Of a stretch of 32,000 nucleotides of DNA, positions 1 to 32,000 are shown piece by piece; the stretch's first letter is position 1; every line of letters begins with the position of its first letter. The notes under the pieces were generated by a model. It worked only from the letters and a program-made list of their open reading frames with translations, made no database searches and was not told the DNA's origin. The stretch spans positions 1,890,001 through 1,922,000 of the forward strand of contig CP149973.1 of NCBI GenBank assembly GCA_029269845.2, in the 5' to 3' direction. Position numbers and translations under genes: made by a program. This stretch comes from Opitutia bacterium KCR 482. GTDB taxonomy: Bacteria > Verrucomicrobiota > Verrucomicrobiia > Opitutales > Intestinicryptomonadaceae.

Positions 1-146
1 ATAAAATCGAAGCAAATGTAAAGCGCGACAGAAAAGTCACGCGCGAACTCGGAATTTTGGGGTACAAGGTAGTCCGCATACGGGAGTGTTCGCTTAAAAA
101 ATCGCCCAAAGCCCAAATAGGACGTATATTGAAAAGACTCGGATGA
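1..146 (+). CDS. vsr: Very-short-patch repair endonuclease (Vsr), C-terminal part; 5' end lies outside the window
   Basis: Frame 3 reads KIEANVKRDRKVTRELGILGYKVVRIRECSLKK... and stops at TGA 144-146. This matches the E. coli Vsr C-terminal pattern KIGKNVERDRRD...LGWRVLIVWECAL (NVxRDR, LGxxV, EC). Confidence 0.8.
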   Translation, partial: KIEANVKRDRKVTRELGILGYKVVRIRECSLKKSPKAQIGRILKRLG

Positions 147-215
147 AACTCGTACCCGCTCGGGTTACGGCAATATTTCCGTCCGTTTGAATAGCATTTG
201 AAATCAGGGTATTGG

Positions 216-497
216 CTATTTCGAAATTTCGAGCGTTTTCAGCGTATCAAAAATGCGTCTTGCCACGGCTCTTACAACGGGGACTGCTACGGAATTTCCG
301 AACTGCTTGTAGGTCTGCGTGTCGGATACGGGAATTATGAAGGTCTCGGGAAATCCCTGAAGTCTGGCGCATTCCCTCGGGGTCAACTTTCTCGGATTTT
401 TCGATTTGCCCTGATCGACGAGAATTTCGCTTCCGTCCTTATAGTTTTGCAGTATTCCGAAGTCTGTAATTCTCCGAATTGCATAATCTGCCGTGTA
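216..497 (-). pseudogene. DNA cytosine-5 methyltransferase remnant; only the TRD end and C-terminal motifs IX-X survive
   Basis: The C-terminal part of ORF 216..695 reads [18 protein letters not shown]...[22 protein letters not shown], the classic C5-MTase motif IX/X (RxLTxRExARLQGFPDxF, GNAVxxPV). The N-terminal catalytic motifs (FxGxG, PCQ, ENV) are absent. The upstream 66 codons are low-GC, unrelated sequence. Confidence 0.75.
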
Positions 498-641
498 TAG
501 TAACGGGAATCGGAGGCAGGGAATTGGAGATATCAATCCCGAGTATGCGTATTTTAATATTATAGTAGACGATGCTCTTCGTGAAAATCCGACTGAAAGA
601 GTAAAAATTGCAACAAAATTTAACGAACGATTGAAATGTTT

Positions 642-721
642 CAAAATATTGGCAATTTTGGTTGATATTGCCGATATTTTGCAAAAGATAGGCAATAAAT
701 AAAAAAAATGCCGATATTTTG
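642..721. promoter_or_regulatory. Three copies of a 14-15 nt motif just upstream of abiEi; candidate operator/promoter
   Basis: CAAAATATTGGCAAT (642-656) is an imperfect inverted repeat of ATTGCCGATATTTTG (667-681). The 13-mer TGCCGATATTTTG recurs exactly at 709-721, 14 nt before the ATG at 736. Confidence 0.4.
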
Positions 722-735
722 AATTATTATTTTAG

Positions 736-1458
736 ATGACGAAGGAAATCGCATCACAAATTCTTGAATATGCCAAAAACAATAATAATTTTTGTATTGA
801 TGCCTTGTTGCCTCATCTCAAATGTAAATCCGACATAAGAAAATCGACAATTTCTTGGATTTTATATCGATTAGTTAGAAGTGGAAAGCTTGCTAGGGTT
901 GCTCGGGGTATTTACACGTTGCAAAACAAACAGATTTTTATTCCTCAAATAAGTGATGTTGTAAAATCTTTGTATGCGAAGATTGAGGTTAGGTTTCCCT
1001 TTAGTAAGTTTTGTTTCTATGATGGGAATTGTATCGCTTCCCTACAACATCACCTTGCCTCAAATCAACTCACATATATTGAAGTAGAGCGCGATTCTAT
1101 TGAGACTGTCTTTAATTTCTTAAAAACAGAGGAGTATAATGTTTTTTTGAAACCAGATAAAGATTTCTTTTATCGATACATCGATATGAATAAAACGGCT
1201 GTTATTGTGAAAACATTGATTTCAGAAGCTCCGATTCAAGAAATTTCAGGAATTGCTACAACTACAATAGAAAAATTATTAGTGGATATTCAAAAGGATT
1301 CAGATTTCTTTTATTTGCAAGGATATGAAACTATGAATATGATAAAGAATGCTTTTAGTTTATATTCTATAAACGTAGATAAAATGCTTCGTTATGCTTC
1401 AAGAAGAGGACTTCGCTTAGAAATGCTTAGCATCTTAAAAGAATTGGATATACAATGA
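736..1458 (+). CDS. AbiEi-like antitoxin / winged-helix regulator (type IV TA, abortive infection)
   Basis: The 240-aa ORF has an N-terminal wHTH-like segment, ILYRLVRSGKLARVARGIYTL, matching the AbiEi pattern L..G.L.R..RG.Y. Its stop overlaps (ATGA, 1455-1458) the ancestral start of the downstream AbiEii-type gene. Confidence 0.65.
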   Translation: MTKEIASQILEYAKNNNNFCIDALLPHLKCKSDIRKSTISWILYRLVRSGKLARVARGIYTLQNKQIFIPQISDVVKSLYAKIEVRFPFSKFCFYDGNCIASLQHHLASNQLTYIEVERDSIETVFNFLKTEEYNVFLKPDKDFFYRYIDMNKTAVIVKTLISEAPIQEISGIATTTIEKLLVDIQKDSDFFYLQGYETMNMIKNAFSLYSINVDKMLRYASRRGLRLEMLSILKELDIQ

Positions 1459-1552
1459 TTCAGAAGAAATGTTTTTCAAAAGAATGGATTGATGAAATTT
1501 CAACCAAATTAGGTTATGGAGACAAGCCCTAATTGAAAAATCAATTCGTGCA

Positions 1553-2527
1553 TTGTCTTTGTTGGAAATGTTGGTAAGTTCGGGTTGTCCTTTTATATTT
1601 AAAGGTGGTACAGCCTTGATGTTAACATTAAATTCAGCAACGCATAGATTGTCTATCGATATTGATATTATTTGCCCACCTGGAACAAATATAGAAGATT
1701 TCTTGAAAAATTCATCTAAATATGGATTTTCGAGATTAGAATTTGTTGAAAGAAAGCAACGAGAAGGCGTTGATATCCCTAAAACACATTCAAAATTCTT
1801 TTACCAACTCGCCTACAATAGTGGAAATAATACTGAAAGCTATATCTTGTTAGATGTTTTATATGAAGATTCGCATTACTCTGAAATAAAAGAAATTCCA
1901 ATTGAAATGCCTTTTCTGCTTTTAGATGGGGCGGCATTGAAGGTTAAAACTCCATCGGCATCAGACATTCTTGGCGATAAATTGACTGCATTTGCCCCCA
2001 ATACGACAGGAATTCCATATTTAAAAAAAGGGAAGTCTCGCTCAATGGAAATAATAAAGCAATTGTATGACGTAGGTCGCTTGTTTGATGTAATTACTGA
2101 TGCAAAAATTACAAGCAATGCCTTTAAAAAAATTGCAAAAATAGAACTATCGTATAGAAAATCACCTAGCAAAATAGCCCAAGTAATCAGTGATATTAGG
2201 AATACTGCAATATGTATATCTACACGAGGGAAAGAAGGGATTGGTGATTTTAATTCATTACAAGATGGGATTAAAAGAATAGGTGCATTTATGTACAAAC
2301 AGCACTATTTTATTGAAGATGCCATTGCGGATTCTGCAAAAGCTGCATATCTTGCTACTTTAATCGAAAAAAATGTATTTACTATAGAAAAATATTCTAA
2401 TGATCCAAAAACTGTCGCTAGTCTGAATATAGAAGATTCCCTTCCAAGCAAACTCAATAAATTAAAGAAAAGTTCTTTTGAAGCATATTTTTATTGGGCC
2501 AAGGTAAGTAAACTTTTAAAACAATGA
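1553..2527 (+). CDS. Nucleotidyltransferase AbiEii/AbiGii toxin family protein; 5' end apparently frameshifted, ancestral start at ATG 1455
   Basis: FKGGTALMLTLNSATHRLSIDIDI is the AbiEii NTase signature (GGTAL ... S.D.D). A family-typical N-terminus, MIQKKCFSKEWIDEISTKLGYGDKP, runs from 1455 in another frame and stops at 1530-1532. LIEKSIRALSLLEML then continues in the ORF frame. Confidence 0.75.
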   Translation: MSLLEMLVSSGCPFIFKGGTALMLTLNSATHRLSIDIDIICPPGTNIEDFLKNSSKYGFSRLEFVERKQREGVDIPKTHSKFFYQLAYNSGNNTESYILLDVLYEDSHYSEIKEIPIEMPFLLLDGAALKVKTPSASDILGDKLTAFAPNTTGIPYLKKGKSRSMEIIKQLYDVGRLFDVITDAKITSNAFKKIAKIELSYRKSPSKIAQVISDIRNTAICISTRGKEGIGDFNSLQDGIKRIGAFMYKQHYFIEDAIADSAKAAYLATLIEKNVFTIEKYSNDPKTVASLNIEDSLPSKLNKLKKSSFEAYFYWAKVSKLLKQ

Positions 2528-3316
2528 TATTGTACGAATATATATCTCCAGAAAGGACAGGTTTCTTTTCTAACAACTCTCCAAATACGCTTAAGAGTAA
2601 AGACTCAAAGAATTAAATGATGAAGCATATCTGAGTGGATTTTTCCCAAATTTTGAATTAGTAGCTATATCCATCTGAATTAAATGACCCTTTTGAGTGT
2701 ATGGTTAATGTTCAAGTTAACAAAGGGAAATATTTTGATTCGTTGTTAAAAGATCCAACTTCTTCAATTGAATATATATCAAAATCTTTTGGTGAAATAA
2801 TTCTCAACTGATTGAAATTCATAATAGAGCTGTTTACAAATCGAATAATAAACTTTTAGCGATTATTTCTTTTTCTAAAAACTATGCAAATATATTAATG
2901 CGGTTTCATTATTGTAAAAGTCATAAGGGAATTGCATTGGAGTTTGGTATTGACGACAATTCTACGGATTATTCTTTGCAAGAAATTATTTATACAAAAA
3001 AACCTCAAAATAGAAAATTAGAAGACTTTAAAGATAGCTTATTCCCTAGGAGTTGCTTTATTCAAAGAGTGACATATGGTCTTACGAAGAAGAAGTACGG
3101 ATGTTACAAATGCGACCAAAGAATTTATCTCCAAAGAAATTATTTAAATATAGTTTTGATCCCAACTTCTTGAAATCTATAAAGTTCGGGATAATGAAAG
3201 ATGAATGTCTCAGGAAAAGGATTGTAACTTATTGCAAAACAAGTTGTTCTCATGTAGCATGTTACCAGATGGGAATATCGGATTCAGAATATGTGCTTAA
3301 AGAACATAGCGTATAG
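2524..3316 (+). pseudogene. DUF2971-family gene decayed by several frameshifts and stops
   Basis: DUF2971-like pieces sit in different frames: MILYEYISPE... (ATG 2524, ATGA overlap with the abiEii stop), SELNDPFEC (about 2675-2700), ISFSKNYANILMRFHYCKSHKGIALEF (ORF 2898..) and SKSDIWSYEEEVRML (ORF 3053..3316). Confidence 0.55.
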
Positions 3317-4105
3317 TCTGAAAATTTGACATCCCCTTCATTATTTCAGAATTCCGTTTCCGACAAAAGAACAATCTGACAGATTTAACATTTTCAAATA
3401 GCCAAACATTTTTATAATAAGTTTTGTATCTTTGACTTCGGTTTTGGCAATTTAAACAAAACTGCTGTTCTGTTAGGGGAATTAGTTTTTATTTTTTAAT
3501 ATGATAGATTGGTTGGATGTTCTCAATTCTTTCTTCTCTATTTCCCCTGTATGTCTTTTTATGATATAGTCTATACTACGGGGTTAATTTGAGGATGATT
3601 GTATATTCTTTTCAATAGATTTACAACCTGGTGACAATTATGTGTTGTCATATCTTCATAATTTTTCTGGCATAAATATGTTTATAACAAAGAACGGTAG
3701 GGCTTGTATATAAAAATTTTAGTCCGTCGGTATCTTAAAACACTCGAATATGTTGTCGTCAGGATAGTTGTGTTCCGAATTCCGCAATTTGGCTTGGAAT
3801 AATTCCCCGATTTGGCAAGGATTTTGTTTTTTGAGGGGGAGGGGGCATTTGCCTGGGCTACCTATTGGAAAATGTCGTCTTGGGGATTTGATTTGGGGAA
3901 GTTTGATGAAATGATATTTAAGCTCGTCTTTGGTGCGTCATGTAAAAGCTAAATTATGAGGAGTTGTTAATTCGATTATTCTCTATGCTATGTGTCGGAT
4001 CTCAAACGTAGAGTATATGTGAGGGTTGTTGCTGTAATTTAATATACATCTGATATAACGACAATTTTGCTTCCTAGTTTCTGGGGTATTTTTTGCTGTA
4101 ATGTG

Positions 4106-5473
4106 TTATTCGTTTCTTATATAGATTCCCCAATTTGGTATATAATTTCCTGCTCCACTTAAAATGGTAAAGTTTTCATATTTAATCTCGTTGAAAAAAT
4201 TCTTCCATCGGCAGATGTTTGCAAAATCCGTTATCTCGCCTAAAACGACATGCACCTTGTTTGATCTGAAAAAGCTCTCTATATCGCTTGTGTCAGGATA
4301 TATAGGATTTAGAAATACAAAGTCTTTCGACTTCGCATTAAAGATATTTTTAATATTAATTTCGCCGGAAGCGATAATGGTTTTATAGCAAATTGCCGGA
4401 TTTGGCGATTCTCCGATTGATATTGCTAAGCTGTCATTCGTGTTTATGGCATCAATAAGCTCGATCCCGTACTTTCTTCCAAAAACTTTTTCATCTGGAG
4501 TGCAAATGAAAATATGGTAATCGTTCCCTTTCCCAATCTTAATCCCATCGTTATCAAATCTTAATCGCGTATCTCTTTGCAGTGAATATGAAAGTATAAA
4601 TAATCCAAGGGAAGAAAAGACGAATGACGCAAACATTATTATATAAAATTCTACATGTAAGAATCTAAGCTTATTTATCCATATTGAAATTGCGAAGAGG
4701 AGTAGCGGAAATATCCATAGCAACCAGAAGGTTGCGACGTTGCTAAATATTGAATTTGCGAAAAATGCCAACCAAAGCGAAAACGTAACTGCGCAAAGAA
4801 TACTCTTCTTGTATGAAAACGTAATGCAAAATACAAAACACCAAAATAAGATGTATAATAATTTTATTGCAACCCCATGGCGATTTAAAAATTCGAGGTG
4901 GGAATTTACCAATGTATTATATTCTTCATTTTCATACATACGTTGATACCATCTCATATAAATCTTTGCTGGCGTATCCGGGGGGTGAATGCCACTTGGC
5001 GCGTCTGTCAGCATTTTTAATCCTGCCGTATATAGGTCGTAGCGTACATTGGCTGAGGAACTTTCGAGGCGGAACATGCTGTCTATACGATTCGTAAAGT
5101 TTACTGAATTTGAATAGATTGCTCCAGTTAGTATTGCTATGCAACTGGCTGTAACTTTTAATGTTGAAAATTTTATTGGCGCAATGATTAGGAAAGTTGC
5201 AATGGCAATGGTAATGGATATCAACGACCCACGTGAATATGTTTGGATCAAGAAATAGCCCAAAATACAATTAGATAAAAGTACAATCCAAAAAGAAAAT
5301 TTGTTTCTTATCGAACATATCGCCCACGAAACAACCATGAGCAAAACAATGAATGCCGCAGTTTTGCTTATGCTGCCGGCTCCCAATCCGAACCAATCAA
5401 GCCTGTTGAGCGTTGCAGATGAAAGCATTCTGCCGGCCGACAATGGTTCAATGATATAACCGTAATAATTCAT
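4106..5473 (-). CDS. O-antigen ligase / Wzy_C-like polytopic membrane protein with an extra C-terminal soluble domain of about 150 aa
   Basis: The 455-aa ORF has many hydrophobic segments over residues 1-300. Motifs QTYSRGSLISITIAIA and NSHLEFLNRHGV resemble the conserved Wzy_C loop (SRG..., H.HN.yLe.l.e.G). It is the last gene of the minus-strand operon. Confidence 0.6.
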   Translation of the reverse strand: MNYYGYIIEPLSAGRMLSSATLNRLDWFGLGAGSISKTAAFIVLLMVVSWAICSIRNKFSFWIVLLSNCILGYFLIQTYSRGSLISITIAIATFLIIAPIKFSTLKVTASCIAILTGAIYSNSVNFTNRIDSMFRLESSSANVRYDLYTAGLKMLTDAPSGIHPPDTPAKIYMRWYQRMYENEEYNTLVNSHLEFLNRHGVAIKLLYILFWCFVFCITFSYKKSILCAVTFSLWLAFFANSIFSNVATFWLLWIFPLLLFAISIWINKLRFLHVEFYIIMFASFVFSSLGLFILSYSLQRDTRLRFDNDGIKIGKGNDYHIFICTPDEKVFGRKYGIELIDAINTNDSLAISIGESPNPAICYKTIIASGEINIKNIFNAKSKDFVFLNPIYPDTSDIESFFRSNKVHVVLGEITDFANICRWKNFFNEIKYENFTILSGAGNYIPNWGIYIRNE

Positions 5474-5480
5474 CTGATAA

Positions 5481-6119
5481 TTACTTCACAATTAGGTAAA
5501 CATTGGTTGTATATTCGAGGTTGGTTTCATTTTGTAGAAAAAATAATTTCAAAACATGCTTGCCTCTAGGACAATGAGTTAAAGGTGTGATTTCTATCGA
5601 ATCGGCTGTAGATATGCGATTTTTAACATCAAACAATTTGCTTCCTAAGTCAATTTTTGAAAGTTTGTAATTTTTTGATGTTTTTATTGAAAGTTCTTTT
5701 GTAGACGATTCTCCGAAATTCCAGATTAACACCTTTGGATATATGTTTGCTGGTGCTTCTATCACAAGATGCAAACTCAACTCGTATTTTGAATTTTTCT
5801 TTTCATCGGTAGTAAGAATAAAACTCTTTTCCTGCGCACCTTTTCTCTCTCCGATTGTAAATATACCGTTAATCTTGCCGTTTTCATTTGGTTGGTATTG
5901 CTTTTTATCTGAATGTAATTTCGTACAATCGCACGAAGAGGCAATATCGAGAATTTTAATAGCTGAGGTCGAGTTATTTGAGAAACAAAAAGTGAATGGA
6001 TATTCTTTGGCTTCACTTCTTATTTTGTCATTTATTTCCATGTTATCAAAGACCAACTCGGCAAATAGAAATTGCAATGTAGAAGCGGCGCTTATAATGA
6101 TAAAAAAACGACGAAACAT
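5481..6119 (-). CDS. Secreted DUF1573-like protein
   Basis: N-terminal signal peptide MFRRFFIIISAASTLQFLFA. The SSCDCT motif sits where the DUF1573 hallmark SCGCT would be. There is a 5-nt gap to the upstream gene. Confidence 0.6.
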   Translation of the reverse strand: MFRRFFIIISAASTLQFLFAELVFDNMEINDKIRSEAKEYPFTFCFSNNSTSAIKILDIASSCDCTKLHSDKKQYQPNENGKINGIFTIGERKGAQEKSFILTTDEKKNSKYELSLHLVIEAPANIYPKVLIWNFGESSTKELSIKTSKNYKLSKIDLGSKLFDVKNRISTADSIEITPLTHCPRGKHVLKLFFLQNETNLEYTTNVYLIVK

Positions 6120-6124
6120 TTTGC

Positions 6125-7141
6125 TTATTTTAATATGTAGTTTAAAGTAGTTGTTGCGGTGCTTTTGCTATCCTCGAAAGTAATGGTAAGGCTGGAACTC
6201 GAATTCTGGTTCGGATTCCCGTTGTACTTAACAAATAGTTCAAGTCCGTTGTCGAAATTCTTTCTGTCAAGAATCTTGAAATCATTATTTGAAATGGAAA
6301 TATTTTTTATTTTCTTCGATGAGCTGTCGTAATTTAGAATGATTGCGACACTATCTTGTTTTTGCGAGAAATAATACGAATCAAGCATAAATGAAGAATC
6401 CGGAAGTATTTCCCACGAGACGGGAATTGTCATTTCGTAATCTTTTTCGCCGTGTATTAACAGGTTTAAATTCTCGCTAAAATTGCCCTTATCGGAACTG
6501 TTTTTTGCTTCTATATCGACAGAAAAAGTCGTAAATCTGCTAACAGAATTGTCTGTGAATCTTACAAAACGTTTGTTTGTCTCGCGAATTTTGTATTTCA
6601 GATTTTCTGGATTATTAACAAGCTCAACGCTTGGAATTTGCTTTTCGGAAGTAGAGACATTTACAATTATTTGCGAATTCTTTTTTTGTGATTTGTAGAA
6701 TCTTCCGAGATTTATAGCGCTAGGTGAACACGAATAATAATTTCCGACCTCGGATATTAACTTTAATGCCAATGGCGAATTTTTTGCGGAACTTTCGATA
6801 ATTATATCGACCGATTTCCCCTTGAGGATTGATGCAGGATATTCAACATCGGCGACTAACTTTACGCTTGAAAACGGTTTGATTTCTTTTGGGCAATTAA
6901 CTTTTGTACAACCGCATGATGCAGTTATCATATTAAATTTTATAGTATTAAATCCGTAGTTTGAAAGTTTGAATTCTTTGGTGAACTTAATGTTTCCGTT
7001 ATTATTTCTTGGCAGCAATCGTTCTGTGCTTTTTATCGAGCTATCGATATAGAGTTTATTGTGAAGATAGAAAAAATATACAAAGGCCAAAACAGTTGCC
7101 GTAAAGAAAATTCCGAGAGCGAGCTTTATGTGAATTTTCAT
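6125..7141 (-). CDS. Membrane-anchored DUF1573 domain protein with additional beta-rich domains
   Basis: ASCGCTKV is the DUF1573 hallmark. The probable start is M15 (MKIHIKLALGIFFTATVLAFVYFF, an N-terminal anchor) at 7141, 1 nt after the upstream stop. The track ORF extends to 7183. Confidence 0.7.
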   Translation of the reverse strand: MKIHIKLALGIFFTATVLAFVYFFYLHNKLYIDSSIKSTERLLPRNNNGNIKFTKEFKLSNYGFNTIKFNMITASCGCTKVNCPKEIKPFSSVKLVADVEYPASILKGKSVDIIIESSAKNSPLALKLISEVGNYYSCSPSAINLGRFYKSQKKNSQIIVNVSTSEKQIPSVELVNNPENLKYKIRETNKRFVRFTDNSVSRFTTFSVDIEAKNSSDKGNFSENLNLLIHGEKDYEMTIPVSWEILPDSSFMLDSYYFSQKQDSVAIILNYDSSSKKIKNISISNNDFKILDRKNFDNGLELFVKYNGNPNQNSSSSLTITFEDSKSTATTTLNYILK

Positions 7142-7142
7142 T

Positions 7143-7754
7143 TTATTTAGAAATTTTATAAGTTGAACACTTCTTATATACAAGTAGCGATATTCCGCCC
7201 AAAATCATTATTACGGCGATAATATTTAACGGGGTTAACTTTGAGGGCGGTTTGAAGTTATCGCCGACCGCGATAAATATGATTTTATCGTTCGATGTCC
7301 AATCTGATTTCTTTAAGATTTTTGGGGGGAGAGGCGCATCTATGATTTGCACTCTGTTTTCGTCAATAACACGCGCAACGCTAAAGTGTCCAATATCGGA
7401 ATTCTTGGGAGGCAGCGTGTACATTATAAACAGACAATATGGGTTGTCGTATAATTGCGATGGACGCAGTTTTAGCGTATGATTTTTTATTTTGTGTTCA
7501 TTTAATACCCTCTCTATATCTGCTATACTCACTTTTGAAGTATATGTAGGCATCAATGCTCTATATATGTCAGAATATTTTAATCCAATATTATAGATTT
7601 TCTGTACGATATATACACAGTTTACACCGCAGAGGTTTGTTATCTCTCTGACTTCAATATATCTCGTATGTTCTCCCTCATTAATATTGTTAGCATATGA
7701 GAAATATGCAATACATATCCCGAATATAAATATGAAAAGTTCCAGTGACTTCAT
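7143..7754 (-). CDS. Stand-alone C39-like (papain-fold) cysteine peptidase domain protein with N-terminal signal and C-terminal TM anchor
   Basis: NLCGVNCVYIVQKIY carries the candidate catalytic Cys and GHFSVARVIDENRVQIIDAP the His/Asp, matching the C39 pattern (CG...; HfvVl....v.i.DP). The signal-like N-terminus is MKSLELFIFIFGICIAYFSYA and the C-terminal TM is LNIIAVIMILGGISLLVY. An ATGA overlap with the upstream gene lies at 7751-7754. Confidence 0.6.
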   Translation of the reverse strand: MKSLELFIFIFGICIAYFSYANNINEGEHTRYIEVREITNLCGVNCVYIVQKIYNIGLKYSDIYRALMPTYTSKVSIADIERVLNEHKIKNHTLKLRPSQLYDNPYCLFIMYTLPPKNSDIGHFSVARVIDENRVQIIDAPLPPKILKKSDWTSNDKIIFIAVGDNFKPPSKLTPLNIIAVIMILGGISLLVYKKCSTYKISK

Positions 7755-8767
7755 TTTTTGTGTTCTTTGATTTGTTCGCTGGCGTTAGTCATGTTATCAT
7801 CTAGTATTTCACTTATTATGTCTTCTTTCCGTTTTATTGACATCAAATCAGTTACAATGTAATTTTTTGAGTTTATTTCGTCTGTCAGATGGCAACCGTT
7901 CGGAAATACAACATTGAGCGTTTTATCAATGACTTTGTTAAAAATTATACTACTTTTATTTATTATAAATACCGATTTTTGGTTGAGCTTTTCGTTTTCA
8001 TCAAAAAACTCTACAACTATTCTCAAGGGAAAAAACATTGCGCCAATTCTTTCGTAATCGTAGAAGCTGATTCTCCTATCCAGTTTCATTTTCCCAAATT
8101 CTGTGTATGCACCATATCTTTCTATATGATCCAGCCTAAGGGTTTGTAAGTTGAAATAATATCCTAAATCTGGAAAATATAGATAACTTATTCCATCTTC
8201 GATTTTTACTTCATGTTTCAAATTTCTACATTCTTCAATTACATTTTTATAAAGCGCACTACATCCAGTGGCGTAATTGTAATCCATCCAAGCTAGAGTC
8301 ACTTCCGGCAACTTATGCAGACTATTTCTGATGTACCCCTGCGAAATATCTGCAAACTTAATATCTTTTAAGGCACCATACTCTACTTCTTTTTTTGAAT
8401 TCTCCGGAATTTCTTGTCCGGATCCATATATAGTTAACGAACGATATATACCATTATTGAACGATGTTTCTGTTTTCTCGTTAAAGATATATGTATTGCC
8501 GTTTTTCGCATATAAATACTTTGAACTGAAAAAAGAACTATTATTCATGATGTATTTAATTTCACCATAGGCTCTATAATTATATTCCTCGGCGGAATCC
8601 GCATAATTAGTTTCTTCTAAGTATTGTAATGATACAGAATTAAATGCTGGAACATTTTGCAATATTTTAAAAACCATCATGTTGCTTTCCGCAAAAATTC
8701 GTGATGACAGGAATATTAAAAATATTGTACTACATATGATTCTATTCATAATGAAAGCCCTATGCAT
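7751..8767 (-). CDS. Secreted hypothetical protein (338 aa), beta-rich; the C-terminus faintly resembles the LolA/RseB family
   Basis: Signal peptide MNRIICSTIFLIFLSSRIFA. The C-terminal segment IINKSSIIFNKVIDKTLNVVFPNGCHLTDE resembles the ...FN..ID...F.FP.G..V.D ending of LolA-like proteins (weak). The start abuts the upstream stop with a 0-nt gap. Confidence 0.5.
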   Translation of the reverse strand: MHRAFIMNRIICSTIFLIFLSSRIFAESNMMVFKILQNVPAFNSVSLQYLEETNYADSAEEYNYRAYGEIKYIMNNSSFFSSKYLYAKNGNTYIFNEKTETSFNNGIYRSLTIYGSGQEIPENSKKEVEYGALKDIKFADISQGYIRNSLHKLPEVTLAWMDYNYATGCSALYKNVIEECRNLKHEVKIEDGISYLYFPDLGYYFNLQTLRLDHIERYGAYTEFGKMKLDRRISFYDYERIGAMFFPLRIVVEFFDENEKLNQKSVFIINKSSIIFNKVIDKTLNVVFPNGCHLTDEINSKNYIVTDLMSIKRKEDIISEILDDNMTNASEQIKEHKK

Positions 8768-9232
8768 TTATTCTTGTTGTTCGGGTTTATCTTCGGGGCA
8801 ATCGGCAGTACCACTGCCTTTGCTGTATTTTATATAAGATTTTGAAACATTTGTTGTTGCCCAATATGGTGGTTTGTTTACCCCATTAGATTTCTTACAG
8901 GTATATTTTACACAATCACAACTTCCATTCGATACCTTATTTGCCGTTCTTCTTTTTGTAATTGGAGTTGTTTTCATATTGCTATAAGTTGCACATTCCG
9001 TATAATTATTACCAGCGTGACTATTTATTATGCATGGAGGTTTTGGGAGGTTGTTATTGTTAAAACTACTACAATGTGCATCACCAGTTGATGCCGGATC
9101 TGTTCCGCAATTTGTTAAGGCACCTCCGAAAAGATTTTCTCTGTCTATATTAGTGGAATGGATTCCATAACATAGTAATACACAACCAACAAACATCATT
9201 CCTGTTAGAATTGACAATGGTATTTTTTTCAT
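8768..9232 (-). CDS. Small Cys-rich secreted protein / putative lipoprotein (154 aa, 8 Cys in the mature part)
   Basis: MKKIPLSILTGMMFVGC is a signal with a lipobox-like VGC. Cys occur at 42, 54, 67, 80, 105, 107, 112 and 145. A Gly-Gly lies at 36-37 (ENLFGG/ALTNCG). Confidence 0.6.
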   Translation of the reverse strand: MKKIPLSILTGMMFVGCVLLCYGIHSTNIDRENLFGGALTNCGTDPASTGDAHCSSFNNNNLPKPPCIINSHAGNNYTECATYSNMKTTPITKRRTANKVSNGSCDCVKYTCKKSNGVNKPPYWATTNVSKSYIKYSKGSGTADCPEDKPEQQE

Positions 9233-9242
9233 ATTTAGCCTT

Positions 9243-10601
9243 TCATTTTATTATAGTTAGATTTTCATTGAATATTCTTGTTGTCGATTTTCCGTTTTTT
9301 ACTAAAGTGGCTTCAATTTCGCCGTTTTTTAAATATTTGAAAGTAGTCTTACTGCCGTCGGATTTTTCGTAGGAAGTTACCCTGTTTTGTTCGTCAAAAA
9401 CTCTCTTCCAGATGGGGTTCCAGTCACCGTCGTAATAGGTAATACTGTGTTCATTGTCGTTGCGTTTTACATTGAAAAGAATTTTGCCGTCCTTTATTTG
9501 GCGAATGATTCTACCTTTGTCATCGTACAAAAATAATTGTTCCTCTATCCTTCCGTCAGGATATTTTGTCTCTATTTTGCGCGGCTTGCCGTAGCAATTT
9601 GCGCTCATATTCTCGTAAATTTTTACAATATCTCCACCGTTTCTTTGGTTTACGGAAACGCCTTTGTCATTCCTATAAAAAATGTCTTCTTTCTTGTTGA
9701 AACTCGATTTTCGTTTTAGATATTTATACTTATCAATATTGGTTTTATTCGGAATTGTATATTCGTATGAGTCCGCAAGACGATTGTTTTTATAGGATTC
9801 TTCTTTTTTGATTAATCCGTTATTAGCTTCCCAAAAATATTTCTTCGTCTCGTCGTTTTGCGTTATCGATATCTCATTCACTCCGTTATTGGAGAATTTA
9901 TAAGAATATTCTTTAATGCGCTTGGCATTGGGAAAATCTACTTGTTCGGCAAGCAGTTTCCCGTATCCGGATACTTCCGATACTTTAAATCTTATCGTTC
10001 GCTTTTCTTTGGCGAAATCCATATATATTGTCCCGCGCTTGTCATATCTAAACAATACTATGGGTGTTCCCTTTGCATTTATCTGCTTGAGGTTTCCGCC
10101 TTCGTACTTAAAAAACAATGTCGTGCCGTTTGAATATTTTACCTGATCCAAAAAGTTCCTTTTGAAAATAAATATCACGCCACAGCTTCCGGTTACCGAA
10201 AATCCGTTCGGAATTTCCTCTAATATCCAATTCTTACTCTTTGTTTCAAAGAGTTTCTTGTTTTTGTAGCTTCTCTTTAAAATAATATTGTCGTTATCCG
10301 GCATTACAAATTTATACGAATCCCGGGTATCTTTCACGATATATGAATCGGTGAGCCCAAACCACCAACCGTAACCGAATATTTTAGAGGCGGTTTTTCT
10401 ATTGCTGTTAAAATTTAGCGATAAATCTATCTGATTTTCTCCGTCGATGTCAATATATCCAAGCCTCTCGGTAATATCGACTTCGCCCATTGCGTTTATC
10501 CCGTCAAAGGCTATCACATTGGAAGGCGACCAAGAAACACCGCATGCGATAACCCACAAGTGTGAAAAGATGAAAAATGTTGCAAAGTATAATGCTTTCA
10601 T
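9243..10601 (-). CDS. Secreted YD/RHS-repeat-like protein
   Basis: The probable start MKALYFATFFIFSHLWVIACG is at 10601, an ATGA overlap with the rhodanese stop. The C-terminal half has YD-type repeats (LFLYDDKGRIIRQ, ITYYDGDWNPIWKRVFDEQNRVTSYEKSDGSKTTFKY). The track ORF extends to 10703. Confidence 0.55.
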   Translation of the reverse strand: MKALYFATFFIFSHLWVIACGVSWSPSNVIAFDGINAMGEVDITERLGYIDIDGENQIDLSLNFNSNRKTASKIFGYGWWFGLTDSYIVKDTRDSYKFVMPDNDNIILKRSYKNKKLFETKSKNWILEEIPNGFSVTGSCGVIFIFKRNFLDQVKYSNGTTLFFKYEGGNLKQINAKGTPIVLFRYDKRGTIYMDFAKEKRTIRFKVSEVSGYGKLLAEQVDFPNAKRIKEYSYKFSNNGVNEISITQNDETKKYFWEANNGLIKKEESYKNNRLADSYEYTIPNKTNIDKYKYLKRKSSFNKKEDIFYRNDKGVSVNQRNGGDIVKIYENMSANCYGKPRKIETKYPDGRIEEQLFLYDDKGRIIRQIKDGKILFNVKRNDNEHSITYYDGDWNPIWKRVFDEQNRVTSYEKSDGSKTTFKYLKNGEIEATLVKNGKSTTRIFNENLTIIK

Positions 10602-11008
10602 TTTTGCCGCTCCTTCCACTCTTTCCAGCCGCCTTTGTAAATCATGATATTGGCTAATCCAATAATTGACAATTTTCGCCCAAGGTTGGTTGAGTCGTCG
10701 CAATCATAGTCCGTGCAATACACGACTATGCGCTTATATTTTTTCAGATCGCATTCATTATTTATTTTTTTTAATGAAACTTCAAAATCTATTAGCGGAA
10801 GGTTTTTTGCATTTGGGATATGTCCCAATTCGTAAAAAACCGAAGGTCTGGCGTCTATTATTATGGTATCAGATAGAACAATATATTCTTTTAACTCGTC
10901 AAAATCGATTTGACAGAATCCAATACTTAGATTTTCAGAATATGCGTAAGGCGCGCAAGCCAAAAGTATTTGGCTTACAAACGATGAAATTTTCAAATAG
11001 CTTCTCAT
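10598..11008 (-). CDS. Secreted rhodanese-like domain protein with a CX4C active-site loop
   Basis: IIIDARPSVFYELGHIPNAKNLPL, then VVYCTDYDCDDSTNLGRKL, then IYKGGWKEWK give the rhodanese fold order. It has a signal peptide and is the first gene of the minus-strand operon. Confidence 0.75.
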   Translation of the reverse strand: MRSYLKISSFVSQILLACAPYAYSENLSIGFCQIDFDELKEYIVLSDTIIIDARPSVFYELGHIPNAKNLPLIDFEVSLKKINNECDLKKYKRIVVYCTDYDCDDSTNLGRKLSIIGLANIMIYKGGWKEWKERQK

Positions 11009-11101
11009 TTATCGTTTGATATTTTCTTAAAAAAATTTACTTATTTAAAAAAGTCAAGATTTTTCTTGAAATAAAATAATAGATATTTATGGATATAAAC
11101 T
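11009..11101. promoter_or_regulatory. 93-bp AT-rich divergent intergenic region; presumed promoters of the two rhodanese-containing operons
   Basis: It is the only non-coding gap between the divergent gene strings 4106-11008 (-) and 11102-16104 (+). No consensus promoter hexamers were confidently identified. Confidence 0.35.
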
Positions 11102-11920
11102 ATGCTAAAGGAAATGGTGCATTTAATTGTCGCAATCTTTCTTGCGCAAGTTGTTGTATTTGGCGAAAATACATACAATATTTCCAGCTTGCCGGTTCGC
11201 GGATATGAGACTGCGGTTCTTGTACTTGCTCCGGGTATAAATGCGGAAGGAAATTTCTTTTTGGAGGAACAATGCTGGACGGATTTCGCAAAAAAAAATA
11301 ATTTGGGCATGATCGCGCTAAGCTACAAAACCCTCGTAAATGAAACAGATTCCGGGCAGAATGAGTGGTATTATTATCCGAATTCAGGTTCGGGGCAAGC
11401 CCTTTTGGATTCGATACGCAAAGTTTACGGAAAAGATTTGCCGATTATATTATACGGATTTTCTGGTGGGGCGCAATTTGTTAGTCGATTTGTTGATTGG
11501 TGTCCGGACAGAATTATCGCGTGGTGCGCTTATTCGGCGCAATTTTGGGATTATCCCCAAGACGGCAGAAAACTAACAAAAGCTCGTGGAATAGTCGCCT
11601 GCGGCGATCAGGACGGGCTTCGTTGGCAACCTAGTTTCTCTTTTTATTATAAGGGTAGGATGGAAAATCGTCCATGGATTTGGATTTCGGTTCCAAACAC
11701 TGGGCATGTTAGAAATCCAAAATTGGAAGAATTTGTGCGTAGTTTCTTCATTGAAGAGCTGGGAATATGGCACAATAGAATAAATCCTCAGGATGATATT
11801 TTAGCTGATATATCAACAAAAAATATTATATATGACGCTCGGGATTCTAATATAGCGTTAAAATGCCAATTCCGTAATTTTAAGCTTTTAGAGCAATGGA
11901 AGGAGATCCAAAGGCCGTGA
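11102..11920 (+). CDS. Secreted alpha/beta-hydrolase fold esterase (GFSGG nucleophile elbow)
   Basis: Signal-like N-terminus, the GxSxG motif YGFSGGAQFVSRF, and later CGDQDG and TGHV as candidate Asp/His. It is a paralog of the next gene. Confidence 0.6.
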   Translation: MLKEMVHLIVAIFLAQVVVFGENTYNISSLPVRGYETAVLVLAPGINAEGNFFLEEQCWTDFAKKNNLGMIALSYKTLVNETDSGQNEWYYYPNSGSGQALLDSIRKVYGKDLPIILYGFSGGAQFVSRFVDWCPDRIIAWCAYSAQFWDYPQDGRKLTKARGIVACGDQDGLRWQPSFSFYYKGRMENRPWIWISVPNTGHVRNPKLEEFVRSFFIEELGIWHNRINPQDDILADISTKNIIYDARDSNIALKCQFRNFKLLEQWKEIQRP

Positions 11921-12969
11921 AAATATTAAAATTGTTCATCTTGGGGATTTTCATGATAGTAAATTCATACGGGCAGATATCTCTTCAAGAAAAAGACAGA
12001 ATATTTTTGTATTCGTTTTCTACGGATAAAAATACCCAACAAGCAAAAGCTGATCCGTCCAAAAGGAATAAACTCGATGAAATCGTGTACGTTCTAAGAA
12101 TGCCTAAGACTTGGACGCGAGAGAATGAAATGCTCTCGCGTAAAAGCAAAATACCGAGTGTTCGAGGAGTTATTTGTATTTGTACATGGATGAAAACTGC
12201 CGCCGATTTAAAAGATAAAATCGCAACATATGAAAGTAGTTCCTTTAAGCATATTATACAGTTTGCCGACGAAAATAATCTGGCGCTTCTGACTTGGTCT
12301 AATTTTGGAGGGTACGAAATTTCAAGTAGTGTTGACGAAATGAACAAGACTCAAGTTCAGCGTTATAATGCGATTTTTGAAAATCGATTGCTTGAATGGG
12401 AACGAGGCTATAAACGGGTGTTGTTCAAATACAATCTGCCAAAAGATTCGGCGCTTATTTACGGGTTTAGTGGAGGGGGACAAATCGCGCACCGAATAGC
12501 TCTGCGGCGGCCCCAGTATTTCTCGGGGATACATATCCATGTAAACTCGAGTTACGATGTTCCAACTTCAAACGCAAAAAATATGGTTTGGTTGGTAACT
12601 ACGGGCGAGCTTGAATACGGATATAAGGCTGCGACTCGTTTTTATAAAAATATGATTGATATGGGTTATTCTGTGATTTTTAAAGCTGGAGAAAATTTAG
12701 GGCACGCAACAAATGCCCAAATTAACGCTCTATCTTTGGAGTTTTTCAAATATATGATAACATTTATACCAGATCCCACAAACCCGAATTGGAAAACTCC
12801 GCCTGTGGATAAATTTTATTTAATGCGTCATCCGATATATGTAGGGGATTATTTGAATAATGTTGCATATCCGATTGAGAATGCAGTTAAACACGTTTCA
12901 GCCCGTAAATATATGGTCGCTCTTCCTACAAAGTCTATAGCCACTGCTTGGGGAAATATTATAGAATAG
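11917..12969 (+). CDS. Secreted alpha/beta-hydrolase fold esterase, paralog of 11102..11920
   Basis: YGFSGGGQIAHRIA (GxSxG). The likely start is GTG 11917 (VKILKLFILGIFMIVNSYGQ signal peptide), overlapping the upstream TGA as GTGA. The track ORF starts at 11896. Confidence 0.6.
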   Translation: MKILKLFILGIFMIVNSYGQISLQEKDRIFLYSFSTDKNTQQAKADPSKRNKLDEIVYVLRMPKTWTRENEMLSRKSKIPSVRGVICICTWMKTAADLKDKIATYESSSFKHIIQFADENNLALLTWSNFGGYEISSSVDEMNKTQVQRYNAIFENRLLEWERGYKRVLFKYNLPKDSALIYGFSGGGQIAHRIALRRPQYFSGIHIHVNSSYDVPTSNAKNMVWLVTTGELEYGYKAATRFYKNMIDMGYSVIFKAGENLGHATNAQINALSLEFFKYMITFIPDPTNPNWKTPPVDKFYLMRHPIYVGDYLNNVAYPIENAVKHVSARKYMVALPTKSIATAWGNIIE

Positions 12970-13385
12970 AAATTGTGAATATAAAACATATCATATTTGT
13001 CCTATCTGCAAGTGGATTACTTGCTATCGCAAACTTTTGGCTAAATCCGAACGCGCCGGATTTGTCGCTAAACTCGGACGAGATTACGCTTTCGCAAATA
13101 AACCGTCTGCCTAAAAATCTCGTCATCGTCGATGCGCGCAAGTCGCAGGATTTCAAGAAGGGGCATGTCGAAAACGCGGTAAATCTTTCCGAAGAAAAGT
13201 TTGATGCCCAACTCGGAAAATTTCTGGATATTTGGACCCCCGATGCGACGGTTCGCGTATATTGCGATTTCGGACGGTGTAATTCCAGCAGGGCAATTGC
13301 CGACAAACTGCGGCACGAATGCCAAATAGAAAATGTGTTTGTGCTCAAAGACGATTGGACAAAATGGAAAAATACAAACAAATAG
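12948..13385 (+). CDS. Membrane-anchored rhodanese-like domain protein with a CX4C loop
   Basis: VIVDARKSQDFKKGHVENAVNL, then VYCDFGRCNSSRAIADKL, then VLKDDWTKWK. The start is ambiguous between TTG 12948 and GTG 12975 (MNIKHIIFVLSASGLLAIANF anchor). Confidence 0.7.
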   Translation: MGKYYRIEIVNIKHIIFVLSASGLLAIANFWLNPNAPDLSLNSDEITLSQINRLPKNLVIVDARKSQDFKKGHVENAVNLSEEKFDAQLGKFLDIWTPDATVRVYCDFGRCNSSRAIADKLRHECQIENVFVLKDDWTKWKNTNK

Positions 13386-13792
13386 TATTGTGTAGTGCAC
13401 GCGTGATTTTGGCCGGAGTTTTTGCCTACGCCGCCGTTTCGAAAATTCTGCGTCCGGACGAATTCTATATCGCGGTAATGAACTATCAAATTTTGCCGAA
13501 ATATTTGGCGTATGCGGTCGCATATTTCCTGCCGGCGCTGGAGCTTATTTGCGCCGTTGCGCTTTTGTCGAAAGCCGTATTTAAGGCTTCCGCATACATA
13601 ATTTGCCTTATGCTTTCGGCCTTTATAGCTGCGCTACTTTTGTCATGGCTTCGCGGCTTGAACATATCGTGCGGTTGTTTCGGCGGGGAGGATTCGACCG
13701 GCGGATATCTCGGAATAATCGTACGCGATATTGTTTTGCTCGGATTATGCGGCATTATATTCTTGATAAATCCCAATAGAAATTTAAATTAA
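13364..13792 (+). CDS. MauE/DoxX-family redox-associated membrane protein
   Basis: About 4 hydrophobic helices and the family-typical CGCFG motif (NISCGCFGG). ATG 13364 overlaps the 3' end of the rhodanese gene. Confidence 0.7.
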   Translation: MEKYKQIVLCSARVILAGVFAYAAVSKILRPDEFYIAVMNYQILPKYLAYAVAYFLPALELICAVALLSKAVFKASAYIICLMLSAFIAALLLSWLRGLNISCGCFGGEDSTGGYLGIIVRDIVLLGLCGIIFLINPNRNLN

Positions 13793-13795
13793 CCG

Positions 13796-14185
13796 ATGTT
13801 TATGAAAGACAGGCGTCCGATTGTAGTTGCGGTATTGATCCCCCTTGTTTCGGTGTTCATTGCCGGCGGGTTAATATACTCGGTAAAATCAAAATCTTCA
13901 AAAAACGGCGACAGGACAAGTCTGCCCATTGAGGCATACACCGGGTATCCGAAATCGTTTTCCGGAAATGAATATGCGCTTACGGCTTCGGTAGACAGCC
14001 AGCTTGCCTATTCCGAAGGCAGGGGCAGGATAATTTTATTAAAGACATTTTCGAATAATAGCATGCCCCTGTTTGTTCCCGCCGAAGTAAAGGGGTTCAA
14101 TCCGAACGTCGGGCAACGATACGATTTCCGGGTACGCATAGACGGAGACGGAAAATTGGTGATGACAAATTTTAGAAAGCTTTAA
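13796..14185 (+). CDS. Small N-terminally anchored envelope protein, unknown function
   Basis: The 129-aa ORF has the TM segment PIVVAVLIPLVSVFIAGGLIY. It lies 3 nt after the mauE-like stop and 2 nt before the next ORF. Confidence 0.55.
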   Translation: MFMKDRRPIVVAVLIPLVSVFIAGGLIYSVKSKSSKNGDRTSLPIEAYTGYPKSFSGNEYALTASVDSQLAYSEGRGRIILLKTFSNNSMPLFVPAEVKGFNPNVGQRYDFRVRIDGDGKLVMTNFRKL

Positions 14186-14187
14186 TC

Positions 14188-16104
14188 ATGGATAAAATCA
14201 CGGTGTATCTTCTGCTTTTCTCGGCTTCTGTGTCGCTTGCGCAGGAACTTCCAAAGGTTTCGCCTCAAACACCGCCGATAAATTCCGCATCGAACGAAGT
14301 TCAATCTCCGAGCTCCTCTCCCGCCTCTTCCGGAGCGACTCCGCACAATGCGCATTCGCAGGAGACGCAAAGTCCGGGGGCATTGCCGCTGAACCTCGGC
14401 GGACTGACGCAAGTCGACAACAATGCATTGTTGTCCGTTCTCGGCAATCAAAACAACCTTGTCGATATGTCCGGAAAGAAAATCGACGATGTCCAACAGA
14501 AACTTGTTCGTGCACGGTTCGAAAAATATCTCAATTCCCCTCCGTCAACGTCAAGGGAGGACCTGTCCTACAACCAGCTTCTCGTCGACATAAGCCAACG
14601 GTTGGCGGGGAAGGGCGGAGGCAGCGATTCCGAAAGAACGCTCGACGCGTGGCGCTTGCTTTTCAAAGCAGAAGATTATCCGATGGACGACCAGCTTTGT
14701 AGAACGATAGCGGACAAGGTGGTGAATTTCTGGCAGACAACCCGCAAAATCGAGAAATTGGCGATTCAAAACGAGGCGTTGGAAAAGGACAGAGCCAGGA
14801 AGGAGTCGGGAATGCGCAATATTGCAAGCATGGATCGTCAGGAATTCATACAAATGATGCGCGGCAAGGACGCCACGCCGCCGCCGACACGCGACTACGA
14901 ACTTGACCCGATCAAAAAGCGTCTGCAGGAAACCGAGGCGAAACTTCGGGAGAATAAATCCTACGAGGCCGCTTCGCGCGTAAATCAAAAACTGGATTTT
15001 CAAAGTCTGATTGTGCAGTTTTTCCTCCAGCGCAGATATTACCACGCAATGATAGCAAACGATTTTTACCGTTATTTGTTTGCGGCCGAAGACGGGAAAA
15101 TAGAAGGCATAGACTCCTTGAAGGGGCAGGTTTTCGGAGGTGTCGACATAAAACTTACGACCTCGACGATAGATGCGCTTTGCAAAGAGGCGATAAACGA
15201 TACGGACAATGCCGTGAAAGCCGCCGAATACCTGATATCGAGGGGCGAAATACATTCCGCGACGCAACGAATGCTCGAGGCGTTTTTTCTGGGCGAAAAT
15301 CTCGCGTCCGTAAAGACATTCCCGATGGATTCAAAACGCGAAATTATGCGCTACCTTCGCGATACCGACAAGCTCATAAACGCCGTAAAAGTGAAACACG
15401 TCGAGCGCGCGGAGGAGATATTGAAAGAAATACAAAGTTATGTGAAGGACTTTGATTCGGGGCAAATAGAGGCGTTTATCCAGACGTCGAGGCAACTCAG
15501 CGATTTGGCGTTGCAAAAAGCGCTTGTCGCCGCGCAGACGCGAAACCAGCCTGCGGTCGAAACCGCGCTGCAGGACGCCGTCAATTTTTGGCCTACGAAT
15601 CCCAAGATTCAGGAATTTCTGAAAACGATGATAGGAAAGGTCGATTTAAAGGATGTCGCCGTGACCGATTTTGACAGGCTTTATGCCCAAAAGGATTTCC
15701 GCGGAATTTTCAACGACAGATTCCGTTTTGCGGCCGCCTTGGCTACGGATTCCAGTAGAAACAAAACATTTCTCGAAATAATGAAACGCATGGAAATTAT
15801 TGAAACTTCGATCGGGCAGGCGAAGGAACTTTCCCGACTCAAGAACAATTTTGCGGCGTGGGAAATCGTAGAAAAGGCGCATAGACAATTTCCCGAAGAC
15901 AGCGAACTAAACCGCATACGCGCCGACCTTACAATAAGGGTTTCGGCATTCGCGGCCGCGATGGCAAAGGCGGAGGAAGCGCTTGAGTCCGGCGATAAAT
16001 GGACCGCTTTACTCGCATATCTGAAGGCGAAAGACATTTATCCTATGTCCTCGATCGCCGATTCCGAAATTCCCAAATTGGCCAATCAAATTCTCGACAA
16101 ATAA
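14188..16104 (+). CDS. Secreted alpha-helical protein of unknown function (638 aa) with an S/P-rich linker
   Basis: Signal peptide MDKITVYLLLFSASVSLAQE, then a low-complexity S/P/Q stretch, then a long region with helical-type composition. The antisense ORFs are Arg-rich junk. Confidence 0.7.
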   Translation: MDKITVYLLLFSASVSLAQELPKVSPQTPPINSASNEVQSPSSSPASSGATPHNAHSQETQSPGALPLNLGGLTQVDNNALLSVLGNQNNLVDMSGKKIDDVQQKLVRARFEKYLNSPPSTSREDLSYNQLLVDISQRLAGKGGGSDSERTLDAWRLLFKAEDYPMDDQLCRTIADKVVNFWQTTRKIEKLAIQNEALEKDRARKESGMRNIASMDRQEFIQMMRGKDATPPPTRDYELDPIKKRLQETEAKLRENKSYEAASRVNQKLDFQSLIVQFFLQRRYYHAMIANDFYRYLFAAEDGKIEGIDSLKGQVFGGVDIKLTTSTIDALCKEAINDTDNAVKAAEYLISRGEIHSATQRMLEAFFLGENLASVKTFPMDSKREIMRYLRDTDKLINAVKVKHVERAEEILKEIQSYVKDFDSGQIEAFIQTSRQLSDLALQKALVAAQTRNQPAVETALQDAVNFWPTNPKIQEFLKTMIGKVDLKDVAVTDFDRLYAQKDFRGIFNDRFRFAAALATDSSRNKTFLEIMKRMEIIETSIGQAKELSRLKNNFAAWEIVEKAHRQFPEDSELNRIRADLTIRVSAFAAAMAKAEEALESGDKWTALLAYLKAKDIYPMSSIADSEIPKLANQILDK

Positions 16105-16247
16105 TTTTCCTTAGACGAAATCAATACGGCATTGAAAGGTTGCCGAATATAAATCAAGTCGCCGTATGATGTCTAAAATGTTTAAAAAAGTGGGGATCCC
16201 AATACGCTGTAAATATCAACTGATAATTTGACAAGCTCGCTTCTTGT

Positions 16248-16976
16248 ATGACTCTTTTTATTGACGTTGAGAACAAGAAGCTTGTCCAGAGTTTGACTTC
16301 CGACAGGAGCGTGTCCGCGCCCGTATTTATGCAGGGCGACAACGAGCCGCTCGAAATCTTCCTTTTGCAAAAGGGCGGAGAATCGCTCTACGAAGTAAAG
16401 CCGCTTGTTGTCGGCACGGACTTCCTTCGGGTTGCGATTGCGCGTTTCAAAGGCTATCCGAAATCCCTCACCTACGCGGCAGGCTACGCGTTGAATCCGA
16501 ACGGCGGTGCGGAAGTATTGTTGCCTCTAAACACAACGGCAATCGAAAACGCCGTTCAGGAGAGCGAATATATCACCGCATTCTTGGAGGTGGAATATTC
16601 CGACACGGCGGGCAGAATCGTTACGATTTTGCAGACCGCCTGCCGCGTAAAAAACGACCTCATCGAAAACGCGCCCGCCGTCGAACTTCAGGAGCAGTTC
16701 TACGACAAAGTTTACACCGACACCGTGTTCTCGAAAAAATCCGCCAATCTTTCGGATTTGGCGGACAAGTCGGCTTCATGGAAGAACCTCGATGTCTATG
16801 CAAAAGGCGAAGTTTACAACAAATCGCAAATCGACGCGCAGGAGGCAAAGAACCTCAAAAAGGCTTCCAATCTTGCAGACGTTGCCGACAAGTCCGTAGC
16901 CCGCGCAAATCTCGACGTTCCGCAGAAGCGCGACCTGTTCAAATATATGAAGTGCGGAATCTGGTCTGACACCTGA
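16248..16976 (+). CDS. Phage tail-fibre-like protein, probably an N-terminal fragment
   Basis: Two copies of the tail-fibre collar motif: SANLSDLADKSASWKNLDV and ASNLADVADKSVARANLDV (SNLSDL....AR.NLG-type). Too short for a complete fibre. Confidence 0.5.
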   Translation: MTLFIDVENKKLVQSLTSDRSVSAPVFMQGDNEPLEIFLLQKGGESLYEVKPLVVGTDFLRVAIARFKGYPKSLTYAAGYALNPNGGAEVLLPLNTTAIENAVQESEYITAFLEVEYSDTAGRIVTILQTACRVKNDLIENAPAVELQEQFYDKVYTDTVFSKKSANLSDLADKSASWKNLDVYAKGEVYNKSQIDAQEAKNLKKASNLADVADKSVARANLDVPQKRDLFKYMKCGIWSDT

Positions 16977-17423
16977 TTGTCAGTTCCCTCGGAATACGGC
17001 GCAACGCTCGGCGACGACTTCGTGGCTGGAAATTGCTCGACATTCCTTACAATCTACCTGCCCGAACCTACCGCCTATTACACGCAACTCTACGCCGTTT
17101 CATACGCAGATAGCGGAATGTTCACGCCCGAAATTTCCGCAGACGGCAGGACGCTAAAACTCGGCTACATCTATCAGGAAAGCGAAAGCGGCGGAATTGA
17201 AACTGTCGAGAAAACGGCGGCGATTTCAAAGGCGATAGAATACGGCGACAGAATCGCGCTAACCGTCGACGGCAGGAATTTCAAGCTATACAAGGGCATT
17301 GAACTTGTTTCCTCTGGTACGATTTACGGAGGGAGGAAATCCGGCATTCTGAGGCATTGGAAATCTGCCGGAAACGAACCGAAATGCTCGGGAAAAAATG
17401 TTCGAAGTCGGAAGCGGAGTTGA
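16977..17423 (+). CDS. Hypothetical (phage-derived?) protein; the 3' end probably runs into recombinase-remnant DNA
   Basis: TTG start directly after the upstream TGA. The last 30 or so codons are basic junk and overlap the recombinase fragment frame. Confidence 0.35.
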   Translation: MSVPSEYGATLGDDFVAGNCSTFLTIYLPEPTAYYTQLYAVSYADSGMFTPEISADGRTLKLGYIYQESESGGIETVEKTAAISKAIEYGDRIALTVDGRNFKLYKGIELVSSGTIYGGRKSGILRHWKSAGNEPKCSGKNVRSRKRS

Positions 17424-17614
17424 AGCGAATATTCGGGAATTTCGACGGAATATGGGCGAATCTGAACTTCAAGGATAAGTACGAACTTTTGGGGCTGCTT
17501 GTCGAAAAAGTCGTGTATTTCGGTGAAAAGGGCGAAATATCGGTTTTTTACAGGAAAAACGGAATAGACATCGAAACGGCGAAAAATGGAAATCAGAAGC
17601 AAAATATACATTAA
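17303..17614 (+). pseudogene. C-terminal fragment of a large serine recombinase
   Basis: ...SEAELKRIFGNFDGIWANLNFKDKYELLGLLVEKVVYFGEKGEISVFYRKNG matches the usual C-terminal tail of large serine recombinases (F..lW..l....k.eLl..lie.V.......i.i.fr). No catalytic resolvase domain lies upstream; the frame opens only at 17303. Confidence 0.55.
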
Positions 17615-17873
17615 ATCGGGGCGGCACGGGCGGAACGAAATCGTCCGCGGCGAAAGACCCGAACCACTTCCGAAAAAACCCAGACCGACCCGAAAGGCCG
17701 AGCTTATGGCGTTTGCCATCGTTTTCGACGACTGGCTTGCCAAAGGGGAGGTCGAGGACTATTCGCATATTTCCCGCATTACCGGAATTTCGCGTTTCAG
17801 GGTTTCCAAGATTATGAATCTTATGCAATTGCCTCCGTCCGAACAGTCGGAATTGCTTTTCTCCGAAATATGA
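17586..17873 (+). CDS. Small HTH protein of the type found next to serine recombinases in mobile elements
   Basis: LMAFAIVFDDWLAKGEVEDYSHISRITGISRFRVSKIMNLMQLPPSEQSELLF follows the pattern ...G.v.d.a.lAr.ggvsRaRvtQImnLl.LaP.iQe.iL. Confidence 0.55.
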   Translation: MEIRSKIYIKSGRHGRNEIVRGERPEPLPKKPRPTRKAELMAFAIVFDDWLAKGEVEDYSHISRITGISRFRVSKIMNLMQLPPSEQSELLFSEI

Positions 17874-18112
17874 AAAAAGGAATTCGGATTTTGTGGATAT
17901 ACCGTTTGGGGGTTGCATTTAAGACAAGAACTGTTGCCCGATGTAAGATTCTATTGAGACTTTTCGAGAATTTTACGGATTTTGCAACTTTTGTGTGTCC
18001 TAAATGCGGGCGGTTTCTACGAATTGAACTCCGACTTGAGAATCGGCAATTTGAGGGGATCGGGCGTGGGAGCTTTGTAAATGCGGGGTTGTGGCGGGGG
18101 TGAAGTGGGCAC

Positions 18113-18160
18113 AAAAAAAAGCGCGGGAATGTTGTCTTAATCGACGCCGTTTCCGCGCTT
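18113..18160 (-). terminator. Intrinsic terminator downstream of tRNA-His
   Basis: The minus-strand transcript reads AGCGCGGAA - 21-nt loop - UUCCCGCGCU followed by U8 (plus-strand A8 at 18113-18120). The large loop lowers confidence. Confidence 0.55.
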
Positions 18161-18170
18161 CTTTTCAAAA

Positions 18171-18248
18171 TGGGGTGGCAAACGCGACTTGAACGCGCGA
18201 CCCTCGGAACCACAATCCGATGCTCTAACCAACTGAGCTACTGCCACC
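18171..18248 (-). tRNA. tRNA-His (anticodon GTG) with encoded G-1 and CCA
   Basis: The reverse complement is G-GTGGCAG-TA-GCTCAGTTGGTTAGAGC-A-TCGGA-TTGTGGT-TCCGA-GGGTC-GCGCG-TTCAAGT-CGCGT-TTGCCAC-C-CCA. It folds as a full cloverleaf, has the His-specific extra 5' G, and closely resembles E. coli tRNA-His. Confidence 0.95.
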
Positions 18249-18419
18249 GTAATTTTTAAAGTTCTACATAGAATGCTTTTCTATTTATTTGTCAATTCCT
18301 TTTTGCGGTTTTGTTTTTAGGCGTTTTTATCTCCGGGGGGGCTTCTTATCCTATTGACTATTTCGCGTCTGTTTTCAATTATAGGGCAACTAATTCAACC
18401 GCATTTATTTAATCTATAT

Positions 18420-21400
18420 ATGAAATTCATGTCGTTTGCTATCCTCTTTGCGTTCCTCTCGGCGGGCAAGCTCGGCGGCGCGCAAAATTCGGCGTATGCC
18501 GTCCTCGGCGGAGACGTTCCGATTGAAATTATCGAAGCCCCGAAAGACGTCCGCGTGCTTCACCGCACTTGGGGCGCGGAGGCGGCGCGCAAAAACTCCG
18601 TGCGCATTTACGCCCCCGTGTCCGACGGCGAATGGCGCAGGGTTGCGGTCAAGCTGAAAGTTCCCGCCGACTGCAAGTCTGTGCTGTCGTTCGGCGGCGA
18701 CGGCGAAAAATCGCCGTCGGGGCGTCCCAGAAACGCCGCCTTTTTTGACAACGTTTCGATAGATTCGGTCCCGCTTTACAACGGCGATTTCGAAAAGGGA
18801 AACGACTCGTGGAGCGTTGAGTCGGGCGGGAATTTCCCGGCGAAGATCGGCGCGTATCCGCGGGCTGCGGGCGCGGCGCATGGCGTGTTTGCGGCGCGGG
18901 CGAGTTCGTTCGGCGCGGTTCGGCGGACTGTTTCGCTCGAAGGCGGCAAGGTATTCGAGCTTGCGTTCGACGTTCTCGGCGCGAAGCCGTCGGATTTGGA
19001 GACCGACTTCCCCCTCGACCTCAAAAAATCCGCCAACGCTTCGCCTTCCGACTTCGCGCAAATGCGCAAGCTGCCGAAGGGCGCGATGCTCGGCGCGTTT
19101 CTTGAAAAGCTTTCCGGCAGTGCGGGCGTTTCGGAAGTTTGCGGCATAAAATTCGACATTGCAAATTCCGCGGCGAACTCCGGCAAGCTCGTCGTTGCGT
19201 TGAAGTCGTCGGCTGCTCCCTTCGCGCCGGCATCGGTCAAGACAGGCGGAATTTCGCGGTCGGGGCGGTATATTTACGTTGTGCACGCGCTGGCGAATCC
19301 CGACAGAATGCAGAAAGGCTGGTCTTTCGGCGCGCTTAACATCGAGTATGCCGACGGCGTGAAAAAAGGCTTCAGAATGCGCTACGGAATAGATGCGGAC
19401 GCGTACCGCGCGGCGAATCGGACTCTCCGCAACGGAAGAATCGCGTTTCCTTCCGACGGCGGCGCGCTTTACATGAGCCGCTTTCCGCTCGACGCCAACA
19501 GGCGCGTCGAGAAAGTGTCTTTTTCGGCGTACGGAAACGCGCCGTGGATTGTCGTTGCGGCGACAATTTCGGACAAAAAAGTTGACCCCTGCGAGACGAC
19601 CACACCGAAGGGAAATCCCGACTGGGTGCTTGCCGACATTCCCGAAGACCACCCCGTCAGGGCGGGCAGTGCTCTCGACCTCTCGTCGTTCCTCCCCGAC
19701 GCCGAGGCGGGGGTTTTCGGCAGGGTCATTATTTCGCCGCGCGGCACGATGGCGTTCGAAAAACATCCCGACGCCGACGTCAGGTTCAAGGGCTACACGT
19801 TTTATCCGCATTCTCTCGTTTTGAAGTACGACTTTGAGACCGCCCGCGACAATATGCGCAAGTACGCCGCGCAAATCAGAAAAAACGGCTACAATCTTCT
19901 GCGCATAAACTTCGACTATCTGAAATCGGACACAAAGCGAGCCGAACGCGCCTACCGCTACGACGAAATCGACTATCTTATCCGCGAGCTGAAACGCAAC
20001 GGGGTCTACATACACCTGCCGCTCGCGTGGTACGACATCGGCACGAAAAACTACTCGTTCCCGCAGCGCAACGACGTTAAAATCCGCGCTATTTTCGGCG
20101 AGCCCGAAGCCCGCGCAATGTGGCGCGAGACCGCCGAAGAGCAGCTCAACCACGTCAATCCGTACACGAATCTCGCGTGGAAGGACGACCCCGTTTTCCA
20201 GCTTTTCGAGTACTACAACGAGCTTTCGATTTGCCACAACAAGTTCGACGAATTTTCGCCCGCGACGCAAAAGCTATTGACCGACCGCTGGCGCGTGTGG
20301 CTTGAAAAACGCTACGGCACGGTCGGCAAGCTCAACGACGCGTGGCGCGGGAAGGCGTGGGCGAAGCGCGGCGGCTATCCGTTGAAGTCGTTTGCCGACG
20401 CGCAGTGCCTGACGGCGGGCGCGGACTGGGGGCGTTTCTGCCGCGAGGCGGAGTCGGAGTTCGCCGACTTCTGCAAAATGGTCGTGCGCGGCACGGGCTA
20501 CAAGGGCATAGTTTCGCAGCGCAACTTGGGCCGCGCCGTGTACGACTCTTGGGCGCGCGGCGGGTTTTCCGAAAACGTCATAGTGAACTCGTACTACGAG
20601 CACCCCGGCGGACTGTACACGCCAGACGCCGACCACACCTGCAATCAGGAGTCGTCGATAGCGCGTTCCGCGGGCTACTGGCGGGCGATTGCGCTTTCCA
20701 AGCACGCCGACCGCCCGCTTTCGGTTACCGAGTACAACCACTGTTATTGGAACAAGCACCGCTTCGAGATGATGTCGGTCTTCGCGCCGTATTCGGCGTT
20801 CCAGAATTTTTCGACGCTTATAATCCACGCGAACGCGGTTCCGTGGCGCGGTGGCTGGAAGTCGAGGCTGTCGCCGTTCAACGTCGCCGATTCGCCCGCG
20901 ATTCGCGCGGCGGAGCTGTTCAACCAGTGCTTCTTCATGCGAGGCGACGTGAAGCCCTCCGAGCACAGGGTGGACATGCTGATTGGCAAAAACTTTGTCG
21001 AAAAGGAGGATCGCGCGTTGAGTTCGGTCGGCGGCGGGCAGGGGCACATACCGCTGATTGTGGGCTTTGCTGTGAAGTCAGACGCGCCCGTTCCCGCGAA
21101 TCTAAAAAGCTCTAACCCCAAACCCGCCGACATGCAGATTCTTCCCGAAGGCGCGGCGGAAATCGTAACCGAGGGCTGGGCGCAGCGCGTTGTGGAGTCG
21201 GGCGACGGAAGCTTCGACCTCTCCAAATTCGTCGCCGAGGCGAAACGCCGCGGCATGCTTTCGCCCGACAACGAGAGCGACCCCGCCGCGGGCGTCTACC
21301 AGACCGACACGCGGCAAATCACAATGGACGCCAAGCGCGGAAGCATGAAAGTTGCAACCGACAAGTCTTGCGCGATAACCGTTCACGGAAACACGGCGGC

Positions 21401-21785
21401 GACTGCGGGCGCGTTGCGGCTGCTATCGACGACAGTTCCCGCGAGCGTCGGGCTTGCGTCGCTCGACGGAGCGGAAATCGGCAAAAGCTCGCGCCTTGTG
21501 TTTGTGTACGCCACTCAGGAAAACAACATCGACGCAATCACGAGCCTCGACGGCATTCTTTCGCTGAACGAGGGGCGCGGGCCCGTGGCGGTGCGCCGCG
21601 GCAGGGTTTGCGCCGAGCTGAAGCTCGACCCCTCCAAAAAGTTTTCCGTCTACGCGCTCGCGCTCAACGGCGAACGCCGCGGCAAAGTGTCCGCCGAATT
21701 TTCGGGCGGCGCTCTCAAGCTCGACATCGACAACGGAGCGTTTGCAAACGGCGCGCCGACTTTCTTTGAAATCGTTTCGGAATAA
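18420..21785 (+). CDS. Secreted multidomain glycoside-hydrolase-like protein: N-terminal CBM4/9-like domain plus a clan GH-A-like (beta/alpha)8 barrel
   Basis: The ATG at 18420 gives the signal peptide MKFMSFAILFAFLSAGKLGGAQN. NGDFEKGNDSWSVESGG is a CBM4_9-type start. Barrel-like motifs are GYNLLRINFDYL and YYNELS (candidate acid/base NE); SVTEYNHCYWN holds the candidate nucleophile E. Confidence 0.7.
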   Translation: MKFMSFAILFAFLSAGKLGGAQNSAYAVLGGDVPIEIIEAPKDVRVLHRTWGAEAARKNSVRIYAPVSDGEWRRVAVKLKVPADCKSVLSFGGDGEKSPSGRPRNAAFFDNVSIDSVPLYNGDFEKGNDSWSVESGGNFPAKIGAYPRAAGAAHGVFAARASSFGAVRRTVSLEGGKVFELAFDVLGAKPSDLETDFPLDLKKSANASPSDFAQMRKLPKGAMLGAFLEKLSGSAGVSEVCGIKFDIANSAANSGKLVVALKSSAAPFAPASVKTGGISRSGRYIYVVHALANPDRMQKGWSFGALNIEYADGVKKGFRMRYGIDADAYRAANRTLRNGRIAFPSDGGALYMSRFPLDANRRVEKVSFSAYGNAPWIVVAATISDKKVDPCETTTPKGNPDWVLADIPEDHPVRAGSALDLSSFLPDAEAGVFGRVIISPRGTMAFEKHPDADVRFKGYTFYPHSLVLKYDFETARDNMRKYAAQIRKNGYNLLRINFDYLKSDTKRAERAYRYDEIDYLIRELKRNGVYIHLPLAWYDIGTKNYSFPQRNDVKIRAIFGEPEARAMWRETAEEQLNHVNPYTNLAWKDDPVFQLFEYYNELSICHNKFDEFSPATQKLLTDRWRVWLEKRYGTVGKLNDAWRGKAWAKRGGYPLKSFADAQCLTAGADWGRFCREAESEFADFCKMVVRGTGYKGIVSQRNLGRAVYDSWARGGFSENVIVNSYYEHPGGLYTPDADHTCNQESSIARSAGYWRAIALSKHADRPLSVTEYNHCYWNKHRFEMMSVFAPYSAFQNFSTLIIHANAVPWRGGWKSRLSPFNVADSPAIRAAELFNQCFFMRGDVKPSEHRVDMLIGKNFVEKEDRALSSVGGGQGHIPLIVGFAVKSDAPVPANLKSSNPKPADMQILPEGAAEIVTEGWAQRVVESGDGSFDLSKFVAEAKRRGMLSPDNESDPAAGVYQTDTRQITMDAKRGSMKVATDKSCAITVHGNTAATAGALRLLSTTVPASVGLASLDGAEIGKSSRLVFVYATQENNIDAITSLDGILSLNEGRGPVAVRRGRVCAELKLDPSKKFSVYALALNGERRGKVSAEFSGGALKLDIDNGAFANGAPTFFEIVSE

Positions 21786-21788
21786 AAT

Positions 21789-24700
21789 ATGTTCAAAAAT
21801 AGCGTTTTGTGTCCGAAAATAATTTCGGCGTTCGCGGTTTTTTGCGCCTTAGCGCATTGCGGCGCGGCGTTTGCGGCGGAGCGCGACTCGCTGCGAGACT
21901 GCGGCGCGAGAATTGCCGTCGCCGCCGATTTCCCGCTTTTGCGCGGCGATGCGGAATCGGCAACCGTCAGGGAGTACAAGTCGAAAGGCGCGGGCGGCAA
22001 GACAAGCCATGTGCTGTTTGCCATGCACTTCAACTCCGACCCGTCCGCATGGGAGGAGATGAAGTTTTCGTTCGTGCCGTCGGAGTCGGGCGTCGTGCGC
22101 CTTTCGCTTTCGGGCGTCGAAAAGCGGCGCGGAGCTTCCGTCCGCAAGCTTGCCTCGTACTACGACGACCTGAAAATCGACGGTGCCCCGCACCCCAACG
22201 GCGGCTTCGAAAATGGCTTTGCGGGCTTTTCGTTCGCGAACTCCGCGCCGAAAATCGTGTTCGGCTCGAACCGCGCGGCGTCGGGCGGGGCGTGCCTGCG
22301 GGCGTGGTCGCGCACCTATACATGCGCGACGCTGAAAGTGGAAAGGGGAAGGCCCTGCGAAATTTCCGTCATGACGCGCCCCGCGGGAGAGCTTCCCGAA
22401 ATCGAGGACGCTTTTATCGACATTTCCGCAGCCGCAAATTCCTCCGAGAACTCCTTTCCTAAGGCGGGCGCAGTCGCTTTCGACGGAATCAATTTCTGGC
22501 TCGCTGGTTCGGACGGCGCGGTGAAAACCCTGCGCTTTCCGCCGAAAAACGGCAAGCCCGCCAAGATTTCGGTGGGCGGCGAAAACAGGGCGGGGCGGTA
22601 TCTCTACCTCCTCCACCGCATGGACAATTCGGCGTCGAAGCCCGACGCCTACATTGCGTCGGTCATTGTGAAGACCACGGGGAACAAGCCCGTCAAGCGC
22701 TTCGTGAAAATCGACAGGGACTGCGGGCGCAAAAACGCCTACGCGCCCGCGCACAACGCAAAGGCGGTGTTCTTCGGCGACGCCGAAAACAAAAGGGACG
22801 TTTGGTATTTGTCGCGCTTCGAGACGGGCGGGCTTACCGACGTCGAGGAGATAACTTTCAACACTTGGGCGGACGGCGACTGGTCGATAGCAGCCGCCAC
22901 GCTTTCCGACACCGACGTTCCGACTTTTGAAGTCTGGAAGCCCGCGCCCGACAAGTGGGCGGCGGCGGACATTCCCGCGAAAATGTCGGTGCTCGAAAAC
23001 TCCGCGCTCGACCTCTCGCGGTTTTTCCCCGACGCCGAGGCGGGGGCGTTCGGCAGGGTTATCGTCTCGCCGCGCGGCACGATGGCGTTCGAAAAAACGC
23101 CCGAACGCGACGCGCGTTTCAAGAGCTTCACGATGTCGCTTGCGCCGTTTTTCAGAATAGCCGACATCGACGCCCGCAAGCGTTCGCTCAAAAGCTACGC
23201 CGCGCAAATCAGGCGGGCGGGCTACAACTGCGTGCGCATGGAGTTCGAACAGTTCAAGAGCCACTCGGAGCGCAAAAATTTCAAAACCGCGATGGACTGC
23301 CTCGACTGCTTTTTTTCGGAGCTGAAAAAAAACGGCGTGTATGTCCACCTTGTAATCACTTGGCAGGAGTTGGGCGAGAGGGGCTTCAAAATGGGCGAAA
23401 TGCGCGACGATTCCAAGCTGCGCTGTCTCTTCGGCGACAAGACCGCGTGGCGGGCGTGGCGGAATGTCGCCGAGCTTCAGCTCAACCACTTCAACCCGTA
23501 CACGAATCTCGCGTGGAAGGACGACCCGATGTTCTTGCAGGTTGAGCATTTCAACGAGCTTTCCATCGTGCTTTCGCGCCTGAAACGCGGCACGCCGCGC
23601 ACGCAAAAACTCGTGCTTTCGAAGTGGCGCAAGTGGCTCGAAAAAAAATACGGCACGGTCGAAAAGCTCAACGAATCGTGGAACAGAAAGGGCTTTGTGT
23701 ACAACAGCGGCACGTTCGACTACGCCGATTTTTCCGAAGTCGGCGAGCCGTTCGTGAAAAATCCCGACTGGCAGGAGTTCGCGCTCGACCGCAAAACGCG
23801 CTTCCTCAAATTCTGCAACAAAACCGTCCGCGAAACCGGCTACAAGGGGATAATCGCGAGCGAGAACGTGGCGTCGTCGCCCGCGCAGAATGTCCCGCGC
23901 GGCGAAATGTTCGAGTCCATAATTTCCAACACATACTTCGCGCACCCCACGGGGCTTAACACAAAGGACGCCGCGACGCGCCAGAACAGCTGCATAGGCG
24001 ACGCCTTCCCGAACCTCGGCTCCGTGCTCTCGCGCCGCTTCGCCGACAGGCCGATAGGCATTACCGAATTCAACCACTGCTGGTGGAACATGCGAAGATA
24101 CGAGGTTTTGGGCACGTTCGCGCCGTACGCCGCGTTCCAGAACATGTCGATGCTTACAATCCACGAGGACATTGTTCCGTCCGACGTGAACGGGCTGCTG
24201 CCGCCGCATTTGAAGCTCAACCCGTTCAGAATCTGCCGCTCGCCGATTGTGAGGGCGTCGGAACTGCTCTCTGCGTGCTTCTTCGTGCGCGGCGACGTCG
24301 CGCGGGCTAAGTCGCGCGTGGACATGGTTATGGCGGGCGAGTATTTCGAAAAGAATCCGATAGAGTCGCAAAAGGCGGTCAACAGCGAGCAGATGAAAGT
24401 TGCGCTGCTCACGGGTTTTGCCGTTGACTGCGGCGGGGCGCGTCCCGACTCGTTGAAGAGCCTTGCGCCCAAGCCCGCCGACATGCGCATGCCGCCGATT
24501 GGCAGCTCCGACACAATCATGGAGGCGTGGTTTCAGGACGTAGTGCCGAACGCCGACGGCGGCGGCTTCGACCTGCGCGGATTCGTCGCAAAAATGCGCG
24601 AAAATAAAATCCTGCCCGATGGCAATTCCACCGACATTTCGCGCGGAATTTTCCAGACCGACACGGGCGAAATCACGATGAACGTTCCCGAAAAAAGCCT

Positions 24701-25145
24701 GAAAATTTCGACGCCGAAATCGCAGCTGCTCGTTTCCGAAAGCGGCGTCGGCGCGGACTTGGGAAATTTGAAAGTGCTGTCGTCGTCCGTTCCCGCGGCG
24801 GTCGCGGCGGCGTCGCTCGACGGTCTCGATTTGGGCAAAAGCCGCCGCATTGTCCTAATCTACGCGACCGCCGAGGCGAACACGGACATGAAAACCTCGT
24901 TCGATTTTCTGCGCATGCTCGACTCCGGCAAAGCCCCGATTCTCCTGAAAACGGGAACGCTCAAAGCCGAGCTGAAACTCGACCCGACCGCGAAATACGC
25001 CGTCTATCCGCTTTCGCTCGACGGCGCAAGGCGCGCGCCGATTCCCGCGAAATCCGCAAACGGAGTCTTGAAGCTCGAAATAGACACTTCAGGGCTTCCG
25101 CACGGCGCGACTACGCTTTTCGAAATAGCGGCCGTAGGAAACTAA
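21789..25145 (+). CDS. Secreted glycoside-hydrolase-like protein, tandem paralog of 18420..21785
   Basis: Signal MFKNSVLCPKIISAFAVFCALAHCGAAFA. The motif order is the same: NGGFENGFAGFS, GYNCVRMEFEQF, HFNELS, GITEFNHCWWN. It shares exact DNA stretches with the upstream gene. Confidence 0.7.
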   Translation: MFKNSVLCPKIISAFAVFCALAHCGAAFAAERDSLRDCGARIAVAADFPLLRGDAESATVREYKSKGAGGKTSHVLFAMHFNSDPSAWEEMKFSFVPSESGVVRLSLSGVEKRRGASVRKLASYYDDLKIDGAPHPNGGFENGFAGFSFANSAPKIVFGSNRAASGGACLRAWSRTYTCATLKVERGRPCEISVMTRPAGELPEIEDAFIDISAAANSSENSFPKAGAVAFDGINFWLAGSDGAVKTLRFPPKNGKPAKISVGGENRAGRYLYLLHRMDNSASKPDAYIASVIVKTTGNKPVKRFVKIDRDCGRKNAYAPAHNAKAVFFGDAENKRDVWYLSRFETGGLTDVEEITFNTWADGDWSIAAATLSDTDVPTFEVWKPAPDKWAAADIPAKMSVLENSALDLSRFFPDAEAGAFGRVIVSPRGTMAFEKTPERDARFKSFTMSLAPFFRIADIDARKRSLKSYAAQIRRAGYNCVRMEFEQFKSHSERKNFKTAMDCLDCFFSELKKNGVYVHLVITWQELGERGFKMGEMRDDSKLRCLFGDKTAWRAWRNVAELQLNHFNPYTNLAWKDDPMFLQVEHFNELSIVLSRLKRGTPRTQKLVLSKWRKWLEKKYGTVEKLNESWNRKGFVYNSGTFDYADFSEVGEPFVKNPDWQEFALDRKTRFLKFCNKTVRETGYKGIIASENVASSPAQNVPRGEMFESIISNTYFAHPTGLNTKDAATRQNSCIGDAFPNLGSVLSRRFADRPIGITEFNHCWWNMRRYEVLGTFAPYAAFQNMSMLTIHEDIVPSDVNGLLPPHLKLNPFRICRSPIVRASELLSACFFVRGDVARAKSRVDMVMAGEYFEKNPIESQKAVNSEQMKVALLTGFAVDCGGARPDSLKSLAPKPADMRMPPIGSSDTIMEAWFQDVVPNADGGGFDLRGFVAKMRENKILPDGNSTDISRGIFQTDTGEITMNVPEKSLKISTPKSQLLVSESGVGADLGNLKVLSSSVPAAVAAASLDGLDLGKSRRIVLIYATAEANTDMKTSFDFLRMLDSGKAPILLKTGTLKAELKLDPTAKYAVYPLSLDGARRAPIPAKSANGVLKLEIDTSGLPHGATTLFEIAAVGN

Positions 25146-25160
25146 GTCCGCCGACGTCCG

Positions 25161-25203
25161 AAAAAAACGCGCCGCAAATTTAAAAATACGGCGCGTTTTT
25201 TTT
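25161..25203. terminator. Bidirectional intrinsic terminator between convergent genes
   Basis: A7 - AACGCGCCG (25166-25174) - 14-nt loop - CGGCGCGTT (25189-25197) - T run to 25203. It sits between the stops at 25145 (+) and 25213 (-). Confidence 0.75.
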
Positions 25204-25212
25204 GCGGCAAAT

Positions 25213-27099
25213 TTATTCGAAAACCGCGAGCGGAAATTCCGACGGCGTGGATTCTATTTTCGCTTTCGCCGCGGAATTTGTAAGCCGCGCGTCGGCTTCG
25301 GGAGAGTCGGGGTTGTCGAAGTCGTCCACGATTACGCCTATTCCCATTACGGCGTTGGCGGCGAGCTTTTGCGGAAGCATTGCGGTGGCTTCGAATTCGA
25401 GTTCGAGCATGTATCCGCCGTCCGTCTTCCTGAACGCGCCCCTGACGTCGTCGGCGAACGTGTGCACTTTCGCGCCGAGAATGCCGAGCGTAAGCTGCAC
25501 GTCGGGCACGGACAGCCTGTAAACTTTCGCTTCGTCCGAGCCTTTCGTCTTCCAGATTTTGAAGTGCCAGTCGTCCGCGCCGAGCCGCCGCTCTTCGGGC
25601 GTGTCGGCGGCGTCGGCAAGGGTATCGAAAATAATCTCGACGGCGTCGGCGCGCGCTCCCGCGTCGGCGGAGTCGCCGTCTGCTTCGAGGAATTTGTCGT
25701 CGCGCACAAAGACTGCAATCCGCAGTTTGTCGGCGTCGCGCAGAATTTTGTAGCGCGCTGAAAACTGCTCCGCCGTCGGGTTGATTCCCCTGCTCCACAG
25801 CTTTTCCGAGCGTCTTATGTTGTCGAGGCTTATCGGCGGAACGCCCTCCCATTTGTCCCAGTTTTTGCCGATTTCGCCGAAGTCTTCGCGCGTGTTTTTT
25901 ACGAGGAGCGCGCGGAAGCTTTTTGGGTAGGTGAAGTCGCGCTTTACGGGCGAGGCGAGCGAGAGCGAAATTTTTTCGGCGAACTTTTTTATCGCGGTAT
26001 CGGTTATTTTTGCGGGCGCGGAAAAGACGAATTTCCGCGAGTCGTTTTCGGCAATCGCAAAGTTTTGGGAATCGCCGCGAAGCCCGATTTTCCCGCGCAT
26101 TTCGGCGGTGTAGGGGTTGCCCGCCGAGACCGAAAATTTGCCCGCCGAAACCGGCGCAAACTTTACCTTCGGCAAAATCGGCGCGTTCGATTTCCACTTT
26201 GCCGACTTCAACGCCGCCGCCAGTTCGCCCGCGCTTGCCGCCCGCAGGAATACGGGGAAAATCGAGAGCCGCAGCCGGTCGGAGCCGTCGGCGTTTTTGT
26301 CGAAGCTTCTTTCATGCCCCATGATGTCGAAAAGCTCCGTTCCGCGCGGCGCGGCAAACGACATTTCGGGCGGGCGCATTGTTCCCCTGTCGAACTCCTT
26401 TTTGCACGCCCAGATTGCGGCAACCGCCTTGCCCGCGCCGTCGTCGAATACAAAACAGCGCGTGTCGGCAAAGACCTTCAATTCGAAGAGAAAATCCGAC
26501 TCTCCCAGAAGATTGCCGAGCGTGTTCGGCACAATGTGGTACGCGTAGGGCGAAAGCGTCGCGTCCATCTGCGACACCCCGTAGTTGGAGGCGTTCATCG
26601 ATTTTATGTTCGCGTACTTCAAGCCCACAAGCCAAGTCCGCGCGCGCAGGGCGGTCGCAAGCCTTTCGCCGTGCCCGATGTCGTAGGTGTACGGAAGCAC
26701 GCCGCGCAGGGGTTTTGCCCGCCGCTCCAAATCGGTTATAAACGGCACGTCGTAGCAGTGTACGGGCAGCCAGTGCATGCCCTCCGGCGAGTAGACGTCG
26801 ATGTTTTCGTAGCCGTGTTTTTTGAAGACGGCAAAGAGGCTTTCGTAGTTTTCGTCAAGGGTGGGGCGCGGATATTCTGGCGCACCGCGGTAGATGTGCG
26901 CTCCCGCGCAGTCGTATTTTATCCCGCGTTTGCGGGTTTCTTCGAGGAGTCTGTCGAAGAACGTTATTCTGTCGTCGCGGGCGAGGGTGGACGTAATGCT
27001 TGTGGAGAGCCGCGCCGACTGCGGAGAAATTCTTTGCGCAGACAAAATCGAGCGTGCGCTTTTCCCTGAAGTCTGCCTGCGATTCGAAAAGCGGGGCAT
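25213..27099 (-). CDS. Carbohydrate-active-like protein with a C-terminal CBM9/DOMON-like domain; the 5' end is probably frameshifted from a lipoprotein signal at 27196
   Basis: The C-terminal segment KLRIAVFVRDDKFLEADG...DAVEIIFD...DDWHFKIW...GGYMLELEF fits the CBM9-like pattern (D..l.iav.v.Dd....D.vE.f.D). The first 30 or so codons (MPRFSNRRQTSGKSARS...) look non-coding. Confidence 0.6.
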   Translation of the reverse strand: MPRFSNRRQTSGKSARSILSAQRISPQSARLSTSITSTLARDDRITFFDRLLEETRKRGIKYDCAGAHIYRGAPEYPRPTLDENYESLFAVFKKHGYENIDVYSPEGMHWLPVHCYDVPFITDLERRAKPLRGVLPYTYDIGHGERLATALRARTWLVGLKYANIKSMNASNYGVSQMDATLSPYAYHIVPNTLGNLLGESDFLFELKVFADTRCFVFDDGAGKAVAAIWACKKEFDRGTMRPPEMSFAAPRGTELFDIMGHERSFDKNADGSDRLRLSIFPVFLRAASAGELAAALKSAKWKSNAPILPKVKFAPVSAGKFSVSAGNPYTAEMRGKIGLRGDSQNFAIAENDSRKFVFSAPAKITDTAIKKFAEKISLSLASPVKRDFTYPKSFRALLVKNTREDFGEIGKNWDKWEGVPPISLDNIRRSEKLWSRGINPTAEQFSARYKILRDADKLRIAVFVRDDKFLEADGDSADAGARADAVEIIFDTLADAADTPEERRLGADDWHFKIWKTKGSDEAKVYRLSVPDVQLTLGILGAKVHTFADDVRGAFRKTDGGYMLELEFEATAMLPQKLAANAVMGIGVIVDDFDNPDSPEADARLTNSAAKAKIESTPSEFPLAVFE

Positions 27100-27196
27100 C
27101 GTAAATCGGGGGCGGCGTCTCCTTTGAGCACGCGCAGAAAATTTGCGCGGCGGCGAAAAGAATTGCGGGCAGTTTCAGGGCTTTCGATATGATCAT
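27010..27196 (-). other. Out-of-frame 5' segment encoding a lipoprotein-type signal peptide, probably the original N-terminus of the 25213..27099 gene
   Basis: From ATG 27196: MIISKALKLPAILFAAAQIFCACSKETPPPIYDAPLFESQADFREKRTLDFV... Downstream of about 27020 this frame degenerates into an Arg-rich read-through, while the neighbouring frame becomes protein-like. Confidence 0.4.
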
Positions 27197-27258
27197 AAAG
27201 GCAAGCAAACCCGAAAAATTCCATTATGTCAATCGAATGAGGCGCGGCGGGCGGGCGC

Positions 27259-27296
27259 AAAAAAACTTCGCGCCGAATATACCGCGCGAAGTTTTT
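27259..27296 (-). terminator. Intrinsic terminator after the EEP-family gene; the symmetric structure could act in both directions
   Basis: 11-bp stem AAACTTCGCGC (27263-27273) / GCGCGAAGTTT (27284-27294), 10-nt loop, flanked by A7 on the left and T-rich sequence on the right. It lies 18 nt beyond the stop at 27314. Confidence 0.75.
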
Positions 27297-27313
27297 CCCC
27301 GAAACCGAAAGCG

Positions 27314-28267
27314 TTAGTTGCCTATTTTCGCTTTTATCAACAAAGGAAAGTGATCCGAAAGCCATACGCCGTTCTGGTTGTCGGCAAGAACTCCAAACTT
27401 CAATACATTTACATCTCCCGAAACGAAAATCCAATCTATCCAATTCGTCCAATCCGTTCCCTTCCCTGTGTACCAATAATTGTCGGTAAATTTTGGTCCG
27501 TAAAACGGAGTCTTGGAAATTTTACGAGCATCGTGCATATATCCCGAAGCCTGTATCACGCCAATGGCTTGCGTCGTCGGATTGGAGTTTAAATCTCCCA
27601 TCGCAAAGAACGTGCCGTCTCCCGCTATTTCCCTTATCTTTTTTACAAGCAATTTCGCCGACTCCAAGCGGATATTCTCTCCTATGTGGTGGAAGTGCAT
27701 ATTGAAAAAGTGGAAAGTTTTTCCCGTCTTTTTGTCCAAGAATTTCCCCCAGTTGCAGTTGCGGGGATACGCCGCACCCCAACCGCGGGATTCCTTCTCG
27801 GGCGTGTCCGAAAACCAAAATACTCCGCTTTCGAGAAGGTCGAATCTGTCCTTCCTATAAATGATTACGTTGTTGTGGTTGACTTTTCCCTTCGCCTCGG
27901 CGGACGGTGTAGTGGGCACGCCGAATATCGCGTATTCCTCCATCTTCCTCATATCGTCCACCTGATTCTTGTAAAGCTCCTGCGTGCCGCAAATGTCGAC
28001 TTCGTTGTAGCGCAAAAAGTCCTTTATTAGCGGGCAGCGTTTTTCCCAAGTACAGGAACCGTCTCTGACTTCGCATTCCCTTCCCTTATCGTCCTTGTAG
28101 GTCTTGGTTATCCTGCCGTCGTTCTTGCAGTCAAACCTCATATTGAACTGGCATATATTGATATCCGCATTCCTGCCTTCCCCTTCAGGCGTCGCACAAC
28201 CTAAAAAAGAAATCGACACCACGCCTGCCATCAGTCCGAAAAATAATTTTCTCAAAGTTATTCTCAT
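27314..28267 (-). CDS. Endonuclease/exonuclease/phosphatase (EEP) family lipoprotein
   Basis: MRITLRKLFFGLMAGVVSISFLGC (lipobox). EEP motifs are ICQFNMRF, DICGTQE, FFAMGDLN, IDWIFVSG and SDHFPL. GGAG lies 9 nt upstream of ATG 28267. The track ORF extends to 28405. Confidence 0.8.
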   Translation of the reverse strand: MRITLRKLFFGLMAGVVSISFLGCATPEGEGRNADINICQFNMRFDCKNDGRITKTYKDDKGRECEVRDGSCTWEKRCPLIKDFLRYNEVDICGTQELYKNQVDDMRKMEEYAIFGVPTTPSAEAKGKVNHNNVIIYRKDRFDLLESGVFWFSDTPEKESRGWGAAYPRNCNWGKFLDKKTGKTFHFFNMHFHHIGENIRLESAKLLVKKIREIAGDGTFFAMGDLNSNPTTQAIGVIQASGYMHDARKISKTPFYGPKFTDNYWYTGKGTDWTNWIDWIFVSGDVNVLKFGVLADNQNGVWLSDHFPLLIKAKIGN

Positions 28268-28626
28268 AATTTTAAACTCCATTTCAGTAGTAGAACAAAT
28301 GAATTGTAGAACAAATGAATTGGTCTTTTTCAAGTTAAAAACGATGTTTCGTTGAAAAAAGGACGGATTCGAAAGGGATAATTGATTTACCAAAGAGAAA
28401 GGCAAATCAAACAGGTAAGATTCTTCATATTACCGTTTGAAAGCGAAATACGGCGAATGGAATCCGAGAATGTTGGGAGTTCGCGAGTCCGAACGTTGGA
28501 AACGCATAACAACCAAGCAGATGTCCGACATAACAATGCCGACAACACCAACTCGAAGAGCCACGGAGAACGGGCAAACATAAAGCTTCAACATTACCGA
28601 AATATTGCGCGGCAGCGACAGCCTAA

Positions 28627-31347
28627 CTATCTGTTCAGCCCCAGCAAAAATTCCACGTTCGTCCGCACCTTTTTGAGCCGCTGGACGAGCATTTCCATGG
28701 CGTCGGTTGCGGGCACGCCTTTCATTGCGCGGCGAAGGGCGTAGATTTTCGACATTTCGTCGGGGTGGTAGAGCAGTTCCTCCTTGCGCGTTCCGCTCTT
28801 TTCGATGTTGATTGCGGGGAAAATGCGCTTGTCGGAAAGGGCGCGGTCGAGGTGCAGTTCCAAGTTGCCAGTTCCCTTGAATTCCTCGAAGATGACTTCG
28901 TCCATTTTGCTTCCCGTTTCGACGAGCGCCGTTCCTATGATTGTCAGCGACCCGCCGCCTTCGATGTTCCTTGCCGAGCCGAAGAATTTTTTCGGCTTTT
29001 GCAGGGCGTTCGCCTCTACGCCGCCCGACATCGTGCGCCCTCCGTTGGGCATGAGAGCGTTGTACGCTCTCGCGAGCCTTGTGATGGAGTCGAGCAGAAT
29101 CACGACGTCAAGACCGCGTTCGACCATTCGGCGCGCGCGGCTTACGACCATCTCCGCCGCGTGGACGTGGCTCGACGCCTCTTCGTCGAAAGTGGACGCC
29201 ACAACTTCCGCGTCCACGTTTCGCTTGAAGTCCGTCACTTCTTCGGGGCGTTCGTCAACGAGCAGTATTATGAGGTGCGCGTCGGGCGCGTTGCGGCGTA
29301 TCGACTTCGCCATTCCCTGCATGAGCACGGTTTTGCCCGTGCGCGGCGGCGCGACGATTAGCGCGCGCTGTCCGAAGCCGATTGGCGTCAGCAAATCGAC
29401 CGCGCGCATCGAGAGGTTTTCCGGCTCGCCCGTCGATTCCAAAATGATTCTGCGCGTGGGGTAGTAGGGCGTGAGGTCTGTGAACGGAACAATGTTTTTC
29501 GCCTTTTCGGGGTCGCCGTCCATTACGGAAGTGATTGCCACGGCAATCGGGCAGTTTTCGCGCCCGAATTCGCGCGGCGGCATTGCGAGCGCGCCGACGG
29601 TGTGCCCGCGTTTCAGCCCGTATTTGTCCACGAACATTTGCGGAACGTACACCGAGTTCCTGCCGAGCCTGTAATTTTCCGAAGCGAACGTTATCGCGCC
29701 GCCGAAGCCGTCCTCGAACACGTCGAGAGTGCCGCGCACGCGCACGAGCTTTTTGAGCGCGAACGCGTATTTGAAGTAATCCGCAAGAAGCTCCGCCTTG
29801 CCGATTCCCGCGCGGCAGGGAACCCCGAGTTCCGCGAATTTTTCGCGGATTTCGCGAATCCCCAATTTCAATATTTCGCCGAAGTCTCCGAGCGACTCTA
29901 TCGCGCCGCAGCCGTCGATTTCGAGCGTCGTGCCCTCCGAAAATTCCGCCGCTTCCTCTCCGCTTTGCGCCGCGGAGTCCGCGCCGTTTTCGGCGGCGGT
30001 TTGCGGTTTTTCCGCGTCGCCCACCGCTTTTTCGAGGCCGTATTTTTTCACGGCGGAGTCGTTGGCGTTTACCATCAGCTCCCAATAATTCATGTCGGCA
30101 ACGCTCTTTTTTGCGGGTTCTTCCGTGGCGGGCGTCGCGTCTGATTCGGGCGAAGCGGCTTGCGATGAGTTCGCGTCTCCGTTCTCTGGTTGCGTTTCCG
30201 ATTGCGCTTCGGTTTGCGCCGCGTTTGCGTCAACCGCGGCTTCCGTTTCCGTTGCGGATTCCGCCTGTTCCTGCGCTTGATGTTCGGCGTCGGGCGTTTC
30301 GGACGGGTTTACGGGAATCGCCGTTTCGAAAGATTCGGGGAAGGGCGGCATTCCGAAAAACACCTGCGCGAGCCAGTTTTTAAGCGCGGCTTCGTTTCTG
30401 AGCGCGAACCATTCGGGGAGGTCGGCGGGGTTTATGAAATCGGACTCGCCGTTTTGCGACCAGCGCGGCTTTTTCTGCTTTTGCTGTTTCTGCTGCTGGC
30501 GGTTGTCGTTGCGGTTGTCGCGCCGCTGTTGCTGGTTTTGCCCGCGTTCCGCGCCCTGCTGGCGGTTGTTGTTTTGCTGGCGGTTTTGCCTGTCGTTGCG
30601 GTTGTCGTTGGCGCGCCTGTTGTTTTGGTTGCGGTCGTTGTTGCGGTTGTCGCGCCGCTGTTGCTGCTGGTTTTGGCGGTTGTTGAAGCGGTTAAAATTT
30701 TTGTCGCGCGGGTTGCGGCGGTTTTGGGCGTCGCGCGGTTCGTCGTCGTCTGCGGCGTTTTCGTACTCGCGGGCTTCGGCTATTCTGCGCTCGGCGTCGG
30801 AGTCGTTGCGGTAGGCGTCGGGGTCGAGGTCTTCGTCTGTCGTGGAAAACGACGTCGGAATTTCGTCGTCGCCGCCGTCCGCGCTGTTTTCGGATTCCGT
30901 CGAATCCGCGCCGCTTGCCGTGTAGGCGAAGTCGTCCGACCTGTCGGAGTGCACGAAAATTTCGGACTCGTCGTTGCCGCCGTCCTCCGCGCGTTCGGGT
31001 TCTTCCGATTGCGTAGGGGCGGGGGTGTCGCGCCAAGTAGGCCCGTCGGCGCGGGGGATTTTTGCGCCGCGACCCGCGCCAGACTTTCTCTTCCGCACTT
31101 CGCTGTCGAGCGTTTCGTCGAGCGATTTCGACTGCTGGTTTTGCGCGTCCGCCGCGTTTTGTTCGCCGCCGTGAAATTCGGAAAGCTCCGCCTGCGTTGC
31201 GGATTCCGCCGTTTCGCCGTCGCGGATTTTCCTCGGCCTGCCGCGTTTTTTTGCGGGCTTTTCGGCGTCGGCGATTTCGGGATTCTTGGGTTTTCTGCCG
31301 CGTTTCTTTGCGGGTTCAACGGGTAAATTTTGTTCTTCTTCGTCCAT
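28627..31347 (-). CDS. rho: Transcription termination factor Rho with a low-complexity N-terminal extension of about 485 aa
   Basis: The C-terminal 420 or so aa are canonical Rho: a Rho_N-like helix bundle ([18 protein letters not shown]...KAELL), OB region ([12 protein letters not shown]), Walker A (APPRTGKT), [23 protein letters not shown] and [18 protein letters not shown]. Confidence 0.95.
30508..30666. repeat. 27-nt exact direct repeat inside the rho low-complexity region
   Basis: GTTGCGGTTGTCGCGCCGCTGTTGCTG occurs at 30508-30534 and 30640-30666 (plus strand). Both copies encode QQQRRDNRN on the minus strand. Confidence 0.85.
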
Positions 31348-31940
31348 TATGGATTTTTATTTAAACGTGATAGGACAAGCTCTGCCTGCCGTTTTAAAAA
31401 TGCGGTGTCGCTTTCGTTGAAAAGCACGATGTCGGCGAGTTTTGACTTTTGTTCGGGCGGCATTTGGAATGCGTCGCGCCGCGCTATTTGTTCGTCCGAC
31501 ATTCCCCTGTTCGACAGGCGGAATTTCCGCAGTGGTTCGCTACAAAAAACAGTAATGCAGAAATCGAATTTCTTTTCAAGTTTTTTCTCGAAAAGTAGCG
31601 GCACTTCCACCACCGCGATTTTCCCGTCGGGTAGTTTTTCCGCCGCCGCCCGCCATTCCCTTTCGATTGCGGGGTGTATTGCGCGTTCGATTTTCGCGAG
31701 CTTTGCGGCGTCGGAAAAAACCGCCTTTGCAATTTCCGCGCGGTTCGGTTTGCCGTCGGCTCCGTATGCGCGTTCGCCGACCGCGCGTTTGACCGCCGCG
31801 ACCACTTCGGGGTTGTTTTCGAGAGCGGCGTGCGCGAGTTTGTCGGCGTCGAGCACTTTCGCCCCGAGTTCGGCGAAAGCCTGCGCCGCCGCCGATTTCC
31901 CGCAGCCCATTCCGCCCGTCAATGCTATTGTAGTTGCCAT
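31347..31940 (-). CDS. coaE: Dephospho-CoA kinase
   Basis: [16 protein letters not shown] (P-loop at the N-terminus as in CoaE), [18 protein letters not shown]. The likely start is ATG 31940; the track ORF starts at 31982. The TAA stop overlaps the rho ATG (TAATG). Confidence 0.85.
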
Positions 31941-32000
31941 TGTTTTTGTTTCGGAAAGCGTTTTTATTCGGATTGCGCCCATGCGGACTGCGCGTTTTCT

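What the first reader, a model, noticed from the sequence alone, without database searches (positions are those of the whole stretch)
4106..11008. Eight-gene low-GC operon encoding only envelope proteins: candidate undescribed surface-protein maturation or attachment system
Eight minus-strand ORFs are packed with overlaps or tiny gaps: ATGA at 10598-10601 and 7751-7754, and gaps of 0, 1, 5, 7 and 10 nt. Every product has a signal peptide, lipobox or TM segments. In order they are a CX4C rhodanese, a YD-repeat-like protein, a Cys-rich lipoprotein and a 338-aa secreted unknown. These are followed by a stand-alone C39-like cysteine peptidase with signal plus C-terminal TM, two DUF1573 proteins (SCGCT / SCDCT), and a Wzy_C/O-antigen-ligase-like polytopic protein with an extra C-terminal domain. 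The locus has no glycosyltransferases, flippase, polysaccharide exporter or ABC transporter. It therefore does not look like an O-antigen/EPS locus or a classical C39-ABC bacteriocin exporter. One working hypothesis combines an extracytoplasmic protease with a ligase-like membrane enzyme (compare the Wzy_C relatives PglL/PilO acting on proteins), processing or anchoring the co-encoded YD or Cys-rich proteins. The rhodanese and DUF1573 CxC motifs would supply thiol chemistry. I do not recognise this combination as a named system.
Basis: partly seen in the sequence, partly recalled or inferred. Interest (0 to 1): 0.8.

Follow-up and report, generated by a model that had tools for sequence, protein, structure and literature searches.

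The report
Polymorphic secreted-protein maturation locus, gut Opitutia
This is a real, conserved but uncharacterised cluster of cell-envelope genes in gut Verrucomicrobia that most likely cuts, disulfide-folds and handles a small, strain-variable, cysteine-rich secreted protein, a process for which no complete system has been described.

Summary
The eight minus-strand genes and every domain call are confirmed. The source is Opitutia bacterium KCR 482 (Verrucomicrobiota). The cluster lies in a low-GC island next to tRNA-His.

The unit is larger than reported. A divergent six-gene neighbour (11102-16104) travels with it in related lineages: two alpha/beta-hydrolase-like proteins, a second CX4C rhodanese, MauE and two unknowns. 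In one lineage all of these genes form a single operon.

There are three new findings:
- The 154-aa Cys-rich product keeps a hydrophobic N-terminus followed by [LMI][FY]GG in all eight homologues, although they are otherwise barely alignable. It is therefore a candidate double-glycine substrate for the C39 peptidase, which is predicted to face the periplasm.
- The small gene, the ~330-aa gene and the first ~64-70 codons of C39 form a hypervariable cassette. It has at least four alleles inside DNA that is 97-99% identical, and alleles recombine onto different backbones.
- MauE carries the CGCFG motif that a preprint reports as the active site when MauE replaces DsbB. Both rhodaneses keep CX4C and the DUF1573 proteins keep SCxC.

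Best reading (confidence 0.4): Sec export, GG cleavage by a FapD-like C39, and dedicated oxidative folding of a polymorphic secreted protein with a co-varying partner. The roles of the YD lipoprotein, the hydrolases and the WaaL-like enzyme remain open.

The parts
10598..11008 (-). Secreted rhodanese-domain protein (136 aa) with a CX4C motif in the active-site loop (YCTDYDCDDS)
   Evidence: Pfam Rhodanese 63 bits. CX4C is conserved in all seven A- and B-type homologues. Its stop overlaps the next start (ATGA).
9243..10601 (-). YD-repeat lipoprotein (452 aa): a partial YD beta-sheet with no toxin domain and no Rhs DPxGL motif
   Evidence: AF2 pLDDT 82. Foldseek top hits are T6SS Rhs cores and teneurin, E 1e-13, TM 0.35. 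A lipobox is present in 12 of 15 homologues and there is no DPxG. The family is narrow, 18 clusters.
8768..9232 (-). Small Cys-rich precursor (154 aa): N-terminal hydrophobic segment, NLFGG at residues 33-37, then about 117 aa with 8 Cys and an acidic tail. Candidate C39 substrate and polymorphic product.
   Evidence: [LMI][FY]GG is conserved in 8 of 8 homologues that are otherwise undetectable to about 50% identical, and 20-35% or undetectable between allele classes. A paralogous module has a leader that reads like the textbook double-glycine consensus, ELTNYEMSVIKGG. No Pfam hit.
7751..8749 (-). Secreted 332-aa protein of unknown fold (338 aa from the upstream ATG). It co-varies with the small protein; its variable N-part contrasts with a conserved C-terminal FPxGCxVxD...KEDII region.
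   Evidence: Alleles are 23-33% identical within one species frame. No Pfam or PDB hit even with a 10-sequence profile. AF2 failed, pLDDT 31.7. Homologues sit next to YD + Wzy_C in L014 and next to YD in L024.
7143..7754 (-). Stand-alone C39-like cysteine peptidase (203 aa). It has a signal peptide and a C-terminal TM with a Lys-rich tail, so the catalytic domain is predicted to be periplasmic.
   Evidence: Pfam Peptidase_C39 34 bits. C42, H123 and D139 are invariant in 17 homologues. Hydropathy. The N-part (residues 1-70) is allelic and the C-part is conserved.
7563..9273 (-). Hypervariable cassette (approximate limits): small Cys-rich gene, 332-aa gene and the first ~64-70 codons of C39
   Evidence: The limits are transferred from L007 versus L016. 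Those loci are 97-99% identical in DNA over the 16-gene region except for L007 8546-10192. Four allele sets occur in one frame. The same C39 N-part occurs on different C-part backbones.
6125..7141 (-). Membrane-anchored DUF1573 protein (338 aa) with an ASCGCT motif and further C-terminal domains
   Evidence: Pfam DUF1573 28.7 bits and a HYDIN/VesB Ig-like hit. SCxC is conserved. N-terminal TM.
5481..6119 (-). Secreted DUF1573 protein (212 aa) with an SSCDCT motif
   Evidence: Pfam DUF1573 52.1 bits. SCxC is conserved in four homologues. DUF1573 has UGC selenoprotein forms (PMC9312934).
4106..5473 (-). WaaL-like Wzy_C membrane protein (455 aa): 8 predicted TM segments plus a ~160-aa C-terminal domain predicted to be periplasmic
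   Evidence: Pfam Wzy_C 34.2 bits. The family has 548 representatives with the same full-length architecture. The only PDB profile hit is WaaL 7tpg, and R81 and R144 align with its R191 and R265. Topology from family hydropathy and K/R counts.
11102..12969 (+). Two secreted alpha/beta-hydrolase-like proteins (272 and 357 aa, GFSGG motifs), transcribed divergently from the eight-gene operon
   Evidence: GxSxG motifs read directly. Weak NCBIfam match to PHA-depolymerase-type esterases around the nucleophile. Syntenic with the system in the L007-type and L013 lineages.
12948..13385 (+). Second rhodanese (145 aa), membrane-anchored, CX4C (YCDFGRCNSS), overlapping the MauE gene
   Evidence: Pfam Rhodanese 58 bits. 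CX4C conserved. The gene overlap with MauE is kept in L007 and L013.
13364..13792 (+). MauE (DsbB-like disulfide-forming membrane protein) with SCGCFGG between TM3 and TM4. The ORF begins at 13319, but homologues start at MEK (13364).
   Evidence: Pfam MauE 97 bits. Motif and TM positions. In a preprint, MauE replaces DsbB in E. coli and its active site is a periplasmic CXC, usually CGC-FG (bioRxiv 10.64898/2026.03.05.709764).
13796..16104 (+). Two conserved unknowns: a membrane-anchored 129-aa protein and a secreted 638-aa helical protein. The latter has a variable P/S/T-rich linker followed by a conserved L-x-[LM]-GG.
   Evidence: Syntenic after MauE in three lineages. GG motif conserved. 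No family hits.

Best explanation
The locus is one envelope system of about 14 genes (window about 4106-16104). Its central job is to mature a small, strain-variable, disulfide-rich secreted protein.

Proposed steps:
1. The 154-aa precursor enters the Sec pathway through its N-terminal hydrophobic segment (inferred).
2. The membrane-anchored, periplasm-facing C39 peptidase (Cys42/His123/Asp139) cuts it after the conserved [LMI][FY]GG. This releases a ~117-aa domain with eight Cys. The step is inferred from motif conservation, gene linkage and the FapD precedent.
3. A dedicated oxidative-folding module makes its disulfides. MauE (CGCFG, DsbB-like) is the quinone-linked oxidant. The two CX4C rhodanese-domain proteins and the SCxC DUF1573 proteins act as periplasmic thiol-disulfide carriers in place of a thioredoxin-fold DsbA. 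The MauE activity is reported for homologues in a preprint; the carrier roles are inferred.
4. The adjacent ~330-aa periplasmic protein diversifies together with the small protein, so it probably binds it as a cognate immunity protein or carrier (inferred).
5. The small gene, the 330-aa gene and the 5' part of C39 form a recombining allelic cassette. This pattern is typical of loci under diversifying or frequency-dependent selection. The product is therefore most likely a strain-specific competition factor (bacteriocin-like) or a variable surface/secreted antigen.
6. The conserved YD lipoprotein, the two alpha/beta-hydrolases and the WaaL-like enzyme act downstream on the envelope, in display, release or glycan linkage. 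Their exact roles are not established.
For: Synteny. The core order rhodanese, YD, small Cys-rich, ~330 aa, C39 recurs in four lineages at 41-70% identity. In L013 the whole set, including the hydrolases, Wzy_C, rhodanese, MauE, the 125-aa and the 635-aa genes, is one co-directional array.

GG motif. It is intact in 8 of 8 small proteins despite identity of 20-35% or none between allele classes. A paralogous module in L025 pairs a textbook-like leader, ELTNYEMSVIKGG, with a divergent C39 (hhalign probability 90.5%, Cys/His/Asp aligned).

C39. The catalytic triad is invariant. The spacing is Cys-81-His-16-Asp. The signal peptide plus C-terminal TM with a KK tail places the domain in the periplasm.

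Precedent. FapD is a Sec-exported periplasmic C39 that needs its catalytic Cys (PMC5557850).

Cassette. Flanks are 97-99% identical and about 1.65 kb is unalignable. There are at least four allele sets. C39 N-parts are either 100% or about 25-40% identical and sit on different backbones.

Redox module. MauE carries CGCFG between TM3 and TM4, which is the published active site. CX4C and SCxC are conserved. DUF1573 has Sec-for-Cys (UGC) forms. The rhodanese and MauE genes overlap in three lineages.
Against: There is no experimental or transcript evidence. The cleavage site, the topology and the redox relay are all inferred.

- The oxyanion Gln typical of C39 is not conserved.
- The B-type leaders are not canonical: -3 is aromatic and a Sec-like hydrophobic region lies upstream.
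- Homologues of the 330-aa protein also occur beside YD and Wzy_C (L014), or beside YD alone (L024), with no small gene or C39 on the stretch visible. Both contigs are truncated, so the evidence is weak, but it argues that this protein is not simply an immunity protein.
- Its fold could not be obtained.
- No outer-membrane exporter is evident, so 'secreted' may mean periplasmic or surface-retained.
- MauE could be the organism's general disulfide pathway and merely linked.
- No role is shown for five conserved components: YD, the two hydrolases, Wzy_C and the 638-aa protein.
Confidence: 0.4

Rival explanations
1. A surface-protein attachment system in which the extracytoplasmic C39 protease and the WaaL/PglL-like enzyme together process the YD lipoprotein or the Cys-rich protein and covalently anchor or glycosylate it on the cell surface.
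For: - The Wzy_C protein keeps residues that align with the conserved WaaL residues R191 and R265, and a near-invariant His.
- Its extra C-terminal domain is predicted to be periplasmic.
- Wzy_C paralogues recur next to YD proteins, 330-aa homologues and hydrolases (L014; downstream in L001; the A module of L007).
- The family is spread in Opitutia, for example Cerasicoccus.
Against: - No acceptor or glycan-donor genes lie nearby.
- A C39 acyl-enzyme would carry the leader, not the mature domain, so it cannot act like a sortase on the product.
- The five-gene core occurs with no Wzy_C or DUF1573 gene within about 4.4 kb downstream on L010.
- The YD protein is conserved, not polymorphic.
Confidence: 0.2
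2. A glycan or LPS remodelling island. The WaaL-like ligase and the secreted esterases modify a surface polysaccharide. The redox, C39 and small proteins are accessory or unrelated passengers in a variable island.
For: Hydrolase and Wzy_C gene pairs overlap by 1 nt in two paralogous modules. Glycosyltransferases lie downstream in one relative (L018). Low GC and strain variability are typical of surface-glycan loci.
Against: There are no glycosyltransferase, flippase or exporter genes in or beside the cluster in the window and in most relatives. The tight, conserved linkage of rhodanese, YD, the small gene, the 330-aa gene and C39 is left unexplained. The hypervariability sits in protein genes, not in the glycan enzymes.
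Confidence: 0.12
3. A Rhs-type polymorphic toxin locus. The YD protein is the toxin carrier and the small Cys-rich or 330-aa proteins are immunity proteins.
For: The YD fold matches Rhs cores. Genuine mini-Rhs toxins (RHS_repeat + Tlde1, with alternative C-termini) occupy the neighbouring variable site in other strains.
Against: The 452-aa protein has no toxin domain and no DPxGL autoprotease motif. It is too short for a closed shell. It is 98.7% identical between strains whose cassettes are unalignable. The small protein carries an export leader, which is unlike an immunity protein.
Confidence: 0.08

Closest known systems
FapD of the Pseudomonas Fap functional-amyloid system (PMC5557850)
   Same: A stand-alone C39-family cysteine peptidase with a Sec signal. 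It is active in the periplasm, is encoded in an operon of envelope proteins, and is thought to cut at GG/GA motifs in co-encoded Sec substrates.
   Different: There are no Fap components (no FapF barrel, no amyloid subunits). Here the peptidase has a C-terminal membrane anchor and an allelic N-terminal part. It is also linked to a redox module, a YD lipoprotein and a WaaL-like protein. Sequence relatedness to FapD was not tested.
Double-glycine-leader bacteriocin systems with C39-ABC exporters (PCATs such as ComA, CvaB, LagD; bacteroidetocin loci that include a thiol oxidoreductase; the last from my own knowledge)
   Same: A GG motif precedes the mature product. A C39 catalytic triad is present. 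The product gene is polymorphic and has a linked partner gene. Dedicated disulfide machinery occurs in some loci.
   Different: There is no ABC transporter. The peptidase is predicted to be periplasmic, not cytoplasmic. The precursor has a Sec-type hydrophobic segment. The product is a ~100-130-aa protein with eight Cys, not a short peptide.
MauE(/MauD) disulfide-formation pathway (bioRxiv 10.64898/2026.03.05.709764; the role in maturing the Cys-rich small subunit of methylamine dehydrogenase is described in its abstract)
   Same: A four-TM MauE with a periplasmic CGC-FG active site, encoded beside a small, multi-disulfide periplasmic protein that it presumably helps to fold.
   Different: The partner is not a thioredoxin-fold protein (MauD or DsbA). 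It is a CX4C rhodanese-domain protein, with SCxC DUF1573 proteins also present. This pairing was not found in the literature searched.
WaaL O-antigen ligase and PglL/PilO O-oligosaccharyltransferases (Wzy_C family; WaaL structure 7tpg)
   Same: A Wzy_C domain is present. Residues aligning with the conserved WaaL residues R191 and R265, and a conserved His in the large loop, are kept.
   Different: It lacks the first ~150 residues of WaaL. It has 8 rather than 12 predicted TM segments and an extra ~160-aa C-terminal domain. It has no LPS-core, O-antigen or pilin gene context, and its acceptor is unknown.
Rhs/teneurin YD-shell proteins
   Same: The YD-repeat beta-hairpin sheet (Foldseek E 1e-13).
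   Different: It is only a partial sheet (452 aa) on a lipoprotein. It has no plug, no aspartyl autoprotease motif and no toxin domain, and it is not polymorphic.

Membership tests
Peptidase C39 (bacteriocin-processing peptidase) | Sequence match to the family model | tested here: met
   Pfam PF03412 34 bits versus a cutoff of 22. The PDB sequence profile search found no C39 chain, so it is a distant member.
Peptidase C39 (bacteriocin-processing peptidase) | Catalytic Cys/His/Asp with family-typical spacing | tested here: met
   C42, H123 and D139 are invariant in 17 homologues. The spacings of 81 and 16 residues resemble ComA Cys17/His96/Asp112 (from my own knowledge). The oxyanion Gln is not conserved.
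Peptidase C39 (bacteriocin-processing peptidase) | N-terminal domain of, or partner to, an ABC exporter; cytoplasmic location | tested here: not met
   It is a stand-alone 203-aa protein with a signal peptide and a C-terminal TM. No ABC transporter lies within about 10 kb in the window or in the other loci examined.
Peptidase C39 (bacteriocin-processing peptidase) | Cleaves a double-glycine leader of a co-encoded substrate | tested here: inconclusive
   A conserved [LMI][FY]GG is present in the adjacent small protein (8 of 8) and a textbook-like leader occurs in a paralogous module. Cleavage itself cannot be tested here.
Fap amyloid system (FapD context) | Co-encoded FapF outer-membrane channel and FapB/C/E amyloid subunits | tested here: not met
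   No product of the locus hit any Pfam or NCBIfam family other than those listed in this report, so none was identified as a Fap component. None has Q/N-rich amyloid repeats.
WaaL / Wzy_C O-antigen ligase | Wzy_C domain above threshold | tested here: met
   34.2 bits versus a cutoff of 31.7, which is marginal. Paralogue Wzy449 scores 63.8 bits. The NCBI record names it 'O-antigen ligase family protein'.
WaaL / Wzy_C O-antigen ligase | Conserved Arg/Arg/His of the periplasmic active site | tested here: met
   R81 and R144 are invariant and align with R191 and R265 of 7tpg. H192 is near-invariant, but its equivalence to the WaaL His is not shown by an alignment.
WaaL / Wzy_C O-antigen ligase | 12-TM architecture and LPS-core/O-antigen gene context | tested here: not met
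   There are 8 predicted TM segments plus an extra C-terminal domain. No LPS or O-antigen genes lie nearby.
Rhs / YD polymorphic toxin | YD-repeat fold | tested here: met
   Foldseek versus PDB: Rhs cores at E 1e-13. Pfam RHS_repeat is only 16.4 bits, below its cutoff.
Rhs / YD polymorphic toxin | Closed shell, C-terminal PxxxxDPxGL autoprotease motif and a variable toxin domain | tested here: not met
   The protein is 452 aa, TM-score to full shells is 0.35, and there is no DPxG motif. It is conserved between strains.
DUF1573 (PF07610) | Family model match and the CxC (UGC in selenoprotein forms) motif | tested here: met
   52.1 and 28.7 bits versus a cutoff of 26.1. SCxC is conserved. UGC forms are listed in PMC9312934.
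MauE disulfide-forming protein | MauE model match, four TM segments, and periplasmic CXC followed by F-G between TM3 and TM4 | tested here: met
   PF07291 97 bits. SCGCFGG at residues 117-123 lies between the TM segments at 90-108 and 132-150. The criteria come from the preprint. Activity was not tested.
Rhodanese sulfurtransferase | Rhodanese fold with a catalytic Cys in a CxxGxR-type loop | tested here: inconclusive
   The fold match is strong (63 and 58 bits). The loop is a CX4C variant (CTDYDC, CDFGRC) conserved in all homologues. NCBIfam rhodanese subfamilies all score below their cutoffs.

The most novel reading that the evidence does not exclude
This would be a previously undescribed protein-sorting pathway of diderm Verrucomicrobiota. 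A Sec-exported precursor is released from its signal-anchor by a dedicated periplasmic C39 peptidase acting as a private signal peptidase at a GG motif. It is oxidised by a MauE, rhodanese (CX4C) and DUF1573 (CxC) relay that uses non-thioredoxin disulfide carriers. It is then handed, through the co-varying ~330-aa carrier and the YD lipoprotein, to a WaaL-like ligase and esterases for covalent display on, or release from, the cell surface. The swappable cassette would determine strain identity.
Probability: 0.15. Interest if true: 0.85.

Novelty: new variant of a known kind. Interest (0 to 1): 0.62.

Why it matters
Gut Verrucomicrobia other than Akkermansia are almost unstudied, and little is known about how they compete with or are distinguished from one another.

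This locus offers three testable leads:
- A strain-variable secreted protein whose alleles recombine between backbones. It is a candidate bacteriocin or identity marker. The exact C39 sequence was indexed in 799 blocks of the public assembly collection.
- A second natural example, after FapD, of a periplasmic C39 peptidase. This one comes with an obvious candidate substrate and cleavage site, which FapD still lacks.
- A MauE oxidative-folding module whose partners are rhodanese-domain and DUF1573 proteins rather than a DsbA-like thioredoxin. This would extend the newly reported MauE pathway and give DUF1573 a function.

A cultured isolate (KCR 482) exists, so these ideas can be tested directly.

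Tried and rejected
- Structure of the 332-aa protein. AF2 with a three-sequence alignment failed (pLDDT 31.7). Only two homologues were retrievable by the word-indexed search. Profiles of 5 and 10 sequences found nothing in PDB or Pfam. A LolA-like C-terminal motif (FPxGxxVxD) is only my recollection and remains untested.
- Fold search of the YD model against afdb50. The library was unavailable.
- Wider neighbourhood survey of the Wzy_C family. The viral-contig scan found nothing. The genome-contig scan with the C39 profile found only one species representative, an Opitutales MAG.
- PDB sequence searches for DUF1573, the C39 profile and the 357-aa hydrolase. No useful hits.
- Promoter, terminator and repeat scans of the AT-rich locus. 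Uninformative, and no invertible-promoter-type repeats were found.
- Rejected: chance mosaic, because synteny holds in at least four lineages.
- Rejected: classical PCAT bacteriocin exporter, because there is no ABC transporter.
- Rejected: O-antigen/EPS locus, because there are no glycosyltransferase, flippase or exporter genes.
- Rejected: the YD protein as an Rhs toxin, because it has no toxin domain or motif and is not variable.
- Rejected: the 154-aa protein as a lipoprotein, because its lipobox is not conserved.
- L025 333-aa protein versus the 332-aa family. Not significant (hhalign probability 0.3%).
- Literature. No paper was found on KCR 482 or on a MauE-rhodanese pairing.

Full report
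OBSERVATION

Eight minus-strand ORFs fill 4106-11008.

Pfam confirms Wzy_C (34.2 bits, cutoff 31.7), DUF1573 twice (52.1 and 28.7, cutoff 26.1), Peptidase_C39 (34, cutoff 22) and Rhodanese (63). RHS_repeat scores below its threshold (16.4 versus 22). However, an AlphaFold model of the 452-aa protein (pLDDT 82) matches T6SS Rhs cores and teneurin YD shells (Foldseek E 1e-13, TM 0.35, so a partial sheet).

Seven of the eight products have an N-terminal hydrophobic segment or TM segments on a hydropathy scan. The 136-aa rhodanese fell below the scan threshold, and I read its signal peptide from the sequence. GC is 32-37% across the locus against about 60% beyond 18 kb.

SOURCE AND SETTING

The proteins are identical to entries of Opitutia bacterium KCR 482, a complete 2.30-Mb genome (Verrucomicrobiota). 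NCBI names them O-antigen ligase family, DUF1573, rhodanese-like and hypothetical.

A tRNA-His at 18171-18247 sits exactly at the GC jump, so the left 18 kb of the window looks like a tRNA-flanked island. Within the species, window 3682 to about 16150 (to 17754 in some strains) is a 97-98% conserved block. It is flanked by strain-variable DNA: AbiE and a methylase fragment here, and mini-Rhs toxins or R-M genes in other strains.

THE UNIT IS LARGER THAN REPORTED

Six genes are transcribed divergently from 11102:
- two secreted alpha/beta-hydrolase-like proteins with GFSGG motifs, which match PHA-depolymerase-type esterases weakly;
- a second rhodanese, membrane-anchored;
- MauE (97 bits);
- a 129-aa anchored protein;
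- a 638-aa secreted helical protein.

A related species (L007-L009, L016, L021, L022, L025; 50-75% protein identity) carries all these genes on one strand. The order is DUF1573, hydrolase, hydrolase, Wzy_C, rhodanese, MauE, 125-aa gene, 637-aa gene, rhodanese, YD, small gene, ~300-350-aa gene, C39, DUF1573, DUF1573, Wzy_C.

The most distant relative (L013; YD protein 41% identical) has what looks like a single array: rhodanese, YD, small gene, 331-aa gene, C39, DUF1573-like gene, hydrolase, hydrolase, Wzy_C, rhodanese, MauE, 125-aa gene, 635-aa gene. Its Wzy_C gene was missed by the public gene call but is intact by tblastn.

An Opitutales MAG (L010) shows the five-gene core alone: rhodanese, YD, small gene, 330-aa gene, C39. 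The genes therefore form a system, not a mosaic.

The C39 and YD families are narrow, with 27 and 18 clusters and all members at least 41-48% identical. The Wzy_C family with its C-terminal domain is broader: 548 representatives, including Cerasicoccus.

A CANDIDATE SUBSTRATE FOR THE PEPTIDASE

The C39-like protein keeps Cys42, His123 and Asp139 invariant in 17 homologues. It has a signal peptide and a C-terminal TM followed by a Lys-rich tail, which places the catalytic domain in the periplasm.

The adjacent small protein always has three elements in order: a hydrophobic N-terminal segment; then, 8-14 residues later, [LMI][FY]GG; then a ~100-130-aa region with about eight Cys and an acidic tail. 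This holds in all eight homologues, although different alleles are only 20-35% identical or undetectable by BLAST.

In L025 a second, divergent module sits upstream of the DUF1573-hydrolase genes. It comprises a YD protein of 517 aa, a Cys-rich protein of 149 aa, a 333-aa protein and a C39-like protein of 175 aa. The small protein carries ELTNYEMSVIKGG, which by my own knowledge reads like the textbook double-glycine leader. The 175-aa protein aligns to the C39 profile with its Cys, His and Asp in register (hhalign probability 90.5%).

The lipobox of the window protein is not conserved, so 'lipoprotein' is doubtful. No other product of the eight-gene operon has a conserved N-terminal GG. The 638-aa family does keep L-x-[LM]-GG after a variable P/S/T-rich linker, so it is a possible second site.

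A HYPERVARIABLE, RECOMBINING CASSETTE

Two strains of the related species are 97-99% identical in DNA over the whole 16-gene region, except for about 1.65 kb. That stretch holds the small gene, the ~300-350-aa gene and the first ~64 codons of C39.

Four allele sets occupy this frame, with protein lengths 140/299/205, 170/337/221, 153/351/213 and 143/291/201 aa.

In the C39 alignment, residues 1-70 fall into discrete classes that are either 100% or about 25-40% identical. Residues 71 to the end are 60-95% identical. The same N-part is found on different C-part backbones: window versus P0003 is 100/83, P0005 versus P0011 is 100/86, and P0005 versus window is 26/87. Cassettes are therefore exchanged by recombination.

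The YD protein next door is 98.7% identical between strains with unalignable cassettes. This is the signature of a locus under diversifying selection, as in bacteriocin/immunity, pilin/accessory or toxin/immunity cassettes.

A REDOX MODULE

The window MauE has SCGCFGG between its third and fourth TM segments. A 2026 preprint reports that MauE homologues replace DsbB in E. coli. It also reports that a periplasmic CXC, usually CGC followed by F-G and lying between TM3 and TM4, is required for that activity.

Both rhodaneses keep a CX4C in the catalytic loop in all lineages. The DUF1573 proteins keep SCxC. DUF1573 is listed among selenoprotein families with UGC at this motif, which argues for redox chemistry. 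The rhodanese and MauE genes overlap in three lineages.

No thioredoxin-fold partner is encoded here. I found no paper linking MauE with rhodanese.

THE REMAINING PARTS

- The Wzy_C family's only PDB relative is WaaL (7tpg). Its invariant R81 and R144 align with WaaL R191 and R265, and H192 is near-invariant.
- Family hydropathy and K/R counts give 8 TM segments, with the large loop and the ~160-aa C-terminal domain both periplasmic.
- Hydrolase and Wzy_C genes overlap by 1 nt in two paralogous modules.
- Homologues of the 332-aa protein flank a YD protein and a Wzy_C protein (53% identical to the window's) in L014, and follow a YD protein in L024. Both contigs are truncated. The 332-aa family is therefore tied to YD and Wzy_C as well as to the cassette.
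- The fold of the 332-aa protein could not be obtained.

INTERPRETATION

The best-supported mechanism runs as follows: Sec export of the small precursor, GG cleavage by a periplasmic membrane-anchored C39, and oxidative folding by MauE with rhodanese and DUF1573 carriers. The co-varying ~330-aa protein would be a cognate partner. The product would be a strain-specific competition factor or variable antigen.

All steps are inferred. Only the activity of the MauE family and the periplasmic activity of a C39 (FapD, PMC5557850) have experimental precedent. The YD lipoprotein, the hydrolases, the WaaL-like enzyme and the 638-aa protein have no assigned step.

COMPARISON AND NOVELTY

The parts belong to known families. 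The closest systems are:
- FapD: a periplasmic C39, but in a different operon.
- PCAT double-glycine bacteriocin loci: the same motif logic, but no ABC transporter here and the opposite side of the membrane.
- MauE/MauD: the same oxidant, but a different carrier.
- WaaL/PglL: the same catalytic residues, but a truncated architecture with an added domain and no glycan context.
- Rhs: the same repeat, but no toxin.

I found no description of this combination. I rate it a new variant of a known kind (double-glycine/C39 maturation of a polymorphic secreted protein). There is a 0.15 chance that it is a new envelope sorting or attachment pathway.

Noticed in passing
window 18171-18247 (-): tRNA-His lies exactly at the jump from 48% GC or less to about 60% GC. 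The left ~18 kb of the window looks like a tRNA-flanked genomic island.
   Followed up: partly
window 216-2527: A truncated C5 DNA methylase fragment (216-695, -) and an AbiEi-like (DUF6577) / AbiEii toxin-antitoxin pair (736-2527, +) lie in the strain-variable site downstream of the Wzy_C gene.
   Followed up: no
L001 14420-19623; L005 14411-15955: Other strains carry mini-Rhs polymorphic toxins at this variable site. They are 498 aa (RHS_repeat + Tlde1) or 514 aa, sharing the same N-terminal part with a different C-terminus. In L001 the toxin is followed by a 179-aa putative immunity lipoprotein, a 618-aa alpha/beta-hydrolase and a third Wzy_C paralogue of 449 aa.
   Followed up: partly
L025 1-2342: A second, divergent module (YD 517 aa, Cys-rich 149 aa with the leader ELTNYEMSVIKGG, 333 aa, C39-like 175 aa) sits directly upstream of the DUF1573-hydrolase-hydrolase-Wzy_C-rhodanese-MauE genes. 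The related species therefore has two tandem paralogous systems.
   Followed up: partly
window 14188-16104 (+): The 638-aa secreted protein has a variable P/S/T/Q-rich linker after its signal peptide, followed by L-x-[LM]-GG. The motif is conserved in three lineages at the start of the conserved domain, so this may be a second GG processing site.
   Followed up: no
window 16248-17423 (+): Two ORFs (242 and 148 aa) lack signal peptides. The 242-aa ORF has a repeated SNLxDLADKS...NLDV motif reminiscent of phage tail fibres. They are present in only some strains.
   Followed up: no
L006 4176-8512: One strain has the YD gene partly duplicated (residues 166-452 repeated) around an inserted 316-aa gene and an extra 219-aa DUF1573 gene.
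   Followed up: no
window 8768-9232 (-); L013 10854-12182: Public gene calls are uneven. The 154-aa gene is not called in the six metagenome records of this species examined (L001-L006), although NCBI annotates it. An intact Wzy_C homologue in L013 is split or missed by the gene caller.
   Followed up: yes
window 28627-31347 (-): The transcription terminator Rho is 906 aa long. It coincides with a strong AT skew (down to -0.55) over 30000-31500, which suggests a long compositionally biased N-terminal insertion.
   Followed up: no

Follow-up and report, generated by a model that had tools for sequence, protein, structure and literature searches.

Organization of the rho locus

The window analyzed here, a stretch of 32,000 nucleotides from Opitutia bacterium KCR 482, carries a complete rho gene on the minus strand, next to the gene for dephospho-CoA kinase (Table 1). 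Its product is a genuine Rho factor of gut-associated Opitutales (Verrucomicrobiota): Pfam Rho_RNA_bind and ATP-synt_ab were found at residues 538-614 and 647-851, respectively, and the match with E. coli Rho structures had an E-value of 8e-116. No terminator-like or promoter-like sites were found 3' of rho. The GC content of the window is about 58-63%, with AT-richer islands, e.g. 0.37 at positions 28100-28550.

Table 1. Genes, domains and motifs at the rho locus, ordered along the protein (positions are those of the window).
Feature	Residues	Position	Strand	Remarks
coaE (dephospho-CoA kinase)		31347..31982	-	TAA stop shares one base with the rho ATG (TAATG)
rho, complete ORF (906 aa and stop codon)		28627..31347	-	From the ORF list
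AT-hook-like motif 1 (10 aa)	12-21	31285..31314	-	K14, R16, G17 and R18 invariant in 26 relatives
AT-hook motif 2 (10 aa)	31-40	31228..31257	-	R-G-R-P core with basic flanks; G36, R37 and K40 invariant
Third basic patch (16 aa)	84-99	31051..31098	-	From the motif census
G-P-x-W-R-D motif	102-107	31027..31044	-	G102, P103, W105, R106 and D107 invariant in 26 sequences
Acidic-aromatic motif EIFxx...DDFAY	129-142	30922..30963	-	D138 and F140 invariant
Acidic motif (18 aa)	163-180	30808..30861	-	Most conserved part of the extension
N/Q/R(D) basic low-complexity tract	205 to about 295-300	30463..30735	-	pLDDT < 50, predicted disordered
KKPRW ... INPADLPEW ... module	293-335	30343..30471	-	Conserved; predicted folded or helical
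Acidic A/E/T/Q/P-rich linker 1	346-414	30106..30312	-	pLDDT < 50, fast-evolving
Conserved helix	418-435	30043..30096	-	Y421 and W422 invariant
Acidic linker 2	436-470	29938..30042	-	pLDDT < 50 for 437-466
Beta-hairpin and N-terminal helix bundle	471-486 and 487-533	29749..29937	-	AlphaFold, Foldseek
OB-fold RNA-binding domain	534-625	29473..29748	-	Primary-binding-site residues remodelled
RecA-type ATPase motor	626-906	28630..29472	-	Fully canonical; Walker region and SGTRKEELL conserved

The TAATG overlap and the def-coaE-rho gene order were also found in three other loci (L007, L008 and L009). The start Met of rho was invariant in six Opitutales genome loci, in which the frame opens only 2-4 codons upstream, at a stop codon. 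No Shine-Dalgarno sequence was found ahead of this first ATG. An internal methionine, Met419, was kept by 21 of the 26 relatives, the other five having P, I or L instead, and is preceded by a weak AAGAG 11 nt upstream; from these features of the sequence, together with the missing Shine-Dalgarno sequence, an extra short isoform may be produced beside the full-length Rho. A 378-aa ORF on the plus strand (30190-31326) was rejected as a shadow of the biased coding strand, since frame conservation and dN/dS favored the minus frame.

Conservation and disorder of the N-terminal extension

The first ~470 residues are a translated and selectively maintained 'initial region' ahead of an intact core (helix bundle, OB fold and ATPase), and this extension is mostly disordered yet strictly modular. 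It is kept in about 60 relatives from gut Opitutales (Verrucomicrobiota). In a homology search, 51 proteins of 775-960 aa scored far above all other Rho, and most of them spanned the full query at 41-100% identity (a few were shorter or covered only 67-69%). Frame, length class and motifs persisted down to about 42% overall identity. Compared with an 86%-identical relative, dN/dS was below 1 in every segment of rho: 0.23 in the hooks, 0.11 in the acidic motif block (residues 101-204), 0.095 in the N/Q/R tract, 0 in the YWEL helix, and 0.43 and 0.50 in linkers 1 and 2, respectively. The extension proposed by the sequence-only reading is real and conserved, with canonical parts starting at about residue 471-487. 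An internal true start was looked for, and the start is not internal, as indicated by the same Met in six loci and by dN/dS; loss of the extension was likewise looked for among relatives, in which it turned out to be conserved. All of the elements listed in that reading were recovered at their positions: the hooks, the acidic region, the N/Q/R/D tract, a hydrophobic island (residues 309-337) and an A/E/T/Q-rich linker.

From the N-terminus, the modules follow in the order of hooks (positive), acidic block (strongly negative), N/Q/R tract (strongly positive), two helices on acidic linkers, hairpin, helix bundle and OB fold. Across 26 sequences, the net charges of the blocks were +1 to +8 (hooks), -21 to -36 (acidic block), +10 to +16 (N/Q/R tract) and -14 to -26 (linker). 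The extension of this protein as a whole has a net charge of about -37. AlphaFold gave pLDDT values below 50 for residues 1-74, 89-166, 197-302, 337-414 and 437-466, and the mean scaled hydropathy (0.32) was below the Uversky boundary (0.44). Islands predicted to be folded comprised, in a sub-model, residues 303-332 (pLDDT 77-91) and 463-625 (pLDDT 67-95), and the ordered structure begins at about residue 471 with a beta-hairpin ahead of the helix bundle. When the extension alone was searched against Pfam, there was no match beyond a sub-threshold AT_hook.

Helix bundle, OB fold and ATPase motor

Residue 50 of E. coli Rho aligned to residue 536, and residues 11-418 of T. maritima Rho to 490-902; therefore, the bundle (about 487-533) directly precedes the OB fold, and everything upstream is additional. 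As the sequence-only reading had held, both the alignment and Foldseek placed the extension ahead of the helix bundle, not within the N-terminal domain. Strands were predicted at residues 474-477 and 481-486 and helices at 489-494, 497-507 and 517-530, and pLDDT values were 87-95 (AF2) for the helices of 489-530 and the OB strands. The model of the N-terminal domain was superimposed on E. coli Rho (1a62 and 2a8v) with TM scores of 0.84-0.85 and an rmsd of 2.3 Å (Foldseek). Pfam Rho_N gave no match, even at E <= 10 on residues 300-536.

In the OB fold, the score with Pfam Rho_RNA_bind was just 34 bits, against a cut-off of 27. In place of GFGFLR of E. coli, the protein has GFGGAITF; D78 has given way to S565 and E108-R109-Y110 to G-R-E-N-C-P, such that only Y80 (Y567) was kept out of the canonical set F62/F64/R66, D78/Y80 and E108/R109/Y110. 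There were insertions of +3 and +2 aa, and the change in RNP3 was only +2 aa. Six outgroup Rho retained the canonical primary-binding-site set, and the replacement extended throughout the Opitutales family only. With respect to these residues, the protein is a divergent member of Rho, not a non-member. The motor scored 92.5 bits with Pfam ATP-synt_ab, and Walker A/B, the catalytic Glu, the Arg finger, the Q-loop and the R-loop were all found in the alignment with E. coli Rho; the two replacements in the Q-loop (K283 to R771 and T286 to S774) are both conservative. K672, T673, E699, R700, D753 and R854 were invariant in 26 relatives. Compared with L007, the amino-acid identity of the motor was 100% at a dS of 0.36 (0 nonsynonymous vs 59 synonymous changes).

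Basic motifs of the AT-hook type

The hooks share the consensus KKRGR(P/K)xK in two or three copies, and at least two were found in 55 of the 58 family members. The third basic patch is a third hook of the RGRP or RGRK type in 19 of 58 relatives; a weak helix (76-88), overlapping the first residues of the patch, was predicted just before it. The expected number of [KR][KR]RGR[KP] motifs per protein of like composition was 0.0009, and two copies appeared in none of 100,000 shuffles. With Pfam AT_hook (PF02178), a model of 13 positions that is usually passed only through several copies, the first 60 residues scored 13.7 bits (E = 0.058), below the cut-off of 17.4. A profile of the extension retrieved more than 100 non-Rho proteins, solely via the hook positions (about 3-70), and eight of the nine that were scanned passed Pfam AT_hook; this reciprocal similarity is a likeness to AT-hook proteins.

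A canonical AT-hook has a G-R-P core and K/R flanks within 1-5 residues in a motif of 10-15 aa (PMC4615771). Motif 2 (residues 32-42) agrees with this definition, and resembles the HMGA-type AT-hook in its R-G-R-P core with K/R within 1-5 residues. Motif 1 of this window does not: its core is G-R-K-P (G-R-P in P0003-P0008 and other orthologues), and it is close to PKKRGRKAK, an AT-hook-like sequence given for Drosophila G9a (PMC4615771). For the two basic motifs noted from the sequence, the AT-hook type was borne out, the second having an R-G-R-P core with basic flanks. Since the first hook has G-R-K-P and the Pfam score is below the cut-off, 'AT-hook-like' is the right term. The RNA-binding eAT-hook has the pattern (K/R)>3 - X6-20 - GRP - X6-20 - (K/R)>3 (PMC4615771); here, an upstream basic patch (14-21) was present, with 14 residues from K21 to G36, but no basic patch was found 6-20 residues downstream of P38, and the motif departs from this pattern. 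HMGA proteins bind AT-rich DNA in its minor groove through the canonical R-G-R-P core, and AT-hooks can also bind RNA (PMC4615771). Unlike the HMGA-type AT-hook, the motifs of this study stand in a bacterial RNA translocase, not a chromatin protein, and their Pfam score in this window is sub-threshold. No report of AT-hooks on Rho was found in the literature searched.

Acidic motifs, helices and the N/Q/R tract

The acidic region (residues 46-204) has a net charge of -29. Among 26 sequences, E129, I130, F131 and D139 were invariant or almost so, in addition to the residues in Table 1. In the 18-aa acidic motif, which served as the search pattern by which the Opitutales loci were found, P164, S168, T169, D171, D173, L174 and Y179 were invariant. 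The three invariant acidic-aromatic motifs of the acidic block have more the look of sites for protein docking than of plain charge counterweights. N306, P307 and L310 of the module at 293-335 were invariant, as were W296 and W313 with few exceptions, and N429 of the conserved helix was nearly so. This helix (predicted at 421-436, pLDDT 66-69) showed zero amino-acid changes against L007, and linker 1 showed 11 gapped positions. The A/E/T/Q-rich linker as a whole (residues 346-484) has a net charge of -25. The pLDDT values, from which alone this is deduced, suggest that helices 303-332 and 421-436 may pack on the N-terminal domain.

The N/Q/R tract (residues 205-300) contains 25 N, 23 Q, 22 R and 8 D among 96 residues, with a net charge of +18; 36% of the residues are charged (22 R, 5 K and 8 D), and only two are aromatic. 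Its length varies from 61 to 115 aa across the family, in which net charge was conserved, but not sequence or length. At the protein level, QQQRRDNRN, which occurs twice, was the sole recurring element. Tandem DNA repeats were rejected as the source of the tract, because TRF found only four short, low-scoring arrays. The term 'prion-like', which had been given to this tract, fits it poorly in view of its charge and of what the family conserves.

Comparison with known atypical Rho proteins

An 'initial region' before the helix bundle is a defined class that accounts for 18.7% of Rho sequences (Moreira et al. 2024, NAR, PMC11347177); the position of the extension, singled out as unusual by the sequence-only reading, is thus already known. 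In the same survey, initial and '2d' regions were found in nearly half of the PVC-group Rho sequences, the longest initial, 2d and insertion regions measured 352, 393 and 455 aa, respectively, and four motifs were described in the additional regions: APA, QN, RxR and EDDV (PMC11347177). With about 470-486 residues before the helix bundle and none inserted between bundle and OB fold, the Rho of this study is of Type 2; its subtype is 2d going by Pfam Rho_N alone, and 2a by structure. As in Type 2a/2d Rho, e.g. Xanthomonas oryzae Rho (+214 aa), a disordered and biased region with QN and RxR-like stretches lies ahead of the bundle; PVC-group Rho often carry regions of this sort. On the other hand, the extension is longer than the survey maxima, measuring about 470-485 aa in this protein and reaching about 620 aa in P0156; it carries AT-hooks as well as five short motifs that are invariant in the family, all of them different from APA, QN, RxR and EDDV; and Pfam Rho_N is undetectable. 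Among atypical Rho that have an initial region, a class already known, Opitutales Rho is an extreme variant.

In the Rho of Bacteroides thetaiotaomicron, conserved charged short motifs in a region that is intrinsically disordered (an IDR) drive RNA-dependent condensation and autoinhibit it (Krypotou et al., Science 2023; EMBO J 2026, PMC13269538). That IDR is also long, and is made up of two subdomains, one charged and one N/Q-rich, and a short conserved domain; both proteins come from gut bacteria, and share conservation of composition but not of sequence and short conserved stretches of opposite charge. However, the Bacteroides IDR lies between the bundle and the OB fold, is KE-rich and has no AT-hooks, whereas the Opitutales extension lies before the bundle and is D/E/S-rich and N/Q/R-rich. 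The best 150 of 366 matches of the extension profile included no Rho from outside the family, and no similarity to this IDR was seen. The Opitutales extension has blocks of opposite charge along with short motifs that are conserved, and phase separation would be expected here only by analogy. In M. tuberculosis Rho, an R-rich disordered insertion governs Rut-site selection (PMC13650167), and the Arg-rich insertion of M. tuberculosis and Micrococcus luteus Rho raises RNA affinity (PMC13650167; PMC11347177); the conserved RNP1 GFGF is likewise missing from those actinobacterial and PVC Rho that have an RNP3 insertion (PMC11347177). The Arg-rich IDR and the non-conserved RNP1 GFGF are shared with the protein of this study, but the actinobacterial region is an insertion rather than an extension, is non-homologous, and has neither AT-hooks nor large acidic blocks. 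The Clostridium botulinum prion-like domain resembles the N/Q/R tract in being N/Q-biased, of low complexity and located in the N-terminal part of Rho, but its core carries no charge (90% N and S) and follows the helix bundle.

Possible function of the extension

The extension probably adds nucleic-acid binding or condensate control to Rho. By analogy with the IDRs described above, we propose nucleic-acid capture by the basic modules together with acidic autoinhibition, possibly with condensation, to which we assign a probability of roughly 55%. The hooks and the N/Q/R tract would provide up to 6 x 3 extra low-specificity nucleic-acid contacts per hexamer, directed probably in the main at nascent RNA, and possibly at AT-rich DNA. 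They could supplement or replace an OB cleft short of most canonical pyrimidine-binding residues. Because the entire extension is net acidic, it could repel nucleic acid unless regulated; the acidic blocks and motifs may fold back onto the basic modules as autoinhibitors, or may bind partners. Such a grammar of alternating charge would let RNA and cell state tune the recruitment of Rho, and could drive RNA-dependent condensation, as in the unrelated IDR of B. thetaiotaomicron Rho.

Several other explanations were weighed against this proposal. An annotation artefact, in which translation truly starts at an internal codon and the 470 codons upstream of it are read-through that is not translated, could draw on the first ATG without a Shine-Dalgarno sequence and on Met419 with its AAGAG, but has a negligible probability: the invariant start Met with a stop just upstream, the overlap with the coaE stop, dN/dS of 0.1-0.5 throughout the extension, the persistence of frame, length class and motifs among diverged relatives and the replacement of Met419 in some of them all stand against it, and as the sole product, a start at an internal codon was rejected on the first three of these (the shared start Met, the coaE overlap and dN/dS). 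The tract might instead be a prion-like switch, a self-propagating amyloid inactivating Rho, as reported for C. botulinum Rho. About 50% N+Q across 96 disordered residues would suit such a switch, and QN-rich parts of initial regions elsewhere, e.g. in X. oryzae Rho, were scored as prion-like by PLAAC (PMC11347177). This is nevertheless very unlikely since the tract is 36% charged; it also has only two aromatics, the family conserves its net charge and not the N/Q pattern or length, and the C. botulinum amyloid core differs from it in being 90% N and S (PMC4703818). The composition of prion domains points the same way, in that charged residues disfavor amyloid formation. The gene might also be a specialized second paralogue, a divergent 'Group B-like' niche copy beside a canonical housekeeping Rho elsewhere in the genome. 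Thirty PVC-group genomes have two rho genes, and the second copies often have no detectable N-terminal domain and small insertions in the RNA-binding domain (PMC11347177), to which the undetected Pfam Rho_N and the OB insertions of +3 and +2 aa would correspond. Given the helix bundle in the predicted structure, the extreme constraint on the ATPase and the conserved def-coaE-rho order, we regard a paralogue as unlikely.

Somewhat less unlikely, although still improbable, is a protein-docking platform, in which the invariant motifs (GPxWRD, acidic-aromatic and YWELM) recruit RNA polymerase, NusG/NusA, nucleoid proteins or RNases, and the charged tracts are spacers. Acidic-aromatic short motifs within disordered regions are typical protein-binding elements, and those of the extension were invariant over about 40% divergence while their flanks drifted, with a dN/dS of 0.11 in the acidic motif block. 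However, docking does not account for the net charge that the N/Q/R tract and the hooks conserve, and the motifs are not shared docking modules, since only AT-hook proteins were found outside the Rho family among the best 150 profile matches (1.84 billion proteins searched). Docking does not exclude nucleic-acid capture, with which it is compatible. A DNA tether, on the other hand, would have the hooks anchor Rho on AT-rich (e.g. foreign) duplex DNA or the nucleoid, so that termination is targeted by DNA composition, adding to Rho a role similar to the one played by H-NS or Lsr2. RGR-type hooks do serve these xenogeneic silencers, the R-G-R-P core of HMGA binds the AT-rich minor groove, and the window has AT-richer islands in DNA of about 58-63% GC. 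A tether is doubtful all the same: there are just two or three hooks per subunit, adjoining a strongly acidic block, AT-hooks bind RNA too (PMC4615771), the substrate of Rho is RNA, and the precedent for a basic Rho IDR is RNA binding (PMC11347177; PMC13650167). In a bolder form of the capture proposal, the classical pyrimidine-reading OB cleft would have been largely given up and targets would be chosen via the disordered N-terminal arm, the hooks reading AT-rich duplex DNA or AU-rich transcripts, and the +15 tract and acidic motifs gating engagement. We consider this as doubtful as the tether; if true, it would be a terminator with IDR-encoded specificity, in which a gut Verrucomicrobium joins to Rho a mode of targeting like that of xenogeneic silencers.

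The ways in which disordered regions reprogramme Rho are under active study, with cases known from Bacteroides (phase separation and gut fitness), M. tuberculosis (Rut-site selection) and C. botulinum (prion-like switching). The Opitutales family is an independent and extreme natural experiment in another gut lineage, with an N-terminal region that is the longest to date when set against the 2024 survey. Its architecture can be read with unusual ease, consisting of hooks, invariant short motifs and conserved block charges, and is coupled to a degenerate primary RNA-binding site. If only known IDR behavior were repeated, the family would still be a useful comparative case, without surprise. It offers concrete mutable elements with which to ask whether an IDR can take over substrate selection in, or add DNA tethering to, a universal terminator.

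The rho ORF and the boundaries of the extension

In the window, rho was a single ORF of 906 amino acids preceded by the gene for dephospho-CoA kinase (coaE), and its ATG start codon (31347-31345) shared one base with the TAA stop codon of coaE: ...CCATAATGGAC... The Pfam analysis assigned residues 538-614 to Rho_RNA_bind and residues 647-851 to the nucleotide-binding domain of ATP-synt_ab; no match to Rho_N was found in the ORF, even at E <= 10. When compared with PDB sequences by phmmer, residues 50-413 of E. coli Rho aligned with residues 536-901 of the window Rho, and residues 11-418 of Thermotoga maritima Rho with residues 490-902; therefore, the N-terminal helix bundle (residues 1-47 in E. 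coli) corresponded to approximately residues 487-533. The helix bundle led directly into the OB fold with no insertion between them, and all of the sequence N-terminal to the bundle is additional.

Features of the window, with net charges of the window Rho and of the 26 family sequences, and dN/dS (Nei-Gojobori) per segment against the 86%-identical relative L007
Feature	Window position (strand)	Residues	Net charge, window Rho	Net charge, family	dN/dS	Remarks
rho	28627-31347 (-)	1-906				
coaE	31347-31982					Upstream of rho
Basic motifs 1 and 2 (hooks)		12-21, 31-40		+1 to +8	0.23	
Acidic region		46-204	-29	-21 to -36		D/E/S-rich
First acidic stretch					0.43	
Acidic motif block					0.11	
N/Q/R/D tract		205-300	+18	+10 to +16	0.095	N25, Q23, R22, D8 of 96; almost nothing else
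Hydrophobic island		309-337		-2 to -6	0.35	
Acidic linker		346-484	-25	-14 to -26	0.43-0.50 (linkers)	A/E/T/Q-rich
YWEL helix					0	
Internal Met419	30091-30093 (-)	419				In DMNYWEL
OB fold	29473-29748 (-)	534-625			0.05	
ATPase					0	0 nonsynonymous, 59 synonymous changes
Antisense ORF, 378 aa	30190-31326 (+)					Opposite the extension
AbiEii ORF	1553-2527 (+)					Pfam E = 3e-19
Glycan-related ORF, 1143 aa	within 18354-27099					Weak Glyco_hydro_42 match
Glycan-related ORF, 1118 aa	within 18354-27099					No Pfam match
Glycan-related ORF, 628 aa	within 18354-27099					CBM9
Endonuclease/exonuclease/phosphatase-family gene	27314-28405 (-)					Between rho and CBM9 gene
Low-GC spacer	28100-28550					GC 0.37; between rho and CBM9 gene

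Translation and conservation of the extension

Four lines of evidence concur that the extension is translated and maintained. Among 5.8 billion protein clusters searched, 51 proteins of 775-960 amino acids outscored all other Rho by far; most of these 51 spanned the entire query (41-100% identity), and the next-best tier consisted of ordinary or insertion-bearing Rho aligned to the final 41% of the query only. The reading frame and length class were preserved throughout the alignment of 26 extension-bearing relatives. The extension on its own, used as the query of a genome scan, yielded six loci, every one in Opitutales (Verrucomicrobiota) associated with the gut or with animals, including Opitutales MAG HGM23545, Coraliomargarita sp. 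CAG:312, uncultured Opitutales UMGS811, E27 bin309, and bin281. In every one of them, the open frame began merely 2-4 codons upstream of a shared M-[DEQ]-E-[DE] start, with the first RGR motif at most ~25 residues after it; close relatives also had the def-coaE-rho order and a rho start overlapping the coaE stop. Finally, dN/dS was below 1 for all segments of rho (Table). The sequence-only reading had left room for an internal start codon, making the extension annotation read-through, or for an extension not conserved in close relatives; homologues, alignment, start codon, and selection together therefore refute both.

Met419 was present in 21 of the 26 relatives and was preceded by a weak purine-rich AAGAG ~11 nt upstream (5'), so that internal initiation may yield an extra isoform of ~488 amino acids; this short form is impossible as the sole product. 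The antisense ORF was unsupported as a gene and was regarded as a "shadow", because the coding strand is strongly skewed (AT skew down to -0.86).

Other genes in the window

The endonuclease/exonuclease/phosphatase-family gene and the low-GC spacer (27314-28550) separated rho from the CBM9 gene in the window and in the related locus L009. In contrast, L007 and L008 (86% identical) lacked both, with the CBM9 gene directly after rho, and this segment looks to have been inserted or deleted in a lineage-specific manner. Elsewhere, an AbiEii nucleotidyltransferase toxin domain was clear in one ORF (type IV toxin-antitoxin/abortive infection), and the large glycan-related ORFs fit a polysaccharide-degrading gut Opitutales.

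Modules, charge, and structure

All of the features named in the sequence-only reading were confirmed in position (Table). In the family alignment, the modules of the extension followed a strict order: (i) two AT-hook-type motifs, with K14, R16, G17, R18, G36, R37, and K40 invariant; (ii) a third, semi-conserved basic patch; (iii) G-P-x-W-R-D; (iv) EIF...DDFAY; (v) a stretch of 17 residues, the best conserved of the extension; (vi) the N/Q/R tract; (vii) KKPRW ... INPADLPEW ... LK...LAQxFFG; (viii) an acidic linker; (ix) DM(N/S)YWELMANANDS; (x) another acidic linker; and (xi) a conserved F-x-E ... C-G-x-I-E-S hairpin with the helix bundle. In the low-complexity parts, charge was conserved and sequence was not: among the 26 family sequences, each block kept its sign (Table), and the net charge of the N/Q/R tract was maintained despite a length of 61-115 residues. 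These charges make the extension a block polyampholyte, (+)(--)(++)(-)(--).

In the AlphaFold2 model of the full protein, pLDDT was below 50 at residues 1-74, 89-166, 197-302, 337-414, and 437-466, and mean hydropathy was well under the Uversky order/disorder boundary. In a second model (residues 293-640), pLDDT was 77-91 for residues 303-332 (helix 319-331), 66-69 for helix 421-436, and 67-95 for residues 463-625, comprising the hairpin, a three-helix bundle, and the OB fold. This model superposed on the N-terminal domain of E. coli Rho (1a62 and 2a8v) with TM of 0.84-0.85 and rmsd of 2.3 Å; therefore, the helix bundle is present, though missed by Rho_N. The high pLDDT of helix 303-332 suggests packing against the folded N-terminal domain.

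AT-hook-type motifs

The basic motifs had been described as AT-hook-like. Motif 2 agreed with the definition of the canonical AT-hook, 10-15 amino acids long with flanking K/R 1-5 residues away from a G-R-P core (PMC4615771); the core of motif 1 was G-R-K-P in the window Rho. The core of motif 1 was G-R-P in several orthologues, and the motif was close to the AT-hook-like PKKRGRKAK of Drosophila G9a (PMC4615771). The Pfam AT_hook score (13.7 bits) was under the gathering score (17.4), and the window Rho did not conform to the extended AT-hook pattern, because the downstream basic patch was absent. The expectation of [KR][KR]RGR[KP] was 0.0009 per protein of the window Rho composition, and two copies appeared in none of 100,000 shuffles. 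Two or three hooks were found in 55 of 58 family members, a single hook in one, and none in two, both of which seem to be N-terminally incomplete (short, with the N-terminus uncovered where alignment coverage was given).

When the extension profile was searched against 1.84 billion representative proteins, ~12 full-length extension-bearing Rho clusters were recovered, together with fragments. Among the best 150 of 366 matches, other proteins aligned at positions ~3-70 only, by several stretches each, and no Rho from outside the extension family appeared. A Pfam scan of nine non-Rho matches placed eight above the AT_hook threshold, the ninth being a Helicase_C protein. These two analyses provide independent support for the AT-hook nature of the motifs.

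In 86%-identical relatives (P0003 and P0004), the hook module was a clean direct duplication of ~33 amino acids (PAKKRGRP+KIR..E....QTEL.EF), whereas in the window (31180-31320, minus strand) the first copy was cut to ~19 amino acids and its core altered from GRP to GRKP, indicating recent duplication and deletion dynamics. A 1005-amino-acid metagenomic Helicase_C protein (P0170; L010 2947-5964/L011 1444-4461) carried ~12 N-terminal KRRGR(P/K)PK hooks set apart by acidic spacers, and its C-terminal tail was rich in R, D, N, and Q; it shares the disordered-region "grammar" of the Rho extension on a different nucleic-acid motor.

Remodelled OB fold

Most of the canonical primary-binding-site residues of the OB fold were lost in the whole extension-bearing family. 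D-G-F-G-F-L-R of E. coli was replaced by D-G-x-G-G-A-I-T-F (GFGGAITF; three additional residues, without F64 and R66), D78 by Ser, and E108-R109-Y110 by G-R-E-N-C-P (two additional residues, without Tyr and with an invariant Cys599); Y80 (Y567) was the sole canonical primary-site residue kept. The motifs G(Y/F)GFLR, DD(I/V)Y, and EG(E/D)(K/R)(Y/F) were intact in six outgroup Rho, which included Bacteroidota and Clostridiaceae sequences with long insertions of their own. The weak Rho_RNA_bind score (34 bits; cut-off, 27) was consistent with a remodelled primary binding site. The ATPase motor was entirely canonical. Some Rho of Actinomycetota and the PVC group with an RNP3 insertion are without the conserved RNP1 GFGF (Moreira et al., PMC11347177), but the RNP3 change in the extension family was merely 2 amino acids.

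Discussion

It is near certain that the arm formed by the extension is translated and under constraint, built of modules, and disordered for the most part, that it bears basic motifs of nucleic-acid type and blocks of conserved charge, and that the classical RNA cleft of the Rho carrying it is degenerate. In the mechanism that we propose, the hooks and the N/Q/R tract (~+15) would make multivalent, low-specificity nucleic-acid contacts around the entry face of the hexamer, supplementing or replacing the OB cleft for transcript capture, and the acidic blocks and the invariant acidic-aromatic motifs in them would act as autoinhibitors by folding onto the basic modules or the N-terminal domain or, alternatively, bind partners. 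We give this mechanism as a whole about even odds, by analogy with known systems: nearly all Helicase-SELEX Rut sites of M. tuberculosis Rho require its disordered, Arg-rich insertion (PMC13650167); the short conserved motifs of B. thetaiotaomicron Rho act in opposite ways, the positive ones by binding RNA and promoting condensation and the negative ones by holding it back (PMC13269538); and RNA as well as DNA can be bound by AT-hooks (PMC4615771).

The sequence-only reading had seen a prion-like tract, but switching of this kind is unlikely: the N/Q/R tract is 36% charged (net +18), and charge is the property conserved, whereas the amyloid core of C. botulinum Rho is 90% N and S (PMC4703818). 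That the invariant motifs form a docking platform is plausible and compatible with capture by the basic modules, although among the best 150 of 366 profile matches these motifs occurred in no other protein family. Tethering of Rho to DNA by the hooks would be the most interesting variant, and we consider it decidedly improbable. The window Rho might also be a "Group B-like" second paralogue, but this is improbable, given that the motor is extremely constrained, that the helix bundle is there, and that the housekeeping gene order is conserved.

The position of the extra region before the helix bundle had been singled out as distinctive. Such regions are the "initial regions" of Type 2 Rho; 18.7% of Rho sequences have one, and nearly half of those of the PVC group have an initial or a "2d" region (Moreira et al., PMC11347177), so that placement of this kind was already known. 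Its size is new, ~470-485 amino acids in the window Rho and ~620 in its relative P0156, against survey maxima of 352 (initial), 393 (2d), and 455 (insertion) amino acids (PMC11347177). AT-hook motifs on a Rho are also new: our literature search found no report of them, and they are absent from the four motifs of that survey (PMC11347177). New, too, are the combination of invariant short motifs with conserved block charges and the coupling of the extension to a remodelled primary binding site. With this family, gut bacteria have a second Rho IDR system; its elements can be tested, and it is of moderate interest for specialists.
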